Source of the DNA: a virus
Strand: one strand, 5' to 3'
Length of the DNA: 64,000 nucleotides
IMG/VR virus record: IMGVR_UViG_3300027413_000002
The notes under the pieces: model-generated
Database searches by the model: none
Seen by the model: the letters and a program-made list of their open reading frames with translations, nothing else
What the model was told of the DNA's origin: nothing
Shown: piece after piece, positions 1-64,000 of the stretch
Layout: each line of letters starts with the position of its first letter
Numbering within the stretch: the first letter of the stretch is position 1
Program-made: the position numbers and the translations under genes

Positions 1-2274
1 AAGATTATTTTTCTTGAGCAGATCGTTATACAACAATGCACCCCGAACCTGAATTGGTGTTCCCTTCTGATATATGTCAGCAGTGGAACCATATTTAATA
101 AGATTGTTACATCCACGAGGGAATGAAATCTCTTCAACAGGTCTTGCTTTGAAGTCTTGCCAATTATCATCAACAAACTTTTGCAGCGCAGACTCATCTC
201 CCGTCAAACAAATACCGACTGCCGACTTCAAACTTTCTCGGACAGGAGCAGGAGTTGACGACCGAACGATCTCAAGACCCATCGCCTTCAGCTTTGGTTC
301 CTCATAACGAACACCCTCGTTGTCCCAGACGTTGAGAGCATATCGCTTTTTAGCAACCCAAATACCTTTGTCGGCAATAGCTTCACGTTTGAAGAAGATC
401 TTTTCCTCATAGGCATTTGTGTATTCAGCCAGTTTTGTCATCGCCTTTGCGATGGCTGGCTCAATCTTTTCTTCACCGATCTTGTCGAGTAAGTCGACAA
501 TTTTCGATTTAGGAAGACCATTATAATACTTTTTGACCAATTTGTCAAGGGTAATATAACAGGAATCTGTATCTGAATAGAAAGAGTAGACCTCACCCTC
601 AGTACCACAAACCTCATTCAGATATTCATCGAGTGCCTTTGCAGTCTCGCGGATGATAAACTGACCAGATAATGTAATACCCTCTGCAATCCGATCATCA
701 TAATATCTGAAGTACTGATTAGCCATCGCACCATAGAGACTGTTCAACTGAATTTTACGAGCCATTTGGAAGTTGTTGTACTTTGCGATCTTGGCTTTGA
801 GTGATGGATCTTTTGTCTTCTCAAACTCGCGCTCGGTTTGTTTCATCAGCTTCTTATACTTCTGGCGGTCGTCAAAGAATGTCTGAGTTATCTCAGCAAA
901 CACGCCCTGTTTACCACGAGTAAATGTAGCACCGTTTGCCGCCATGGCATTCTGTGTAGTGATGTCAGTATCTCGATTGAGTAACTTATCGACAGTCGTA
1001 TCAATCGGTGCTTCATCAGACACAAGAGTCTCGGGAGACATATTGTATTGCATAATGATAGATGGATACAGTGACGTGGCATCGAAACTCAAGACCCAAT
1101 CGTAACCGCCAATCTCAGGTTGCTGAACATATGCACCTTCAATCGTTCGACCCTCGTTCTCACGCTTCTGAGGAATCATAATGTTTTTCTTCAGCAGGTG
1201 ATTGTAGAGCAAGCAGTCCCAAGTCCGAACCGAGGAATAGATGTCACCGAGATTACACTTGGCATCATACGCCATTGTGGCAATCAACTCAATCAGTTTC
1301 ATCTTGTCTTCGAGTTCGTCAACAAGTTTACTATCGATGATGTTATAATCTACGAACCGATTCCAATCTTTCTCGTAAAACTCTCTGAATGTATCATAAT
1401 TGTTTTCGAGTTTCTTGTGACCGAGTTCGACCTCAGCAATGTAATCTAGTTTGTACGACTCTCGGACTTGATAGGTAAACTTCTTGTAGAGATCTAGATA
1501 GTCGAGTTGGGCAACACCTTTGATGTCATACAGAGTGTGTTCGCGACCCATCATCTTCACGCTTTTCTTGCGTGTCATATTGAATGGGCTGAATCCGTTT
1601 TTGACTTTGTTTTGTTTCTGCTCATCCTGACCACCAAGAACTCTCGCACATCGGCTCATCAGATACGGAATATCGAAAAACTCGATGTTCCAGCCAGTAA
1701 TAATATCTGGCGTATTCTGGAACCACCATGTACCAAACTTGGTCAGCAACTCATACTCATCAACACAAGACTCATATGTGACATTGAGGTTCATCACCTC
1801 ATCAGACTCAGGAGTCCAGTCACCATCGCCCCACGTGAAGATCTCTTTGGTGTTGTTATTCACCACAGTGATCAGAGTGATTCGCTCTTTAGGATTATCA
1901 ACATCAGGGAACCCATGCTCAGTCGTTGTCTCGATATCGAGAGACTGGATGTTCATCACAGACATATCAAACGGAACTTCATTTGGGTATCTGTCGGACA
2001 GATATTGATAGGTCAGATCGGTCTGACCATAGATAGGATAGTTACCGATCCCGTTGTAACTTTGCACAAACTCCCGACAATCAGAGGCACTGGTAAACTC
2101 AACTGGCTTTAGGTTTTCGCCATAGAGTCCCTTGATTTCTGATTCTTCGGGAGATCGAACATACAACTTTGGTTTGAAGGAAGGGTCACTTTCAGTGAAT
2201 GCAACCCCATCGCGGTATCCTCTGGTCAATACGTTTTTACCGTACTGCCAACAATATGTATAAAATTCAGTCAT
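1..2274 (-). CDS. 43: Family B DNA polymerase (T4 gp43), truncated at window edge
   Basis: Manual translation from ATG at 2274 (MTEFYTYCWQYG...). Motifs seen: SLDIET, GWNIEFFDIPY, SFDATSLYPS, KIQLNSLYG, YSDTDS. The same frame is still coding at base 1. Absent from the ORF track, presumably because there is no stop in the window. Confidence 0.97.
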   Translation of the reverse strand, partial: MTEFYTYCWQYGKNVLTRGYRDGVAFTESDPSFKPKLYVRSPEESEIKGLYGENLKPVEFTSASDCREFVQSYNGIGNYPIYGQTDLTYQYLSDRYPNEVPFDMSVMNIQSLDIETTTEHGFPDVDNPKERITLITVVNNNTKEIFTWGDGDWTPESDEVMNLNVTYESCVDEYELLTKFGTWWFQNTPDIITGWNIEFFDIPYLMSRCARVLGGQDEQKQNKVKNGFSPFNMTRKKSVKMMGREHTLYDIKGVAQLDYLDLYKKFTYQVRESYKLDYIAEVELGHKKLENNYDTFREFYEKDWNRFVDYNIIDSKLVDELEDKMKLIELIATMAYDAKCNLGDIYSSVRTWDCLLYNHLLKKNIMIPQKRENEGRTIEGAYVQQPEIGGYDWVLSFDATSLYPSIIMQYNMSPETLVSDEAPIDTTVDKLLNRDTDITTQNAMAANGATFTRGKQGVFAEITQTFFDDRQKYKKLMKQTEREFEKTKDPSLKAKIAKYNNFQMARKIQLNSLYGAMANQYFRYYDDRIAEGITLSGQFIIRETAKALDEYLNEVCGTEGEVYSFYSDTDSCYITLDKLVKKYYNGLPKSKIVDLLDKIGEEKIEPAIAKAMTKLAEYTNAYEEKIFFKREAIADKGIWVAKKRYALNVWDNEGVRYEEPKLKAMGLEIVRSSTPAPVRESLKSAVGICLTGDESALQKFVDDNWQDFKARPVEEISFPRGCNNLIKYGSTADIYQKGTPIQVRGALLYNDLLKKNNL

Positions 2275-2280
2275 GTACAC

Positions 2281-2309
2281 ATTATGCCCCAATCAGAGGC
2301 AAATGTCAA
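2281..2309 (-). promoter_or_regulatory. sigma70-type promoter for gp43 (TTGACA-N17-CATAAT); predicts a leaderless mRNA
   Basis: -35 at 2309-2304 and -10 at 2286-2281; the ATG begins 7 nt downstream of the -10 box. Confidence 0.8.
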
Positions 2310-2317
2310 GCACTGAT

Positions 2318-2638
2318 TTATGTGATTATACTTTGTTTTTTAGGGGTGATGATACTGCTACCGTAGTGAGTATTGTACTCGTCCTTCATCTGGGAAGTCG
2401 GTTGCATAACAGCAATGACGTGCTGAGGCATAATATGCATTGTGTTCTCGTGTGCATATGGCGCGTATGGCGCAAGACCAATACTAAACTTACCGTCATT
2501 TTCAGTTGGCTGTAGGACAATCACTGCTGGCTTTTGTAAGACGATGATTTGACGCTCATCTACAACGATGTCAGTAACCTGACCGATTACTTCCTCGCCA
2601 GAGGATAATTTTAAGATTTGGATTTGTGGTTCGCTCAT
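2318..2638 (-). CDS. Conserved T4-like hypothetical protein (Sm-like, KLSSGEEVIG)
   Basis: ORF at the usual position between hsp20 and gp43 in marine T4-like phages. Confidence 0.7.
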   Translation of the reverse strand: MSEPQIQILKLSSGEEVIGQVTDIVVDERQIIVLQKPAVIVLQPTENDGKFSIGLAPYAPYAHENTMHIMPQHVIAVMQPTSQMKDEYNTHYGSSIITPKKQSIIT

Positions 2639-2657
2639 GATATATTTCCTGATTGTT

Positions 2658-2678
2658 GGGGGAGCAATGCGCTCCCCC
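2658..2678. terminator. GC-rich hairpin GGGGGAGC-AATGC-GCTCCCCC (terminator or stability hairpin)
   Basis: Perfect 8-bp inverted repeat just after the hsp20 stop. It has a T-rich tail only on the + strand and follows a GATAAATA late-promoter variant on the - strand. Confidence 0.55.
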
Positions 2679-2686
2679 TTATTTAT

Positions 2687-3142
2687 CTACTCTTGTAGAA
2701 ACTGTTTTTTGATTGCAATGGTTTTTGGCTTACGTTCTTCTGGAATGATATGTTCTAGAGAGATTGTAAGAATACCATCATTAAAGTTTGCACCTGCGAC
2801 TTCAACGTCCTGATTTAATGCAAATGTCTTGGTAAAGTTTCTCGCGCCAATGCCCTTGTGGACAAATTTACGATCGTCTTCAGCACCCTGAATGCCTTGC
2901 ACAACAAGTTTGTTTCCTTCTGGGACTTGAGTGATTGTCAACTCTTCATCGCTGAATCCAGCTGCAGCAAATTCAATAGTGTATTTGCCATCGCCTTCAT
3001 CGACAATGTTATAGGGTGGATAATTGTTGGAAAGTTCTGCCACATTATTTAGATTCTCGAATACTTGGTCGAATCCAATAGTGAATGGGGCAAGGTTTGA
3101 TGCGATCTCATGGAGATCTCGTGCTCTGAATTTAGTAACCAT
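2687..3142 (-). CDS. hsp20: Small heat-shock protein (Hsp20/IbpA family)
   Basis: IGFD, NYPPYNIV, AAAGF, HKGIGARNF and DGILTI motifs. Confidence 0.95.
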   Translation of the reverse strand: MVTKFRARDLHEIASNLAPFTIGFDQVFENLNNVAELSNNYPPYNIVDEGDGKYTIEFAAAGFSDEELTITQVPEGNKLVVQGIQGAEDDRKFVHKGIGARNFTKTFALNQDVEVAGANFNDGILTISLEHIIPEERKPKTIAIKKQFLQE

Positions 3143-3197
3143 AATGGTCTCCTTATATTAAGCGAGTTTTAATTGTTGCGATCCTTTCGGCATCGCA
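3143..3197 (-). promoter_or_regulatory. ROSE-like RNA thermometer in the hsp20 5'UTR
   Basis: CUC-G-CUU-AAUAU-AAGGAG hairpin (3166-3149) sequesters the SD with a bulged G. An upstream GAAA-capped hairpin lies at 3197-3177. Confidence 0.65.
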
Positions 3198-3202
3198 TTC
3201 TA

Positions 3203-3231
3203 TATATAATACTTTACGACAAAAATGTCAA
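3203..3231 (-). promoter_or_regulatory. sigma70-type promoter upstream of hsp20
   Basis: TTGACA at 3231-3226 followed by AT-rich TATTATATATA. Confidence 0.6.
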
Positions 3232-3232
3232 G

Positions 3233-3649
3233 CTATTTTTTGCCAATATTATATTTGGTTATAAGTTCCCAATCGCCCTTTTCTTTGAACGAGAGAACTT
3301 TAATCTGACTCAGCGGTGCTTGTTCAGCATGCTGCTCTTCAGACATAATTGTCATCAATCCCCAATCGGAAAGTAATTTCGCGATTGTATTTCTGCGTTC
3401 TAAATCACCTTCACCAAAGTCTGCTGCCTTTCCATCAAGCGCAAACAGTTCTTTGAAGTGTGTGATGAAGTATCTACCTTGCTTGTGTAAAATATGACAA
3501 GACTGGTATAAAACTTGTTCTTTTCTGGAAGCAACGCCAATGCGGGATAAGGTTTCTCTAATCTTTAGAAAGTCATCTGCATCTTTTAAAGTGATTTCTA
3601 GCGGTGCGTATCCAGGATATTCAATCTGGAAGAAATCTTCACTCATCAT
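3233..3649 (-). CDS. regA: Translational repressor RegA
   Basis: DDFLKIRETLSRIGVASRK, LYQSCHILHKQGRYFITHFKELFALDGK, KYNIG. Confidence 0.97.
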   Translation of the reverse strand: MMSEDFFQIEYPGYAPLEITLKDADDFLKIRETLSRIGVASRKEQVLYQSCHILHKQGRYFITHFKELFALDGKAADFGEGDLERRNTIAKLLSDWGLMTIMSEEQHAEQAPLSQIKVLSFKEKGDWELITKYNIGKK

Positions 3650-3686
3650 AAATCCTATTCTTTTTCTTTTTAAGAGTGTCTGGATT

Positions 3687-3698
3687 TATTTATAAATA
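3687..3698. promoter_or_regulatory. Overlapping divergent T4 late promoters (palindrome TATTTATAAATA)
   Basis: TATAAATA on - (3694-3687) toward regA and on + (3691-3698) toward ORF 3704. Confidence 0.75.
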
Positions 3699-3703
3699 TC
3701 AGT

Positions 3704-4366
3704 ATGTCAGCAACTCACCAATACTTTTTTCCCTGTAAGGATCTGCTTTCTCCTGAGGAGAGAATCATTCTCAAAAAACTTTGTGATGAAATATCGAGAG
3801 TCGGTGACCAATTACATGGTGGTGGTTATGAAGAAATTGCAGATCCACATTTCATTGCTGAGATATCCAAAGTTCACGAAAACACCACCAGTAAAAATTG
3901 GTCTGGTATATCAGAACCCAGCATGATACAATCTATCCCAGAGTTTAAGCAGAAGTATCTTGACACAATCAACAACATTGTTGAGAGATACAACGGGGAT
4001 GGTTGGAGATTCCTTGGGTCAAGAAATGACGAAGAATGTATTGCAATACACAGGGATCCAAAAATGGGATACATAACAAATATATCTATTCCACTCATTC
4101 CCGACTATGCATTTTTCAGACCAACAAATTTCTACACCGATCTCAATAAAGAGAGCCTGATACACCAAGCCAATTATGAGGTATTTAGATCTCCTGCGAT
4201 TTTAAATATGAGAAAACCACATAATGCAGGTAATTTTTTCAGAGAACATTTGCTTGGTGTTTACAATGGTTCTAGTATAACATTTCAGGTTATGTTTCTG
4301 GACTCATATGATAACGTGAAATCAAAATTCAAACAGAAAGGTTGGTTATCGACCACCCCTTTCTAA
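3704..4366 (+). CDS. Putative 2OG-Fe(II)/cupin-fold oxygenase-like protein
   Basis: IHRD...NISIPL...PAILNMRKPHN pattern (HxD...H); has its own late promoter; opposite strand to its neighbours. Confidence 0.55.
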   Translation: MSATHQYFFPCKDLLSPEERIILKKLCDEISRVGDQLHGGGYEEIADPHFIAEISKVHENTTSKNWSGISEPSMIQSIPEFKQKYLDTINNIVERYNGDGWRFLGSRNDEECIAIHRDPKMGYITNISIPLIPDYAFFRPTNFYTDLNKESLIHQANYEVFRSPAILNMRKPHNAGNFFREHLLGVYNGSSITFQVMFLDSYDNVKSKFKQKGWLSTTPF

Positions 4367-4792
4367 TTTTTTCCTTATAACTTCCAACTGCTGATCAGTC
4401 AAGATTCTCAACGCACCCTGAGCATGGGTGTCATTGTACCCATAATACTCTTTGACGATAGCCAAGTCTTCTTCCTTGATAGGTTTCAACCATTTGTTAA
4501 ATCGTTTCTTGGGTCGAACAACGCCACGGAGGAAGTCAAACTGTGCCTTCTTATCGACATGAGGTCGGCTGTTCATTTCATTACAAGCAATCACCGTGTC
4601 AGCACCATAGCTGAGTGCCTTGTTGATGATGAACGCATTGTATTGTTTCTCAGACCAGTCGTCAACAATCATATCCGCTTTGGTGTGGTGGATGGCATTG
4701 ACGAAATCAAATGGGCTGATTGTCTTTTTCTTTACTTTAAATTGTTCTTCGTCCAGCTGTACAACTGGATCTCCCATACCCTCAAGTGTCAT
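4346..4792 (-). CDS. 62: Clamp loader small subunit gp62
   Basis: SPFDFVNAI, YNAFIINKALS, RPKKRFNKW, VKEYYGYN; synteny. Confidence 0.93.
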   Translation of the reverse strand: MTLEGMGDPVVQLDEEQFKVKKKTISPFDFVNAIHHTKADMIVDDWSEKQYNAFIINKALSYGADTVIACNEMNSRPHVDKKAQFDFLRGVVRPKKRFNKWLKPIKEEDLAIVKEYYGYNDTHAQGALRILTDQQLEVIRKKLERGGR

Positions 4793-5571
4793 AATATATT
4801 CCTGTAATCGAATGCAATCCTGTGCAGTAATCTGTTTTCCATTCCAGCAAACTTATGTCTCTTATGCAGCGATAACCACTGCTCGCTGATTACAATGTCG
4901 CCATCTTTCCAGTGATGGTGGTATTGATAGAATGGGTCTAAACAAAATTCTTTTAACTCGTCAAAAAATGGATCATATTCCTCATTGAATATTTGCAAGA
5001 ACGGGAAATATAATCCCTCAACGCCTGCATCATTCTTATGGTAAATATCGAATGGCTCCTCACCAACATGGTCGAAAAAATATTCGCTGTCACTTATTCG
5101 CCCTTTTTCATAACCACACCAGATCTTTTTTGTTTTTGCAGTTTCTTTCATATGCTCTGGTAGATCTTCCCAGACCTTCGCCATATTCAACCAGCTTGTA
5201 ACAGAACCCTCAGAACCTTTAACAGCATACAACCAAATGAGTGGCCATCTTTTTTTATTTGAGGTTTGATTGGCATGCCAGTCTAACTCGGATACATGTC
5301 CAAACAGACCTTCCTTACCATCTTCGTCTTTTGCCCCAGTAACCCGAAGAACATTTTCGTTAACAGCAATTGGTTTTGTAAAATGTTTGATGTGTTCTTG
5401 TTCGTGATAATTCTCAACCTCACCAATCATCTTACAGAATCTGACTTGATCTTCTGGTGTCAGGTTTTTTTGGTCTTTAATTACGACAACTATATTTTCA
5501 AGTAATGCTTCACCGACTATTTCAGCCGTTGCTTCAGTAGCATTTTTTATATCAACTTCTAAGTTCAACAT
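4789..5571 (-). CDS. TauD/TfdA-family dioxygenase-like protein
   Basis: VVVIKDQ, DWHAN, HHWKDGDIVI, LHKR and RLLHRI follow the TauD layout. Confidence 0.8.
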   Translation of the reverse strand: MLNLEVDIKNATEATAEIVGEALLENIVVVIKDQKNLTPEDQVRFCKMIGEVENYHEQEHIKHFTKPIAVNENVLRVTGAKDEDGKEGLFGHVSELDWHANQTSNKKRWPLIWLYAVKGSEGSVTSWLNMAKVWEDLPEHMKETAKTKKIWCGYEKGRISDSEYFFDHVGEEPFDIYHKNDAGVEGLYFPFLQIFNEEYDPFFDELKEFCLDPFYQYHHHWKDGDIVISEQWLSLHKRHKFAGMENRLLHRIAFDYRNIL

Positions 5572-6493
5572 TCGCCATAATCTCCGTGAGGCAAGCAGTC
5601 AAATTAATTTCCTGGTCGGCAACAAAAGCTGCCTTGTATTGATAGTCTGCAATGAGAAGAACAAGTTGTGGAACTTGCGCTGCTTTGTCCAAGAGCGTAT
5701 CGTAGATCTTACGATAAACACCTTGCGGGTCTGCGTCAACATTGTTGGCGACCCATTGGCGCATTTTCTTCCAGTCCTTGTCACGCAGACTATCAACCAG
5801 TGCTTTGGTATTTACTTCAGCGAGGTTAGAAAGGATTCCCTCGTCAATTTTACCAGACACACTATAGCGTTGCAATTCATTGAGGACACGTCGATAATCA
5901 GGAAAATGTTTCATCAAAAGTTCAGCAAGGACTTTTTCAGAATACTCAACATTTTCTTGGTCGAGGATACGAGCCATTCGCTTCATAAAGCGAGCCGCCA
6001 TCTGTTGGCGATTGGTCTTATCGAGTTTAAAATCCACGACCGTGGTTCGACTGTGTAACGGATCGATAATCCTGTTCTTAAAGTTACAGGTAAATATGAA
6101 CCGACAGTTTGATGAGAACTCCTCAATGAATGCACGCAAGGCAGGTTGTGTTGAATTAGGATTCAGATAATCTGCTTCGTCAAGAATAACCACTTTTGGC
6201 TTGCCCACAAAGGACATAGTACTGGCGAAGTCTTTGATCTTTGTCCGAAGAACATCAATCCCAGACTCCTCAGAGCCATTGATAATAATATAGTCACATC
6301 CTAATTCATTACACAACGCACGAGCGACCGTCGTCTTGCCCGTGCCAGCAGTACCACATAACAGCAAGTTCGAAATCTCTCCAGCTTCCACGAACTGTTG
6401 GAATGTATCCAAGAGAGAGGAGGGAAGAATACATTCCTCCAGTGTTTGTGGGCGGTATTTTTCAACCCAAAGAAATTCGTCTTGCTTCATCAT
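5552..6493 (-). CDS. 44: Clamp loader large subunit gp44
   Basis: LWVEKYRP, GTAGTGKT, ILDEAD, HSR. Confidence 0.97.
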   Translation of the reverse strand: MMKQDEFLWVEKYRPQTLEECILPSSLLDTFQQFVEAGEISNLLLCGTAGTGKTTVARALCNELGCDYIIINGSEESGIDVLRTKIKDFASTMSFVGKPKVVILDEADYLNPNSTQPALRAFIEEFSSNCRFIFTCNFKNRIIDPLHSRTTVVDFKLDKTNRQQMAARFMKRMARILDQENVEYSEKVLAELLMKHFPDYRRVLNELQRYSVSGKIDEGILSNLAEVNTKALVDSLRDKDWKKMRQWVANNVDADPQGVYRKIYDTLLDKAAQVPQLVLLIADYQYKAAFVADQEINLTACLTEIMANVELRS

Positions 6494-6502
6494 ATAATAC
6501 TC

Positions 6503-7108
6503 CTATCCAATTTTATCTTCAGAACCTATACCATCTGATAGGTTCAACTGTAACGCTTCACCACCTGTATCATACTCCCTTCCTTCCAAAAAGGCAAGGA
6601 TATTCTGCGGAGAAGATACACCATATGGGTCGTCCAAAGCATTGTTTGTAAAACCTCGTTCAACGAACGTCTGTTCGATCTCAAAGTTCTTCACAATCAT
6701 AGCATAACGCCATGAACGAATACCGAAGCCAAGGTTGTCCTTGTAAACATCCATTCCCATGGAAGAAGTAAACTTACCAGATCCATCTGGGATTACTTTG
6801 ACGTGTTCAAGTCCTTGATCTTCTGCCCACTTATTCATCACAAAGGTATCATTTACTGATACACAGAAGATGTTTTCAACACCTGCCTTCTGAAACCGAG
6901 GATATAACTCCTCGAAATCAGGAAGCTGGAATGTAGAACAAGTGGGAGTGAAGGCTCCAGGAAGTGCGAAGATAACACACTTCTCTCGACCTACAATCTC
7001 ATGGGATAATTGCATTTCCCATGCGAAAGGATTATCACCACCAACGGATTCATCTCGAACACGGACGTGGTGTACCACATTTGGAATGCGGTGTGGAAAT
7101 AAAGGCAT
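6503..7108 (-). CDS. Peroxiredoxin (Prx5-type)
   Basis: LPGAFTPTCS, SVNDTFVM, PDGSG, GFGIRSWRY. Confidence 0.92.
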   Translation of the reverse strand: MPLFPHRIPNVVHHVRVRDESVGGDNPFAWEMQLSHEIVGREKCVIFALPGAFTPTCSTFQLPDFEELYPRFQKAGVENIFCVSVNDTFVMNKWAEDQGLEHVKVIPDGSGKFTSSMGMDVYKDNLGFGIRSWRYAMIVKNFEIEQTFVERGFTNNALDDPYGVSSPQNILAFLEGREYDTGGEALQLNLSDGIGSEDKIG

Positions 7109-7117
7109 GGTGTCTCC

Positions 7118-7774
7118 TTAAATTACAGAGTTTGGCTCGAGAGCCAGCCAGTATTTCATAGTCCCTGATTCATTTTCAAGGAACATAAACTTCTTTTGTG
7201 ACAAGACGATCTTATAAGAATCGGCAATCACTTTGAAGTTCTCAACAGCGAGACGGCAATCAAACTCTTTATCAGTCTCACCAATAACCTGACGGAAGGT
7301 GTTACTACGAGGAGTTGATGGGTCACCGACAGACAATGTCACTTCACCGTCACGACCAACAACACTCATTACTGGTGCACTGATAACAGAAGCAGCACGA
7401 GTGATAGTCGTGATTTGCTCTTTATCCATCGTGAATTCAAAGAAGTTATCGACATCAATAGTCTTGTCAGGGGCAGCAGTAATGATAGATGGGTCTGCGT
7501 AGAAATACTCAAACTCAGCACCACCGCTGTTGATTTTTAAACTCCCTTCACCAAGATCAAGATCTGGAGTATCAGTGAATGTCAGCAAACCCAACAGGCT
7601 GTTGAGGTCATAGATAGCGAACTCTTTGTCAAAAGATTCCGTCACTGTGGCGCGGGAGAAAATGTTCTTGCCAGCACTGATAGTGGCAAGGGTGTTACCT
7701 TCACGAACTAGAATGTTCGAGTTAATCGTTGCGAAGTTTTTTAAGACTTCAAGGGTTGGTTTAGAAATGTTCAT
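7118..7774 (-). CDS. 45: Sliding clamp gp45
   Basis: MNISKPTLEVLKNFATIN, FAIYDLN, KYWLALE; start moved to the ATG at 7774 after a GAGGA SD. Confidence 0.95.
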   Translation of the reverse strand: MNISKPTLEVLKNFATINSNILVREGNTLATISAGKNIFSRATVTESFDKEFAIYDLNSLLGLLTFTDTPDLDLGEGSLKINSGGAEFEYFYADPSIITAAPDKTIDVDNFFEFTMDKEQITTITRAASVISAPVMSVVGRDGEVTLSVGDPSTPRSNTFRQVIGETDKEFDCRLAVENFKVIADSYKIVLSQKKFMFLENESGTMKYWLALEPNSVI

Positions 7775-7809
7775 AATATAGTTCCTCTTTCTTTTCAAGT
7801 AGTTTCATA

Positions 7810-7838
7810 ATAATACATCATTAGTGCGCAATAGTCAA
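7810..7838 (-). promoter_or_regulatory. sigma70-type promoter for gp45 (TTGACT-N17-TATTAT)
   Basis: Read directly; the -35 box includes the TGA stop of the upstream ORF. Confidence 0.7.
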
Positions 7839-8158
7839 GCATCTTCTTCATATTTTTTCAACTCAAATGTCAAGTTCGGATGTATCTCGTAAAAATCTAC
7901 ATCTTCTTGATTGACAGTTTGAGAGAAAAGGTTGATAATTTCTTCGAGTTGATCTTCATCACTCAATTTAATGGTAGTTGTGAGAGAAAGACCATCGATT
8001 GATATATGTTGTGAAAACATCCCAGAGTATTCGTCAACTTTTATTTTTATTTCTTCATAAATTCTTATAGTATCAACATTGGGTTCAGATGGACCAAACA
8101 TATCACCAAGAGAATTTCGAGTTATTATATAATCTATGCAGTAATTTCTTGAAGACAT
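7835..8158 (-). CDS. Hypothetical protein, last gene of the lipid cassette
   Basis: 107-aa acidic ORF overlapping the upstream gene. Confidence 0.55.
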   Translation of the reverse strand: MSSRNYCIDYIITRNSLGDMFGPSEPNVDTIRIYEEIKIKVDEYSGMFSQHISIDGLSLTTTIKLSDEDQLEEIINLFSQTVNQEDVDFYEIHPNLTFELKKYEEDA

Positions 8159-8721
8159 TTTAAAATTTCTTTCTCATAATCGTCATAGTTTAGATACAGT
8201 GCAGTCTGTTCAGTGTACTTATAATTCACAGGTGATTCATATTCCACGAATGGCATATTAGGAAATACCGTGTAGTCATTCTTCTTTGGATCGACAGTTT
8301 TTGACAAACTCTTCAATCTCCACCTATTATGCTCGTTCACAAAAAACATCATAGCGCGGTAATCATCTTTTGCAAATCTTACAACGTGATGAACAAGTTT
8401 TTGAATCACAGTTATACTTTTCTTTATGCCTAGATCTGGTATCACGTATAGTCTGACAGGGCAGACGAATATATTCTTATCGCCTTCATATGGATAGAAC
8501 CCCATACCGCCAAGATACTTATCGTCTTCTTCGTATGCGAAATATCCACCCTCATCATACGCCTTCTGTTTGAAGATCTGGTGCAGCAATGTTTCTGGGC
8601 GATCCCACCAATCTAAGAATTCTATGTTTTCAGCGGTTGGGTCTGTATTAAACTCAGCGGTCTTACACATATCAAAGAGTTTATTATCAACAATGTGTTG
8701 ACTATCTATCCTCACGAACAT
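8134..8721 (-). CDS. GNAT-fold acyltransferase-like protein
   Basis: Beta-hairpin YFAYEEDDKYLGGMGF, RLYVIP (motif A-like) and FFVNEHN (motif B-like). Confidence 0.5.
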   Translation of the reverse strand: MFVRIDSQHIVDNKLFDMCKTAEFNTDPTAENIEFLDWWDRPETLLHQIFKQKAYDEGGYFAYEEDDKYLGGMGFYPYEGDKNIFVCPVRLYVIPDLGIKKSITVIQKLVHHVVRFAKDDYRAMMFFVNEHNRWRLKSLSKTVDPKKNDYTVFPNMPFVEYESPVNYKYTEQTALYLNYDDYEKEILKCLQEITA

Positions 8722-9421
8722 TCAGAAACCTTATAAAAAATTGGTATGGCGCGTCGATCAAACCGAACCTTGGGATTCCTGGATTCTTATGATGGAACTG
8801 ATGGTACAACTCACCGCTATATAATATTGAGAGGAGAGCATTGTTGACTGGTTTTTTATTTGGATGGCCAAGAAGATTCAAGGTGACTTGGAAAATATAT
8901 GCAACACCAATCGTTGCCGCCCAGAAACCACCCAGACCAGACGCGATCATTAAACCCCCAGAGAGGATTGCAATTTCCCAATACCATCTTGCCTGAAATC
9001 CATATAGTCTATCTCTTATCATCCATCTCGGTATTGATGTTACAGATGGTACACCATTGAATACCATAAAATTATCGAAAACACTATGTACGTTTCCATG
9101 TGGATCCTTTTCCGTGTCTGTAAATCTATGATGGTTTCTATGTACGGATGCCCATCCCATACTCGGTGTCAATACGAATGCGTTACATAAGAACAGACTG
9201 ACAATCTCTACAAACCTCGATGGTTGCCAAGACTTATGAGAACAGTATCGATGTTGAAACCCAGAAATAAGATATCCAACAAGAAGATTACTCGCGACCA
9301 ACCAAACCAACAACTCAAAGATAGGCAATGTCGGTATCCAAAAGACTGAATATAATGTGCACATAACGTAGAACGCTGTGTGCATATATCCTGTCTTGTT
9401 ACCGATTAGGGTTATTAGCAT
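8702..9421 (-). CDS. Membrane fatty-acid desaturase (delta-9-like)
   Basis: His boxes HRYCSH, HRNHH, HQFHH; DPH; hydrophobic segments. Confidence 0.88.
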   Translation of the reverse strand: MLITLIGNKTGYMHTAFYVMCTLYSVFWIPTLPIFELLVWLVASNLLVGYLISGFQHRYCSHKSWQPSRFVEIVSLFLCNAFVLTPSMGWASVHRNHHRFTDTEKDPHGNVHSVFDNFMVFNGVPSVTSIPRWMIRDRLYGFQARWYWEIAILSGGLMIASGLGGFWAATIGVAYIFQVTLNLLGHPNKKPVNNALLSILYSGELYHQFHHKNPGIPRFGLIDAPYQFFIRFLNVREDR

Positions 9422-10596
9422 TATACTTCCAGAACTAATGAGGACGATTTACCACCAAAGGCAAACGAATTCTTCACTGCAATTTTTTTAGTTAGTTTCT
9501 GTTTGTATTTATACACATATTCCAAATCACAATCATCGATGTTGAAATTTTTTGGTATGACGCCATTACACAAACACATCACACTATAGATTGTCTCGTT
9601 GATTCCACTCGCTGCAAGAGAGTGACCGATCTTAGACTTAAAACTCAACACAGGAGTTTCAGGAATGACTGCTTGTATTGCTGCATACTCTAGGTCATCG
9701 CCAATTGGTGTTGAAGTGCCATGTGCGTTTACGAATGCAACATCATCAAGATCAATACCATTTGTAACAGCAGACATCGATGCTTTCGCGCCAGTCATAC
9801 TTAAATCAGGAGAGGTGGGGCTACCGAGCGCACCATCTGTGTGGTGTGAGATGTTGTTTATGTAAGCGATTATTCCAGCACCACGTGCCTTTGCGTCAGA
9901 CTCTTTTTCTAGGACGAGACAACCAGCACCCTCACCCATAATGAATCCATCTCGGTTACTATCAAAGGGACTCGATTTTGTACCGAGAGCACCCAATTGA
10001 TTGAAGAGATACATATCATCGTCTACAGCAGGAGTATCTGTGCCGCCAACAATTACATACTTGTGAGTCTTTAGAAGGTGTGTTGCATAGTCGATCGAAT
10101 ATAACCCTGTTGCGCATGCTGCATCCATACTAACACAAGCACCGCGATAGTCAAAGGTTTGACTGATCAGTCCAGCTGTAAAATCATTTAGATATTGGAC
10201 AGCAGTTCTTGGTGACAGACGTTTACCATCACGCATCTTGTCAATGAATGGTCCAGCCTCAGTTTGTGGTTTGGCTGCAACCGAACTGAATACAACAGCT
10301 ACATCGGTGCTGTCCATACCTGCAGTCGCCTGTTGCACAACGTGGAGTGCATTCTTAGAAGCCACAGTAAGAGAATTGTGCATCGGTTTGCGGATGCCTT
10401 CTGGAATATTGTATTCGGGAACAGAAGTCTTAAAACACTTCAACCCTTTGAGAGATTCAATCTCTGTCTCAAACTCTACAGGATCGATATATTCTTCACT
10501 CAACATATTTTCGAAACATTCCATCGGACTTGTTCCGAGGTTGTCAACGATTCCCACACCTGTTATTACAATTCTATCATTCATTTCCATACTCAA
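9421..10596 (-). CDS. fabF: Beta-ketoacyl-ACP synthase (FabF/FabB-like)
   Basis: Catalytic Cys-His-His motifs AACATG, NAHGTST and KSKIGHS; also RDGFIMGEGAG and NSFAFGG. Confidence 0.92.
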   Translation of the reverse strand: MSMEMNDRIVITGVGIVDNLGTSPMECFENMLSEEYIDPVEFETEIESLKGLKCFKTSVPEYNIPEGIRKPMHNSLTVASKNALHVVQQATAGMDSTDVAVVFSSVAAKPQTEAGPFIDKMRDGKRLSPRTAVQYLNDFTAGLISQTFDYRGACVSMDAACATGLYSIDYATHLLKTHKYVIVGGTDTPAVDDDMYLFNQLGALGTKSSPFDSNRDGFIMGEGAGCLVLEKESDAKARGAGIIAYINNISHHTDGALGSPTSPDLSMTGAKASMSAVTNGIDLDDVAFVNAHGTSTPIGDDLEYAAIQAVIPETPVLSFKSKIGHSLAASGINETIYSVMCLCNGVIPKNFNIDDCDLEYVYKYKQKLTKKIAVKNSFAFGGKSSSLVLEV

Positions 10597-11380
10597 TCAT
10601 CATTGTCTTGATGTTATCTAACATTTTATTGTTTTTGATCGACTCCATAACCTGACCATCATCAGAGAAGTCATACATATACAGGAAATCCTCATCAGTC
10701 GAGGAGATCTCATGCACCTTCAGTAACTTTTTAACTTGAAGGAAATGTAAAAGATCCTCGGCAATGTCGAGGCTCTCATTGAATTTATAATTTGCCGCAG
10801 CACGGCTGTATAGAAGATACCGATTAAATGGCTCTCCATTGAAAGTCTGAGAACGAATAAACTCTTTGTATTTGAAGTAATAGTCTAGATCTTCCTTTTC
10901 CCAAGTCAGACCGTGGCGCATAATCTTGGGCAGTGTTTCAATATCGCTCAATGTGATCTTCTTACCGCTAGAGGATATTGCATATCCGTTAGTCAGGCAT
11001 GCAACATCAAACTCGTTGTTTTCGATCTCCTCATGTAATCGAGCAATACAAGTTTCAGAAATGTAATCATCTCCATCGATCTGAAGGAGATAATCAGCGT
11101 CAGTAGCGAGGAAGTATCTCAGGACAGAGTTCTTTCCCATTCCTGGAGTCCCGTTCGACTTTGTTTTTGTCACAGGGAATCTATGATCAAAAGAAATTTG
11201 GGTCGCCAGAGAAGAGTAGTCGGCATCAGTTGTATTAATAACGACGATCCGCTCATGAGGAGAGAGGTTTGAGTTCACGGATTCCAAACACCGCTTCAAC
11301 TTCTCTGGCTTCCCATTGGTCAGGATAGCGACCAAAACTTTAGCCATCTGAATGTTCCTTGTCGTGAACATACAGAGCAA
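10577..11380 (-). CDS. Glycosyltransferase family 2-like protein
   Basis: VAILT, RCLESV, SNGTPGMGKNS, IDGDD (DxD), ED; the true start may be MAKVLV. Confidence 0.8.
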   Translation of the reverse strand: MLCMFTTRNIQMAKVLVAILTNGKPEKLKRCLESVNSNLSPHERIVVINTTDADYSSLATQISFDHRFPVTKTKSNGTPGMGKNSVLRYFLATDADYLLQIDGDDYISETCIARLHEEIENNEFDVACLTNGYAISSSGKKITLSDIETLPKIMRHGLTWEKEDLDYYFKYKEFIRSQTFNGEPFNRYLLYSRAAANYKFNESLDIAEDLLHFLQVKKLLKVHEISSTDEDFLYMYDFSDDGQVMESIKNNKMLDNIKTMMIEYGNE

Positions 11381-11657
11381 TTAAACCATAATGCAAGACT
11401 TTCAGTAAGTCTTTGCGATTGTATCCATCTTTGTTTCCATAGCGTTGAGCATACTTCATAATGTTGCCGATGGTGAAACCCTCACCATGACCGCCATCAA
11501 TAATAAACTCAGTGGCTTGAAATTTGTTTTGCGAATAATGCTCGCCATACGTGGCATCAACATACTTCTGAAGGTCAGCCATCAACTGACCCTCATTGTA
11601 TTTGTAATCAATCAATCCATATTCCTCAGCAGTTATTTCCATAGACTCGGACATCAC
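11340..11657 (-). CDS. DUF3310/SaV-like conserved T4-like protein
   Basis: TYGEHY, GFTIGNIMKYAQRYGNKDG, DLLKVLHY. Confidence 0.8.
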   Translation of the reverse strand: MMSESMEITAEEYGLIDYKYNEGQLMADLQKYVDATYGEHYSQNKFQATEFIIDGGHGEGFTIGNIMKYAQRYGNKDGYNRKDLLKVLHYGLIALYVHDKEHSDG

Positions 11658-11660
11658 TTT

Positions 11661-12815
11661 CTACTTTCCAAATAATTCATCTAATTCATCTTGAGACGCA
11701 ACAACAGTCTCATCATCAGTCAGCGCACCAGCATCGACCTTGGTATACAGGTCAATGAATGCCGCACGAGTATCTTCATCGAAGCGATTCACGCACATCT
11801 CGATCGCTTTAAGGCGGTCATCGAACATAGCGTAGGCATTGACGATGTGCTCAATACGACGAGTTGATACGAGGTCATCGATCGCGCCTTCGTTAAAGGT
11901 CTTGCGGATAACGTCAGCCCAGCGAACCAGCTTCTCAGCGAAGTCCTCATCGACCTTACCGACACGCTGCATCTTGCCAAGCACGATACGCTTCTCTTGT
12001 GATTCAGTAGGAAACTGTTGCTCAATAGTGATAGCAAAACGCTCAAGGAATGCCTCATCAAGAATCTGGGCAGAGATAAACTTGCCATCATCAGAGCCAC
12101 GACCCTTGGTGTTAGCAGTAGCGACAACAGTGAAGCCAGCAGAAGGTGCGACCATCTCACCAGTCTTCTTGTTGAAGTATGGCTTACCCTCAAGGATAGC
12201 CTGCAGACACATCAGCTTGTTAGAGCCACGATCCAGTTCGTCTAGAATCAGAACCGAGCCACGCTTCATGGCGGTCAAAACTGGACCTTCACGATACACG
12301 ACATTGCCATCAACCAGCGTGTTACCACCGATCAAATCATCCTCGTCAGTCTCAACAGAGATATTGACGCGGATCGCTTCACGCTTTAGTTTAGCGCAAA
12401 TTTGCTCGATCATCGTGGTCTTACCATTACCTGATAGACCAGAGATGAAGGTAGGATAGAACAGACCAGACTTGATAATCTTGGTCAGGTCTTTGTGGAA
12501 GCCGAACGCCACATAGGTGGGGTCGACCACGGGGACGAGGTTATCAACCTCAACTGCAAGTTTGGCTTGCGTCACGACTTTTGCATCCTGTACTGGGGCA
12601 GGAGCGGTCACAGGAGCATTATTGCTCACAACAACCTTCAACCCTGCTGCATCTACAGCGTATTTATTGTATCCAACTTTGTTCTCGCGAAAGAACCAGT
12701 GGGGGTATGATATGCCGAGATCCTCAACGATCTGGGCAACTTCTGGACGACTGAATGTCTCTTGACTCTTGGCATTCAGGGCTTCAAATAGCTTCTCACG
12801 ATTCAACTTACTCAT
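11661..12815 (-). CDS. cobS: CobS/MoxR-like AAA+ ATPase
   Basis: GLSGNGKT, ETDEDDLIGG, LDELD, ATANTKG, DEAFLERF, STRR; start after a GAGAGGA SD. Confidence 0.92.
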   Translation of the reverse strand: MSKLNREKLFEALNAKSQETFSRPEVAQIVEDLGISYPHWFFRENKVGYNKYAVDAAGLKVVVSNNAPVTAPAPVQDAKVVTQAKLAVEVDNLVPVVDPTYVAFGFHKDLTKIIKSGLFYPTFISGLSGNGKTTMIEQICAKLKREAIRVNISVETDEDDLIGGNTLVDGNVVYREGPVLTAMKRGSVLILDELDRGSNKLMCLQAILEGKPYFNKKTGEMVAPSAGFTVVATANTKGRGSDDGKFISAQILDEAFLERFAITIEQQFPTESQEKRIVLGKMQRVGKVDEDFAEKLVRWADVIRKTFNEGAIDDLVSTRRIEHIVNAYAMFDDRLKAIEMCVNRFDEDTRAAFIDLYTKVDAGALTDDETVVASQDELDELFGK

Positions 12816-12847
12816 AACATAATCCTCTCTCATCAAGTTATATACAT

Positions 12848-12876
12848 ATTATCGCTCATTCGAGCACAAAAGTCAA
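12848..12876 (-). promoter_or_regulatory. sigma70-type promoter (TTGACT-N17-GATAAT) for the cobS-like gene
   Basis: Read directly. Confidence 0.7.
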
Positions 12877-15128
12877 GCGATTTTTTCAATAAATTTACCT
12901 AAAAATTTGCGCGAGGTAGTCTTTTTCTTCTGGAACTTCTTGAATCCACGAACCAGATCACCTTTCTTATCACCTTCTACCTCCAACTCAGACTCCTCTC
13001 CGAGGTCTTTAGAGCGAAGGATGAACGCTGTCGGGAAGCCATCCAGACCATCCATTTGGATGTATCCATCACTCAACCACTCTGTCTTCCAAGACTTCTC
13101 GAAGGCTTCTCCAGCATTCCAACCGTGCATATTTGTGTGGTATTGCCTGATTTGGTTCTTGCCTGCGTCACTCAGGAAGTAGTTTACAGTGCGAGACCCA
13201 GTGGTCTTGTCATAGTGAGCAATCAGCGTCTTACAGACCACATCGTTGAACCGCGAACTGTACAAGCGATCCGAGTGATTGCTCATGGTTGTCATACCGT
13301 TCTCACGGATAGCCACGCGATCACTGCCATAGACATATGAGCGACTCGGAGACGACTGATTCCCCATACCAAGATGTCCAGTATTACCGCCATCTGTCAA
13401 GAACAGAGTGTTCAGAACATCAATGCGGTTATTGTTGCGGAAGTCGATAGCGATATCGCGCATCAATAGGATAGTAGAGTCCAGCGGTGTACCACCAAGA
13501 CCAAGATGATTTGGTAGATCATACTGATTACAGTATGGCGCACCCGACTTGCGAGTCCTATAGTCAGAATATGCAGAGCCGACCATAAGCATCATCTGGT
13601 GTGCTTTCTTATACATCGTTGAAGACATACCAGAGTGAAGCAGACGATTGATGCTCAGGTCTGTATCGACCAACTGAAGATCGCCTTCCTTTTGATTGTC
13701 GATATGATGTCTAGCATTCGGATTACCGTAGTATCCACAAGTGAAAGAGTAGACCTCAAACGGGATACCAACCTTGCGGCAGAAGGCAACTTGAAGTAGC
13801 ATCTGCTCAATGGTGGCTTGCATCTTGTTGTACATAGAACCAGAGAAGTCAATGACCATCAACATACCATGGTTCTTGCCATCAGGAGTAACAGTGCTGG
13901 ACAGGAACACATCCTCAGTCAGCTTGGTTGCCCACAACTTGTTCATGTTCAAGTCACCAGTCTTGTGTTCACGAGACTTGGCAAGTTGGTTTGCTTTACG
14001 CTTGGCTTCGAACTGGGAGACCATAAGGTTCAGGAAGGGACGATTCTTCTTGTTAAAATTGTTTACAAGAGTCTTTCCGCACTCATCAAACCCAATCCGA
14101 TCAGCATCATCAAACCAGCTATGCTTCATGGTATCTGTAGAATAGAATTTATTGATGTCACGAAGATGTTTCTCAACACCATCGAGAGCATTCATATTCA
14201 CGAACTTTTTGTAGTCCAGCTTGGGGAAGTTTACCCACTGGATATCACCACGAGTATTCTGGTCGATCAACTTGCCTTCGTTGTTGCGGAAGTTTTGGTC
14301 AGTGACAGAGACTGGCTCATCAGCATAGTCATCTTCCATCGAGTCAAAGGATTGCTCATCATCTTCTACAGAGGATTCTGAGTCAGAAGAGTCAGACTCT
14401 TGCTCTTCATTAGACTCACCAGAGTCATCAGAGTCGTGGGTCTCACCCTCATCGCTCTCCTGATCATCTTGTGTCTCAGAGCCAGAAGTTTCAGAAGGTT
14501 CAAACCCATCTTCGTCTGACTCTTCATCTTGATCACCGTGGAAGGCATCAGAAAGATTCGTCTCTGTATCTTCTTCTTCTTTGGCATAGTCATACAATTC
14601 GTTGGAGACATCGACAACATCATCCCAAGTCTCACAGCGAGCAACACGGTCAACAAAGACCTGCTCTTCAGAGGTAAACTCGACATTGGCGAACATACCA
14701 ACTTTGTAGAACAGATTGATTCGATCGATCAGGGGATAATCATTGATGTTGTTATCACCGAGACCGAAGAAGTCCATCTCAAACAACTCGCGATATCCTT
14801 TGAAGAAACTCTTGGTGAGTCCAGGAAAACGCTTCTTGATGTCACGCTCGATACGGGCATCTTCAACAACATTAAGGAAGGACTTGAAGCCGCGACCCTT
14901 TGTCTCAATAGAATCGTGCCAACCCTCAAGTGGGGTATTCAGCGCATGGCTGACTTCGTGACCGATGAAGAGATCATACAGCTCATTGCTGATGTCAGAC
15001 TTCAAGATAGGAAGGACGACTTTGCGCTCTTTCAGGTCAAAATATGCGGTGGGGACTTTCTTATGCTCGAGAGTAATATTCTCAGTAGCGAGCAATTTAG
15101 CCAGTGTACTTTTACGTTCGATTTCCAT
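12873..15128 (-). CDS. CobT-like protein: N-terminal HExxH domain, acidic linker, VWA domain
   Basis: LAKLLATEN, HEVSH, NVVEDARIE, MIDAS motif DFSGS, GGTPL, LTDG. Confidence 0.85.
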   Translation of the reverse strand: MEIERKSTLAKLLATENITLEHKKVPTAYFDLKERKVVLPILKSDISNELYDLFIGHEVSHALNTPLEGWHDSIETKGRGFKSFLNVVEDARIERDIKKRFPGLTKSFFKGYRELFEMDFFGLGDNNINDYPLIDRINLFYKVGMFANVEFTSEEQVFVDRVARCETWDDVVDVSNELYDYAKEEEDTETNLSDAFHGDQDEESDEDGFEPSETSGSETQDDQESDEGETHDSDDSGESNEEQESDSSDSESSVEDDEQSFDSMEDDYADEPVSVTDQNFRNNEGKLIDQNTRGDIQWVNFPKLDYKKFVNMNALDGVEKHLRDINKFYSTDTMKHSWFDDADRIGFDECGKTLVNNFNKKNRPFLNLMVSQFEAKRKANQLAKSREHKTGDLNMNKLWATKLTEDVFLSSTVTPDGKNHGMLMVIDFSGSMYNKMQATIEQMLLQVAFCRKVGIPFEVYSFTCGYYGNPNARHHIDNQKEGDLQLVDTDLSINRLLHSGMSSTMYKKAHQMMLMVGSAYSDYRTRKSGAPYCNQYDLPNHLGLGGTPLDSTILLMRDIAIDFRNNNRIDVLNTLFLTDGGNTGHLGMGNQSSPSRSYVYGSDRVAIRENGMTTMSNHSDRLYSSRFNDVVCKTLIAHYDKTTGSRTVNYFLSDAGKNQIRQYHTNMHGWNAGEAFEKSWKTEWLSDGYIQMDGLDGFPTAFILRSKDLGEESELEVEGDKKGDLVRGFKKFQKKKTTSRKFLGKFIEKIA

Positions 15129-15152
15129 AACATCTCCTCAACTCTTACACCT

Positions 15153-15181
15153 ATTATCGTTCATATTGAGGTAAATGTCAA
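15153..15181 (-). promoter_or_regulatory. sigma70-type promoter (TTGACA-N17-GATAAT)
   Basis: Read directly upstream of the CobT-like gene. Confidence 0.72.
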
Positions 15182-15230
15182 GCGTTTTCTGCTATTTCAT
15201 TGAAAAAAGATTTCCTGTAAAATCAACAAC

Positions 15231-15611
15231 TTACTCAAATTTGTCAAAATATCTTGTGAGAGCCTTGATTTTTTCGATCTGTTTGTCGATAATCACAGCC
15301 CGATTTGGCCATCTGATGATGTCTTTCTCGGGATTCTTCTTTAGATTCAGGAGGAGGGGGAGGATTAGGTCTTCAACGTCTCTTAGCTTTACCGCCACAT
15401 CCTGCTCCACGAGAGCACGGTGTTCGTTAACAGCACCTGAGTTATCGGATGAAAGGATACGAGCATCAAGCTGCTCGAGTTTATCCATAATGGCGTCAAT
15501 CTGGTCAGAAGGGATCTCAGCCTGAACAGGTTGTTGTGTGGCGGTCGACACTTCTAGGTCGTCCTCGTCCACCATTGTGAACCCAAAATCATAATCGTCA
15601 GACATATTCAT
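15231..15611 (-). CDS. Conserved T4-like hypothetical protein
   Basis: DYDFGFT and LPLLLNLKKNPEKD.I.WPNR; late promoter at 15627-15634. Confidence 0.75.
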   Translation of the reverse strand: MNMSDDYDFGFTMVDEDDLEVSTATQQPVQAEIPSDQIDAIMDKLEQLDARILSSDNSGAVNEHRALVEQDVAVKLRDVEDLILPLLLNLKKNPEKDIIRWPNRAVIIDKQIEKIKALTRYFDKFE

Positions 15612-15634
15612 TGCTCCTCTTCTTTCTATTTATA

Positions 15635-15829
15635 TCAGGTGTTGTCGCCATCTGAATATTTCACTTTACTTTTATCATACAACTTGATGTGCTTACGGAG
15701 ACGTTTGTTATATCCACGTTTGATTTTCTTCGCCACACCTGATCTTGAGAGGTAGCAATAGAACCGTTTCGCGTCAGTCAGAGCGTCATACTCTGCACCG
15801 CCTTTCATTTTTATTCTTAACTTCTTCAT
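15635..15829 (-). CDS. Small basic hypothetical protein
   Basis: ATGA-coupled to def. Confidence 0.6.
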   Translation of the reverse strand: MKKLRIKMKGGAEYDALTDAKRFYCYLSRSGVAKKIKRGYNKRLRKHIKLYDKSKVKYSDGDNT

Positions 15830-16341
15830 ACAAGTGACCTTGCCTTTTTCCGAATGTTCTTAACTGTCTTCTTCTTGATTGATTTTATCGCACGATCAAG
15901 TTTCAGCTTCGAAGCACGCTGAGTAAAATTCTGTCCAATCATATGGTCGTATTCGTGTAGGACAACTCTTGCCGCGAGATCTACAAATTCCTCAACGACA
16001 TCTTCACCTTCTGTATTCTGATACTTCAATGTAACTCGAGTCGGACGACGAATCATAAGGAATACTTCTGGTAATGATAAACAACCTTCCTTCACTAAAT
16101 CAGTCTCCTCACCAACACCCATAATAACTGGGTTGATGATGTATCTTGTAATGTCCTTGCCATCACCAAACACAAATACTTTCGCGTCTAGACCAACTTG
16201 GTTTGCTGAAAGACCAATGCCTCCCAATTCCTGTTGCTTCTTAAACAACGCATCACAAAACTCTTTAGCATCATGCTCTTCAAAGTCAAACTCTTTTGGC
16301 TCGCGCTTCAAGAGTTCATTACCAAAATCTATTAATTCCAT
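15826..16341 (-). CDS. def: Peptide deformylase
   Basis: GIGLSANQ, EGCLS, HEYDH. Confidence 0.95.
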   Translation of the reverse strand: MELIDFGNELLKREPKEFDFEEHDAKEFCDALFKKQQELGGIGLSANQVGLDAKVFVFGDGKDITRYIINPVIMGVGEETDLVKEGCLSLPEVFLMIRRPTRVTLKYQNTEGEDVVEEFVDLAARVVLHEYDHMIGQNFTQRASKLKLDRAIKSIKKKTVKNIRKKARSLV

Positions 16342-18011
16342 TATACCATCACCGAATAGTTTTTTCTTTTCTCGAATTTTATCACGGATCTAAACTTATC
16401 AAACAACTGATCACCTTTGTGGCTGATCACGAATACGTTTGTGTCGTCTCCAATTGTATTTAGTAGAGTCATAACGTAATCCGTTCCGTTATTATCCAAC
16501 GAACTATCAAACACCTCATCGAGAATCAAAAGGTTGGTGCTTGCGCTGTTCTTCATCTTGGCTATAGTTCTCCAAGTAAACAACAGTGCCAAGTCGATAC
16601 GTTGTTTCTCGCCCTCGCTGAACGAGGCATATGAGAACTTGTCGCGACCACGAGACTTAATCGTCTCATTAAACTTCTCATCTAAATTAAAGTTCACAAA
16701 GAAGTCCATTGCTGCAAGATACTTATTTGCCAATGTATTAATAGCAGGAAGATACTGCTTGATGATTCTGGTCTTGATGCCAGTATCTTTCAGCAGTGCC
16801 GCCACAGCTTGCATATAATGCATCTGCTCATTCTTCTCTGAGCGTACACCATTTGCGGCAGTTACTTCTTTTGCGAGTTCTTTGAGTTTACTCTGCTCGG
16901 ACTCGATATCAGCCACTCTGCTTCTTGCATCGCCCAACTCCGCATGTAAGCGTTGAAGATATTTTTGATTAGTTGTAATCTCATTGTTCGCCTCAATTAT
17001 TTCAGACTGTAGATCTTGGTATTCAGTTATCAGACGATCCACTCGTTCGAATTCGTCTTGCATTTCTGAGGACGCTGTTTCGAGTTCTTTAATTTTGCCC
17101 ACTCTCTCACTTTGTATTTCTTCTTTATGCTCGTGGGGAATACCCTGCTTACAGGTTGGACAGTCGTCGTGCTTTTCATAGAATTCTAATTCTTTGTTTA
17201 TTTTTCTGACTTGGGAGATAAACTTTTCGTTGATGGCTTCGAGTCTTCTTCTTTTTGTGGGCGGGTCGCCCAGATTCTTCGCCTGCTCTGACTTAACTGC
17301 TGTGTCCGCTTTAATGTCCTCGATCTTGCCGTCCAACTCATTTATCTCTCCTTCGATTTCGCTGATTTTGTCAGCCTTATTATTTTCTAGAGTTTCGATG
17401 TATCGTTTCTGGATAGTGGCTTTTTGTTTTGCAACCTCTACCTTTGATTCGATATCTCTAATCTCTCCTTGGATACCTGTCAGCTGTTGTTTCAACAGCC
17501 CATTCATAGTCGTGAAGATCTGGATATCAAGGATATCTTCGATCACCTCGCGCCTAATATGTGCAGGGAGTTGCATAAATGGTGTGAACGAAGCACTCCC
17601 CAAAATAACAATCTGTGTAAACGACTTGTAGTTCAAATTCAGAATAGATTCTTCAAGATACTTTTGTGTATCCTTCAGAGCAGCATCCTGATCAATCATC
17701 GTGCCATCGCGGTGAACCTCGAAGAAGTTTGGTTTGACACCGCGCATAACTTTATACTGCGACTTCCCAACACGGAACTCGACTTCAACCAGCAACCCCT
17801 TTTGATTGATAGAGTTTACCAACTGCGGTTTATTTATATTTCTGAATGGTTTGTTAAACAATCCAAAGCATAAAGCATCAAGGAAGGTAGACTTACCTGC
17901 ACCATTATCACCCACAATAAGAGTGCTAGGAGAGCGAGTGAAGTTTACTTCAGTGAAGGCATTACCAGTCGACAGAAAATTCTTCCAGCGGAGTTTTTCA
18001 AAATAAATCAT
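16341..18011 (-). CDS. 46: Recombination endonuclease ATPase subunit gp46 (SbcC-like)
   Basis: GDNGAGKS, CPTC hook, FSEGEK, LILDEVFD, VISH. Confidence 0.97.
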   Translation of the reverse strand: MIYFEKLRWKNFLSTGNAFTEVNFTRSPSTLIVGDNGAGKSTFLDALCFGLFNKPFRNINKPQLVNSINQKGLLVEVEFRVGKSQYKVMRGVKPNFFEVHRDGTMIDQDAALKDTQKYLEESILNLNYKSFTQIVILGSASFTPFMQLPAHIRREVIEDILDIQIFTTMNGLLKQQLTGIQGEIRDIESKVEVAKQKATIQKRYIETLENNKADKISEIEGEINELDGKIEDIKADTAVKSEQAKNLGDPPTKRRRLEAINEKFISQVRKINKELEFYEKHDDCPTCKQGIPHEHKEEIQSERVGKIKELETASSEMQDEFERVDRLITEYQDLQSEIIEANNEITTNQKYLQRLHAELGDARSRVADIESEQSKLKELAKEVTAANGVRSEKNEQMHYMQAVAALLKDTGIKTRIIKQYLPAINTLANKYLAAMDFFVNFNLDEKFNETIKSRGRDKFSYASFSEGEKQRIDLALLFTWRTIAKMKNSASTNLLILDEVFDSSLDNNGTDYVMTLLNTIGDDTNVFVISHKGDQLFDKFRSVIKFEKRKNYSVMV

Positions 18012-19072
18012 TATAAATTTTTTGCTTCAACATATAGACCCTTAACTACGTCCTTGAGTTTCTTGCGGTCTAAGTCAGTGTGGATGTTGTCGATATAATC
18101 ATCGAGCAACGTGATAGTATCTTCAAGATTGAGATTGTCAGCATCAATAGCGTCATCCTCGAACTCCGAGAAGTCTTCAATGATTTTCATCTCAATCAAA
18201 TCGCAAGATTCGAGTTTATCTATAAAGGTATCAAATGCAGAAAAATCGCTCTTGTTTACAACAACTACTTTTACCGAGCCACCAATAACGCTATCATAAT
18301 CAACAGCGTCGAGACTTGATCGAGAATCATCGTCTGCGTCATTGTAATAGAATTTATGGAAGATGTTAAATGGGTTTTGAATAAACTCAAGTTCGTTTGT
18401 TCCTGTATCATAGATATGAAATCCTCTAGGGTCGTCATAATCGCTCCAAGTAATTTCATAAGGATTACCAAGATAAGTGATGTTACCATTACTGCTGCGG
18501 TGATGGAAATGACCAGAGCAGACAAGATCGAATTTATTAAATACTGCTGGATCCATGCCATGGTCATTCGCGTGACCTTTATACATCTGGAAACCAGAGA
18601 GTTCATAATGTCCGAAGCATACTTTAGCGTCTGTTTCATCTATTGCCTCCATCGTTTGCTTATAATTGTCAGAACAAATCCAAGGAGTGAATAGAATATC
18701 TCTGTTGTCAAAAGATAACTTTGTTACCTCTGGGTATATGGTGATGTTGTCATAGTCCTTCAATAACAACTCAGGGGAGTTTACCTCGTTGGTGTTCTTA
18801 AAGTAAGTGTCATGATTTCCAGGAATCATATGCATATCAATGCCAAGATCTCTGCACTTGTCAAAGAAATACTCTCGGCATTTTTTATATGTATTGAAGT
18901 TAATAAACTTGCGACGATCAAAAATATCGCCCAAGTGAATGATGGTCTTTATCTGCCGCTCTTCCAATTCAGGAAAAAACTTCTCTGTATAAAATTTCTC
19001 AAAGAAAGTGTCAAATGGAATAGAGTCAGACCGCGCACCGAAGTGCGTGTCAGTAATCAACGCAATTTTCAT
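18011..19072 (-). CDS. 47: Recombination endonuclease nuclease subunit gp47 (SbcD-like)
   Basis: DTHFG, LGDIFD, GNHD, SGHFH. Confidence 0.97.
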   Translation of the reverse strand: MKIALITDTHFGARSDSIPFDTFFEKFYTEKFFPELEERQIKTIIHLGDIFDRRKFINFNTYKKCREYFFDKCRDLGIDMHMIPGNHDTYFKNTNEVNSPELLLKDYDNITIYPEVTKLSFDNRDILFTPWICSDNYKQTMEAIDETDAKVCFGHYELSGFQMYKGHANDHGMDPAVFNKFDLVCSGHFHHRSSNGNITYLGNPYEITWSDYDDPRGFHIYDTGTNELEFIQNPFNIFHKFYYNDADDDSRSSLDAVDYDSVIGGSVKVVVVNKSDFSAFDTFIDKLESCDLIEMKIIEDFSEFEDDAIDADNLNLEDTITLLDDYIDNIHTDLDRKKLKDVVKGLYVEAKNL

Positions 19073-19079
19073 AAGTTAC

Positions 19080-19622
19080 CTATGTTGCAAAATACCAGCT
19101 TGGTGTTTCACGTTTCGTCCACACAGCCATCTTTGCTTTGGCGATGCGATAGTATTCACGATATGCTTCAATGGAGTCAGACTGTTTGAATTCGTCTGGC
19201 ATTGCTTGGGGCATCTTGGTCATTGGACCATCTTTGATACCCATTGGTGCATTCTTTAAGATATGTTCTAACTTCTGTTGAGTCAGATGCACTCTACCAT
19301 AGCGGTGTGTGTATTCCTTACAAAGTTCTTCCCACAAAGAATACAACCACATATAGTTACTGAATGACTCCCTCGCCCAGATACCAGAGGGGTGATTGAT
19401 GTGTGATGCTTTGTAGAGAATTTGATCTTGCTCTGAGTTGGGATGCTCCCAGCGAGCGATGCGTCGACCAGCGGCAGTCTTGTCATACCACTGAGTGCCA
19501 TCGATGACACGGTGTGCTGTCGACATAAGTTGAGCATACTCGATAATCATTTTGACGACGTGTTTGTCGAGGTGTTGTTTAGCGGCAGTTTCGTAGTTCT
19601 CATCTAAGTAAAATATATTCAT
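19080..19622 (-). CDS. Pyrimidine-dimer glycosylase (DenV)-related protein
   Basis: MNIFYLD, DKHVVKMIIEYAQL, HINHPS, EYTHRYG, QAMPD. Confidence 0.7.
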   Translation of the reverse strand: MNIFYLDENYETAAKQHLDKHVVKMIIEYAQLMSTAHRVIDGTQWYDKTAAGRRIARWEHPNSEQDQILYKASHINHPSGIWARESFSNYMWLYSLWEELCKEYTHRYGRVHLTQQKLEHILKNAPMGIKDGPMTKMPQAMPDEFKQSDSIEAYREYYRIAKAKMAVWTKRETPSWYFAT

Positions 19623-19792
19623 CTCATCCTCCTGAATACTTTAGTCCAATGATTATGCATCACTTTGCGTGCTAAGTCAAGATCTTTTTTTACTTCTGGA
19701 TATGCAACAATACCGTTGTTGTAGTCTCGCTCATACGTCTCAATTATACGACGAGCGTCCGTCAAGGGCATCTTTAATTCTTCTTCGGGCAT
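19619..19792 (-). CDS. Small hypothetical protein
   Basis: GGAG SD before MPEEELK; lies downstream of the promoter at 19827-19855. Confidence 0.5.
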   Translation of the reverse strand: MPEEELKMPLTDARRIIETYERDYNNGIVAYPEVKKDLDLARKVMHNHWTKVFRRMR

Positions 19793-19955
19793 CTCTGTCT
19801 CCGAGTTCATATGCTTGTAAGAGTAAATTATACAACTCTTCAGCTGAAAAGTCAAGCACATTTTTGCGTTCAGCCTTGCCGCGCATATCTCGAATATATG
19901 CTATGAGATCGTCTTTACCAGTGCGATATTCGATGTCTTCAATATTTCTTATCAT
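19740..19955 (-). CDS. Small hypothetical protein
   Basis: ATGA-coupled to the upstream exonuclease. Confidence 0.55.
   Translation of the reverse strand: MIRNIEDIEYRTGKDDLIAYIRDMRGKAERKNVLDFSAEELYNLLLQAYELGDRDARRRIKDALDGRSSYN
19827..19855 (-). promoter_or_regulatory. sigma70-type promoter (TTGACT-N17-TATAAT) inside the 19740-19955 ORF
   Basis: Near-consensus boxes. Confidence 0.75.
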
Positions 19956-20503
19956 GTCCGTAAAATCTTTACCAGAGTGTTGGTTTGGCTGATAGCATCA
20001 TCCAGAGCATTATGATGTGTATCGTCTTCAGTTGCTCGGATCTTTGCGTTGCTGACTCCGACCAGATTAGTCGCAGTTTTGAAACAATGGATATGCCAGT
20101 ATTTCCAAGGTGGTTTCTCGTGTCCAATAGAGTACATGGCAGACTCTAGGATTTGCACATCAAACCCTGCGCTGTTACCCCAGATAGGGATAGACTTATC
20201 GCCATACCAATCACGGAACTCATTGATGGCTTTCTCAAACGGCATTGTGTCGACCATAAGTTGTTTCAGAGCATGCTTATTCTGCTTGCTCCACCATTCA
20301 ATTGTACCTTTATCAATATGTCGATCGTACTTCTTTGCTGTCGAAGCATCGATGTTTTGATAATAGGTATCAATAACACCTGTCTCGATATTGAATTTGG
20401 TCGCTCCAATAGATAGGATAGCTGCATTACCTCTCGTGCTGAGAGTTTCGATATCAACCATCACCTGATATTGTTTTGGATCCATGAAAAGTTGTGCGCT
20501 CAT
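19952..20503 (-). CDS. DEDDh 3'-5' exonuclease (DexA/Rv2179c-like)
   Basis: VDIETL, WGNSAGFD, HNALDDA. Confidence 0.85.
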   Translation of the reverse strand: MSAQLFMDPKQYQVMVDIETLSTRGNAAILSIGATKFNIETGVIDTYYQNIDASTAKKYDRHIDKGTIEWWSKQNKHALKQLMVDTMPFEKAINEFRDWYGDKSIPIWGNSAGFDVQILESAMYSIGHEKPPWKYWHIHCFKTATNLVGVSNAKIRATEDDTHHNALDDAISQTNTLVKILRT

Positions 20504-21120
20504 TAGTCTTTTGTTTCCTTGTCCATATCTTGCATTACTTCAAGTTTCTCTTTGGCAAGTTTCAATGCTTCTTTGTCATCGAGGTATTTTGGTCTGCGCT
20601 TCTTCAATCCAGCTTTCTGATCAGCATGTTTCTCTTCTAGTTGTGCTGCTTCGTCAACTGCTTTTCGGATATACTCTAAATACTCGGTGTTTCCGTCATT
20701 GCCATCAGTATCAGACATCATCAATTCTTGCATATCTAGACTACCGATAAACTTCTTCTTCGTATCCATCTGTTTCTTTTCTTTCTGAATACGACGAATG
20801 AATGCATAATAAGTAATCTGTGTGAAATATGCAAACGGATTTTTTGATTTCTCTGGATCGAAGTTATCAATATATGTGATACAGTTTTCGATACCGTCGA
20901 GAATCATCTCATCGCGGAATGTATAGTTTACAAAGTTGGATTTATATGCGAGGTGGTTGCCGATCTTCACCATACATTCACCGAGATATTCGGTTACTCG
21001 AGGTTTTTGCTCACCAGCAGCTTTTGCAGCTTGCACTCGCTCCCTGTATGCGGTAATCGCAACAAGGAATTCTTTGTTGTCAACATAGTGTCGACTATTG
21101 GGATCTCTTCTTTTAGCCAT
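20503..21120 (-). CDS. 55: Late transcription sigma factor gp55
   Basis: HYVDNKEF, NFVNYTFRDEMILDGIENC, NPFAYFTQI, AFIRRIQKEKKQ. Confidence 0.97.
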   Translation of the reverse strand: MAKRRDPNSRHYVDNKEFLVAITAYRERVQAAKAAGEQKPRVTEYLGECMVKIGNHLAYKSNFVNYTFRDEMILDGIENCITYIDNFDPEKSKNPFAYFTQITYYAFIRRIQKEKKQMDTKKKFIGSLDMQELMMSDTDGNDGNTEYLEYIRKAVDEAAQLEEKHADQKAGLKKRRPKYLDDKEALKLAKEKLEVMQDMDKETKD

Positions 21121-21129
21121 AATATCACC

Positions 21130-21158
21130 ATTCTACATTATTAATACAAAAATGTCAA
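21130..21158 (-). promoter_or_regulatory. sigma70-type promoter for gp55 (TTGACA-N17-TAGAAT)
   Basis: Read directly. Confidence 0.75.
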
Positions 21159-21193
21159 GCATAGTTTTATTTTAATTTTAATCAAAGTAATGC

Positions 21194-21222
21194 TTGACTA
21201 TTACTAAGATCGTTGGTATAAT
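21194..21222 (+). promoter_or_regulatory. Antisense-oriented sigma70 promoter (TTGACT-N17-TATAAT, extended -10 TG)
   Basis: Near-perfect consensus pointing into the - strand genes, back-to-back with the gp55 promoter. Confidence 0.7.
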
Positions 21223-21250
21223 CAGCATGTCGCTGTTTGAAAGAGAAGTA

Positions 21251-21655
21251 TTAATTAATCTTATTATTGTTCTTAGCTTCTATGTAATCAAGCAGGTCAT
21301 CTGGACTCAGGGCATCAGCCATAGAGTTTGTTGTGGCTCTTTGCTGTTTGTCTTCAAAGAATATCTTTTTGACACATTGTTCGTATCCAGTAATGTGCGA
21401 CTCTATCAGTTTAGCGACAACGACGATTGAGGAGGTCGACACTGTGAACGCAACGTCATCTGACAGACCCATCCACCCCTTCAACATATACGACTCACTT
21501 AGATAATCTTCATCTTCGTCTACACCGCCAGAGTATATCTCAATCGGATACATCAAATTAACAAATGGAGTTGAGAGGTCATACTCTTTCTCGAGACATG
21601 CAACTATCTGAGATCCATCTGCAAACCGTATTACTCGTATCTTATCAAAACTCAT
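21251..21655 (-). CDS. Conserved hypothetical protein between uvsW and gp55
   Basis: ATGA-coupled to uvsW; this position is typical of marine T4-like phages. Confidence 0.7.
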   Translation of the reverse strand: MSFDKIRVIRFADGSQIVACLEKEYDLSTPFVNLMYPIEIYSGGVDEDEDYLSESYMLKGWMGLSDDVAFTVSTSSIVVVAKLIESHITGYEQCVKKIFFEDKQQRATTNSMADALSPDDLLDYIEAKNNNKIN

Positions 21656-23133
21656 TTGTCAACCTTAACAAGTTTATATTTAAAACCTTCTTCATTATAT
21701 AATTTAATCCGTTCAACTAAATGATCAAGAGTGTAATTTTTCTTAGACTTCCAAGATAGGTCATCACCAATATCAAAGAGATTGCAAGCAACCTTATTAT
21801 CTCCAAGACGTAGACCCCGACCGATCGACTGCAAATTTCTTACTCTGCTTTTCGATGGTGAGGAGAACACCACATTATGCAGGTTCCTTATATTTATACC
21901 TGTCGAGAAAGTGCCATACGAGGCGACAATTATAGCGTCATCGCACTTCTCCGTCAAGGCACGTATCTCTTCGCGTTGCTCCGTATCAGTACCACCATAA
22001 ACAAAATACACTGGTCTGTCTTTTGCTGCTTTCTTCTTAATCATATCATAGAGGACGTTTCCGTGTTTCTCCACAAACTGATATAGAACCAAGCTGTTTC
22101 CCTTCTGATCAATCACCAGATTGCTGATCAGATTATTTCTCCAATGATCGCGTACCAGCCAGTCAACTTCCTCCTGATACTTCATGGTCTTCATCGCCTT
22201 TCGCTCTTCATCTTTGTGTTGTAGCAATAGGCATGTGATGTTTAGATTTGCGACCTTACCATCTTCCATAAGTTCTTTGGTGGTGATAACCTTTGTCACA
22301 TTACCGAAACAACCTTCCAGCACGAGGCGGTGAGTCTTTGTCCCGTCTAGCGTACCAGTGGTTCCGAATCTCCAATGTGCGTTCTGACACTTGTCAAGGA
22401 TCGATGTAAGAGACTTCGCCTTGAACAAATGCGCTTCGTCTCCATATACAACATCAAACTTCTCGAACCATTTCTTCGGAAACTTGTAGATAGATTGCCA
22501 AGTTGAGATGGTAACAGGGAATTCGTTTGATTTTTCTTTACCGCCATAGATTCGATGGCAGTTTTCGCTCGCTTGCCAATCAACAGCACTCGCGTAGTCT
22601 TGGAAGTCACCATACATCTGCTCGACCAGCGAGGTCGTTGGAACAATAATCAGCTGCTTCTTATTTCTCTCTTGGTAGTACCGCATGAGAGTATAGATGA
22701 TAAGAGACTTACCAGAAGCAGTGGGTGATAACAACAAAGACCTTGCGCCTTGAATACCTTTACGGACAGCTTGCACCTGATAATCTCTTATCTCGATCGG
22801 CTTTTCGCCACCATGTAGGTTTAGCTTCTTCGCAAAGTTCTCAATGTATTCAGTCGATACTATGTCACCCTTTGACTCAATGCGGTTGTCTACGGTGTAC
22901 TCCAGCTGTGCAGAGAAGTCTAGGAGGTACTTTATCAGCCCAACAGGTAATTCTTTGTTGAACATATTAAACAGTCTTGCTTTACCGTCCCACATCCTTG
23001 ATCTATATGCAGGCATGAATTTGGCTCCTGGAACATCAAATGTGAAGAAGTCATTTAGTTCCTGAAGTATTCCTGTGTCACACTCAACGTGCATGTGCAC
23101 TGCATTTTTGTATGTGACAGTTATGTCAGCCAT
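21652..23133 (-). CDS. uvsW: DNA helicase UvsW
   Basis: SPTASGKS, DEAH, GTTGT, STGINI, QSIGRGLR. Confidence 0.97.
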   Translation of the reverse strand: MADITVTYKNAVHMHVECDTGILQELNDFFTFDVPGAKFMPAYRSRMWDGKARLFNMFNKELPVGLIKYLLDFSAQLEYTVDNRIESKGDIVSTEYIENFAKKLNLHGGEKPIEIRDYQVQAVRKGIQGARSLLLSPTASGKSLIIYTLMRYYQERNKKQLIIVPTTSLVEQMYGDFQDYASAVDWQASENCHRIYGGKEKSNEFPVTISTWQSIYKFPKKWFEKFDVVYGDEAHLFKAKSLTSILDKCQNAHWRFGTTGTLDGTKTHRLVLEGCFGNVTKVITTKELMEDGKVANLNITCLLLQHKDEERKAMKTMKYQEEVDWLVRDHWRNNLISNLVIDQKGNSLVLYQFVEKHGNVLYDMIKKKAAKDRPVYFVYGGTDTEQREEIRALTEKCDDAIIVASYGTFSTGINIRNLHNVVFSSPSKSRVRNLQSIGRGLRLGDNKVACNLFDIGDDLSWKSKKNYTLDHLVERIKLYNEEGFKYKLVKVDK

Positions 23134-23576
23134 TACATAAGTCCATTTGTAAATTTAGTCCACTCGATACCATTCTTAATATCCCAAGTCCTGCTGTGGA
23201 GGGATCGCATAACTCGGTCGAGGAAATCAACGACAGTGCGGATATACTCAACCTTGTTCATCTGTTCTTGTAAGTCATCGTCTGACTCAATCATCTCTGC
23301 CATGTCGTTTTTTAGAGGTTTGTTGCCGAGCCATTGATCCCAGCCAAGAGTTTCAAGTTCCTGTTTGGATAATTCTCCGCGCCAGTATTGTTGCTTGATT
23401 CTTCTCAGCTTGTAGAATGCACCCTCCGATTTTCGGAGTTGCAGCTTGAAGTTGGAAAGGTGGTTTAGATATTTTGAATGCAGTTCAGCAGTCTTGATTG
23501 TTGCTTTTCCGAGTTCTAACTCGTCAATCTTGCAATCGACTGCCCACGATTCTTGGAGTTCTTTTAATGTAATCAT
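23133..23576 (-). CDS. uvsY: Recombination mediator UvsY
   Basis: LHSKYL, RTWDIKNGIEW; synteny. Confidence 0.9.
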   Translation of the reverse strand: MITLKELQESWAVDCKIDELELGKATIKTAELHSKYLNHLSNFKLQLRKSEGAFYKLRRIKQQYWRGELSKQELETLGWDQWLGNKPLKNDMAEMIESDDDLQEQMNKVEYIRTVVDFLDRVMRSLHSRTWDIKNGIEWTKFTNGLM

Positions 23577-23591
23577 AATATAATGTATTTA

Positions 23592-24179
23592 TCACGTCAA
23601 ATTTTCGATCTTGAAAGTCCTGTATCTGAACCCTGCGATACCAGTGAAGTAGTCACCAGCACCTTGTGTGATATCAAAGTCAAGACCTTCCAGACTGGTT
23701 GGGAAGGCATCAAAGAATGTAATCTTGATAGTTGGGTTATTGTTTGAATCAAGAACAAATAGGTCAGCATCACTCACTTGGGCGATTGCTTCTTTTTTGC
23801 TCTTCTGTGCGGTGGCAGTCCTATACTCTTGCGACTTAATGAAGTCGGTAAACTGCTGATTTTTATCTGGGAAACCAAGACCAAACAGCCAGTTATACAA
23901 TTCCTGATAGTTCGCCATGTCCTCTTGCACTAGGAATCTGATGATCAATTCACCAAACTGGATCTTATCTCCAGGAAATGGTAATGTCGCCAGAGGTGTT
24001 TCCACCTGTGGAGAACCGAGAGATATCTGTGGGATATTCGCAGCTTGACAGAAAAAAGAAACTTGGGGAATGTTAGCGATCTGAAATCGGAAACCATTTG
24101 GGCGCAAGAAATCTAGTTCAGCAGGATTGTTCTGACTGAAGTCTGATTCTGCAACATCTGTAATAGGGTTATATGCCAT
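23592..24179 (-). CDS. 3: Tail completion/tube terminator gp3
   Basis: FLRPNGFRF, FCQAANIP, PGDK, EDMANY, DAFPTSL; late promoter at 24184-24191. Confidence 0.85.
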   Translation of the reverse strand: MAYNPITDVAESDFSQNNPAELDFLRPNGFRFQIANIPQVSFFCQAANIPQISLGSPQVETPLATLPFPGDKIQFGELIIRFLVQEDMANYQELYNWLFGLGFPDKNQQFTDFIKSQEYRTATAQKSKKEAIAQVSDADLFVLDSNNNPTIKITFFDAFPTSLEGLDFDITQGAGDYFTGIAGFRYRTFKIENLT

Positions 24180-24195
24180 ACTCTATTTATACGAG

Positions 24196-24513
24196 TTATA
24201 TTGTGAAACTCTCTCCGCAACCACAACGTGATTTCTCTAATGTATTAACGAATTCAAATCCTTCATTAAGTCCATTCTTTTGATAGTCAACTGTGATTCC
24301 TTCAAGAATTAAATTATCCTTTGGGTCAATCAAGATTGAGAAACCTTCATATTCATTTTGAATGTCTCCTTCATTGATTGTGTCTGCATACTCGAGTTTG
24401 TATGCATAGCCGCTACAGCCAGTGGTTTCAATACCTATACGAATGCCAATACCTTTACCGCGATTGGATAAGTAAGATTTGAGTTTGTCTTTTGCGATGT
24501 CTGTAACTTCCAT
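24196..24513 (-). CDS. iscA: Iron-sulfur cluster A-type carrier IscA/HesB
   Basis: TTGCSGYAY, GLNEGFEF, CGCGESF; start at the ATG 5 nt after late promoter 24519-24526. Confidence 0.93.
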   Translation of the reverse strand: MEVTDIAKDKLKSYLSNRGKGIGIRIGIETTGCSGYAYKLEYADTINEGDIQNEYEGFSILIDPKDNLILEGITVDYQKNGLNEGFEFVNTLEKSRCGCGESFTI

Positions 24514-24533
24514 ATCTGTATTTATATACGCGC

Positions 24534-24561
24534 AAAAAAAAGGGGACTTCACGTCCCCTTT
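24534..24561 (-). terminator. Rho-independent terminator after the lipoprotein gene
   Basis: AAAGGGGAC-GTGAA-GTCCCCTTT followed by a T run. Confidence 0.85.
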
Positions 24562-24564
24562 CCT

Positions 24565-24771
24565 TTATTCTTCTTCTGGTTTGGTTGCATCTGTGCCAGT
24601 CTTGGTAGCAACATCTTTAATCAAATTTGATGTTACATCCAATACACCTGCGGTTACACCAAAGACATCTGAACCGACACCTTTAATAACACCACCAGTA
24701 CCATCGATAGTTGCATCGACAGTTGAACAAGCAGACAAAACTAATGCGAATGCAATTGCAATAAAACGCAT
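24565..24771 (-). CDS. Small lipoprotein
   Basis: Signal peptide with lipobox LSAC (Cys15); AGGAG SD. Confidence 0.8.
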   Translation of the reverse strand: MRFIAIAFALVLSACSTVDATIDGTGGVIKGVGSDVFGVTAGVLDVTSNLIKDVATKTGTDATKPEEE

Positions 24772-24881
24772 AATATTCTCCTGTTTTCTATATTACTGGA
24801 TAACCAGATTCCGAACGCTTACCCATATAGGGCATCCCCACACTGTTACTTTGTTCAGTTCGTGAACACATATATGTATAC

Positions 24882-24912
24882 AAAAAAAAGAGGCGATCCG
24901 AAGACCGCCTCT
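24882..24912 (-). terminator. Terminator after gp23 (C-UUCG-G loop)
   Basis: AGAGGCGGTC-TTCG-GATCGCCTCT followed by a T run; a second hairpin lies at 24917-24946. Confidence 0.9.
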
Positions 24913-24950
24913 CTCAAATAAGTGGTTGGTTGACCCAACTCTTATTATTT

Positions 24951-26195
24951 TTACATCAAGTTTGTTACTTTAACGCTTCTGTAGTACTGGTTACGATCAG
25001 CAGTGAAAGTAGCAGCATCAGTAGTTCCGTCAGCTTGGGTAACGAATGGATTAGCAACCATACCGTAACGAGTCTTGAAGCCGATTTTTGGCTGGAAGTC
25101 GGCAGGATCGATTGCACGTACTTGCTGCAGCGGCACATATGGGCAGTAGAAGATACCAGCATCATATGCCGAAGTACCTTTGTAGCCAACTGTGTAGAAC
25201 TGAGAAGCAGCACCAGTGTTAGCGGAGTATGGATCGATGTACACTTTGTAACGACCGTTCAATACACCAGCAAAAGTGTTACCAGTATCATCAACATTCA
25301 GATCTGTGTTCAGTGCTGGAGCATAATCCAGAACACCAGCCATTGCCAGAGCAGAAGCAACATCAGAAGAACATACGATGAAGTTACCTTTACCGCGACG
25401 AGTCTCTTGAGCAATTACGTTGGCATCACGTTCAATGTTGAACAGAAGACCTTTGAAACGCTCAACCGACCAACGACCGTTAGAGTCGACGTCAAGGTCA
25501 AAAGTACCAGCAGTAGCAGTAGAAGCAGAACCAGGTTTTGCAACTTTATAGATTGTGCGGATCACCTCACGGTTGATTTCAGCCAAAATTTCCTGAGACA
25601 GAATGTTCGACAATTCGCTCTCAGCGTCAAGACCGTGGATTGCTTTCAAGTCTTGTGCCAGTTCGATTGTGTACTCTGCTTTCAGTGCGCGTGTCTTAGC
25701 AGTTACAGAAGTTTTCTCGATCGAGAATGCCATCTCTGCAGGGTCAAGTGCTTCACCAGTGGCAGTAGCCATGCCAGTACCAGTTGTGTAAGTACCGTCA
25801 ACTGGGTTAGAACCAGCGTGAGTGCCAGTACCAGAGAAGTCTGTGTCAGCTTCGTTGAACAGGGCTTCAGTACCAGTTTTGCTAGTGTAGTGCGATTTCA
25901 TCGCAAAGATCAGTCCAGTTGGACCAGTCATTGGCTGAACACCACAAACATCGTATGCCATCAAGTTTGGCAGCGCACGACGAACAAGGCTGATCAATAC
26001 GGGATCGTAGTTGTCAGCGTTTGCTACAGCGTTTTCGCTTTCGTGAAGAGCAACTTTCTCTTGACGAAGAGCTTTTTCTTGGTTTTCAAGAATAACAGCA
26101 GTCACATTTCTGCGGTGCGCATCCTTAATTTGTGGAAGTTCTGGGTGGTCCAGTACTGGAGCCCATTTTTCCATTTGTGATTCTGAAAGATACAT
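24951..26195 (-). CDS. 23: Major capsid protein gp23
   Basis: KWAPVL, LENQE, DPVLISLVRR, GVQPMTGPTGLIFA, RALKAEY, ELAQDLKAIHGLDAE, YCPYVPL, FQPKIGFKTRYG. Confidence 0.99.
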   Translation of the reverse strand: MYLSESQMEKWAPVLDHPELPQIKDAHRRNVTAVILENQEKALRQEKVALHESENAVANADNYDPVLISLVRRALPNLMAYDVCGVQPMTGPTGLIFAMKSHYTSKTGTEALFNEADTDFSGTGTHAGSNPVDGTYTTGTGMATATGEALDPAEMAFSIEKTSVTAKTRALKAEYTIELAQDLKAIHGLDAESELSNILSQEILAEINREVIRTIYKVAKPGSASTATAGTFDLDVDSNGRWSVERFKGLLFNIERDANVIAQETRRGKGNFIVCSSDVASALAMAGVLDYAPALNTDLNVDDTGNTFAGVLNGRYKVYIDPYSANTGAASQFYTVGYKGTSAYDAGIFYCPYVPLQQVRAIDPADFQPKIGFKTRYGMVANPFVTQADGTTDAATFTADRNQYYRSVKVTNLM

Positions 26196-26240
26196 CTTTC
26201 GTCTCCTTGCTTTTTGGTTGTTTTAAGTTTTAACTATTAT

Positions 26241-26248
26241 TATTTATA
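26241..26248 (-). promoter_or_regulatory. T4 late promoter TATAAATA for gp23
   Basis: Exact match. Other exact matches on - start at 15627, 21891, 24184, 24519, 27472, 31375, 34222, 39049, 41145, 56712 and 58719; variants at 23586, 24873, 48266 and 63736. Confidence 0.9.
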
Positions 26249-26252
26249 AAAA

Positions 26253-27437
26253 TTATCTTTTTACCGATTTCGAAATCGCTTGGGCATAGATGCTGATTGG
26301 TGAAGAATCTTCATTGATCACAACACTTTCGTCGTCAATCAATTTGTCTTCTTCCTGCAATGCTTTCTGTGTAGGGAAATAATTTTCCTTAATCACACTC
26401 AGCTTAACAGAGTAATCGCCATCAAACTCAACGTCTTCAACGAGTTTCGCAAACTTCTCAGCTTCAGTTACAGTCAAGTCAGCAGTTGCTTCTTTGAGTG
26501 CAGCATCTCTTGAGAGGTCTACATTGGCAGAGGATAGGGCGACTTTCTCTTCAGTCGACTCATCCAGCTTGGCTTTGAGTGATTCAATTTCACCCTGCAT
26601 TTCGCCCAGAACATCGTATTTCTCTTCAGGAATATCAATGTAATGCTCGGCAAAAACTTCTTTCAAGGAGCCGACGAATGATTCAGTGATCTCGTTGCGC
26701 AGACCGCGCTCAATAGCGAGTTCATTTTCTTTCATCCAGTTTTCGGCTACATAGTTCAGATAACCATCGATTTTCTGTACCATATCTTCCATGAATGTAT
26801 CTTGTGCTAGTGCAGCTTCTTCAGCGAGTTCAGCTTTAATGTCTTCCATTTCAGAAGTAACACGGGCTGTAACAACAGCTTCAAACAAGCCAGCAGCTTT
26901 AACTTTAAATTCTTCCGACAGATGCTCTTCATCAGCGAACAAGTTAGTCATGTCATCTTGGAACAATGTATCTTCTTCCAATACTTCATCGACTTCTTCA
27001 GCAGACTCTTCTTCGAGTTCAGCTTCAACTTCTTCGTCTGTGATTTCTTCTTCAAGAACTTCGTCTTCAGACTCAGTGTCTTCAGCTTTTACATCAGCTG
27101 AAGTTCCAGGCTTATTTACCTGACCTCCAGTAGATGCAGTTTTCGAAGAACCTTGAGTTGGTGAGGTTTGATCGCCAGCAGTAGGACTAGAAGCGTTCTT
27201 GCTACTGTCTTTCTTTGCTTTAGCGGTGGCAGATTTTCCTGCAGTAGCACTCAACCCATCAGTTTCCAGTGTTTCTTGTTCTGGATTAGCGTCTGATGAA
27301 CCTTGTGCTGGAGCAGAAGCATCGCCTTGTGATCTGTCTGCGGGACGTGATGCAGACTCGTCTAGTTCATTGACTTCTTCAGTCACCATTTCTGGCTTAC
27401 CTTTCAGAAGTTCTCTGATTTTGCTTTCTACAGCCAT
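26253..27437 (-). CDS. 22: Prohead core scaffold gp22
   Basis: Acidic; LSEEFKVKAAGLFEAVV, YLNYVAENWM.EN, IKENYF; synteny. Confidence 0.93.
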   Translation of the reverse strand: MAVESKIRELLKGKPEMVTEEVNELDESASRPADRSQGDASAPAQGSSDANPEQETLETDGLSATAGKSATAKAKKDSSKNASSPTAGDQTSPTQGSSKTASTGGQVNKPGTSADVKAEDTESEDEVLEEEITDEEVEAELEEESAEEVDEVLEEDTLFQDDMTNLFADEEHLSEEFKVKAAGLFEAVVTARVTSEMEDIKAELAEEAALAQDTFMEDMVQKIDGYLNYVAENWMKENELAIERGLRNEITESFVGSLKEVFAEHYIDIPEEKYDVLGEMQGEIESLKAKLDESTEEKVALSSANVDLSRDAALKEATADLTVTEAEKFAKLVEDVEFDGDYSVKLSVIKENYFPTQKALQEEDKLIDDESVVINEDSSPISIYAQAISKSVKR

Positions 27438-27484
27438 TTTATTCTCCTTGTAGAGTTCGTTTTGCTAGTTTTATTTATAATATC

Positions 27485-28138
27485 TTAAATCTTTGATACT
27501 TTGTTAAGGAATGAGCTAAACACCGCCATCTTGGTGGCTTCTAGTTCATGGGAACTGGCTTCTTTGATAATCTCTTGAGCCCTTTCCATTTCTCTTCCTT
27601 GCCAGATACCGTCAACCATAACCCACTCACGGCTTTCCATAATACCTTGTACAAAGGCATCGGGAGCAGATGGGTCTGATACGATATCAGCAGCAGTTGC
27701 CAACATAAAGTCGTCTTGTACTTCGCTGATGCCTGACTTCTCACGGATAGATCCTAGACCACGAGAACTTACACCAAGCTGACAACCTGCTTCAATTAAA
27801 CCTGCAGCAATCTTACCCATAGGAGTGTCAAGGACTTTTGCCTTACCGATCCAGTTGTCTCCATCTTCTTTAAGAGAGACAATCATATGAGAAACGCGAT
27901 CAAGATTTACCGTTGGACCATCTGGATGACCCAATTCGCCTAGAGCACGGTTCTTATTGATGCAGTCTTCGGTGTAACGTGCAACTTCTTTCGCCATAAT
28001 CTCTTTAGGATATACACGACCGTTGCGGTTTTTTAGATTGGATTGTAGAAAAACACCTTCGATGAAGAGTTCTTTCTTCCCGTCTTTTTCTTCGAGGATG
28101 TATTGAACATCCTCTACGAGTTCTTTAATAAGTTTCAT
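27485..28138 (-). CDS. 21: Prohead protease gp21
   Basis: MKLIKE, NRNGRVYP, GELGHP, GVSSRGLGS, DIVSDPSAPDAF. Confidence 0.96.
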   Translation of the reverse strand: MKLIKELVEDVQYILEEKDGKKELFIEGVFLQSNLKNRNGRVYPKEIMAKEVARYTEDCINKNRALGELGHPDGPTVNLDRVSHMIVSLKEDGDNWIGKAKVLDTPMGKIAAGLIEAGCQLGVSSRGLGSIREKSGISEVQDDFMLATAADIVSDPSAPDAFVQGIMESREWVMVDGIWQGREMERAQEIIKEASSHELEATKMAVFSSFLNKVSKI

Positions 28139-28524
28139 TATCCTAGATCTCCTTGATTCTGATGCTGCTGAGAACCATATCCAGAAACTTTGGCGCACTC
28201 TACAATAACTGTGCCGCCTGCACCGCCAGCAATTACAATTGCGATGTCTGATGTGTTCTCATCGTTGTCTGTAAACCCATAAAAGTCCATACGACCTGTA
28301 ACTTGAAGTTCGTATAATACTTTAGAATTCCTTGTTACCTGCGCAGAAGCACCGCTTGATAATGCCCACTGAATGTTCTTGATATTCACAGTAGGCGATG
28401 CTTGCGTTTCTGTAGACTTCTTCAGAGTTGTAGCCAACGCAATCGTCCCAGTAGCGGCAGTCCCTCGGACAGCGACCACGCCATGGGTTTGCGTCAATTT
28501 TAATGTGTCAACTGTGACTGCCAT
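28138..28524 (-). CDS. Hypothetical virion/head protein
   Basis: TAATG-coupled to gp21; lies in the head module. Confidence 0.65.
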   Translation of the reverse strand: MAVTVDTLKLTQTHGVVAVRGTAATGTIALATTLKKSTETQASPTVNIKNIQWALSSGASAQVTRNSKVLYELQVTGRMDFYGFTDNDENTSDIAIVIAGGAGGTVIVECAKVSGYGSQQHQNQGDLG

Positions 28525-28528
28525 TTAA

Positions 28529-29566
28529 TTATTCCTCTACTGGTTCTAGTTCCCAAACTGGGATACGTTTTAATGATTCTTTGAACATAACTTCAGCAAC
28601 AGCATCAACGCCTTCGCCCATAGTAGCAAGAACATTTCCCTTACCTTCTTTGGCGTGCATTACTTGAGCATTTGGAGCCATGTAAAATTTGGTTGTGTCG
28701 GAACTGCCTTGCGTCGGAGGAGTTTTATCTCCTGCATTACCTGCCTCTGCTGCACCATGGTTCGCAGTTGGCTCTTCAGCTTCTGGCTTATTGACACATT
28801 CCTCTTCTTCTGTTAGAGCATAATTTTCATTAACACCGCGACCTTTTGGGTGGCTCAAACTAGATGTATGATTTGCTTCCATATGCTTATGGTATGCTTT
28901 ATGAGTAGCAGAACCATGACCGCCTAAATGAGTTTTAACAAAACTCTCATGGGAGTTCTTAGCGGTAGTGGAAGCGTTGCCGTCACCAATAGCACCGACG
29001 TTATGGGCAGCTTCGTGGGAAGCATTTGCGTGGATAGCGTTGGCAACCTCTGCACCGTGTTTCTTAATATTGGCTTGGTGTGCCATCTTAACAGCAGCAT
29101 GACTGCCCTCACCGATATTATGATCAATCATGTGTGCAGTGAGGTTTGCAGAAGATTTTGCAACTTCGCTTTCTGTTAGAACATAACCTTCAGAAATGCT
29201 GTCCATATACTTCTTTTCCATATGCTTATGGTAATCTTTGTGACCAGCAGAACCGTGACCGCCTAAATGATTTTTAACAAAGTCGTTGTGTACTTTATGC
29301 CCAGCAGATCCAACGCTAGTAGCATTATGTGCTGCTTCATGATCAGCATTTGTGTGAATGGCTTTGGCGACCTTTTCACCATGTTTCTTAATATTGGCTT
29401 GGTGTGCCTTATTAACAGTGGCTTCACTGCCATCGCCAATATATGCGTTTGTTCTCAGTCTTGCCATATGGGCAGCATCTTTTGCGACACTTTCTTTAAC
29501 GACTGGATGTGCGCCTTTCATTACTCGGCTTACTACATCAACTAAATCTTTAGGTAGTGGTTTCAT
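28529..29566 (-). CDS. His-rich internal-head/prohead core protein with a duplicated ~100-aa unit
   Basis: Two copies of AHQANIKKHG...HEAAHN...FVK.HLGGHGSA.HK.YHKHME; located between portal and protease. Confidence 0.65.
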   Translation of the reverse strand: MKPLPKDLVDVVSRVMKGAHPVVKESVAKDAAHMARLRTNAYIGDGSEATVNKAHQANIKKHGEKVAKAIHTNADHEAAHNATSVGSAGHKVHNDFVKNHLGGHGSAGHKDYHKHMEKKYMDSISEGYVLTESEVAKSSANLTAHMIDHNIGEGSHAAVKMAHQANIKKHGAEVANAIHANASHEAAHNVGAIGDGNASTTAKNSHESFVKTHLGGHGSATHKAYHKHMEANHTSSLSHPKGRGVNENYALTEEEECVNKPEAEEPTANHGAAEAGNAGDKTPPTQGSSDTTKFYMAPNAQVMHAKEGKGNVLATMGEGVDAVAEVMFKESLKRIPVWELEPVEE

Positions 29567-29567
29567 T

Positions 29568-29834
29568 TTATTCTTCCGTTTCTGGTTCTGTTGGAACTGC
29601 AGCATCAACATCGCCAGCAGTCGGTTCTGGTAATTCTATTTGTTGATTGAACATACTTCCAGCAACTTCAGCTTTTCTATCAGCTACCATTGCATCAGCA
29701 CGGTCATTCATCATACTATTGAATGTATCCTGAGCATCTGTCAGTTTACCATCCTTCCACTGATCCATCATATTACGAACTGCGTCTGCACGTGCATTTT
29801 CAACTTCACGTTCTACGTTTTCTTCACTCATCAT
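29568..29834 (-). CDS. Small acidic prohead core protein (gp67-like position)
   Basis: Directly after the portal gene; acidic and predicted helical. Confidence 0.6.
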   Translation of the reverse strand: MMSEENVEREVENARADAVRNMMDQWKDGKLTDAQDTFNSMMNDRADAMVADRKAEVAGSMFNQQIELPEPTAGDVDAAVPTEPETEE

Positions 29835-31341
29835 TTCCACCTTCATATTGTTGCGGCTCGACCTTCAAGGACTCACCATCTATTTGCTTGTTGATTGCGT
29901 CGATTTCATCATCGCGCATTTTTAAAATTTCTTTTTGCACATACTCTTTAGAGAAGTATTCACCGACATAGTTAGATAGACCATTCAACACTTCTACCCG
30001 ACTACGCAAGATCTCTTGCTCTTTAGACTCAGTGTAGTATGCATCGGAAGCATACTTATATTGTAGACCATCGCGGATACTTGGCCAATCATCTTCTGTG
30101 ATTATGCCTTTAAGAATCAGCTGCGTCTTGACCAAGTCGTCAAACATTGCAGAAAAACGTCTACGAAGTTTTGCGATAAACTTGGTAAACTTTAATTCAT
30201 CTCTGCTAATCTCAGCACTACGTCCGAAATTAAGACCTTGTTGTGCACCTTCTAATCTAGAGATGGGGACATTCAACGCTTGATAAAGTTTGCGTTGGAA
30301 GTAATCTACGTCACCAGTTTCTCCGAGATTAGAACCTCCTGGAAGTGTTTGAATCTCTGTGCCTCTACCGCCTTCGCGTCTTGGCATCCAGAAGTCTTCA
30401 AGCATCGACATAAACTTCTTGTCGTCACGGATCTCTCCAGACTCACCATCATAAACTAATTTGTTACGATAGCGATTCATAATATCTTTGAGATACTGCT
30501 CTGCCTTCATTGTGGGCAGATTACCAGTATCTACATAAAAAACTCTGCGCTCTGGAGCGCGGGTAATACGGTATACAACAACAGCATTCTCCATCATTCT
30601 CAGCTGATTTGCTGGACGGATAGCTTTGTGTAAATATGACAACGGGATATTTTTATCTTGGTCTAAGAGACCTGAGGGAATGTAGGTAACAGCATCCTTC
30701 GAGATCTTCAGAGATTTATCGTTAGCGTTTCCTGCTTTATACTGTCCAGGTTTGTTAGCGATACCCTTGTCGTCATAAATGAAATACTCTTTTACCTCTT
30801 TGACCATACTGACGCCAGTCTTAGGATCTTTTTCCTTCTTGACATCACGCACTTTCTTTATTTTGCGTGGGTCAATATACCTGACATCGTGTAGACCTTT
30901 TCTTGGGTTGGTTTTATCGACAACTTTGTGGAAGTAAATTCTTCCATCGATGTACCAACGTCTGTAGTAATCTTGTGCACGATTGTTGAAGTCCATCAAC
31001 GATAATACATTGTCAAATTCATCAGCGATTGCTTTCTTAACAGCTGTTGACGCTGGGACACCATCTGTGTCAATCGTTACTGGCTTTTCGTCGTCAAGGT
31101 TCGAGATACTATCATTGACAATATCTTCGATTGCAGTGTCGATATCGGCATACATTGATATGTCCCGATAACGCTTGATGAGTTGCTCTTCAGTATTAGC
31201 AACTCCCTCGACATCGAAATAAGTGCCATAGTAACCACCACCACGGATGGCTTCCAATGCACCATCAGAATCAGGAGCAACGAAAGACTGTGCAGCTTTC
31301 GGCTCCTTTTTCCGATTGATTTCAAATCCAAACAATTCCAT
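29824..31341 (-). CDS. 20: Portal protein gp20
   Basis: LFGFEI, WYIDGR, SYLHKAI, YRITRAPERRVFYVD, MLEDFWMPRREGGRGTEI, RDELKF. Confidence 0.99.
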   Translation of the reverse strand: MELFGFEINRKKEPKAAQSFVAPDSDGALEAIRGGGYYGTYFDVEGVANTEEQLIKRYRDISMYADIDTAIEDIVNDSISNLDDEKPVTIDTDGVPASTAVKKAIADEFDNVLSLMDFNNRAQDYYRRWYIDGRIYFHKVVDKTNPRKGLHDVRYIDPRKIKKVRDVKKEKDPKTGVSMVKEVKEYFIYDDKGIANKPGQYKAGNANDKSLKISKDAVTYIPSGLLDQDKNIPLSYLHKAIRPANQLRMMENAVVVYRITRAPERRVFYVDTGNLPTMKAEQYLKDIMNRYRNKLVYDGESGEIRDDKKFMSMLEDFWMPRREGGRGTEIQTLPGGSNLGETGDVDYFQRKLYQALNVPISRLEGAQQGLNFGRSAEISRDELKFTKFIAKLRRRFSAMFDDLVKTQLILKGIITEDDWPSIRDGLQYKYASDAYYTESKEQEILRSRVEVLNGLSNYVGEYFSKEYVQKEILKMRDDEIDAINKQIDGESLKVEPQQYEGGNDE

Positions 31342-31377
31342 TATATTTTCCTCTATACCTAATAGATGTTATATTAT

Positions 31378-31893
31378 TTATACTACATCATAATGGGTAT
31401 ATTGGAAGGTCACCGTAAACTCTTCAAAGATATCGTTCTGTGCATACTGCAAGGTGATTTCCGACATATTGATTGGGAAGCAATTACGCAAGGTATACTT
31501 ACCTCCAACCAACACTTCATCGTTACGATCCAAATGCTCGACACCAATGTCAGCTTGGTATTCGCTTGGAGTGAGGATACCAGTATTGTCTTCACGATTA
31601 TTCAAACCATTCATCCACTGCTCGAATGGCTGGCGTAGTGAGAAACCAGAGTCGTTCACGATTGTTACGGTGAACGGGTCAAAGATTCTTTCACCAGCCA
31701 GTTTGATCTCACGACCACGATACTGGATGATTGCAGGGTTTACGTTAGAGGCTGGAAGTGCCGCCCCAGTTACCAAAAGACTATAGCTTGTGTCAACATT
31801 AGGCACATAGCTTGGGAATGCTAGGCTTACGCGAAACTGATTTGGTCTCGCTCCACCCGCACCTAATCTAGCCTTAAATTCTTCAATATTCAT
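31378..31893 (-). CDS. 19: Tail tube protein gp19
   Basis: GGARPNQF, YRGREIKLAGER.F, EEFTVTFQY. Confidence 0.96.
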   Translation of the reverse strand: MNIEEFKARLGAGGARPNQFRVSLAFPSYVPNVDTSYSLLVTGAALPASNVNPAIIQYRGREIKLAGERIFDPFTVTIVNDSGFSLRQPFEQWMNGLNNREDNTGILTPSEYQADIGVEHLDRNDEVLVGGKYTLRNCFPINMSEITLQYAQNDIFEEFTVTFQYTHYDVV

Positions 31894-31915
31894 TTCTGTC
31901 TCCTATAATTCTAGA

Positions 31916-34159
31916 TTAAGCACCCAGCTCTTCGAACGAGATACCTGTTCGAGTCGCTACGAATGTCAAAGTGATAAAGTTGATTGATTTCGCTGGCTTA
32001 ATAAAGATGTCAGCGCGGAATTCGTTGCTGTCAATAACCTGTCCAGTGTTATTTGTTTCGTCACAAACAACGCGGAAGTCATAAACACCGCGACGACCTT
32101 GTACATCACGCAAGAACGGTTCTACCAGAGAACGGAACTGGGCACGAGTAAAGGCATCGTTGAATTCAAACAACTGGAACTTAGCAGCTGCCGCCACTGC
32201 TTTCTCGATAACGATAAACAGTCTACGAACATTGATACGGTTAAATGCGCTGGATCTAGCCAGTAGAGTCTTATCACCGAACAAGATAATACCTTGCTGA
32301 GACGACTGAACGATTGGGTTCACGCCAGCAGAGTATAATGTGTCGCGGTCAGACTTCTTAGGATTGAATGCCAACTTAACAGCGTTCTTGATAGAACCGC
32401 GATTTACACCAGCAGGTGAGAACCATGGATCAGCTTCAAGGTCAGCAGTTACACAGCAACCAGCAGTGTCAGCATTACAAGGAACCCACGCATAAGCATC
32501 GTTGTATCGGTCATACATATACTTCCAACCACTATCCATGACAGCGAAAGAAGATCTTGTGTAGTTTGCCAACTCAGCTTTGATGTCAGTTACTTCAGAA
32601 CCTGAGTTATTTACAACACTTGCTTTTGCAGGGGAAACAAACGCGAGGCAGTCTTTACGGATCTCAGTGATATTGTCGATGATATAATCACCAACAGTCG
32701 AACTATGAGCACCAGCAAAGATTAAGCTAACATCAGTTTCTTCGTCATTAGCGAACTTCAAGTAAGAAGCCTGCAGATCTCCATCAGTCGGTGAAACATG
32801 TACACCACCAGAGAAAGACCAAGCAACCACGTCATTCGAAGTTAGAATTCTTGGATACGGTTGTGACGTACCAGCAGCTGAAATATTAGCTAATGTTGTC
32901 GCCAAGTCTTGTCCCCAAGGAGTACCAACAGAAGTTGCTGTTGTGTCAACCTGATCAGTGAAACGAATCCACTTAGATTTTGCATTAATCGCGTCTTTGT
33001 AGTAATTTACGGAGTTGTCATCAGCGCGAGCACCTTGAATTTTTGAGAGTCCTTCATACTTCTCAAGAACAGTTCCAGCTTTACCAGTGATAGCACCGTT
33101 TTCGTCAATTACGATAAGATGTAATTCGTCAAAGTTCACACCATTAGAATTCGCCCAGTCAGTAGTTCCTGGAACTGTATCAAACTCTTTCTCATATGTC
33201 CACTGTGTTACCAAAGTTACAGTAGCTGCAGCACCTGTGCCACCGCCACCAGAGAAAGTGACTGCAGGAGCAGAAGTGTACCCAAATCCTGGATAGGCAA
33301 TTGTAACACTACTAACAGCGTCACCAGTTAGAGCAGCGACACCAACAGCAGTACCGCCATTGGAAGGCGAGGCACCGATTGCTACAGTAGGAGCAGAGGT
33401 ATAACCAGAACCACCAGCACCTATAGTGACAGTCATTGAAACGCTAGTACCGAATGTTCCGATGTCACCGACAGAAACCTTCAGGCTGTTTCCGAGTATG
33501 CCTGCATATTTTGCGGCAAATGGACCAACACCATTAGTTTCACCAGCGTACGATGCGTCATATTCATCATCGTTTCTGATCAGCTTACCGATTGGGTTGG
33601 CGTCATCGATCAAAACAGTAGCAGTTGCACCAGAACCACCGCCACCAGAAATGGTTACGACTGGGTCAGTGCCATCGATTGCATAACCGAAACCTGCATC
33701 TGTGATAGTGATTGCTGATACTGCTGCGCCTGTGATAGTTGCTGTTGCCGTTGCAGCTCGACCGCCATTTGCTGGTGTTACACCAGTTGGATCAGCGATT
33801 GTGACTGTTGGGGCAGAGGTATAACCAGAACCAGCAGCAGTTACTGTCGCAACACCAGTCAAAGCACCGTTTGCCGTTGCAACAGCGTTTCTTGCAGTTG
33901 CGCCAACTTCTCTCGATACAAGAAGGTTTGAACCGTATGCTAAGAAAGATGAAGCTGTAAGGAAGTCTACATTGTTTGCTTTTGCTGGCTTGCCGAAACG
34001 CTCAACTAATTCGTTTTCACCTGAGATTGAAACTAACTCCCTAGCTGGACCCCAAGCGAAATCGCCTGCAAACCCACCGACTGTAGTTCCAACAGCAGGA
34101 ACGACAGCTGTCGCGTCTTGTTCTCTTACGAGAACTCCTGGACTTAATTGAAATGCCAT
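31916..34159 (-). CDS. 18: Tail sheath protein gp18 with inserted GSGYTSAPTV modules
   Basis: FQLSPGV, PWFSPAG, FGDKT, RINVRRLF, FEFND, IKPAKSINFI. Confidence 0.98.
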   Translation of the reverse strand: MAFQLSPGVLVREQDATAVVPAVGTTVGGFAGDFAWGPARELVSISGENELVERFGKPAKANNVDFLTASSFLAYGSNLLVSREVGATARNAVATANGALTGVATVTAAGSGYTSAPTVTIADPTGVTPANGGRAATATATITGAAVSAITITDAGFGYAIDGTDPVVTISGGGGSGATATVLIDDANPIGKLIRNDDEYDASYAGETNGVGPFAAKYAGILGNSLKVSVGDIGTFGTSVSMTVTIGAGGSGYTSAPTVAIGASPSNGGTAVGVAALTGDAVSSVTIAYPGFGYTSAPAVTFSGGGGTGAAATVTLVTQWTYEKEFDTVPGTTDWANSNGVNFDELHLIVIDENGAITGKAGTVLEKYEGLSKIQGARADDNSVNYYKDAINAKSKWIRFTDQVDTTATSVGTPWGQDLATTLANISAAGTSQPYPRILTSNDVVAWSFSGGVHVSPTDGDLQASYLKFANDEETDVSLIFAGAHSSTVGDYIIDNITEIRKDCLAFVSPAKASVVNNSGSEVTDIKAELANYTRSSFAVMDSGWKYMYDRYNDAYAWVPCNADTAGCCVTADLEADPWFSPAGVNRGSIKNAVKLAFNPKKSDRDTLYSAGVNPIVQSSQQGIILFGDKTLLARSSAFNRINVRRLFIVIEKAVAAAAKFQLFEFNDAFTRAQFRSLVEPFLRDVQGRRGVYDFRVVCDETNNTGQVIDSNEFRADIFIKPAKSINFITLTFVATRTGISFEELGA

Positions 34160-34224
34160 TTTTTATCTCCTCGATATTATGGATAATCGTTATTATTATG
34201 CTAAATTGCTTTTACTGAAATTAT

Positions 34225-35862
34225 TTATAATAATGACGTTTTCTCTTGGTTTATCGTATACCAGATATCACCGCCCATAATCTCTACTTCTTCCTCTGTT
34301 CCATCTACTATTTGACCAAAAGGAGTTAAATCGTTCTCAATCATACGCATCTCAGCGTTGAATAATCCTTCCCGAACATTCACATTAGTTAGATCTGTGA
34401 AGAATGAGTTGGTTGTAACCCAACCAAACAACACTAATGTCATCGCGAGGTCATCGTTATACCCCTCGTCGGCTTGGAAAGTCTGTCCCTTTTCTGTGAA
34501 AACAGATAATTCACCGATAACTTCAGCATCGTGAATCAATAATTTGGTATCTTCAACAAGAGATTTAATTGCAAAACAACCCTGACGTTTCACTGCCTTG
34601 GATGTTGTAACACCGAGTTTTGCTGAACGACCAAATCCAGGAGTTAGATATTGCTTTCCGTTCTCAGTCAGAGTTGTAAAGATATTCTCATATTCTTCTT
34701 CTTGGTGTAAAATATCTAATACTTGTTGACCGATATCGTTCGCTTCAACTAACACATACGCATTGTTAAAGTCTTTTCCGACTTTGGATATGATACTAGG
34801 ATATAACATCGGAGATATTTTATTATCTTTATACTTACCGACTAACCGATATGGCATCTCTGTTACATCAATCAATGTAAATGCTGAATAATCACCACCA
34901 ACTCCTCGAGCCACGTCTACCGTCATCATATAGTAGTGGTCGGGTATTGGATTCTCATATAGATCTAAGCCATCTTTGCTGTATTCGGGGTTTTTCGCAG
35001 ACATAACCGCCAATGTTTTACCATTGATCAGCGTATTTGTAGAACCCAAGAACTCACAAAGAACTTCCTGATTAAATTTCAAATCGCCAAGAAGTTTATT
35101 TTGTTCTTCTGCCCATGCCTCATCCCTTCCTGGAATTTCACTATAGTGAATGAACATTCTCTTGAATCCATTCTCGCCATTCTCAGCTTCATTCCAGAAT
35201 TTCCAAAAATGATTATAACCGAGTGGCGTAGAAGTCAATAGAATCTTTGTAGTTTGACCAGCAGAAATGGTTGGATAAACAGCGGTGAAAAACTCTTCAG
35301 CAATATTATTTGGGATGATTGCTGCCTCATCGATGTACAGCCAGTTTACCGACTTTCCTCGAATACCAGAAGATGTTGTTGCCGCAGTAAATACAACAGA
35401 GCCATTTTCTAGATCGACATTACCTTTGTTCCAAGTCTTTACGCCCTGTTGCATCCATATTGGAAGACCCTCGTACATAATCTGGTATCGAGAAAGAACT
35501 TCTCTCGCTGCTGCTGTTTTGTTGGCGAGGATCGCGACGGTTTTATTTTCTTGGAAGATACTATAGTGGAGGATACAGGCTGCAGCTGTTACAGTTTTAC
35601 CTTGCTGACGACCCTCCATCAAGATAGTCTGCCGATTATTCATGATGAAATCGACTTTTTCTTTTTGACAGGGATATAACTTAAATGGTTGCAACCCCTT
35701 ATCCAGAGTTACAATCTGACAATAGTTCTCAATGAAATAAATTGGGTCATCTTTGCACTTCAGGAGTTCGTTTATTTGCTCCTTTGTGAAATCGTGTTGA
35801 TGACCAATAGATTTTAAATTTGGATTTCCGTGATAGGAAGTTTCTTCAGTCGGTATTGCCAT
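34225..35862 (-). CDS. 17: Terminase large subunit gp17
   Basis: YHGNPNLK, RQQGKT, YIDEAA, STPLG, DVARG, NDDLAM. Confidence 0.98.
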   Translation of the reverse strand: MAIPTEETSYHGNPNLKSIGHQHDFTKEQINELLKCKDDPIYFIENYCQIVTLDKGLQPFKLYPCQKEKVDFIMNNRQTILMEGRQQGKTVTAAACILHYSIFQENKTVAILANKTAAAREVLSRYQIMYEGLPIWMQQGVKTWNKGNVDLENGSVVFTAATTSSGIRGKSVNWLYIDEAAIIPNNIAEEFFTAVYPTISAGQTTKILLTSTPLGYNHFWKFWNEAENGENGFKRMFIHYSEIPGRDEAWAEEQNKLLGDLKFNQEVLCEFLGSTNTLINGKTLAVMSAKNPEYSKDGLDLYENPIPDHYYMMTVDVARGVGGDYSAFTLIDVTEMPYRLVGKYKDNKISPMLYPSIISKVGKDFNNAYVLVEANDIGQQVLDILHQEEEYENIFTTLTENGKQYLTPGFGRSAKLGVTTSKAVKRQGCFAIKSLVEDTKLLIHDAEVIGELSVFTEKGQTFQADEGYNDDLAMTLVLFGWVTTNSFFTDLTNVNVREGLFNAEMRMIENDLTPFGQIVDGTEEEVEIMGGDIWYTINQEKTSLL

Positions 35863-36292
35863 TTTTTACTTCGCCTTCGATGACTTTCTCGTCATCTTGT
35901 TTCAATGCTTTCATCAGATCTGATGTGCTTCCATTAAATAGAACATTGGTCTGGTGACCGATGCTGGTGGCGGCTGGTTTTATTCCATCTGCTTGATCTA
36001 TTTTCTTTTTCTTTTGTTGCAACTCTAAAATATCTTTGGCTTGATCACCAAACATTTTAATCAACTGACCAGCAACTTCATACGCTCTCGGATTGTCGCT
36101 GTTCTCGGCAACATTGACAATGCCCTGAAGTGTCGACTCACTGTATGCCATGGCTCTTTTTAGCGCACCACGCGCCTCTTCAAAATCTTCTTCGACATTA
36201 CCATTTGTGACCACTGGTGTTGTGACCTCAGTAGACTTCGTTGAAGTCTCGAAGGTTTTATCTAAGGCATCAAATACTTTATTTTTACTCAT
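35846..36292 (-). CDS. 16: Terminase small subunit gp16
   Basis: PRAYEVAGQLIK, FNGSTSDL; start moved to MSKNKVF. Confidence 0.92.
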   Translation of the reverse strand: MSKNKVFDALDKTFETSTKSTEVTTPVVTNGNVEEDFEEARGALKRAMAYSESTLQGIVNVAENSDNPRAYEVAGQLIKMFGDQAKDILELQQKKKKIDQADGIKPAATSIGHQTNVLFNGSTSDLMKALKQDDEKVIEGEVKNGNTD

Positions 36293-37307
36293 AAGTCTCA
36301 TCAAACTCTTCAAGGAATCGGTATGCATCATCCACACCCTGATTACCTGAATCTGGTGCTTCGAATGTAACCGTTGGTACGGAAGTGTATCCACTACCGC
36401 CATCATTAATAACTACGTTCTTGACTCTGTACTTTCCAGTATTTATAGGATCGACTTCCATGACAACCGATGCTCTTGCACCAGAACCACCGCCACCAGA
36501 AATGGTAACATTTGGTCCATTCTCTCCATAGTTGCCGCCTGCATATGTAAGAGATATTGTATCGACTGACTGGCTTAATAGCGTTGCAACCCCAGTAGTT
36601 GTCGCTGCCACCACAGTATATTGTTGAGTGGTACGCGCTCCAGCCAAATCTGGATTTTGGAATATATTGGCAACTGCTTTCTTAATAACATTTTGGTCGC
36701 CCACATGACCATAGAAATTAAGTTTCATATTGAATGTGAGAGTCCAGACGATACTCGCTCTGTCTGCAAAAGTTCCTTGTGACTGGTCTTCGTACGCAAC
36801 TGAATCCAATGTGAGTTTGATGTCGCGTTTGATACCCAACTCAGGTAGATCATTGACAGTTATACTGAAGTCTGGATTGAAGAACGGAAGGATTTGTTCG
36901 ATTATTTGCAATCCATCGTCTTGGTTTTTTGCAAACACATACAGTTGTAAACTGAGGTCATATGGTGTAGATGTGAATACGCTCTTTACAGAAGTTGCCG
37001 ATCCCGAACCCTTTTTATGGTGGTGGATGGGAGAGACCCTTCTTGCTGCATCGTATTGCAGTGAGATGATTTCAAACCCCATACGAGGAAGTACAATAGC
37101 GACTTCACCACGACTTTCAACAGTCGGGACTTGCTCAATTCTAGAGATAAATTTTTGTTTTGTGGAATACGCAAGAGGCACTCTCAATGTCTGGGCGACA
37201 GAACCAGAAGAGTCTTTTCTCTCTATTATGATGTTGTTGAATATGGTTCCAAATGCCGCGACTGCTTTACGGACATGAGAGTGATAAAAATTCTTACCCT
37301 TAAACAT
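36285..37307 (-). CDS. 15: Tail sheath stabiliser gp15 with C-terminal extension
   Basis: FYH, AFGTIFN, VPLAY, LPRMGFE, QIIEQILPFF.P. Confidence 0.95.
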   Translation of the reverse strand: MFKGKNFYHSHVRKAVAAFGTIFNNIIIERKDSSGSVAQTLRVPLAYSTKQKFISRIEQVPTVESRGEVAIVLPRMGFEIISLQYDAARRVSPIHHHKKGSGSATSVKSVFTSTPYDLSLQLYVFAKNQDDGLQIIEQILPFFNPDFSITVNDLPELGIKRDIKLTLDSVAYEDQSQGTFADRASIVWTLTFNMKLNFYGHVGDQNVIKKAVANIFQNPDLAGARTTQQYTVVAATTTGVATLLSQSVDTISLTYAGGNYGENGPNVTISGGGGSGARASVVMEVDPINTGKYRVKNVVINDGGSGYTSVPTVTFEAPDSGNQGVDDAYRFLEEFDETYE

Positions 37308-38050
37308 TATAAGTCTCCGAATGGGTTAGATTCAGTGAAGTCAAGGATATTACTAGCAATCTCTGCTGCTTTGAAATCGTCTCCCTGAACAGAAGGTTTG
37401 ATTGCATAGTCTTCTTTAATGAGAGAGCCGCCATCTTCCAGTGTAAGATTACCTGAAGCATCTTCGAGAACAAGTTCGAACAGAAGTTGATCGACTGTAT
37501 TGTCGTCCTCGATCTGATCAATTGCAGTATTACCTGTGTCGATTCTTTCAGAACCATACTCGAACAACTCACATTTGAGTTTAAACACATAGATCTTACC
37601 GAGTTGGTAGAAAGGATCTTGGAATTCAACAAATTTGATTTCCATGAGGGATCTGGTTTTGGGAAAAAATAATAGATCTCCCTCCATCGGTCTGTCACCG
37701 CCACCGACAAACGTGCTTCCATCAGTGTTGTTAACAATATCGTTCCATCTCTTTCTAGACAAAACGAATGTTGCTTGGTCTCTTATCTCAAGACCAAACC
37801 GCTGGAATAATTCTCCGTCTCCCTCGAATCCTTCTGCGTTTTCTAGATACATTTCAACTGGGTATGCTTGTTCGAATTTAGATAATGCATCTTCGTCAAA
37901 GATAGTATCAGTATTCACGAATGTACGAGGCATATAGAAAATGTCATGACCATAAATCTTCAACGACTCGACAACAAGATCCTCCACTAGCCGTTGTTCA
38001 GCAGTGGTTCCAGATGTGTCGCCCGATTGAAAGTAGAAATTGGTAGCCAT
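37307..38050 (-). CDS. 14: Neck protein gp14
   Basis: EQRLVEDL, YMPR, FGLEIRD, PMEGDL, FYQLGK, FTESNPFG. Confidence 0.96.
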   Translation of the reverse strand: MATNFYFQSGDTSGTTAEQRLVEDLVVESLKIYGHDIFYMPRTFVNTDTIFDEDALSKFEQAYPVEMYLENAEGFEGDGELFQRFGLEIRDQATFVLSRKRWNDIVNNTDGSTFVGGGDRPMEGDLLFFPKTRSLMEIKFVEFQDPFYQLGKIYVFKLKCELFEYGSERIDTGNTAIDQIEDDNTVDQLLFELVLEDASGNLTLEDGGSLIKEDYAIKPSVQGDDFKAAEIASNILDFTESNPFGDL

Positions 38051-38053
38051 TTA

Positions 38054-39013
38054 TCAACCTGTCATGAATGTTGGGGGCAATTCGTATCTTACTTGCATCT
38101 CTTCTTCAATTTGACCTATCTCAGCAAGAGCCTCGCCAAAGATAACGTCACCGTTGAGAGTAACACCACCAGGAAGTTGGATTCCTCCGAACTTCTTCAT
38201 GTTCTCTCCCCATTGCCGCTTGATCAATGCAGTAGCATATTTCTTCAACCATAAGTCGTTGTAGACTTCTGAATAGTCTGTTCCAGCTACAAGAGCATAA
38301 CCTTCTGCTACAATGAAGTCACCGATATCGAAAGTCTTGTCCATATCCGTGTCGATATACATTTTGTTCGTTTTGCGATTGAATCTGATTGCGCGATCAT
38401 TCACAAACAAACTCTCAAGGAGATTCATATGAGTCTTCACCATTGAGTAGTATGTGACGTCTGCGCTGAGTAGATTGTACAGATCGTTTTGAGCAAATTG
38501 ATAGTCAATATCAAACAGACCATCAGAGTTAGATGTCGAGCCAATACCGCCAAACTTAAACATTTTTGTCACACCGAGTATCTCATTACCGATAGTGATG
38601 TAACCGTTCTCGATATCGCCTTTTACGATTGTGCTGATTGTTGCAGTAAGTGCTGAGTCAGAACCAGTGATTGTCTCTCCTGCAGCGAACTTTGCAGCAC
38701 CTTGTACGTTTTCATAGATTACTTTGTCGCCCGAACTGCTTTTATCGACAGTAGCTTTCGCTCCTGATGTGCCACCTGTAACTGTTTCACCGTCAATAAA
38801 TGCAACAGAAGCGGATAGATTTAGAGTAGAACCTTCAAGTGCTTTCTTAATATACACACGTTCTACGCCATCAAAATGGTATTCCTGCCATAACTGTAAT
38901 GCATCATCGATGCGATCGCTAACCTGATCTTCATCCACGTTTATTTCGATTACAGGGAATCCCAATCTTCTGAGGCAGTAATCTATTAGTTCTTGTCTAG
39001 TTGATAGAGCCAT
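38054..39013 (-). CDS. 13: Neck protein gp13
   Basis: YCLRRLG.PVIEINV, HFDG, KRQWGENMKKF.G..LPGGV. Confidence 0.96.
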   Translation of the reverse strand: MALSTRQELIDYCLRRLGFPVIEINVDEDQVSDRIDDALQLWQEYHFDGVERVYIKKALEGSTLNLSASVAFIDGETVTGGTSGAKATVDKSSSGDKVIYENVQGAAKFAAGETITGSDSALTATISTIVKGDIENGYITIGNEILGVTKMFKFGGIGSTSNSDGLFDIDYQFAQNDLYNLLSADVTYYSMVKTHMNLLESLFVNDRAIRFNRKTNKMYIDTDMDKTFDIGDFIVAEGYALVAGTDYSEVYNDLWLKKYATALIKRQWGENMKKFGGIQLPGGVTLNGDVIFGEALAEIGQIEEEMQVRYELPPTFMTG

Positions 39014-39060
39014 CTGAACCCCTAATGAATTTGTTTAAAGTCTGGTACTATTTATAAGAC

Positions 39061-40788
39061 TTATGATTGGTCATAAGAATACAACAGAGCCTTCAGTGCA
39101 TTAATTTCTTGTTGGACAAAGGCAGTTGTTGCAATTTTAGTTGTATTATCGCCTGTTGACTGTGTTGTCGACGTGGTTACTGACGTGAGGTATCCAGCTG
39201 ATGCGTGATTACCCCAGCCATGCGCTGTATCTGCTTTAGTTCCCTGTGCAGCTGTTGCGTAGTCTGAAGAATCAAATGCTTTCACTTCCGCGAGGTTTGT
39301 GACCTCTGAATCCATCAACGCTCCAGCTGCCGTCACGTTTGTCGCGTCTGTAACATCCGCTGATGCCTCTATACCATTTAGCTTTGTGTGATCAGCATCA
39401 GTAAAGTTATTTTGTGTGAGACCACCATCACCTACAGTGTATGTAGTATTTGTATCAGCCGAACTAATAGTTCCATCGGCTGCAATGGTAACATTAGTCC
39501 CTGCTGTCAATGCCGCGACCACATTAGCTGTGTCAGTTACATCAGCCGATGCTTCAATGCCATCTAGTTTAGTGTGGTCAGCATTAGTGAAATCATTTGA
39601 GACAGTTGGTATAGTTGGCGCACCTGATAACGAACTATATGCGCCATCGAATGCATCAGTTATACCATAGCCATTTATTGTCGTTGGTTTGCTGGTAATA
39701 TCTGCAAACTCCACATCTCCACCACCGCCACCAGAGATAGCGATATTTCCGCTCCCGAGAAGAGAAGTTCCGTTGACTGTCTTGATGCTAGTCCCTGATA
39801 CCAGAGCCGATTGTGCATCAGTGATGCCATAACCACTCAACGTGGTAGGAGTGGAAGTGATTTCGGAGAATGTAACGTCATGACTGACTTTGGCGTCTGA
39901 TTGGTCGACAGCTTTCAATTTGCCGCCAGAGTTTTTCAACTTCAGAACATTACCGTTATTTCCAATGTGAATCTCTTCAACGATTACCTTTTTAAGATTA
40001 TCTGAACCGTCTTTAAAAGTAACATCACCATTGGTATCTTTTTGTATCTTTGTTCCACCCAAGTTAATGGTTTCACCTGCTAGGAACAAATCATTCCATC
40101 GCTTTGTCGCTGAACCGAGATTATATGTTTCGGTTGCAGATGGAAGGATATGTTCACCGACTGATGAAAAATCTGCGCTTCCACCACCACCCGATGCATC
40201 TGCTCCCACAAACTTGCCAGTTGCTGAATCATACTTTAAAAATTTATTGTTTACAAGAGCAGTCGAACGATCTAAGTCGTCCATGTCTTTTATCTTTACT
40301 GCACCACCGCCCGAAGAACCTTGAAGACCCAACCGAATACTCATGATTGATTTCTTCACGTCATCGATCTGTTTCTCTAGACCTTTTATTTTGACCTGTT
40401 CTTCAGATAACTCAACACGCTTGGTCTTCAAGAAGTCGAGTGCCTGTTCTTGAAGAGGTGTGTCTACTAATTCTTCTAGGATTTCTTTGTCTTCTTCAAA
40501 GACCTGTTCGACAACTTCTTGTATTTCAGGGAGTTTATCTTCTGTGTCGCCAACAATCTCCTCAACCTGAACACCACCTTTGTTTGTTGGTGATGTCAAC
40601 CACGCTTCCATGGCAGCGACTTCGCGCTTTTGTTTTTCTTCCTCTTCCTTCAACTGTTTCAACTCAGACGAAAACGCCTCCAAGAAATCGCCTTGAAGAT
40701 CTTTCGATTTTTTCTTTGTTTTCTTCTGTTCGGCAGAGTTCTTGGCTTTTTCTTCAGCCAACATCTGAAACAGGTCTTTCATATCCAT
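39061..40788 (-). CDS. Mosaic fibre-like virion protein at the wac/fibritin position
   Basis: N-terminal coiled coil; PTT..GYGITDA twice; FT.ADHTKL.GIEASADVTD twice; DNTTKIATTAFV. Confidence 0.65.
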   Translation of the reverse strand: MDMKDLFQMLAEEKAKNSAEQKKTKKKSKDLQGDFLEAFSSELKQLKEEEEKQKREVAAMEAWLTSPTNKGGVQVEEIVGDTEDKLPEIQEVVEQVFEEDKEILEELVDTPLQEQALDFLKTKRVELSEEQVKIKGLEKQIDDVKKSIMSIRLGLQGSSGGGAVKIKDMDDLDRSTALVNNKFLKYDSATGKFVGADASGGGGSADFSSVGEHILPSATETYNLGSATKRWNDLFLAGETINLGGTKIQKDTNGDVTFKDGSDNLKKVIVEEIHIGNNGNVLKLKNSGGKLKAVDQSDAKVSHDVTFSEITSTPTTLSGYGITDAQSALVSGTSIKTVNGTSLLGSGNIAISGGGGGDVEFADITSKPTTINGYGITDAFDGAYSSLSGAPTIPTVSNDFTNADHTKLDGIEASADVTDTANVVAALTAGTNVTIAADGTISSADTNTTYTVGDGGLTQNNFTDADHTKLNGIEASADVTDATNVTAAGALMDSEVTNLAEVKAFDSSDYATAAQGTKADTAHGWGNHASAGYLTSVTTSTTQSTGDNTTKIATTAFVQQEINALKALLYSYDQS

Positions 40789-40792
40789 TGAG

Positions 40793-41122
40793 TTATGCCT
40801 TTGTCACTTGTGGTGTGACTGTGACGATACCCTCAACTACACGGATCGTTTCCGATCCAGAAGCGGATTCGCAGTCGTATACATACCTTCCTGCTTTTAA
40901 ATTTCCTGTTTCAGTTGCAGTGAGGGAAAGAGTAATGACTCCTGTTGCGTCTACCTGCGCTGTCGTGAAACTTGTGGAGGTGGAACTGTAGTAACTTTTT
41001 CTCAACTGACCTGTTGTCGTATAACCAGTAAGGTTTTTTGCTGCTCCAGCACTATCTTTGGCTGTTACATCAACTGAGAATGTTGTACCCTGATCAATAA
41101 CTATATTTTTTTGCGTTGCCAT
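40793..41122 (-). CDS. Small virion structural protein (BppU-like Ig fold)
   Basis: IDQGTTF, LTGYT, LRKSY, GRYVYD, RVVEG.VTVTP; late promoter at 41145. Confidence 0.7.
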   Translation of the reverse strand: MATQKNIVIDQGTTFSVDVTAKDSAGAAKNLTGYTTTGQLRKSYYSSTSTSFTTAQVDATGVITLSLTATETGNLKAGRYVYDCESASGSETIRVVEGIVTVTPQVTKA

Positions 41123-41167
41123 ATGTTTGCTCCAATGCTGCTCTTATTTATAAGATTATAAAAACAC

Positions 41168-41196
41168 TTGACTTTTTCCCACTAAATAGGTATAAT
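41168..41196 (+). promoter_or_regulatory. sigma70 promoter TTGACT-N17-TATAAT with a nested late-like ACTAAATA
   Basis: -35 at 41168-41173, -10 at 41191-41196, ACTAAATA at 41181-41188. Confidence 0.8.
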
Positions 41197-41203
41197 GTCT
41201 GTT

Positions 41204-41887
41204 ATGAAAACTATTTTTATGTTGCTGTACGGCAGCAAATATTCTTATAGAGATGTTAATAATATTGTTGACTCGACCAACGGTCAGGGGTATAATTATG
41301 TTCTGTATTGTGACTCTGCACCTAGTGGGTTAGACCCAAAGGTCAAGACAGTCACAGGAATAGACCCAGAGTTGGGAACATTCAATAAGGTGATGATGTT
41401 TGAAGGGCGTGATATAGATCAATGTTTATATTTAGATCTAGATGTCATCATTCAAAACCCAAATCTTGACGAATTCTTTGACGCAGGATTAGAAAGACCC
41501 ACCATATGTAAGACGTACTGGAAGCCAGAAGGTTTCGAAGCACATATCGGTGGTGGTGACTATAACTCTAGTGTTATTGCTTGGAGCAAAGGAAATGGGA
41601 GGTCGATGTTCACGCACTTCTCCGCAGACCCAGATAGATGGCTCGTACGATACCGAGATTGCGACGATAAATACTTATACCATATACACGGATATATCTT
41701 TGCACAGTTTCCCAAGGGCAGTATATACTCTTATGCATATGGTATTGATTATGAAACGGATACGAGTCCCAGAGGTAGGAAGCATCATAAGGGAGCAAGT
41801 ATCTGCCTGTTAAACGGTCAAGATAGACACGACTTCAATTTAAGGATTGATTACTATTCTCACTTTTCTGACGATAAAGTGGGGTGA
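41204..41887 (+). CDS. GT-A nucleotide-sugar transferase, paralog 1
   Basis: YGSKYS, YLDLD, YNSSVIAW, YSY. Start placed at 41204 because the 41195 ATG overlaps the -10 box. Confidence 0.75.
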   Translation: MKTIFMLLYGSKYSYRDVNNIVDSTNGQGYNYVLYCDSAPSGLDPKVKTVTGIDPELGTFNKVMMFEGRDIDQCLYLDLDVIIQNPNLDEFFDAGLERPTICKTYWKPEGFEAHIGGGDYNSSVIAWSKGNGRSMFTHFSADPDRWLVRYRDCDDKYLYHIHGYIFAQFPKGSIYSYAYGIDYETDTSPRGRKHHKGASICLLNGQDRHDFNLRIDYYSHFSDDKVG

Positions 41888-43247
41888 CAAATACTCTGCA
41901 GAGTATGTGAATAACCTTTATGGTATGATTGATGCGAACTATGTCAATCAATTTAGAATGGTATGTTTCACAGATGAACCCGATGGGATTCGGGAAGAAG
42001 TAGATATTCACCCTATCCCCGATGTTGAACCGCTACACCCAAAGTATTGGTTTGGCGAGGAGAACTATTGCTGGGATCGTTCCAAATTCCTTCTGTTCAA
42101 TGCACAAGAATGGCTCAATGATGTTGGTCCATTCTGTTATTTCGATTTAGATATTATCATACAAGACTCAATTGATGAGTTTTACGAACTTGCATTCCAA
42201 CCACATATCCTATATTCTCATTGGCAACCTGAAGGGCAGGTGAATAATAGAAGGTTTAGAGATATTCGTGGAACGTACTTCAACTCTAGCTGCATGCTTT
42301 GGTGGTCTGAACAACCGAAGAAAATATATGATGATGTCGTGAATAATCCAGATGTGTTCAAAGTATTTTACAAGGGTTCTGACAACTACCATCAGTGGAG
42401 AAGACCAGCTGGTAATGAATTCTGGAACTTCCTACCCGAAGAATGGTATTACAGTTACAATTACCAAGATACAAAATATGATGCCAAACTCGCTTTGTTC
42501 AACCAGAATTACATAACAAACGATGAGTCTATCTCTATTGAGGAGTTAGAAGATCCAGTCCTACTCAATCACTGGTACGGTAAATATGATATGTATAAGG
42601 ATGTCCCGACTCGAGTGGTTCTAGAACTATCAAACAAATACAATGACACTAAAAATCAATTCAACGATCTGTTCGTTGAAGACGACGAACTAACAATTGA
42701 AGATGTGAAGAGGATATTCAAAGATCCACCAGAATATGTTACATTACTCACAACACTCGCTCGCCCGAATCGGTGTAAAGATTATTTCAAAATTGTAGAA
42801 TGGTTCGAGCAACAGGGTACACAGGTGATACAACCACCACTAGATTTTGGTTTACACATAATCAATAAACTGGGGAGACCCATAGTTGAACAGGAAAAAG
42901 AACTTGTAACAAGAGAGAATATCAAGAAGTTTAAACAAAAAGAAGAATATAGGAATGTTACAAAAGAAGAAAAGTGGGTCATTGACTGTGAAGCCAGAAA
43001 CGACAATATGGTTTACATCAATGCAAAGGGAAATGTGTTCCCTTGTTCGTATATGGCGAGAGATATCCTAGAAAATAGACTATATCCACTTCATCCAATC
43101 GACTACCCATACAATCCTAAATACAATAACGCTAAGTCCTTCCCATTGAAGGATATTGTATATAATGCAGACTTTGATTGTTATAATGATAGTCTGAAGA
43201 AAGACCATTTGAAAATTTGTAAAGAGACTTGTGGAAGATGCGTGTAA
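41847..43247 (+). CDS. GT-A transferase fused to a degenerate radical-SAM and SPASM-like domain
   Basis: KWGDKYS, CFTD, FDLD, FNSS, GSDNY; C-terminal C...YINAKGNVFPC...CKETC. Confidence 0.72.
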   Translation: MITILTFLTIKWGDKYSAEYVNNLYGMIDANYVNQFRMVCFTDEPDGIREEVDIHPIPDVEPLHPKYWFGEENYCWDRSKFLLFNAQEWLNDVGPFCYFDLDIIIQDSIDEFYELAFQPHILYSHWQPEGQVNNRRFRDIRGTYFNSSCMLWWSEQPKKIYDDVVNNPDVFKVFYKGSDNYHQWRRPAGNEFWNFLPEEWYYSYNYQDTKYDAKLALFNQNYITNDESISIEELEDPVLLNHWYGKYDMYKDVPTRVVLELSNKYNDTKNQFNDLFVEDDELTIEDVKRIFKDPPEYVTLLTTLARPNRCKDYFKIVEWFEQQGTQVIQPPLDFGLHIINKLGRPIVEQEKELVTRENIKKFKQKEEYRNVTKEEKWVIDCEARNDNMVYINAKGNVFPCSYMARDILENRLYPLHPIDYPYNPKYNNAKSFPLKDIVYNADFDCYNDSLKKDHLKICKETCGRCV

Positions 43248-44038
43248 ATTTCGTCTGTGCTAAATGGGGCACAAAGTATGGTGCACACTTTGTCAATCGC
43301 CTATGTAACATGGCTCGTAGAAACTGCCCTGATCAGTTTGACTTTCACTTCTATTGTTACACTGATGACAGTGTGGGTCTTCAGTCTGATGTTAAGGTCA
43401 TCCCCTTTCCAGATATTCCTGATATTCACCCTAAGTATTGGTTCGGTTTGGACGATTACAAGTATGGAATGGCTCGCTGTTGGGATCGTGCAAAGACTTT
43501 CGTTTTTAATACCCATAATTTCGCAGACGATAAACCACACGGGCGTTTCGTCTTTCTAGACTTAGACGTTATCATTCAAAACGATCTAACACCAATCATC
43601 ACTTACAATATGGAGCAACCGACCAAGATGCGTTCTTGGTGGCAAGATCCAAGACCCATGGATACTCGTCGCTTCAAACTTTCCCATGGTGCATTCACAA
43701 ACGGAAGTTGTCAGGTTTGGAGTGACGACCAGTGTGAACCTATATGGAATGATGTATTAGAACATCAGGAAAAGATTTGGTTTACATTCACAGACGGCAC
43801 TGATAACTACCACAGCTGGAGATGGAAAGAGTTATGGGATTATTTCCCGAGTTGGATGGCATACTCGTACAACCGTGGACGCTCTTGGGATGAAGATGAT
43901 TTAAACGTAGGAATCTATAGAGAGAATTGTATTCTCTGCGTATTTAATGTAGACCTTTTACCATTTGAAGATGGATCTAGAGGTAAAACAAAACAAGACG
44001 AATTGGCAGACCCAAGATTACTGGAGCATTGGAAATGA
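43238..44038 (+). CDS. GT-A nucleotide-sugar transferase, paralog 3
   Basis: KWGTKYG, CYTD, FLDLD, NGS, GTDNY, YSYN. Confidence 0.78.
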   Translation: MRVNFVCAKWGTKYGAHFVNRLCNMARRNCPDQFDFHFYCYTDDSVGLQSDVKVIPFPDIPDIHPKYWFGLDDYKYGMARCWDRAKTFVFNTHNFADDKPHGRFVFLDLDVIIQNDLTPIITYNMEQPTKMRSWWQDPRPMDTRRFKLSHGAFTNGSCQVWSDDQCEPIWNDVLEHQEKIWFTFTDGTDNYHSWRWKELWDYFPSWMAYSYNRGRSWDEDDLNVGIYRENCILCVFNVDLLPFEDGSRGKTKQDELADPRLLEHWK

Positions 44039-44460
44039 AGATAGGACTCACTGCAAGCGCATTCGACTTACTACATGCTGGTCATGTTCAAATGTTAGAG
44101 GAAGCAAAAACTCAATGCGATTATTTGATATGTGCATTACACATAGACCCGAGTACCCAAAGATCAGAGAAAGGCAAACCTGTCCAGAATATGGTTGAGC
44201 GATACACGCAACTGAAGGCAGTGAAGTATGTCGATGAAATTATACCTTATGCGACGGAGAACGAGTTAGAAGATATCTTGGAATTATATCCGATCAATGT
44301 AAGAATAATTGGCGAAGAATATGAGAGATCTTCATTCACAGGAGACTGGATTTGCGATAGGAAAGGAATCGAAATATACTACAATAAACGAGAACATCGA
44401 TTCAGCACCAAACATTTACGCAAAAATATTCTATGGGCAGAATCGGATTTCGTTAGATGA
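44035..44460 (+). CDS. Cytidylyltransferase (TagD-like)
   Basis: AFDLLHAGH (HxGH), ERY.QL.AVKYVDEI, GEEY, REHRFST. Confidence 0.9.
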   Translation: MKIGLTASAFDLLHAGHVQMLEEAKTQCDYLICALHIDPSTQRSEKGKPVQNMVERYTQLKAVKYVDEIIPYATENELEDILELYPINVRIIGEEYERSSFTGDWICDRKGIEIYYNKREHRFSTKHLRKNILWAESDFVR

Positions 44461-45131
44461 ATATCTACACAGTGAAATGGGGAGACAAATACTCCTCTGA
44501 ATATGTAAACAAGATTGCATACGATATTGCAGCCGATTTCCCAGAGGCAGACCGCAAAGTATATTGTATAACTGACGACCCGACTGGTCTCAAAGACTTC
44601 ATTGAGCCGATACTTATACCAGAAGGAAATGATTTACAGAAATGGTGGAACAAAATGTATCTGTTCTCACCTCTGGTTGAGCAGGAAGGGGAGAAACTTT
44701 TCTTTGACCTCGATATTCTCATTCAACAGGACATAACTGTATTTGAAGAGTTCGATCCAGAAAACTGTCTTGGTATCGTAAAGACTTGGTGGCACGATAT
44801 TGAAACGATGCGCGAGGAAACCAAACACGTCCCGCATAAATTCAGCGACATAAACTCGAGTGTTCTGCGGTGGAACGATTCATTCGACAGTAAAAAGCTG
44901 TGGGAGTTCTTTGATAAATACAAGGAACAAATTATGTGGCACTATAGGGGAATTGATAATTTCCTTTGTGATAAAAACATAATTCCTATGAAGCTGTTTC
45001 CATTTGGTTGGGTCTATAGTTTCAATCAGGGTTATGTATATCCACAAGACACCGAGCGGCACGTCTATAGAGAAATGCCATATATTTGTTTATTTGATTC
45101 AATGGGAAAAAGTGAAGATGTTAAAATTTAA
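44457..45131 (+). CDS. GT-A nucleotide-sugar transferase, paralog 4
   Basis: KWGDKYS, CITD, WWNKM, FFDLD, INSS, GIDNF. Confidence 0.8.
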   Translation: MNIYTVKWGDKYSSEYVNKIAYDIAADFPEADRKVYCITDDPTGLKDFIEPILIPEGNDLQKWWNKMYLFSPLVEQEGEKLFFDLDILIQQDITVFEEFDPENCLGIVKTWWHDIETMREETKHVPHKFSDINSSVLRWNDSFDSKKLWEFFDKYKEQIMWHYRGIDNFLCDKNIIPMKLFPFGWVYSFNQGYVYPQDTERHVYREMPYICLFDSMGKSEDVKI

Positions 45132-45837
45132 GATGATTTTACCTCAAGCGATGATGACGATAGGTCAGCTTTTCATAATACCAGCAATCTGGTTTGTGGT
45201 TACAGCTGAGCATACGATGTTAGGTGTAATATCCTCTCTAGTAGCTTGTTTTGTATTCACCTGTTTAGGAGTAGCGGTAAGCGCACATAGATATTTTACT
45301 CATAGATCTTTTCGCATTTCTTACACGAAAGAAAAACTTCTATCTTTATTGGTTGTGCTGTCAACATGGCTGAGTCCATTTGAATGGGCTGCTGCTCATT
45401 GGCATCACCATAAACATTCAGATACTGAATTAGACACACATAGTTCGAAATACTTGGGTTGGAAAAATTGGTTTTTTGTTTTTCATAGATCATATGCAGC
45501 TGCACCTTCGGCAGTGTCAGCTCGTTTAATTAAAAAGAAATGGCATATGTTTTTGTTCAACAACAAATATTTTATTATATTTTCTTATGCATCACTGGTT
45601 TATTTACTTGGTGGTATGAATTATCTATTCTACTTATGGGTAATACCTACATCGCATGCATTTTTGGCGCAGATGATTACTGTAAATAACCACGTTAATG
45701 GTGAACCGAAAGACAGCTTTTGGCAAAATATAGTTACCCTTGGTGAAGGATATCATGCCCATCATCATGAATACCCTAAAAATTATGAAAAGGGGTTTAT
45801 TATAAAACCTATTGTGAAGGTAATAAAAGATGCTTAA
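45118..45837 (+). CDS. Second membrane fatty-acid desaturase-like protein
   Basis: HRYFTH, HWHHH, GEGYHAHHH; start probably at 45118 or the next ATG. Confidence 0.85.
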   Translation: MLKFKMILPQAMMTIGQLFIIPAIWFVVTAEHTMLGVISSLVACFVFTCLGVAVSAHRYFTHRSFRISYTKEKLLSLLVVLSTWLSPFEWAAAHWHHHKHSDTELDTHSSKYLGWKNWFFVFHRSYAAAPSAVSARLIKKKWHMFLFNNKYFIIFSYASLVYLLGGMNYLFYLWVIPTSHAFLAQMITVNNHVNGEPKDSFWQNIVTLGEGYHAHHHEYPKNYEKGFIIKPIVKVIKDA

Positions 45838-46498
45838 ATCTAATTTTTTAGCAAACTATAAGTTCTGGGGAGAGGCATTCTACTTTATTGAGAAGAAAGC
45901 ACCGCATAAAATATCTGACCTTCGTCAGTGTTTTGAACAGAACCATGTTGAGGCAGCAGAGTGGTTAGTTGAAGAACTACAGAAAAATATTGACAACTGC
46001 GCTAGACAAGAGAAGATTAAGGTATTGGTACTCAATTCGTGGTTGGGGATGCCTCTCGTCCCCCTCCTCTGCGAGAACCTCGATATCGGAGAGTTGCACC
46101 TAGTCGACTTAGACAAAGAGGCATTAGACTTATCCAAGATAATGCATAAACATTACTCTCAAGAGAAGTTTGTGAAGATTCGCCACCACAATCTAGACAT
46201 CCCATTTGCGTTTGACGAACTCAATAAGATTGACGCAGATGTTGTAATCGCTATCAACACCGAGCAAATGTATCCGCTCAAAGAACTTCAAACGAAGAAC
46301 CCAATGGCATTGTTTGCTTGTCAAAATAGTAATGTTATTGAAGAGATGTATGGTATCAACTGCGTAGACTCTATTGAAGACTTGAAAGAGCAGATTGATT
46401 TAGATGAGATATATTATTCGGGACAACGAGAACAAACATATTACTCGTGGGATGGACAAAAGAAATATGATCGATTTATGGTAATCGGATCTAAGTAA
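45830..46498 (+). CDS. Class I SAM methyltransferase-like protein (degenerate motif I)
   Basis: VLVLNSWLG, LVDLD, DVVI..NTEQM, RFMVIG. Confidence 0.5.
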   Translation: MLKSNFLANYKFWGEAFYFIEKKAPHKISDLRQCFEQNHVEAAEWLVEELQKNIDNCARQEKIKVLVLNSWLGMPLVPLLCENLDIGELHLVDLDKEALDLSKIMHKHYSQEKFVKIRHHNLDIPFAFDELNKIDADVVIAINTEQMYPLKELQTKNPMALFACQNSNVIEEMYGINCVDSIEDLKEQIDLDEIYYSGQREQTYYSWDGQKKYDRFMVIGSK

Positions 46499-47105
46499 GA
46501 TCCTCGATCATCATTTCCCACATTCCCTCATCAGGGATAACAAACCCCAGAGTAATTCTTGGACCACCACCAGCACAATGCCAAACTGGATCCTCTTTAC
46601 CGCCATAATATCCAACTTTAGCAGACCAACCTTTCCAATCGGGAAGAGTGTGGATTATTTCTCCGTCCCAAAACTGGAAGTATCCATCCCCAAGATTATA
46701 ATTTAAGAGAATATTATATCCAGGAACATCCCAGTTATTATGCCACCCCATAAATCCATCTTCTGGATAGTAGACATGAACAGCACTATGCCTTGCACCC
46801 AGATATTTAACAAGTGTGTCATTTAATCTCTGGGATTCTTTTTTGAATTTTTCTGGGGATCTAGCACCAACACCAAAGTGGGCATTACGAACAACTTCTG
46901 GTGGACCAGCGTGTTGCCCTTCTTCCTTACCCATTGTCTTTGTGAGCATTTCTGTGAGGTATTCATACGACTGAGAATGTTCAGCAGTAGAATCACCATG
47001 GTCGTCGATATAGAGTTCTGAGAGGTCTTGCTTAAAAAACCAATCACTATGTTCTTCAAGAATCTCTAGTATCTCAGTATTAAGGTCTATAAATTTCATT
47101 ACCAA
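46491..47105 (-). CDS. Cupin/2OG-Fe(II) oxygenase-like protein
   Basis: YYPEDGFMGWHNN ... WHCAG ... RITLGF. Confidence 0.55.
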   Translation of the reverse strand: MVMKFIDLNTEILEILEEHSDWFFKQDLSELYIDDHGDSTAEHSQSYEYLTEMLTKTMGKEEGQHAGPPEVVRNAHFGVGARSPEKFKKESQRLNDTLVKYLGARHSAVHVYYPEDGFMGWHNNWDVPGYNILLNYNLGDGYFQFWDGEIIHTLPDWKGWSAKVGYYGGKEDPVWHCAGGGPRITLGFVIPDEGMWEMMIEDLT

Positions 47106-47790
47106 TAATTCTCTCGGTTGGGATTGTATAGTGTTGTATAACAGCTTCCTCGCCCATCAACTCATCTTGTTTATAGCCTGTAACAAAATTCCATTTAGCG
47201 TCTGGTTGTGGAAACTCTCCTACTATAACATTAAAATTGCCATTAGTCAAGAGATTCCACATAGTAAATGTGTCCCACTTTCTAACTTCTTCTGGGTATG
47301 GAGAGGGATCCCATCGAGGATCGTTTTGTTCAAGATACCACCTATACCAACTATTCATCAAATCTTTGGTCGTTTCGGTTCTATATAAAAACAAACCGCA
47401 GTGATATATCATTTCTTCAGTTTCTGATAGTTTTGTTATTTTGGCATTGTATGGTCTGTTGCGCGTAAACAAAATATCACTATCACCAAGGAGATCAAAT
47501 ACTCCAGATATTTCCTCGCTGTTGATCAGAGTATCACAATCAACATATAATGTGGCGTCATAAGGAGACTTCGACAATGCCCAGAGTTTTGCTCTTATGT
47601 GATTCGGAACACCATCTGTTATAATCTGATCAAAGATCTCCCTCGCCTCATCACAAACCCAAGGTTCATGGGTGAACAAAGTTATCTTTGCTTCTGGAAA
47701 GAAATCTAAGAGGGATTGAGCGGATTGGAGTGCTGCTTGGTAAAATGCTTTGTTTACTGAAGCAACATAGACAAAACCATTACTCTTCAT
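47080..47790 (-). CDS. GT-A glycosyltransferase (GT8/GT77-like)
   Basis: GFVYVAS, RAKLWAL..SPYD.TLYVDCD (DxD), WDTF, KWNF. Confidence 0.75.
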   Translation of the reverse strand: MKSNGFVYVASVNKAFYQAALQSAQSLLDFFPEAKITLFTHEPWVCDEAREIFDQIITDGVPNHIRAKLWALSKSPYDATLYVDCDTLINSEEISGVFDLLGDSDILFTRNRPYNAKITKLSETEEMIYHCGLFLYRTETTKDLMNSWYRWYLEQNDPRWDPSPYPEEVRKWDTFTMWNLLTNGNFNVIVGEFPQPDAKWNFVTGYKQDELMGEEAVIQHYTIPTERIIGNEIYRP

Positions 47791-48235
47791 TTGCCAATGC
47801 TTCCTGTATCAACAGGGTAGCATAGGATTGGACCTCGATTGGCGTCTTTGCTTTTCTAAGACGCTTCTTCAGATCTCTGTTTGACGAGTTTTTGATTTCT
47901 TCGATCTCAAATGCTTCCAGCTTCATATTGAATAAGACTTCTTGTTTTTGACGAACCTTATCAGCTTCGTGGCGTTCACGATGAATCTGCTCTTGTCTTC
48001 GTGCTTCTTCTTTGTGTTTGGCAGTAGATTCGTCTAATGCCTCTTCACCAAAGATTTCTAAGATTTCATCGAAGTCTTTATTGACACCTCCAGATGCATC
48101 AATATGAACAACTGCATATTCGCCTGATAAAGTCAAACGCCTTGCAACAACTTGGCGATTGTTCTTATCTTTCCAGATAGGATCTTTCCAAAGTGGTGGG
48201 CGTTCTTTGTCTGATGATGATGCGATAACTTCCAT
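47780..48235 (-). CDS. Hypothetical protein (possible assembly chaperone)
   Basis: Charged helical C-terminus LFNMKLEAFEIEEIKNS; follows the YxG-repeat gene. Confidence 0.55.
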   Translation of the reverse strand: MEVIASSSDKERPPLWKDPIWKDKNNRQVVARRLTLSGEYAVVHIDASGGVNKDFDEILEIFGEEALDESTAKHKEEARRQEQIHRERHEADKVRQKQEVLFNMKLEAFEIEEIKNSSNRDLKKRLRKAKTPIEVQSYATLLIQEALANEE

Positions 48236-48268
48236 TAATTTACTCCATGATGTAAAATTGTATTCTAT

Positions 48269-49324
48269 TTAGGCAGTTCTCATCCACAGCCGTTTAGACT
48301 CTTGAGTGCTTGAAGAACTTATGATGGTAAGACCGTTATATGTTCCAGCATAAGTACCGCTGTATGAACCAGTGTATGAACCTGCATAATAACCAACGTA
48401 ATATCCAGTATAGTAACCTGTATATACTGTCCCTATATATCCACTGAAAAATAGAGCATACGAACCTGCATAAGCCCCTGCATAAGCCCCTGCATACGCG
48501 CCTACATAAGATCCCGTATAAGTCCCTGTGTAAGACCCCGCATAAGCATAGGATGCTGTGTCTTTCATCTGGTCAGTCATGATCTCGCCCATTTGCTGCC
48601 ATGTCCCAGTTCCTGGAGCCGATTCAGCAAGAACAAATTTCCCAATATCATTGTCTTTAATTCTGTTTGCAACGCGAGCGAACAGACTTTCAATCTCAAC
48701 ATCTGTCATCTCTTGTAAAGAATTATCATCAAGTTTCTTGACGAGCCCAGTCCCTGAAACTCTAGTTGTATCGGTTGTTGCAGCAGTTTTTTGCCAGAGT
48801 GTTTTGGTGACGGTTGTTCCATCTACTTGGGTGTCAGAGATTGTTCCTCTGTTTGTCCAAGTTCCACCTGAAGGAGCAGAAGCAGAAAGGTAATACTGAC
48901 CAGCAGAAGTGGCTTGCTGTTCAACATATGAAGTGATCACTTCATCACAAATTTCTGTGTTTATTTCAGCGGCTGTCATTTCTAAAACATCACCGTCAGC
49001 ATTTACCCTTACTGGCGTTGTGATTGCTGAAGAGTTTGTAGTTTCGTTTTGATACATGGTATATGTATTTACAGTCGTAGATCCAGCAGATGTAGGGTGT
49101 GTACCAACCGCATCATTACGCTTTCTGTCTGTGAATGTTCCAATCGATGCATGGTTTGCGGGAACACTTCCTGTTGTGACATTCACAGAAGATGTTCCAG
49201 TATTAACAGATGCAAACTTCTCGAGTATTAATTGACCTGCGTACTGATACAACTCTGCTGCAGTCAATACCTGCAGACCCTGTTCTACGCTTCCCGAAAC
49301 TTTTACTTTTACTGGACCAGCCAT
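48269..49324 (-). CDS. Virion structural protein with a C-terminal YxG tetrapeptide array
   Basis: Thr/Ser-rich; about 15 YxGx repeats. Confidence 0.7.
   Translation of the reverse strand: MAGPVKVKVSGSVEQGLQVLTAAELYQYAGQLILEKFASVNTGTSSVNVTTGSVPANHASIGTFTDRKRNDAVGTHPTSAGSTTVNTYTMYQNETTNSSAITTPVRVNADGDVLEMTAAEINTEICDEVITSYVEQQATSAGQYYLSASAPSGGTWTNRGTISDTQVDGTTVTKTLWQKTAATTDTTRVSGTGLVKKLDDNSLQEMTDVEIESLFARVANRIKDNDIGKFVLAESAPGTGTWQQMGEIMTDQMKDTASYAYAGSYTGTYTGSYVGAYAGAYAGAYAGSYALFFSGYIGTVYTGYYTGYYVGYYAGSYTGSYSGTYAGTYNGLTIISSSSTQESKRLWMRTA
48332..48550 (-). repeat. 12-nt degenerate tandem repeat encoding YxGx
   Basis: For example CCTGCATAAGCC repeated at about 48465-48500. Confidence 0.9.
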
Positions 49325-49336
49325 TTTATATTATCC

Positions 49337-50377
49337 TTAATTTAATAGGTTGCCAGAAGAATCATAAAGAGCAATTGGTCTTAGCACTTCCCAGTTTTCT
49401 GCATCCTTACACACCAGAACCATCGAGGTTTTTGCTGGGAGATCTTTTGCAGCATTAGAAGAACCAGAGTCAACCTTATCCGAAGTATTTGGATAAACCT
49501 TGATATCGTTGGTTGTGGCGTTGTAGATTTCACATCTAAGACCAGTCGCAGCAGATTTTAACTTAACACCCTGCGCTGCAGAAGCAGTAGTCACGATATT
49601 GATTGTTTCTGTCAGCGCAGTAGCATCACCCTGAGCAGAACCAGCTGCAGTGATTGAAGCAGTGATACCATATTTCAGATCTCCTGAGAGAGTTGTAGTT
49701 CCTGAAATACTCAGTGAAGTGCCACCAATAGCACCTGCAGCACTCACAGTGAAGGTTGAACCATTTACATCAATACCACCATCAAGGGAAGAAAGACCAT
49801 CAACAGTCAATGTTCCCGAGGTGTCAATGTTACCTGTTCCGTCAGCAACAGTAAATGCACCATCAACATCAATACCACCGTCTAGAGAGGCAAGACCAGA
49901 AGCATCAATGGTTGTAGCAACAGTTGCGTCACCTTCATCCGTAGACTGCCATTGAGTCGCGGATACAGCAACAAAGTCACGACCCTTTTCTGGACCAAGC
50001 GATAGTGCAGCATTGGCAGAAAGGTCGTTGATAGACTCACCAGAATATGGGTAAATCTTGACAGTTACTGTGGTAGAATTAAAGATTGTTACACGTGTGC
50101 CTGCAGAAGCATCAAGAAGTTTTACCCCTTGGTTGGCACTTGCTGTGTTAATGATATTATACGTTTTGGTCAACGCTGTTGCATCGCCCTGTACTGTGCC
50201 AGCGGCAGTAACCGAAGCATCAACACCAACAATGAATCGACCAGATACTGTGATATCATCAACAACAACGTCATCACCGCTTTGGTATTTGTCGGTGTTT
50301 AAATTTGTAAAGTTTGAATCCACCTCTGTGTTAGTGAGGGGTGAGCCTTTACCTGAACGAGTTGTAAGTGTTGACAT
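49337..50377 (-). CDS. Fibre/baseplate-connector-like protein with a duplicated domain
   Basis: KGSPLTNTEVDSNF N-terminus; AS.TAAG..QGDATALT...QGVKL...K.YP twice; GL.SLDGGIDV twice. Confidence 0.65.
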   Translation of the reverse strand: MSTLTTRSGKGSPLTNTEVDSNFTNLNTDKYQSGDDVVVDDITVSGRFIVGVDASVTAAGTVQGDATALTKTYNIINTASANQGVKLLDASAGTRVTIFNSTTVTVKIYPYSGESINDLSANAALSLGPEKGRDFVAVSATQWQSTDEGDATVATTIDASGLASLDGGIDVDGAFTVADGTGNIDTSGTLTVDGLSSLDGGIDVNGSTFTVSAAGAIGGTSLSISGTTTLSGDLKYGITASITAAGSAQGDATALTETINIVTTASAAQGVKLKSAATGLRCEIYNATTNDIKVYPNTSDKVDSGSSNAAKDLPAKTSMVLVCKDAENWEVLRPIALYDSSGNLLN

Positions 50378-50383
50378 TTTTTC

Positions 50384-50584
50384 TTACCTATTTTTTAGAA
50401 TTACCTGAATGGCATCTTTAATTAATGCCAAGTCTTCTTTCAGACTATTTATATCGTCGCAAACTTCGTCTAGCTTCCTAGACTGATTTTTTCTTGCTTT
50501 ATATGCAGCCAAGCCCTCGGCATCATTACTCAATAGCGAGTTCGTGGCTTTGTCTCTAGTATATTTATCCGTATTAAAATCCAT
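50384..50584 (-). CDS. Small coiled-coil hypothetical protein
   Basis: RD..T..L followed by heptad repeats; typical after vrlC-like genes. Confidence 0.6.
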   Translation of the reverse strand: MDFNTDKYTRDKATNSLLSNDAEGLAAYKARKNQSRKLDEVCDDINSLKEDLALIKDAIQVILKNR

Positions 50585-50595
50585 TGCATTTTACC

Positions 50596-53500
50596 TTATA
50601 CTTGGAGAGCAATCGCCCTCAGATTTCTCAGCTGCGGAACATTTGACGTATTGTCAGTCATCAGAACAATCTTTACAGCGAACTCTTTGAAGTTTGTATA
50701 CGTTGTAGTTCCAAGAGTTGCTGTTGCAGTCGCGCTAGAACCACCGCCACCAGTTATAGTGATTGTCGGTGCAGCAGAAGAAGTTGAGTACCTTCCTGGA
50801 TCCGTGATAATAATCGAGGCAACCGCGCCACTACTTAGAACTGCAATACCCTTGGCTTGGCGAGTTGCTGTGCCACCAGAAAAAGTTACAGTCGGAGGAG
50901 TGGTATAAGATGAACCGCCAGCAGTAATCGCAGTTGCATCAACTCTCTTAACGGAATACTCTAAAGCATCACTGCTGTTGAGGTTTGCATTATCAATGGT
51001 ATATTTGGTTTCAATGAATTGAGTTTGAGCTAAACCTGCTGAATCAGGAACACCATCGTCAGTCATCTCAAACCAATTTAGCTCTTCTCTCAAGTTGGCA
51101 TCGTCTTCAGCAGCCAAGAACTTACCATAAACCTTAACAGAAGATCCGAATGGAGTCAGTTGGTCTAAGAAGATTTTTAAATCTTCAGCATCTTGCCCTT
51201 CAGATAGTCTGACTGTCTTAGAGATATATTTCGCAAGCGCAGAACCATTATTAGGATTAGTTTCATTTGTATCAGAATTATTGATCTTGTTCTGTGTAGT
51301 GATGAAACTACATCTGGATAAATCAATGACTGGACTTACGAACTTACTCTCAGTCGTGAATGTAGAGTTACTGTTGAAAGATTTAGCTCCACTCAGGTTA
51401 GCATCTTCATTGGACTTAGAGTATACTGCAAACTCTCTCGTAGTCTTTTGCTGCTCCATTTTAGTGATGATTCTTTCTACAGTTCCCTTGGTCGAGACAC
51501 CAGTAGATCGAGTTCCTGCATATTTGTGTGTCAAGTTTGTCTTCGGAAGTATCAACTCACCAAAGTTTAACTGAAGTTTGTTAAAGATCTTGTTTTCTAT
51601 AGAGGAAAGTGTTCCCTGAGAAGTTCCATTAGAAACGATATCTGCAACATCAAAGTCAGATTTTGTGAGTAGAACTCTCGCGACATCTCTTAGTGTAGAA
51701 TAGTTTTCAACAACACCTGTTTTAGTCGTGACATCAATTATACAGCCAGTACCAGAACCAGTTGTTGCAGATTGGGCGACATCTACTCCATCAGCAGTAA
51801 ACCCAGAACCCATGGAGTCAATTGTAAATCCAGTAACAGCACCAGTACTCACCGTTGTTACTTTAAGTTTGAGACCCGTTCCGTTGCCAAATCCAGCGAA
51901 GGTTATGACATTACCGACTGCGTGACCAGAACCACCATTATCAAGAGTTATGTCGAATGCGTGGAGGTTATCACCTGCTTGGAATTGACCAGCAGTGAAG
52001 TCCGTTAGTTGCAGATAGTCGATGGTGCTGTTAGTAAACTTAGCGACTCCATCAGTATCAGTAGTAAAGTTACAACGATAGATTCTGTGCATCAAATCTT
52101 CAGCTTGGATAGCATTCCAAGTTCTATTGTTTGACGACACGAACAGAACACCGCCCGAAACATCTTCGGCTACAATTCTTTGCGTGGTTCCAATTTTATT
52201 CTGACCCAGCTCAGATACATAGACCTCATAATCAGGGCTATTACCTTGTGGTAGAATAACGACACAATACTCTCGACCGCCCTCGAGGTATATTGGGGAG
52301 TCAAATGTGACGCCAGTAGTTGCATAACTTACTGTTCCATCTGCAAATTCAGTAGAGACACTTACATCAGAAGGAGAAAGATACTTTGAACCATAAGGAA
52401 CAACTCTGATTCCAGGATACCCATTGACCACTTCCCTTATCTGGATTGTGACCCCGTCAGTATCAGATTTTTTTCTAAAGAACAAATCAATTTTTGGACA
52501 GAATATACCTTCTTCTTCAGCAATCGTGAATGTTTGTGCAGTTGGATCGAATGCAGTCAAGTTGACATCTACAGCAAGGCTGGCGGTAACATCTTCAGTA
52601 CGAACATCAGTGACAATACTACCGAGCGTCTGTGGGTCTCCAAGGTTTGATCCAGTATTAAATGTCGGAACCTGCGTAGAAACAATCGTGCCTTGTTTAA
52701 CAGCGTCCAGACCAAACGAAGAATATGTTGCTTCAGCAGAGCTGGTTACAAATCCGTCTCGGTTCAGAACATCATCTACCATACGAAGAACTTTCTCTCC
52801 GATACGGAATCTTGACGCAGGAATTCTAAACTGACCAGCAATCCGACCCTCAGAGTCAGATACAATCGAAGCACCATATGCATTCGCGGTGTTGTTAAAA
52901 TCTGACCAGAAGTTGGTCGCGCCAGCAGCAAGTTGAGTAGTAAATGTCGAATAGGTTAGAGGACGACAATGATCAGAAACAGCATCGCCATCAAAGTAAA
53001 TATAAAACCTTGTATTTGGTTTTAATCGTGTGGCGTGGAATGTCACGTTCTGAGATCTCATGAATGGAGAGAACCCGATGTCGATAATTCGATCTCCATG
53101 ATTTTGAGTTACTGTTGTGGATCCAGTAGAAGCAATTGTCATGGTATTGACAGATTGACTAATCTGCGAAGATTCAACCACTTCGTTCATAGATACTTCA
53201 AAAGAAGCACTTGCGCTGGCGATTGACCTGTTCCCCTGCCCGCCACGGTCGCTGTCTGAATCAGACCCACTAAATGAAATTGGAGTTACCGTTGGCTCCA
53301 TTCCTGTCATCGTGGTCTCAACTCCATTCACGATACCAGCATTATTCAACGCACCTGTTACGTTCTCCAAAGCATCTGCAAGAGCATTATTTTCAACAAC
53401 TAAGTCACCACCATCTGCCATATTGACAAAGTTATCAGAAGCAGGATAGAGTTCGATGTCACCTTTGTAGTTAAACAAAAGAGAACCGATACAATTACGG

Positions 53501-56500
53501 AATTTAGAAGCATTGAGGTTTCTTTGATTGTCTACCAGTGTATATGGAAGAGATAGGATATTACCAGTTTTTGTGATTCCAGTAGAGTTTGTGCTATCAA
53601 AAACAACATCAACATTTTCTTCTAAGAAATTGGATGTCATAAATTTACGTCTGGTATCCATAGCAACATTATAATCTGGGTCTCTCAAATTACCAAGAGA
53701 GTGATCTCCGAAGCTATCGATGAAGATACCATTCTTAAATCTATCGTTGCCTGCTGCATCTGTGATTTTTAGACTCGCAGTATCTTTCTCAAGTAGATTC
53801 AGAGATGTGAAATATTCAAGGCGGTTGATGCGCTTTTCAATCGCACCAATATCTGCCATAGTGTAAACTCTGTTTTGTCTAGTAGTGACACTACATGCTA
53901 TATCCTTGCGACCTTGCACCTTACCGATGAATGGGGACACAGAAGGATATGGAGGAATTCTAACTGTTCCGATTTCCATCACAGTCACAGGTGCTACTGG
54001 TGGTCTTGGATCGGTTCTGGAAGCACCCTTGACAATATCGATATTACCTTTTTCAGAAATGGCGATTTTGTCAATTCGTGCGAGATAGTATTCAGCATCT
54101 GTTGTAAATGATTCTGTTGGGATCGGCATCTCATACCCACCAGCAATTGATTTCAAATCAAATGTTGGCAGTGGATTTTCAGTAGCACCAGCCATGCTTG
54201 TTGAGCTGGTTGCTGTATTGTTGACGTATGGACGGAAATCAATACAGTCTCTTAGATTGAAGAGACCCAGCTTCTTGGATCGGTACAGAGGAATCTCATA
54301 TGTGAAGATACCAGAACCGCCAGTATCGTCAACTGGGTATGAGTCAATCGCAAAATATGTACCAACAGAACCACCATAGTTTGGCTCTAGGTGTGAGAAC
54401 TTAACAACAATAAACTTTGATACAGTGCTTACTGTAGCTGATGGCTTTTTAATCAGTTTTGAGTGACCGTAGAAGTTATCTGTTTGACCGTTTTCCAAAA
54501 CAAACTGATCTTTATAGTCAGTACCAGTCTCAGAATATGCAGAACCGTCAACATAAACAGCTTCGACTTTAAAACCGTTGGGAATACCAAGGTTCCATGG
54601 TCCAACACTTGTTTCTTCATTTGTTGCGGTGTTAATCTTAACATAACGAGAGGTCAGAGCATTAATCGGTGTTGGCGTCACATCAGTTTGTTTTACTTTG
54701 AGTTTAATTATGGCGTCTGTGGCAGAACTCAAAGAAGTACCGATATCGATATTGATCGCTGTATTGCTTATAGAGGTGATCATAGCTGACGTCAAGCGGA
54801 ATGGCTCACCCGCTTTATAAGTTACACTATCTAATGTGCAGTCAGCTTGGAACACCATATAGAACTCAGTATCAAGTTGAGTTTGTGTTGGCGTTGTTGA
54901 ATAAGGAAACGTCTCAGTTCCTGTAACAGTAAGTGTTGTCGTGCCAGAAGTCGTAAATTCTGTGGAGAAATCTTTCTGGTATGTGTAGTTGTTATCAAAG
55001 GTATTACCAGTATCCGTTGCAAGAGTCTTGGCTGCAGAAAATGGAGCAGGGAATATGAGTTGATTAGAACTTGTTTCTTTAAGTACTGCCTTAGAACTTT
55101 CTAATACTGGGTCAGCAAATCCATTGACTGCATCGTCATCGTAGAAAATCGTTCTGATGTCAGCAAATGCACCACCAGTCATACGAATATCATAGAGATA
55201 TAAACGATATTTACAAGCAGCAGCATTCACTGTTCCGCTGTCATAACGGACTTGGCGAACACGTGCCTGACCAGTGATAGTAGAAGGTGCAGCGTGAACA
55301 GAGTAAGTGTTATCAGACGCAGCATTGGAGGCTGTTTCGCCAAATTTTACCAGATCGCCTTCTTTGATATTCCAGTTACCAGCAACCTCATCAACAATAA
55401 TGTAATTACCATATGTTGTAGAGACTGTGAATCCTTCTTCAACAACAGTCTCAGTTGCCTTTTCAACCTTGCTGTATGTAGGAGACTTAAACTCCCGACG
55501 ATATCCATTGACGTATGCAACACCTCTGCCGACACCAACAGCAATGTGATCAGCTGAACCACCGTCCGAGGAACTTTTTAAACCTCTATTAGACCCCGTG
55601 TCTAAATGCTCTCTCACAGAAAGTTCAAAGTTTGTGATTACATAGTTGCCACTCTCTTCTTTTGTTCTGTCAGCAAGTTTTCGACCCAGCTCGTTGTTTT
55701 CTTCCAGTCTTTGTACATCGCCACCTCTAGCCAGTAGTCCATCTTCAACTGTATACATAGAGATGAAATCAACATCATTTGCTTCAGTCAGACCAAGTTT
55801 AGCGATAGTCGTAGATGTTTTGTAGCGGTCGGCTCCAGGAGCATTAAAGTTAAACGTGCCTGTTGCTGGGTCATTAAGTGTTGTATCATCGTCTGATGTT
55901 ACCTTTGAATCGGTAAACTTAATACCAACAAACGAGTCAGCGTTCGTTTTATATTTTTCAAGACTAATATCTTGCTTATCGTGATATACAAAGTATCCAT
56001 CAATAAACAGGATACCTTCTTCGATTACAAAGTCAAGACCCTTACCGAAATAGTTTTTAGTTGCATCATTTGCATCTGTTCCGTTATCAACAACAAATGT
56101 GTCACCATTTCGTCCACCATCAGTCGATGATATAGTGAGGGTTTCACCAGCTTCAAAGTGTAAGTAAGCACCAGTGCTGCTTCCTTCAGTGTACTCGATA
56201 TATAATGTTTTCTTGTCTACGGCATCAGTGTCGAGACCAGTTGCAGTTTTAGAAATCTTACCCTTCAATCCACTGGTGCTGCCAGTTACAATATCACCGA
56301 CATAGTTGATCAATGTATCGTTGGATACACTAGCGGAAGACCCATCCAAATCATTGATCTTGATGAAGTCTCTGATCAGAGGTTCTCCACTACAACCCTT
56401 GACTCTTGCCCCATCATTAAACATATACCCAGCAAAATTACCGATTGTATCTTGCAGAATAGTTTGCATCTGTGTAAGTTCACGAGCCTGAACAGCGACT

Positions 56501-56583
56501 CCTGGTTTGAACAAGATTCGGGAAAATTTCTTCGCCTTATCAAAATTGTCAAAATATGGGCTTGTATTTAGATTGAGAGCCAT
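50596..56583 (-). CDS. Large virion structural protein (VrlC/DUF4815-like)
   Basis: LNTSPYFD, LFKPGVAVQARELTQ, APGADR, RT.EESGNY, YTMADIG.IEKRI..LEY.TSL.LLE, DP.AQTF, P.LRNLRAIAL. Confidence 0.85.
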   Translation of the reverse strand: MALNLNTSPYFDNFDKAKKFSRILFKPGVAVQARELTQMQTILQDTIGNFAGYMFNDGARVKGCSGEPLIRDFIKINDLDGSSASVSNDTLINYVGDIVTGSTSGLKGKISKTATGLDTDAVDKKTLYIEYTEGSSTGAYLHFEAGETLTISSTDGGRNGDTFVVDNGTDANDATKNYFGKGLDFVIEEGILFIDGYFVYHDKQDISLEKYKTNADSFVGIKFTDSKVTSDDDTTLNDPATGTFNFNAPGADRYKTSTTIAKLGLTEANDVDFISMYTVEDGLLARGGDVQRLEENNELGRKLADRTKEESGNYVITNFELSVREHLDTGSNRGLKSSSDGGSADHIAVGVGRGVAYVNGYRREFKSPTYSKVEKATETVVEEGFTVSTTYGNYIIVDEVAGNWNIKEGDLVKFGETASNAASDNTYSVHAAPSTITGQARVRQVRYDSGTVNAAACKYRLYLYDIRMTGGAFADIRTIFYDDDAVNGFADPVLESSKAVLKETSSNQLIFPAPFSAAKTLATDTGNTFDNNYTYQKDFSTEFTTSGTTTLTVTGTETFPYSTTPTQTQLDTEFYMVFQADCTLDSVTYKAGEPFRLTSAMITSISNTAINIDIGTSLSSATDAIIKLKVKQTDVTPTPINALTSRYVKINTATNEETSVGPWNLGIPNGFKVEAVYVDGSAYSETGTDYKDQFVLENGQTDNFYGHSKLIKKPSATVSTVSKFIVVKFSHLEPNYGGSVGTYFAIDSYPVDDTGGSGIFTYEIPLYRSKKLGLFNLRDCIDFRPYVNNTATSSTSMAGATENPLPTFDLKSIAGGYEMPIPTESFTTDAEYYLARIDKIAISEKGNIDIVKGASRTDPRPPVAPVTVMEIGTVRIPPYPSVSPFIGKVQGRKDIACSVTTRQNRVYTMADIGAIEKRINRLEYFTSLNLLEKDTASLKITDAAGNDRFKNGIFIDSFGDHSLGNLRDPDYNVAMDTRRKFMTSNFLEENVDVVFDSTNSTGITKTGNILSLPYTLVDNQRNLNASKFRNCIGSLLFNYKGDIELYPASDNFVNMADGGDLVVENNALADALENVTGALNNAGIVNGVETTMTGMEPTVTPISFSGSDSDSDRGGQGNRSIASASASFEVSMNEVVESSQISQSVNTMTIASTGSTTVTQNHGDRIIDIGFSPFMRSQNVTFHATRLKPNTRFYIYFDGDAVSDHCRPLTYSTFTTQLAAGATNFWSDFNNTANAYGASIVSDSEGRIAGQFRIPASRFRIGEKVLRMVDDVLNRDGFVTSSAEATYSSFGLDAVKQGTIVSTQVPTFNTGSNLGDPQTLGSIVTDVRTEDVTASLAVDVNLTAFDPTAQTFTIAEEEGIFCPKIDLFFRKKSDTDGVTIQIREVVNGYPGIRVVPYGSKYLSPSDVSVSTEFADGTVSYATTGVTFDSPIYLEGGREYCVVILPQGNSPDYEVYVSELGQNKIGTTQRIVAEDVSGGVLFVSSNNRTWNAIQAEDLMHRIYRCNFTTDTDGVAKFTNSTIDYLQLTDFTAGQFQAGDNLHAFDITLDNGGSGHAVGNVITFAGFGNGTGLKLKVTTVSTGAVTGFTIDSMGSGFTADGVDVAQSATTGSGTGCIIDVTTKTGVVENYSTLRDVARVLLTKSDFDVADIVSNGTSQGTLSSIENKIFNKLQLNFGELILPKTNLTHKYAGTRSTGVSTKGTVERIITKMEQQKTTREFAVYSKSNEDANLSGAKSFNSNSTFTTESKFVSPVIDLSRCSFITTQNKINNSDTNETNPNNGSALAKYISKTVRLSEGQDAEDLKIFLDQLTPFGSSVKVYGKFLAAEDDANLREELNWFEMTDDGVPDSAGLAQTQFIETKYTIDNANLNSSDALEYSVKRVDATAITAGGSSYTTPPTVTFSGGTATRQAKGIAVLSSGAVASIIITDPGRYSTSSAAPTITITGGGGSSATATATLGTTTYTNFKEFAVKIVLMTDNTSNVPQLRNLRAIALQV

Positions 56584-56592
56584 TTCTTTACC

Positions 56593-58197
56593 TTAAAAGT
56601 TAAATACCACTTTAAGCGTTTCTACCTGATTTTCATCGCGAGTGATAGGTCTACGATTGTCGATATACAGGATTTCGCCAGAGTGATTACTGATTTCTGG
56701 ATTCACTAAACTATTTATAGTCATTCCTGTATCACCTGTGGTGACATTTGTAAATGTTGATGAGGCTGAGATTCCAGGAAACTTCTCTAGGAGGTAGACA
56801 GTATCCTTGGTTCCATTACCAGTCGTGTCAATACTTTGAATTACATCAAATTGCCCACCGTCGTCAGTAGTGAGTGTGTCATCAAGGTTAAATTTACTCA
56901 CATTACCAGAACTAATTGTTACAACGTGGCAGGGCGTACCGATAGAATCAGTGAATGTACCTGTTTCTGTATAGTTATGCATATTCTTAATGATACCAAC
57001 CTGACGGAATTCGTTGTCAACTATAATATCGTTATCATCACTTGTAAACGAAGTTGTAACACCAACATTTTTAGCGAACAATTCTCTGGGTGGGTTGCCC
57101 CCGTGACCAGAGTTTGGCGAAACAATTGGTCTCAATGACGCGCCTGTTCCAGAGCCAACAGTCTGCCCGATCTCAAGTTCAACGAAAGTATAATTATCCC
57201 CAGGATTTGTGACTGCGACGCCAGTAATCGTTCCAGCTGCATTGACAGTAGCGGATGCAGTTGCTCCAGTTCCATCGCCTTTTACGGTGATTGTGACATC
57301 TCCCTCCACATAGTCGACACCACCATTGGTGACAACAATACGGTCAAGAGTGCCCTTGACTGCTGCAGCCTCTACGGATGATTGTAAGGATGGTGTTTCA
57401 GTAGATCCAAGAGTTGCAGTAGCTGTAGCACCTGTACCGCCACCACCAGTCAGCTTTACGAATGCAAAGGAGTATCCTCTGCCCTCGCTGGTAATCGTAA
57501 TCGAGGAAACAGCATTACCAGTAAGAGTTGCTGTTGCTACCGCGCCAGTACCGTCTCCCTCAATAACAACTGTCGGAGCAGAGGTATAACCAGATCCACC
57601 AGCAGTAACAGCAATGCTATCTAATTCTCCGTTCACATCAAATGCAGGGTTGCCCGCACCAGAAACTTTACGAACAGGAATAAAGTTCGTGTTCAAAAAC
57701 TTTGTTCTGTCAGCTGCACCAACTTGGAACATAAACTTCCAAGTATAACCGTCATCAAGTTTGAACATATCTGTAGACGTAGATGTCGGTTTAACAGTAC
57801 TTTGCCCGTCATTATTATTCTCGATACACTTGTATACATTAAATTCGTCAGTTATTACATAAAACTGTGCTTCTGACAGATTAGTCGCCCCACTATAAGC
57901 AGGATGACCTGTTGCATACTCATCATCGTATTGGTCGTAAACTGTTCCAGTAGTCCAATTATACCTCGGAGCAAGTAGAACTGCGTCTGAAGCCTGAATG
58001 CGTTTGACGAACAACATATCTCGACGGTATTGAGACTGATAATATTGAGAATCACGAGGAGTTTCAGGTGTGGTTTCATCTACCCACGCCCGTGCTCTCG
58101 AAGCAAACATATAGAAGAAGTCGTTCTCATTAAAGATATCTCTATAAAAAGAACGAGCGTTTTCTATTCTTGCAGCTTTCCTTAATAACAGTGCCAT
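56593..58197 (-). CDS. 8: Baseplate wedge gp8
   Basis: PRYNWTTG.VYD.Y, FNVYKC, DGYTWKFM, GHG, FRQVGI, SGEILYIDNR.PI.R...Q.E..K.V..F. Confidence 0.9.
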   Translation of the reverse strand: MALLLRKAARIENARSFYRDIFNENDFFYMFASRARAWVDETTPETPRDSQYYQSQYRRDMLFVKRIQASDAVLLAPRYNWTTGTVYDQYDDEYATGHPAYSGATNLSEAQFYVITDEFNVYKCIENNNDGQSTVKPTSTSTDMFKLDDGYTWKFMFQVGAADRTKFLNTNFIPVRKVSGAGNPAFDVNGELDSIAVTAGGSGYTSAPTVVIEGDGTGAVATATLTGNAVSSITITSEGRGYSFAFVKLTGGGGTGATATATLGSTETPSLQSSVEAAAVKGTLDRIVVTNGGVDYVEGDVTITVKGDGTGATASATVNAAGTITGVAVTNPGDNYTFVELEIGQTVGSGTGASLRPIVSPNSGHGGNPPRELFAKNVGVTTSFTSDDNDIIVDNEFRQVGIIKNMHNYTETGTFTDSIGTPCHVVTISSGNVSKFNLDDTLTTDDGGQFDVIQSIDTTGNGTKDTVYLLEKFPGISASSTFTNVTTGDTGMTINSLVNPEISNHSGEILYIDNRRPITRDENQVETLKVVFNF

Positions 58198-58219
58198 TTC
58201 TAACTCCTATATGTTAGGT

Positions 58220-58681
58220 TTAGGTGTCAGAAACAGTCAACGTCCAAGTGATTTTAAGTGTATCAGCAGCACCTTTGTTCACAACAGAAAAGGTTGTGCG
58301 ACAAAGCAGGACTCCACTTGAAGCAGCATTAAACACACCAGCTTCAGTGACAGCACCAGTACCAGTACCAGCTGGGAAGTCGCCAACATATTCAACAGTA
58401 TTAGTTGAAACAGTCTGCGTAGTCAATGCAACACGAGAGGAAGCAATGGCAGTTTCCAGAGTAGTGTTACCTGCAGCTGGGTTAGTTGTACCAGTACCGA
58501 CTTCCATGTGCGACATACGAGTTGGTGGCGAACTATTACCGAGACGATCGGCAATGTGGTTCAGACCAGTGGTCACAACCAAGTTCTTTATAATGTGCTC
58601 TTCTTTCAGGTTGCCCTGTCCGTCGAAAAGCTGGATCTGAACACGCCCCAGCGCATTCATTTTTTCTACATCAAGAATCAT
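58220..58681 (-). CDS. Small virion structural protein
   Basis: KNLVVTTG, EAGVFNA, RTTFSVVNK, ITWT; own late promoter at 58719. Confidence 0.65.
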   Translation of the reverse strand: MILDVEKMNALGRVQIQLFDGQGNLKEEHIIKNLVVTTGLNHIADRLGNSSPPTRMSHMEVGTGTTNPAAGNTTLETAIASSRVALTTQTVSTNTVEYVGDFPAGTGTGAVTEAGVFNAASSGVLLCRTTFSVVNKGAADTLKITWTLTVSDT

Positions 58682-58743
58682 TGTTTTCTCCTAGTTGATG
58701 TCTGTATTATTTGTTTTGTATTTATAACGATTGTTTATCTAAG

Positions 58744-61700
58744 TTAGGAAATAGTTCTAACTTCGCCAACATAATCTTCGGCAAAGTAATCTCCAGCATA
58801 ATTCTGTGCAATAATCTGCCCAGCCTCGCCCCAACCTGCACTGTCAGTTTGTGCTCCTGTAAATAACAACACGTTTGATTCGTCAACAGTTGGGTCATCA
58901 GTTACCGCATTACCTGCATCCTTGGCGACTGCCTCTGACAAATCGATTGAATCTGTCTTTGCAAGTCCTGGAGCCAGAGAAATAATTTGTGACCAATCTA
59001 CTTCATCAGTCTTATTTAGTTCTATCACAAAGGTGACAGTTTCTGCCCAATCTACACTATCAATTGGTTCTCTTAGAATTACAAGTAAGAGGACAACAAG
59101 TTCAGACCAATCAACCGAATCAGCGACAGCTGGTAAGTGACTTTCTTTAGCAACAGCCTCAGACCAATCAACAGAGTCAGTTTTCGCCATAGTGACATCA
59201 AACTTGTCAACTGCATCAATGGCTGATACGGATTCAACCTTACCAAGATGTGGGAACAACAAGATTGTATCATCAGATGCACCTGTTCTCTGATCAGACC
59301 AATCCACAGAATCAGTGATTGCTGGTTTGTGGAAGAACAAGACTGGAGCATCCTGAATAAGTGGAGTCTCAACTTCAGCAAATAAGCGGAATACAATCAC
59401 GTCTGGTAGGGCATTGAAGTCTGCGCCCATATCGACCGTTTGGTTGATTTGCAGGTCAGTCCATGCAATCATACCAGCAGGGTGAGCAATTCGATCTAGT
59501 AACTCGCCCCATTCTGTCTTGGGTCGGGAAGTCTTAATCTGATACGAGAAGTTCTGGTATACAGCATTATCTTGAATCTTGTTTGCATCAGAAAGGAATC
59601 CACGAGAGTTCTTGAAGTTTCCTGGATATGTGTGTGAGAAACCAGTTGCACAAGTAATTGTTGATGTTTCATTCGTTGCTGAACGAAGAATAAAATCGAA
59701 AGATGCTCTTTGGAAACCAGTACCTGTTGAGATTACTTCGACAACAGTCGGGTAATTACTCGTATCCAGAGTCTTAACTCTAACCAGCGCATTATTATCA
59801 ATACCAGTGAGGGTATAGTCACCAGCAAAATAGTCAATGGCATACACACCGAGGATGTCACCAGTCTCAGAAACCTTAAATGTTTCACCAACAACAAACC
59901 CGCCATTGGCTGCAGCTGAATTAGTTTTTAGCGCAACAGAATTTAGAACTCTTGTCAGGAATGCAGTTTTATTGTCAATAACGTCTGTAGCACCTTCAAG
60001 ACCGATCCAAGAACGAACAAGATCAGTATTCAGAATTAGGGTAGGGACATTATTGTAACCAACACCTTGCACATTATTGACAAACACTGTATTAGAAATC
60101 GAGCCGCTCGTCAATCTAGTATCAATAACTGCGGTTGTAGAGATTGTGTCAGCACCATTAGGTTGCACAATAACAGAAGGGTTGGCTGAATAACCAGCAC
60201 CGCCATCAGAAATCGTTACTGAGAAGATCTTACCCTCTGTAATAGTTGCGACCTTGAAGGTCAGAGCAGCACCACCGCCACTTCCAAGCTGTGCGTCTTG
60301 GACTGTAATGGTTTCGTCTGGTGCATAGTTATTACCAACTGTTGTGACTGACACTGCAGCTGCACCAGATCCATTTACAACAATACTAAATGCTGCACCA
60401 GTACCATTTCCGCTCGTAGTAAATGTTGTTACAGCATAAGTTCCTGCCGTTCTAAGTGCATCGGCTGCACCGATCGTTCCAACAGTCGCGATCTTACCGC
60501 CAATAACCGCAGTCAATGAACCCTCAACACCCTGTCCTGGAATTATTGTATCTCCAGCAAGATCTAGAGTCATTTCAAATGCAGCTGGTGCGCTATATGC
60601 AATCTGTTTAACACGTGTAACAGAGCTGTTGATCACCTTTCTTACGGTAATAGATGCTGTGGATTCATAATAATGAACATCAACACGCCTACCTCTAAGG
60701 CTGAGAGGATCTGGAACTGGGGATGTTTCTGTATTAGCGTATGCCTTGATGGTCAACTCTTTGTTATAGATACCATCGGAAGGTCGAAGGATAAACTCAG
60801 ATGGAAGGAATACTTCAACATCCTCGTTATACATCAACTTAAAGAATTCTTCAACACCTCTCCTTGAACCTTTAGCTTCAAAAAATTGAGAGATGTTTTT
60901 AATTAATAATCTTTTGTCTACCAAAGCAGTCTGCGGGAAATCGATCGCATATTGTTGCAGCATTGGTTCTAAGAAATCGGGATCGTTGTGATCAAGATTT
61001 ATCTTGTCAATCATCTCTTGGAGGAGGTGATTCGGACTATATAATGCTTCACCATTAGTAATGTTTAAATCATGGTACTCCTCATGACTGAGATCTTGAA
61101 ACGCATAATAATCTTTAATGAATCTGGCGAAATTTGGATATTCATCGCTGATAAAATCGGGAATCTGGCTGTCAGTGATGTAGCGCATGCTGTCGTGATA
61201 ATATCCAGGAGCGCGAGCAATCGTCTGAAGAACTGGCGTCAGGATAGCACCATTACCGCCACCAATATTTTGAGCAACCGTGAAGGTCATATCTGGAGCA
61301 TTATCCACACCACCGATAGAGGTATCAGTAATTGTGACAGTTTCGCCTTCCATATAGGAAGAACCAGAAGTTATAACATCTACAGAAGTGACAGCACCAT
61401 TAGAGTCAACAACAACATTAGCAGTTGCCCCTGTGCCTGCTTTCATAGATTGTATGGCAATGTTTGGGTATGACCCAGCTTGCCTTCTAGTATCAGCAGT
61501 CGTGGTATTTGTTAGAGATGCAGTCCCAATTCCGATACCAGATCGTATATAGACCTGATGGAGAATATTACCATTCCCGTATCCATCACCGACCTCAGTC
61601 ATAGTGATAGATGCGATACTACCATTTTGAATATCTAATGTGGCGACTGCTTGTATTTGATCAGACTCGGGAGATCCTTTAGGCGCAGAGATAAAAATCT

Positions 61701-61794
61701 CAGTCTCTGATGGAATCGATGAATAGTTACCGCCTGCGTTGGTAATAGTTATCGATTCAATAAATCTCTTAAACTTTGGGGCTGATCTAGCCAT
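58744..61794 (-). CDS. 7: Baseplate wedge initiator gp7-like
   Basis: QIPDFI..EYP.F..FIK.YY, LIKNI..F..AKGS, IQD..VYQNFSYQI, HPAG; lies between gp6 and gp8. Confidence 0.8.
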   Translation of the reverse strand: MARSAPKFKRFIESITITNAGGNYSSIPSETEIFISAPKGSPESDQIQAVATLDIQNGSIASITMTEVGDGYGNGNILHQVYIRSGIGIGTASLTNTTTADTRRQAGSYPNIAIQSMKAGTGATANVVVDSNGAVTSVDVITSGSSYMEGETVTITDTSIGGVDNAPDMTFTVAQNIGGGNGAILTPVLQTIARAPGYYHDSMRYITDSQIPDFISDEYPNFARFIKDYYAFQDLSHEEYHDLNITNGEALYSPNHLLQEMIDKINLDHNDPDFLEPMLQQYAIDFPQTALVDKRLLIKNISQFFEAKGSRRGVEEFFKLMYNEDVEVFLPSEFILRPSDGIYNKELTIKAYANTETSPVPDPLSLRGRRVDVHYYESTASITVRKVINSSVTRVKQIAYSAPAAFEMTLDLAGDTIIPGQGVEGSLTAVIGGKIATVGTIGAADALRTAGTYAVTTFTTSGNGTGAAFSIVVNGSGAAAVSVTTVGNNYAPDETITVQDAQLGSGGGAALTFKVATITEGKIFSVTISDGGAGYSANPSVIVQPNGADTISTTAVIDTRLTSGSISNTVFVNNVQGVGYNNVPTLILNTDLVRSWIGLEGATDVIDNKTAFLTRVLNSVALKTNSAAANGGFVVGETFKVSETGDILGVYAIDYFAGDYTLTGIDNNALVRVKTLDTSNYPTVVEVISTGTGFQRASFDFILRSATNETSTITCATGFSHTYPGNFKNSRGFLSDANKIQDNAVYQNFSYQIKTSRPKTEWGELLDRIAHPAGMIAWTDLQINQTVDMGADFNALPDVIVFRLFAEVETPLIQDAPVLFFHKPAITDSVDWSDQRTGASDDTILLFPHLGKVESVSAIDAVDKFDVTMAKTDSVDWSEAVAKESHLPAVADSVDWSELVVLLLVILREPIDSVDWAETVTFVIELNKTDEVDWSQIISLAPGLAKTDSIDLSEAVAKDAGNAVTDDPTVDESNVLLFTGAQTDSAGWGEAGQIIAQNYAGDYFAEDYVGEVRTIS

Positions 61795-61796
61795 AT

Positions 61797-63716
61797 TTAA
61801 CTATCCGATACTCTAGCAGTTAGACTTACTTTTGTTCCAGCTCTAACATTATTTGGAATGTCAGCAGTAGAAGTGTTTTGTGCCAAGATATAATTTTTAG
61901 ATGGTTTGGCGATAACTGCCGCGCCTGTTTCGCTTGTGTCAGAAGTCCTTTGTAGGATATCTGTTTTAATATCTTTGGAACTTTCGTGTGGTTGACAAGA
62001 AACATTTAATGTTGTTGTTGAACCTTGAATAGAAGATACTTGTAATGAATTTAACACAATCAATCCTGTGTCATAGTCGATAGTTCCTGCATTTGCATCA
62101 ACGATAACATTTTTATCAGAAGTTTTGAGTTGTATCACACCCTTTCCGCTATATGCGGGAGCGATAACACCTTCATCGGGGACATCTGTGATATAAACTG
62201 AATATGTCGCTCTGTTTATTAGCGCATTAAAATAAACACTCGACACAGAATATGGTTGAATCTTATTATTGAATGGAAGTTCATACCTAACAATAGAATT
62301 AATCGTAGGAACAACTCTTTTCTGTAATGATATTTCTAAGTTGACCGCAATAAATGATTTAGACAAATTCACTATTCTTGAAGAAAGAACTGAATAATAG
62401 AAGTTCTTATCCAAAGAATTGAGTTGTGTATCGAAATAATTTGTCAACTCAGTATTCACTTCAGATTGCAGTGCGCCTTCAGTGAACGTGGTGTTTTTAG
62501 AATCATAGAGAACGCCCACATTCAATCCGATGTATGTAAATTCAGGATCCACAAACTCTGCGGTTATTGACACAGGCTGTCTTGGAACGATAGTCTCGCG
62601 GAGCAAGGTATCTTTATCATCTTGCGTGATAACCAATCCTGGTCTTGCCTGTAGAGAGATAAATACTTTCCCATAAATCGGGGGAGTATTATCTTCACCA
62701 CCCCAAACCGCAACAGACTTAACATTTGGGTTTGCTGAAAGAATTAATGCTCTATAATCATTGGTTGTCACTGCTCTATTTTTAGTAGCATTAAACCTTG
62801 GAGCGTTGAACCGAATACTGTCAACGCTTTCTTGAGAAGAACCACCAGAAGATTCTGACACCAATGACAAGGAAATGCTTTCTCCTGAACCAATAAACAC
62901 ACTCGGAGGAGTGAATGATTTGATTCCATTTGCTGCTGGTCCAGATGCTGCAATATAATTCAATCTGACAATATTACCAGAAGACAACTTCTTACCAACA
63001 ACACCATCACCAAATCTAACTTCATATTGACCGTTGAGAGATTCCTCGACAAAGAATACATTAGAGGTAGACTTAACATCAAGAATATTATCTGAGAAAG
63101 TGAATGTTGTTGATGACGTATCTGCTATACTTTCTTGAACACTGACGGTCAACGTAGTCGTATCAACAGCTGGATTAGCCATCAGTACTGGTCCAGACAA
63201 GGTGTTGACATCAACAATTTCAGAATTGTCTACACGAATCCCTTCGACCATTCTAACATTTGTGAAATAAAACCCATCCACACCAGAAACATTTGTCTTT
63301 GTTACTGTGTAATCCTTATCAGGATAAAACTTAAATGTTCTGCCACCTGAAGAAGAAGTAAATGCTTTCTCTTTGGTCAATGTAAACGACCCGTTCGTGT
63401 ATGACGCTGGGATGTTTGTTATAGTTAAATTCACAACAGCAGCTGAAGCACGTGCCGATCTTGCAGTATATCCCATTGTCTTTGCAATCGAGGCAACTGA
63501 GTTTCGTTTCACAGCAGAATCAAGGAATGCTTCGTTGGCAACCATATGTGCCAAGAATGCATTGTATTGAGTGTTATATGCCAGAAGATCAATCAAAACA
63601 GAAAGACCAGATGCCTCAAAGTCATAATCAGAATACTGTGACTGATCAGACAAGAAAGTCTTCAAGTTGGTTTTGATTTGCTCAAATTCAAGTTCTGTAA
63701 GTTTTCTTACTGCCAT
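61797..63716 (-). CDS. 6: Baseplate wedge gp6
   Basis: IKTNLK.FL, DYDFEASGLS.LIDLLAYN, ANEAFLDSA, RAVT..DY, WGGEDN.PP.YGKVF, GTIDY.TG. Confidence 0.95.
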   Translation of the reverse strand: MAVRKLTELEFEQIKTNLKTFLSDQSQYSDYDFEASGLSVLIDLLAYNTQYNAFLAHMVANEAFLDSAVKRNSVASIAKTMGYTARSARASAAVVNLTITNIPASYTNGSFTLTKEKAFTSSSGGRTFKFYPDKDYTVTKTNVSGVDGFYFTNVRMVEGIRVDNSEIVDVNTLSGPVLMANPAVDTTTLTVSVQESIADTSSTTFTFSDNILDVKSTSNVFFVEESLNGQYEVRFGDGVVGKKLSSGNIVRLNYIAASGPAANGIKSFTPPSVFIGSGESISLSLVSESSGGSSQESVDSIRFNAPRFNATKNRAVTTNDYRALILSANPNVKSVAVWGGEDNTPPIYGKVFISLQARPGLVITQDDKDTLLRETIVPRQPVSITAEFVDPEFTYIGLNVGVLYDSKNTTFTEGALQSEVNTELTNYFDTQLNSLDKNFYYSVLSSRIVNLSKSFIAVNLEISLQKRVVPTINSIVRYELPFNNKIQPYSVSSVYFNALINRATYSVYITDVPDEGVIAPAYSGKGVIQLKTSDKNVIVDANAGTIDYDTGLIVLNSLQVSSIQGSTTTLNVSCQPHESSKDIKTDILQRTSDTSETGAAVIAKPSKNYILAQNTSTADIPNNVRAGTKVSLTARVSDS

Positions 63717-63738
63717 TTTAGGTCTCTTTTTTCTTTAT

Positions 63739-64000
63739 TTATGCTCCGACAGAGACTGTTCCTGTCGCGCCAGTTATAAGTCCAGGACACGATACTGCCG
63801 CGCCTTGATATGCTAATGGTTTTCCACCGACCGTCACAGTTGTGCTTCCAGAAGTTACTTTCTGACTTCCAACACCACCATGTGCAACACAACTCCCCGA
63901 TACTAATATAGTATGGTCTGTAAGTATACTACCAACAACTGCAGCAGGACTTCCCTGAATGGTAACACCTGCAGCAAGTTCAGTGTTTGCTACCAAGTAT
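63739..64000 (-). CDS. PAAR spike-tip protein (gp5.4-like), 5' end probably outside the window
   Basis: GSPAAVVG, DH, CVAH, GSTTVTVGGKPLA, terminal Cys; the frame is open to the edge. Confidence 0.75.
   Translation of the reverse strand, partial: YLVANTELAAGVTIQGSPAAVVGSILTDHTILVSGSCVAHGGVGSQKVTSGSTTVTVGGKPLAYQGAAVSCPGLITGATGTVSVGA

Follow-up and report, generated by a model that had tools for sequence, protein, structure and literature searches.

A compact host recognition cluster in a pelagimyophage-like phage of the T4 type, with enzymes that may glycosylate a tyrosine/glycine-repeat fibre protein

Virion glycosylation was reportedly described in mycobacteriophages by Freeman et al. in 2023; we know of no example among T4-like phages of Gram-negative hosts and, to our knowledge, no protein of any T4-like marine phage has been shown to be glycosylated. 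The glycosylation of mycobacteriophage and giant-virus virions is mentioned in PMC11256854, and glycosylation in large DNA viruses has been reviewed (PMC4691112). In pelagimyophages, glycosyltransferases are found in the "host recognition cluster" (HRC), defined as the slot between VrlC (DUF4815) and the neck genes gp13/gp14, for which the authors favour modification of the host O-chain as the role (PMC7029224). In other phages, clusters that combine a methyltransferase, a TET-like dioxygenase, and GT-A/GT-B enzymes glycosylate 5hmC; GT8-like secondary transferases can be among their members, and their position can be close to structural genes (bioRxiv 10.1101/2023.12.21.572611).

The island described here is of the published HRC type (PMC7029224) and makes up a compact HRC, built in three layers, in a T4-type phage that resembles the pelagimyophages. 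Within the window, by which we mean the whole 64,000-nt stretch of DNA analysed, it lies between the DUF4815 gene and the gp13-like and neck genes, and it combines fibre and fibre-assembly PHROG matches with a GT8-clan fold and an RfaE/TagD-like gene, D (Table 1). The source is an uncultured, oceanic, T4-like phage whose nearest cultured relative is a SAR11 phage: its major capsid protein shares 70% identity with the HTVC008M counterpart and 67% with that of OM43 phage Melnitz, and psbA was not found in its relatives. All genes named in the original prediction were located where it had placed them, including the four GT-A paralogs, the desaturase, the YxG protein, the fifth glycosyltransferase, and the oxygenase-like gene. 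A + strand operon holds the four KWGxKY/DLD/NSS paralogs (A, B, C, and E), the cytidylyltransferase-family gene D, the desaturase F, and the methyltransferase-fold-like G; a − strand late run holds fibre L, YxG protein K, helical J, GT8/GT77-like I, and 2OG-oxygenase-fold H. The two runs had been described as meeting head-to-head; they are in fact convergent, tail-to-tail, with stop codons that overlap by 8 bp at 46491-46498.

Table 1. Features of the island and its flanks in the 64,000-nt window
Feature	Coordinates	Strand	Evidence or remark
Neck protein	37307-38050		profile match
gp13-like	38054-39013		profile match
Tail fibre protein (575 aa) and tail-fibre-assembly-like protein (109 aa), other island flank	39061..41122	−	PHROG matches
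Late box of the tail fibre/fibre-assembly flank	41145-41152	−	
Sigma70-type promoter TTGACT-N17-TATAAT, directly before A	41168..41196	+	kept in near relatives
A: most divergent KWGxKY-family GT-A paralog, N-motif LLYGSKY	41204..41887	+	blastp to B, C, E
B: KWGxKY GT-A domain fused to C-terminal Cys/His domain	41847..43247	+	profile search, blastp
C: KWGxKY GT-A paralog, best conserved gene of the island	43238..44038	+	73-99% identity across relatives
D: small nucleotidyltransferase, RfaE-domain-II/TagD-like, accessory	44029..44460	+	CTP_transf_like 5e-14
E: KWGxKY GT-A paralog	44457..45131	+	predicted structure, retaining GT8-clan fold
F: membrane fatty-acid-desaturase-family protein, accessory	45118..45837	+	FA_desaturase 2e-11, 44.4 bits vs cut-off 29.7
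G: conserved Rossmann/methyltransferase-fold-like protein	45830..46498	+	weak Pfam and PDB matches
H: 2OG-Fe(II)-oxygenase-fold protein	46491..47099	−	invariant H120-x-N122...H174...R181-x-T183
I: GT8/GT77-like GT-A	47080..47790	−	invariant D84-x-D86, H220
J: small charged helical protein	47780..48235	−	between K and I in related loci
K: fibre-like protein	48269..49324	−	two internal repeats, C-terminal YxGx array, conserved LWxRTA end
L: Ser/Thr/Gly-rich fibre-like protein, internal duplication	49337..50377	−	
M: small virion structural protein	50384..50584	−	phrog_473
T4-late box TATAAATA, upstream of L-K-J-I-H	50446..50453	−	motif match
VrlC/DUF4815 giant baseplate protein, one HRC border	50596..56583	−	DUF4815 1e-49

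K matched no PHROG or Pfam family and is, as predicted, a YxG-repeat protein: it has 13 overlapping [YF]xGx[YF]xG matches, it is the only ORF of at least 100 aa in the window with at least two of them, and its gene shows a 12-nt DNA periodicity. Among 79 related viral contigs, with 79 K-homologous loci, K-J-I-H were contiguous in 62 of 62 loci, and the unit recurs in three distant lineages (C48C1, L076, and L082), where it lies inside the fibre cluster with the fibre-assembly gene directly next to it and the + operon absent. The K proteins of these lineages are fibre-like, 0.8-3.3 kaa long, and end in Tyr-rich arrays and LW/YxR[TVI]A. In two loci (L008 and L013), K, J, I, and H are 65-89% identical to their counterparts, as against 90-99% for L, C, D, and E; this joint divergence beside conserved flanks points to cassette behaviour. 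A late box upstream of the run, together with the finding of no terminator between K and J, indicates that I and H are produced along with the fibre proteins.

The two putative enzymes of this late unit differ in how clearly they can be assigned. I falls below the cut-off of the Pfam GT8 model (0.05; 13.6 bits versus 24.3) and has a weak glycogenin match (0.8) and Atlas language-model neighbours of the Nucleotid_trans/GT8 type (score 0.97), which weakly suggests a GT8/GT77-like enzyme. H has a confidently predicted double-stranded beta-helix fold nearest to protein prolyl hydroxylases, with AlkB and TET within about 1-2 Z units of these. An invariant H120-x-N122...H174 replaces the canonical His-x-Asp/Glu...His triad in 23 + 8 sequences, distant ones included, and R181-x-T183, also invariant, lies on the strand following H174. 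H lacks the canonical carboxylate ligand and an oxygenase activity may be absent, which weighs against the fibre glycosylation proposed below.

On the + strand, paralogy of the four transferases was significant by blastp (B-C, 3e-44; C-E, 2e-17; A-B and B-E, 8e-13 each; A-C and A-E, 2e-7 each), and the alignment columns G..Y..VN, DxD, N-S, and YS are invariant; D84 and D86, likewise invariant, align to the DxD of LgtC. None of the four matched the Pfam Glyco_transf_8 model. The likely start of A is the ATG at 41204, and its homologues align from residue 4. Structure prediction, which had been proposed as a check on the transferases, gave E a retaining GT-A fold of the GT8 clan, and most of its top neighbours (glycogenin, GlyE, UGGT, LARGE1, and Skp1 Gat1) act on proteins or protein-linked glycans. 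The C-terminal part of B was considered as a radical SAM/SPASM enzyme and rejected: the tail has no CxxxCxxC, its SPASM score is 16.6 bits versus a cut-off of 21.5, and the only Cys/His residues conserved across orthologues are C142, C161, the last Cys, and H177.

Our tentative interpretation is that the island enzymes glycosylate the K-type fibre. It is supported by the GT8-clan fold and neighbours of E with its invariant DxD, by the invariant DxD and His of I and its GT8/GT77 neighbours, by the likeness of H to protein prolyl hydroxylases and the invariance of its putative metal/2OG-site residues in distant homologues, by the contiguity, cassette behaviour, and terminator-free late transcription of K-J-I-H, by the acidic nature of the enzymes and their lack of membrane segments, and by the lack of ThyA-family, C5-methyltransferase, and Tet_JBP genes in complete relatives. 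Since the core always follows one Tyr/Gly-repeat fibre protein, it may sugar-coat that fibre. The first layer of the cluster is an ancient, late-expressed unit made up of the K fibre with its aromatic/Gly repeat tip, J, I, and H; the second, an insertion that separates H from the fibre-assembly gene, is a convergent operon with G and, here, the four KWGxKY paralogs; and the third consists of swappable donor or tailoring genes, here the RfaE/TagD-like nucleotidyltransferase and the desaturase. The soluble, acidic enzymes would draw on cytoplasmic NDP-sugars and assemble a short oligosaccharide, possibly methylated, on a soluble acceptor. This acceptor would most likely be the K-type fibre and would be shared by the + operon with I and H, with the sugar on Tyr, Ser, or Thr hydroxyls or on a residue oxidised by H; the outcome would be a glycosylated virion tip. 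A further, rather tentative possibility is that K-J-I-H is a dedicated fibre maturation unit, in which the Tyr/Gly repeat tip (elsewhere Pro-Gly-Pro/Tyr/Arg) of a receptor-binding fibre would be acted on by a variant 2-His(+Asn) oxygenase together with a glycogenin-like transferase, and the four-enzyme operon would extend the sugar here. If true, T4-like phages of Gram-negative marine bacteria would have their first example of a glycosylated virion fibre, and the glycan would be Tyr- or hydroxy-amino-acid-linked.

Several observations count against the fibre as acceptor. The synteny expected between the YxG gene and the glycosyltransferases was found for K-J-I-H. The KWGxKY set also occurs independently of the YxG gene, an outcome that the original prediction had named as refuting: it is present without a nearby K gene in Mosig and at a site distant from K in C48C1, and the family is very large (about 4,756 clusters at 50% identity). 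A receptor-binding protein linked to receptor-masking genes would yield the same synteny as a decorated fibre, and a linkage of this kind has a precedent in T5, where llp lies beside the receptor-binding gene. Remodelling of the host surface, which we consider somewhat doubtful, would have the transferases, together with G and the accessory donor genes, change one of the infected cell's envelope glycans (LPS core, O-chain, or another), so that superinfection is blocked or progeny are kept from loss on debris; the enzymes would adjoin the fibre gene because the masking chemistry must match the fibre's receptor. GT8 enzymes are typical of LPS-core synthesis, and the sole published interpretation of such islands, in which GT8 is commonest and rfaE and UGDH are partners, is host O-chain modification (PMC7029224). 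The close structural neighbours of E include LgtC and WbbM, which favours this reading. Against it, the five transferases (A, B, C, E, and I) are acidic and have neither a membrane segment nor an LgtC-like basic C-terminal anchor, and profile searches found no flippase, polymerase, ligase, or Und-P transferase. Conservation is much higher in C than in K, which fits an invariant non-fibre acceptor better and would be expected with a conserved host acceptor. The only bacterial sequences in which the C type turned up were two phage-like MAG contigs, which counts against a host-surface role. In this window the + operon is preceded by a sigma70-type promoter and not by a late one; its −10 element overlaps the first ATG of A's ORF (four such sites were observed in the window versus 0.06 expected). 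Against a host-surface role, a late box precedes the operon in another clade, and I and H lie within the late fibre operon and have no promoter of their own.

The accessory genes show moron-typical flux, as host-surface remodelling would predict, with gain and loss seen only on the + operon side. D, found in only 5 related loci, carries the HxGH motif (as HAGH) and scores 54.5 bits against cyt_tran_rel (cut-off, 27.7). It falls below both equivalog cut-offs (TagD TIGR01518, 63.2 bits versus 165.4; RfaE domain II, 73.8 versus 181.5); its identification as a specific TagD glycerol-3-phosphate cytidylyltransferase was rejected, as RfaE domain II scores higher, and the RfaE-domain-II likeness suits a host-surface role. 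The "TagD-like CDP-transferase" of the original prediction is therefore a nucleotidyltransferase-family member at least as RfaE-like as TagD-like, and a CDP-polyol step drops out of the core system. The virion-decoration interpretation as first put forward is thus partly supported: the K-J-I-H synteny and the late co-transcription of J-I-H with the fibres speak for it, and the occurrence of KWGxKY enzymes away from K, the accessory status of the CDP-polyol element, and the sigma70-type promoter of the + operon speak against it as worded. F, found in 3 related loci, has three His boxes (HxxxxH, HxxHH, and HxxHH) and hydrophobic windows. For G, the Pfam matches are sub-threshold (Methyltransf_12, 0.021; Spermine_synth, 0.026), the best PDB match is a spermidine synthase at 0.14, and the loop at the position of the Gly-rich SAM loop reads NSWLGMP, so that G may be called methyltransferase-like only weakly.

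The + operon, with its own sigma70-type promoter in this subclade and its absence from three K-J-I-H lineages, may have a different target. It is unlikely, in our assessment, that the island joins two unrelated units, with J-I-H as a maturation or assembly set for K-type fibres and A-G as an independent moron at a recombination hot spot that acts on a host glycan or small molecule. Such a division would account for the opposite orientation and separate promoter of the + operon, for the lineages in which the fibre-assembly gene comes straight after K-J-I-H and the + operon is absent, for the confinement of accessory turnover to the + side, and for unequal evolutionary rates (C/D/E 99% identical where K/I/H are 65-89%). 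It sits less well with the finding that G and at least one KWG transferase adjoin H in 38 of 39 loci, and in the distant L006, L072, and L084 too, with the overlapping stop codons of the two operons, and with the membership of I and the KWG enzymes in one retaining GT-A clan, as for successive steps on a single glycan.

DNA hypermodification, in which G and H, the latter with a nucleic-acid-type dioxygenase fold, would create a hydroxylated base that then receives a mono- to oligosaccharide from I and the KWG transferases, as in the clusters that glycosylate 5hmC, is in our view very unlikely. The closest long relative (G003) does carry Tet_JBP beside UGDH and dCMP deaminase, far from the island, and the + operon has an early-type promoter in its subclade; this qualifies the original claim that DNA is not the target. 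No homologue of the G003 gene is present in the window. In two complete relatives with the full island (G001 and G002), ThyX is present and Tet_JBP, ThyA-family, and C5-methyltransferase genes are absent, which disfavours DNA glycosylation by this route, and Tet_JBP was not found in five partial relatives. Within the island, profile searches found no C5-methyltransferase, ThyA-type hydroxymethylase, or Tet_JBP, which agrees with the original remark that base-modification genes such as a hydroxymethylase are missing there. H has no Tet_JBP match and reads HxN where HxD is expected, C5- and N6-methyltransferase motifs are absent from G, whose methyltransferase similarity is sub-threshold, the enzymes are strongly acidic, and I and H are strictly tied to the fibre gene.

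Pelagimyophage-like phages are abundant in the ocean, and it is the fibre region that determines which hosts they infect. Were the fibre tip glycosylated, recognition of the host, stability of the virion, and the stickiness of particles in seawater would depend on an overlooked phage-made glycan; if the host surface is rewritten instead, superinfection exclusion would be tied to a receptor-binding gene. Either reading yields a compact, testable unit of four to nine small soluble proteins, together with two large families, KWGxKY GT8-clan and H-x-N oxygenase-fold, for which no Pfam model gives a match.

Compared with mycobacteriophage and giant-virus virion glycosylation, the hosts, transferase families, and substrates are different. 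The MT/5mYOX/GT clusters (Pyle et al. 2023, bioRxiv 10.1101/2023.12.21.572611) likewise group methyltransferase-fold, 2OG-dioxygenase-fold, and several GT-A genes, sometimes near structural genes, whereas the island has no C5-methyltransferase or Tet_JBP match and its complete relatives lack a hydroxymethyl-pyrimidine route. The closest parallel is the HRC, which shares the mixture of fibre genes with several GT8-type transferases, rfaE-like genes, and radical-SAM cassettes, and whose O-chain role is a proposal (PMC7029224). The HRC averages 44.6 kb and is presented as non-syntenic, with no description of an invariant K-J-I-H, a KWGxKY family, or an HxN oxygenase-fold family (PMC7029224), while the cluster here spans about 11.6 kb. 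Identity to the retaining GT8-clan enzymes glycogenin, GlyE, LgtC, LARGE1, UGGT, and Skp1 Gat1 is 12-17%; the E type has no C-terminal His motif, and both the KWGxKY N-motif and the NSS motif are peculiar to the KWGxKY family.

The arrangement of the K, J, I and H genes on the minus strand was the most constant feature of the island. Searching IMG/VR with a profile of the YxG-repeat fibre-like protein K retrieved 79 loci; where the flanks were long enough, K was followed by I (a GT8/GT77-like transferase) and H (2OG-oxygenase fold) in every case (62/62), and a G-type gene with at least one KWGxKY (KWG) transferase lay on the opposite strand in 38 of 39 loci; 31 of the 39 had four KWG transferase ORFs. 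The original prediction, that the island glycosylates or phosphopolyol-decorates virion proteins, most likely the neighbouring fibre, rather than DNA, had called for conserved synteny; this holds for the K-I-H order and for G with the KWG genes, but KWG transferases also occur away from K, in phages Mosig and C48C1. Five loci contain D and three contain F; a Methyltransf_21 gene occupies the position of D in one locus (L003), and in the distant L006 the island also encodes a bona fide radical SAM/SPASM enzyme along with an aminotransferase and a desaturase. Three further lineages, C48C1, L076 and L082, lack the convergent operon; they have one or two long K-family proteins (0.8 to 3.3 kaa), which terminate in Tyr-rich arrays (NYSRxFxGxY or PGPxYxxxYxR) and share a conserved LW/YxR[TVI]A end. 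Downstream of these, in the same orientation, come J, I, H, a gene for a fibre-assembly-like protein of 110 aa, and a fibre gene. The invariant K-J-I-H unit, the lineages lacking the convergent operon and the rarity of D and F point clearly to a layered history: K-J-I-H is the oldest unit and part of the fibre cluster, G and the KWG transferases were inserted between H and the fibre-assembly gene, and D and F are swappable extras. In two near relatives (L008 and L013), K, J, I and H are 65 to 89% identical, versus 90 to 99% for L, C, D and E; K-J-I-H therefore acts as a single diverging or exchanged cassette. The best-conserved gene throughout was C (73 to 99% identity).

Coordinates of the island and of related features (positions in the window unless a locus is named)
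Feature	Position	Strand	Description
Plus-strand block	41195-46498	+	A to G
A	41204-41887	+	KWG GT-A paralog
B	41847-43247	+	KWG GT-A paralog
C	43238-44038	+	KWG GT-A paralog
D	44029-44460	+	nucleotidyltransferase
E	44457-45131	+	KWG GT-A paralog
F	45118-45837	+	desaturase
G	45830-46498	+	methyltransferase-fold-like
Minus-strand run	46491-50377	-	H to L
H	46491-47099	-	2OG-oxygenase fold
I	47080-47790	-	GT8/GT77-like
J	47780-48235	-	small helical protein
K	48269-49324	-	YxG-repeat fibre-like
L	49337-50377	-	fibre-like
Stop-codon overlap	46491-46498		junction of the two operons
Promoter before A	41168-41196	+	TTGACT-N17-TATAAT
Second copy, within A	41268-41296	+	TTGACT-N17-TATAAT
Site within I	47222-47250	-	TTGACT-17-TATAGT
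L004, B orthologue	6688-9189		833 aa
L091 (G003:C1), cluster	415-4260		Tet_JBP and neighbours
L095, TPR fusion	1789-2835		KWGxKY-family domain

The minus-strand run was present as described, whereas the two operons proved to be convergent instead of head-to-head, with overlapping stop codons. Overlaps between genes measure 4 to 41 nt, which would fit translational coupling. Pfam, PHROG and NCBIfam placed none of the proteins A, C, E and G to L in a family.

Transcription of the window is almost wholly on the minus strand, and its T4-type late module comprises baseplate wedge genes, a 1995-aa DUF4815/VrlC protein, and fibre, neck, terminase, sheath and capsid genes. The similarity of the capsid protein to those of Pelagibacter phage HTVC008M (70% identity) and OM43 phage Melnitz (67%), together with the absence of psbA from the complete relatives of 165 to 170 kb used for whole-genome comparisons, indicates from sequence that the virus, which is uncultured, is pelagimyophage-like and probably has a marine heterotroph as its host; a cyanophage identity was discarded, since those relatives lack psbA. 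A near-identity DNA search of a phage collection gave no match. Among cultured phages, tblastn detected neither K nor C, and it found homologues of I and H in C48C1 only.

The window contains 18 copies of the T4-late box TATAAATA, versus 2.6 expected. Of these copies, 17 are on the minus strand; one copy lies about 70 nt upstream from L. No terminator was found between K and J, and so I and H should be expressed late, with the fibres. The plus-strand operon has no late box in the window; it is preceded by a TTGACT-N17-TATAAT promoter, one of four in the window versus 0.06 expected, of a type retained in the nearest relatives. Because the -10 element of this near-consensus promoter overlaps the first ATG of A (41195; the stretch in question is 41191-41206) and homologues begin at the second ATG, about 7 nt past the -10, A probably starts at 41204, and its mRNA is probably leaderless or nearly so. 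A second exact copy lies 100 nt downstream and may be an internal promoter or a chance occurrence. Within I, about 115 nt upstream from the start of H, a sigma70-like site whose -10 is extended could allow separate, earlier expression of H. Four loci of another clade (L086, L055, L067 and L046) carry a palindromic TTATTTATAAATAA box in the intergenic region ahead of the A homologue, with the fibre-assembly gene diverging on its other side; the box could be a bidirectional T4-late promoter where the subclade of the window has the sigma70 type. As timing differs between clades, promoter type cannot decide the target, and we dropped it as a guide.

K contains 13 overlapping [YF]xGx[YF]xG matches, unlike any other ORF in the window; its gene has a 12-nt DNA periodicity, and the ESM Atlas returned only unnamed viral clusters for it. 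L has two internal repeats of about 100 aa (VTAAGTVQGDATALT... and ITAAGSAQGDATALT...) and a Ser+Thr content of 24.6%, equal to that of K.

The paralogy proposed for A, B, C and E is real (blastp 2e-7 to 3e-44), and the columns G-x-x-Y, VN, DxD, N-x-S, W and YS are invariant among them. At E values of 0.001 or better, their family amounts to 4,756 clusters when grouped at 50% identity, and no Pfam model matched any of the members tested. A Pfam scan of ten longer proteins with the domain gave one extra, a fusion behind N-terminal TPR repeats on a eukaryote-like contig (L095) with RCC1 and LMBR1 neighbours; the family therefore extends past phages. In bacterial genomes, C-type transferases, 76% identical to C, were found only on two contigs filed under a Bifidobacterium breve MAG and a Flavobacteriales MAG (L093 and L094), most likely phage contigs mis-binned into the wrong genomes. 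Orthologues of B keep only three Cys and one His of its C-terminal half; CxxxCxxC is absent, likeness to a SPASM remnant is sub-threshold, and there is no detectable similarity to the genuine radical SAM/SPASM protein of L006. An insertion of about 345 helical, charged residues, with no family match, separates the transferase domain from the Cys/His tail in a B orthologue of another clade (L004). In BFVD, two uncultured-phage proteins of about 700 aa (A0A6J5PVH5 and A0A6J7XC21) are structurally close to the KWG-type model and are named MptE-like in UniProt, a type known among flagellin glycosylation factors; both domains may be present in one protein, and the naming offers a possible lead to protein acceptors.

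I has an invariant DxD and C-terminal His, marginal GT8 and glycogenin matches (Pfam and PDB profile search) and language-model neighbours annotated Nucleotid_trans/GT8; with a profile-profile probability of 7%, a common origin with the KWG family is not supported by sequence. H carries H-x-N...H...R-x-T where H-x-D/E...H is usual; the motif is invariant even where identity drops to about 30%, and it is therefore a trait under selection in the family and not decay. F is a desaturase, as predicted, of the membrane type with three His boxes, and G only weakly resembles a methyltransferase or spermidine synthase. PDB profile searches with G, H and the tail of B were uninformative. D, thought to be TagD-like, is indeed a small HxGH nucleotidyltransferase (CTP_transf_like, 5e-14), but the specific assignment did not hold: RfaE domain II (73.8 bits) scored slightly above TagD (63.2 bits) in NCBIfam, both far under the equivalog cut-offs.

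The five transferases are acidic, as are G and H (pI 4.7 to 5.6), and none of these proteins has membrane segments, which would suit a soluble acceptor. We tentatively favor fibre glycosylation, at less than even confidence, because it best explains why I and H have so strictly, and from so early on, shared a late operon with K-type fibres and diverged jointly with them. Remodelling of the host surface, the published reading of such islands (PMC7029224), is doubtful but a serious possibility: GT8 and LPS precedent, the RfaE-like gene, the sigma70 promoter of the plus-strand operon and the presence of KWG transferases apart from K in Mosig and C48C1 all speak for it, and it would also account for linkage with a receptor-binding gene. 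That the two operons have different targets seems improbable. Glycosylation of DNA requires the base to be hydroxylated. Among the complete relatives, two that carry the whole island have ThyX and lack a ThyA-family enzyme, a C5-methyltransferase and Tet_JBP, and although the closest long relative (G003) has a Tet_JBP gene 75 kb from its island, neither the window nor five partial relatives have a counterpart, making DNA a very unlikely target. The neighbours of that 434-aa dioxygenase are a UDP-glucose dehydrogenase-like gene (UGDH), a dCMP deaminase and an NT5C nucleotidase; together these genes are a candidate cluster for DNA base modification, well away from the fibre island. DNA modification merits consideration because MT/5mYOX/GT clusters are known in phages (bioRxiv 10.1101/2023.12.21.572611).

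Islands of this type and location were described in 2020 as the host recognition cluster of pelagimyophages (PMC7029224). To that description, our analysis adds the invariant K-J-I-H unit and the layering around it, assigned folds, an H-x-N family, a measure of how large the KWGxKY family is, and the accessory status of the nucleotidyltransferase and desaturase.

Follow-up and report, generated by a model that had tools for sequence, protein, structure and literature searches.

The window analyzed here, by which we mean the whole 64,000-nucleotide stretch taken from IMG/VR virus record IMGVR_UViG_3300027413_000002, belongs to a T4-like myovirus, with genes for sheath, large terminase, portal, scaffold, and major capsid proteins as well as for gp6-, gp7-, and gp8-like baseplate proteins. 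Its major capsid protein shares 70% identity with the one in Pelagibacter phage HTVC008M and 67% with those of the OM43 Melnitz phages. The structural genes are carried on the minus strand, and the T4 late-promoter word TATAAATA occurs 18 times in the window against 2.6 expected, with 17 of the copies on that strand. One run of these genes has the order gp8-like protein, 1995 aa, 66 aa, 346 aa, YxG protein, 151 aa, 236 aa, and 204 aa; the YxG protein is the subject of this report and takes its name here from an array of Y-x-G-x units. The features discussed below are the following.

50446..50453, minus strand: T4-type late-promoter-like word TATAAATA, lying ~70 nt upstream of the first gene (346 aa) in the run 346 aa / YxG / 151 aa / glycosyltransferase / 204 aa.
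48269..49324, minus strand: whole YxG gene, an open reading frame for a 351-aa virion-module protein, with its stop codon at 48269-48271.
48551..49324, minus strand: residues 1-258, comprising N-terminal strands and a helix, blades 1 and 2, and the start of blade 3 (AF2).
48461..48550, minus strand: N-arm (outgoing strand), residues 259-288, YA plus seven Ar-x-G-x units (AF2 strand E249-293).
48425..48460, minus strand: tip YALFFSGYIGTV, residues 289-300, with the turn at S294-G295 (column profile and AF2).
48329..48424, minus strand: C-arm (returning strand), residues 301-332, eight Ar-x-G-x units (AF2 strand E296-349; anti-diagonal covariation with the N-arm).
48272..48331, minus strand: residues 332-351, the return strand closing blade 3 (L-T-I-I-S...K-R-L-W-M-R-T-A; pLDDT ≥90), which aligns with T-K-T-L-W-Q-K-T-A of blade 2.
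47780..48235, minus strand: 151-aa helical protein directly downstream of the YxG gene, which it adjoins in 73/77 loci and in phage C48C1.
47080..47790, minus strand: 236-aa GT-A / GT8-like glycosyltransferase, overlapping the 151-aa gene (71/77 loci).
46491..47105, minus strand: 204-aa oxygenase-like protein, the last gene of the conserved run, with invariant W121-H122-x-N124 ... H176 ... R183 (69/77 loci).

The surroundings of the YxG gene are conserved, and synteny with the gp8-like and VrlC-like genes was seen in 70 of 77 IMG/VR loci. Across these 77 loci, the 1995-aa gene upstream, which encodes a phrog_358 protein, was present in 70 and the 346-aa gene in 64, while the 151-, 236-, and 204-aa genes, which overlap one another, were present in 73, 71, and 69, respectively. 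A "host recognition cluster" (HRC) has been defined in pelagimyophages (PMC7029224), and the YxG gene fits its location, coming after the VrlC-sized 1995-aa protein and lying among fiber and glycosyltransferase genes; position and size suggest that the 1995-aa protein is VrlC-like. The YxG gene lies in a late baseplate/host-recognition operon of a pelagimyophage-like T4-type phage. Both the neighboring baseplate genes and the conserved synteny fit the baseplate setting implied by the preliminary description of this locus. The copy of TATAAATA at 50446..50453 is the likely promoter of this operon.

The protein itself has no curated family in Pfam (E ≤ 0.01, two unrelated sub-threshold matches apart) or in PHROG. 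With tblastn at E ≤ 1e-3, the full-length protein matched none of 50,697 phage records, a megablast search with the 14 kb around the gene likewise returned no match, and the ESM Atlas returned unnamed viral clusters only. The family is nevertheless a large one: clustering at 90% leaves more than 745 homologs and clustering at 50% gives 479 clusters, nearly all of them from marine metagenomes, with lengths of 290 to 1489 aa and a shared start, M-A-G-P-V-K. When only the body of the protein was searched against the phage records, a single weak match (E 0.03) was obtained, to a 3347-aa protein of phage C48C1 (Kyanoviridae). This match proved to be real: the C48C1 protein shares with the query the N-terminal body, the C-terminal strand, and the downstream gene trio.

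The array occupies residues Y259-G331 of the open reading frame, or 48332-48550, which is exactly the interval over which it was first noticed. It had been described as seven plus eight YxGx units around one centre, and that description is exact: YA is followed by seven uninterrupted Ar-x-G-x units (residues 261-288; 48461-48544), then by the 12-residue centre YALFFSGYIGTV, then by the eight units of the C-arm. The centre fills exactly three period-4 slots, so that the entire stretch amounts to 18 units in one phase with no break. Shuffling the protein 20,000 times with its composition preserved gave runs of at most 3 units, compared with the 7 and 8 observed; the array is a real feature, and statistically an overwhelming one. 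No second YxGx array was found in any frame of the window. At the DNA level, the underlying 12-nt repeat is degenerate, with copies 60-87% alike and TRF matches of 67-74%, and a search for inverted DNA repeats within the array found none. The symmetry of the arms thus exists at the protein level only, and a DNA palindrome as its source is ruled out.

In the array of the query, 29% of the residues are Tyr and 23% are Gly, accompanied by Thr/Ser, and Leu/Ile/Val are nearly absent; His is absent by composition, and with it any His-x-His or other His-based metal motif. Across the arrays of the homologs, the Tyr and Gly positions have entropies of 0.27 and 0.13 bits, respectively, and charged residues are almost absent. 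The x positions are more variable (1.6-1.8 bits), being mostly Thr/Ser/Ala with some Asn/Tyr and with Asp/Glu tolerated; Thr/Ser alone make up 56-67% of them. The centre follows its own rule. A turn motif, Y-x-[LAPR]-x-[YF]-[SGN]-G-[FYS]-x-[GN]-x-x-[YF], is the pattern common to 64 tip variants, and it is kept even in homologs without any YxGx units.

The two arms were compared across the family. Arrays were anchored on a conserved T-W...D-[TQ] motif and on the C-terminal L-[WF]-x-R motif, and the turn was placed by a position-independent score for the centre motif. Among the 63 homologs outside the training group, 49 had exactly equal arms against ~2.4 expected by chance, a figure that assumes a centre free to sit at any unit. 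With the loci added, the turn was confidently placed in 132 of 225 unique arrays (the other 93 being without a confident placement), and in 114 of these 132 the arms were exactly equal, at 22 arm lengths ranging from 7 to 135 residues. Several of the 18 unequal arrays are anchor errors, and all the others are off by one or two units. Among close homologs, array lengths fall on 79+8n, and the family includes a graded series with 0, 1, 2, 3, and more units per arm in which the tip motif is constant. Even departures from the period are mirrored: six-residue units lie equally far from the turn on both sides, a G-A-K-T-Y in one arm being matched in position by a G-T-S-A-Y in the other. The check that had been proposed at the outset, whether the repeat numbers of the two arms co-vary across homologs, therefore has a clear answer, since they do so exactly. 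Such symmetry is an unusually clean evolutionary constraint, in which two separate repeat tracts must change together.

Covariation between the arms gives the same picture by a separate route. We used 54 distinct arrays with 35-residue arms on both sides (35/35), from proteins 43-92% identical to the query, and calculated APC-corrected mutual information (MI) for cross-arm column pairs away from the turn, numbering the columns from Y261 = 0. All ten of the strongest pairs lay on the anti-diagonals i+j = 66 or 68, for which 23 of the 182 column pairs qualify (hypergeometric p ~1e-10, uncorrected for phylogeny), and some of the top pairs are 60 residues apart. Parallel-offset and shifted diagonals served as the controls, likewise with phylogeny uncorrected; the best pair of parallel offsets took 4 of the top 20 pairs. 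The anti-diagonal pattern is not one that shared ancestry predicts, and the same peak was seen in separate groups of arrays with 55- and 59-residue arms. The symmetry centre of the covariation falls on S294 or G295; the sums 66 and 68 are tied, and the mirror autocorrelation of the Tyr/Gly positions does not separate a register with Y opposite G from one with Y opposite Y. The covarying residues are complementary in size, with Y or F opposite A or T and N opposite T. Covariation appears at even sums of i+j only, from which it follows that one face is formed by the variable x positions of the two arms and the other by Tyr and Gly.

The restriction to even sums bears directly on a reading suggested by the glycine at every fourth residue, namely, that the array is a glycine-zipper (GxxxG) helical hairpin with two membrane-inserting helices. 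The query does give a sub-threshold Pfam match to Rick_17kDa_Anti (17.3 bits, where the cut-off is 24.2), and two homologs carry a PF13441 listing. At the sequence level, however, covariation at even sums only is a signature to be expected of strands, unlike helices; AF2 predicts strands (see below), the composition is Tyr/Gly/Thr/Ser with almost no Leu/Ile/Val, and arms of 135 residues far exceed the thickness of a membrane. Glycine zipper 2TM (PF05433) and YMGG (PF13441) were rejected on the score, the strand-type covariation, and the composition, and we regard the helical reading as close to negligible.

Only slightly more credible, and still very improbable, is the notion that the centre is just a degenerate unit in a parallel trimer, either a gp5-like triple beta-helix or a collagen-like one, or in a disordered, FUS-like Tyr/Gly adhesive. 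The T4 gp5 helix has the repeat V-x-G-x-x-x-x-x, which the 8-residue double unit of the YxG array recalls, and phase-separating domains contain [GS]-Y-[GS] motifs. Yet neither arrangement requires a conserved midpoint turn at 22 different lengths, and neither requires antiparallel covariation. The array is, moreover, inserted within the blade hairpin of a folded domain (see below), which means that both of its ends must return to the same place. The triple beta-helix and the collagen-like trimer were accordingly rejected on the midpoint turn, the antiparallel covariation, and a period of 4 rather than 3, and the disordered low-complexity reading is contradicted by the turn, the covariation, and the insertion within a folded blade.

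Structure prediction agrees with the covariation. An AF2 model of the query, built from a 53-sequence alignment, had a mean pLDDT of 85.5, with most of the body above 90. In it the array forms one long hairpin (strands E249-293 and E296-349) in which S294-G295 are the sole non-strand residues, although pLDDT falls to 57-66 in the arms and 43 at the tip. The model of a homolog with 59-residue arms has the same topology, with the break at the S-G of its own centre and a distal pLDDT of ~40. The AlphaFold check that had been suggested for the monomer thus returned a hairpin that is neither disordered nor a parallel helix, with the arm confidence just given. The preliminary description had held that the idea of a long hairpin would fall if the arms of homologs varied independently or if the region proved disordered or parallel beta-helical; on both counts, the outcome was in the hairpin's favor. 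Arm symmetry, antiparallel covariation, and the AF2 model together bear out the long antiparallel hairpin with matched arms, and a hairpin with equal arms, a tyrosine ladder, and an aromatic tip is strongly supported.

The hairpin is part of a larger fold. In the AF2 model, the body is made of three repeats of a short strand, a hairpin, two short strands, and a helix, and once the array is removed, blade 3 aligns to blade 2 (z=8.1), which identifies the array as an insert at the tip of the blade 3 hairpin. A Foldseek search of the PDB and BFVD gave no match at E ≤ 1e-3. In an exhaustive VIA-align search, the top five matches of the query model were all MABP-type prisms (Plu-MACPF, Mp2Ba1, MVB12B MABP, perforin-2 P2, and MPEG1). 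In the two models, Z was 7.2/7.5 for 2qp2_A, 7.1/7.4 for 8b6v_A, 6.1/6.7 for 3tow_A, and 5.7/5.6 for 6sb1_A, where the level that the tool gives for clear meaning is 8; the fifth MABP-type match had a Z of 3.8 or less, the best unrelated match of the query model 2.9, and the next match of the second model 2.2. The MABP-type matches covered 112-124 aligned residues at an rmsd of 3.2-6.0, all with Z below 8, and Pfam contained no MABP match at the sequence level (E ≤ 0.01). A pseudo-threefold MABP-like beta-prism is the probable fold of the modeled body, and we rate it as probable rather than proven because a Z of ~7 lies under the tool's level for clear meaning.

If the body is such a prism, the closest parallel would be the MABP domain of MPEG1, which bears an "extraordinary elongated" beta-hairpin with a hydrophobic/basic tip that binds lipid (PMC6753088). 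Like it, the YxG protein is predicted to have one blade hairpin extended and an aromatic tip. The differences are also considerable: the YxG protein has no sequence similarity to MABP proteins and has a helix in each blade, its hairpin is a period-4 Tyr/Gly repeat, far longer and of variable length (7-135 residues per arm), and it is a protein of a phage structural module rather than part of a pore-forming toxin. The suggestion that the tip probes a membrane or a receptor is backed by analogy with the MPEG1 hairpin, and on that footing such a role may be entertained for the YxG tip.

We propose the following model. The YxGx array would form a two-stranded antiparallel beta-ribbon, ~12 nm long for 35 residues per arm, that grows from the hairpin of blade 3 in an MABP-like beta-prism protein with pseudo-threefold symmetry. 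Tyr and Gly would lie on one face as a Tyr/Gly zipper, with the x positions of both arms on the other, and the [SGN]-G turn would bear the aromatic/hydrophobic tip (F-F-S-G-Y-I in the query). The array would then be a rigid spacer of ~0.33-0.34 nm per residue, or 2.4-46 nm across the symmetric members, and the number of units, equal on both arms, would set the distance that the tip reaches out from the virion. Contact with the host envelope, whether lipid, lipopolysaccharide (LPS), or polysaccharide, would most likely be made by the tip and perhaps by the Tyr strip too. Taken as a whole, with a Tyr/Gly ribbon on an MABP-like prism serving as a rigid spacer whose tip touches the host envelope, this model is the one that we favor, and we hold it with measured rather than firm confidence. 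One point against it is that, at lengths of 40 nm and above, a free ribbon of two strands would be an unusual structure.

Aromatic cross-strand zippers are familiar from Trp-zipper hairpins and from the "aromatic rescue" of Gly by cross-strand Tyr or Phe. Like them, the YxG arms alternate aromatic residues and Gly on one face, which would allow each Tyr ring to cover a neighboring Gly. The known cases are 12-16-residue peptides or single pairs in sheets, whereas the YxG motif is iterated up to ~33 times per strand. The beta-solenoids of ice-nucleation proteins offer a stacked tyrosine ladder (PMC9247515), and their repeats resemble the YxG array in being rich in Tyr, Gly, Thr, and Ser. They differ in that their coils have 16 residues and build a solenoid, in having no midpoint turn or arm symmetry, and in belonging to a bacterial outer-membrane protein.

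The needle of gp37 at the tip of the T4 long tail fiber is an obligate trimer with seven iron ions held by His-x-His motifs and a terminal head domain. Its chain reportedly runs out and returns, with both ends at the base (Bartual et al. 2010). The YxG chain runs out and back in the same way, as equal arms, antiparallel covariation, and the AF2 hairpin indicate, but its array is without His, and a tight [SGN]-G turn takes the place of the head. It could be, then, that the array is an assembly element: the hairpins of two, three, or six copies might zip via their Tyr/Gly faces into the shaft of a needle or fiber, or the hairpin might dock on another fiber and leave the prism body distal and ligand binding. 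The near-invariant Tyr/Gly strip on one face, which would be sticky if exposed, suits a multi-copy needle, as does the low AF2 confidence of the monomer in the arms, which is usual for strands needing partners. T4-type baseplate fibers are oligomeric as well, and the chain of gp37 passes out along a thin beta needle and back (PMC6957217); for the docked version, beta-prism and MABP domains are binding modules. Set against these points, arm length varies ~20-fold while the body and the neighboring genes stay constant, which is difficult to reconcile with a socket of fixed size; the tip motif persists even without units; and metal motifs, His-x-His included, are absent from the array. As the body is itself a pseudo-threefold prism, a monomer would be possible. 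We judge an assembly element to be unlikely, though it is the most serious competitor of the single-chain stalk.

The genes downstream raise a further reading, in which the array is a scaffold for modification: the GT8-like transferase and the H-x-N protein would add sugars to the hydroxyls of Thr, Ser, and Tyr, with oxidation as a possible earlier step, to give a glycan-coated rod. The run YxG / 151 aa / glycosyltransferase / 204 aa is kept in 69-73 of the 77 loci and in C48C1, including where the glycosyltransferase island is otherwise missing. The family of the 236-aa protein matches PF01501 (12 of 28 homologs, best E 2e-5, with the window copy sub-threshold at E 0.05), and Thr/Ser account for 56-67% of the x positions. 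The GT8 enzymes of pelagimyophages have, however, been ascribed to alteration of the host surface (PMC7029224), and the 204-aa protein has no recognizable family: it found no match in Pfam or among PDB sequences, and profile searches of the 236- and 204-aa proteins against PDB sequences gave nothing useful. A glycan-coated rod seems to us quite improbable as the main function, but it is compatible with the hairpin stalk and not exclusive of it. The remaining neighbor, the 151-aa protein, has no family match in Pfam or PHROG; from its position, it may be an assembly chaperone, which is common for fiber genes.

A broader claim can be framed from these elements, that of a new principle for phage appendages: a single-chain Tyr/Gly-zipper ribbon extending from a prism blade, with a digital length (2 to 46 nm, possibly far more in giants), an aromatic tip that probes membrane or glycan, a dedicated downstream chaperone, and decoration by a GT8-like transferase and an H-x-N oxygenase-like enzyme. 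We put this claim forward tentatively, as a conjecture with the odds against it. The known kinds that the protein approaches are the extended hairpin on a beta-prism and the phage host-recognition appendage; its own family is large (hundreds of clusters), syntenic, and unannotated in Pfam and PHROG alike. The hosts of pelagimyophage-like phages are among the most abundant marine bacteria, yet the proteins with which these phages recognize them have essentially no annotation (PMC7029224). Should the stalk model be true, it supplies a sequence rule by which the tip's reach can be read from the number of units per arm, and this rule could be related to the thickness of host envelopes across metagenomes, and the array would be a natural, very long, self-registering beta-hairpin written in a four-residue code, of interest for protein design. 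The conserved glycosyltransferase partner also raises the possibility of phage fiber glycosylation in the pelagimyophage-like group.

The way in which array length changes is a point on which the earlier reading did not hold. Its antiparallel hairpin, matched arms, tyrosine ladder, and aromatic tip have stood, while its proposal that slippage at the 12-nt repeats alters the length found no support, array length being constant within nine 90%-identity clusters. In these clusters, all full-length members with a delimitable array but one keep its length; the one that differs, on a 1.5-kb contig, lacks 22 aa, possibly through an assembly artifact. The 35/35 arms are kept in all 54 distinct arrays of the covariation set, down to 43% protein identity to the query. 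Slippage-driven length polymorphism is rejected at the population level, on short timescales.

The C48C1 protein marks the far end of the family. The repeat region of this giant relative spans 3061 aa and is broken up by globular inserts; to judge from its sequence, it would clearly not form a simple symmetric hairpin, and giant relatives appear to be more complex in architecture than the protein described here.

The YxG gene is followed by three strongly conserved, overlapping minus-strand genes, which in this window face a glycosyltransferase island on the opposite strand.

46491-48235, minus strand: trio directly after the YxG gene, encoding a 151-aa protein, a 236-aa GT8-like glycosyltransferase and a 204-aa protein
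46491-47105, minus strand: the 204-aa protein of this trio
41195-46498, plus strand: convergent glycosyltransferase island

The trio is kept after the YxG gene in 69 to 73 of the 77 related IMG/VR loci compared for synteny, is retained even in loci without the remainder of the island, and also lies behind a giant YxG relative in phage C48C1. It looks like a dedicated cassette for assembly or modification of the YxG protein. In the 204-aa protein, the alignment columns of W121, H122, N124, H176 and R183 are unchanged in all 22 homologues, and their spacing resembles the H-x-D...H...R pattern of 2-oxoglutarate (2OG) oxygenases, but Asn stands in place of the acidic ligand; searches of Pfam and PDB sequences, including a profile search, gave no match to this protein.

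On its upstream side, the YxG gene cluster begins directly after a very large gene.

49337-50377, minus strand: 346-aa protein, upstream neighbor of the YxG gene, internally duplicated
50596-56583, minus strand: 1995-aa protein, phrog_358 (E = 0)

The 1995-aa protein occupies the position given in the pelagimyophage papers to VrlC, which has been proposed to stand in for gp7 in a double-layered baseplate. The 346-aa protein, whose gene was found in 64/77 related loci, contains two similar units of ~100 aa with the motifs T-A-A-G-[ST]-x-Q-G-D-A-T-A-L-T and D-G-G-I-D-V; a search for a family match returned none. A partnership with the YxG protein is possible.

The blades of the beta-prism-like YxG body were also compared with one another in sequence.

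48575-49200, minus strand: residues 41-262 of the YxG protein

Blades 2 and 3 have in common the motif S-A-P-x-G-(x)-T-W ... [ST]-D-[TQ] ... L-W-x-[KR]-T-A (z = 8.1), and blade 1 is only weakly similar (z = 3.1). This similarity among the blades indicates, at the level of sequence, that the body arose by ancient internal triplication.

The giant relative, annotated solely as hypothetical, shares its prism body and its C-terminal strand with the YxG protein.

L079:1-10044 (OQ984149.1 141011-151054, phage C48C1): 3347-aa YxG relative

Its repeat region spans 3061 aa and is largely Arg-rich (Y-x-R-x-R-x-S-x); a nonrepeat region of roughly 330 aa begins at the repeat midpoint, and the C-terminal half holds four further globular inserts. 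Among members of the nine 90%-identity clusters whose array could be delimited, the sole array-length variant is homologue P0317, in the cluster of P0085, with a deletion of 22 aa that lies wholly inside the array. P0317 comes from a 1518-nt contig, and the deletion reflects a rare asymmetric allele or else a collapse in short-read assembly.

The T4 late-promoter word TATAAATA was counted across the whole window, where it occurs 18 times against 2.6 expected, with 17 copies on the minus strand, that of the structural genes.

24184, 26241, 31375, 34222, 39049, 50446, 56712 and 58719, minus strand: examples of TATAAATA
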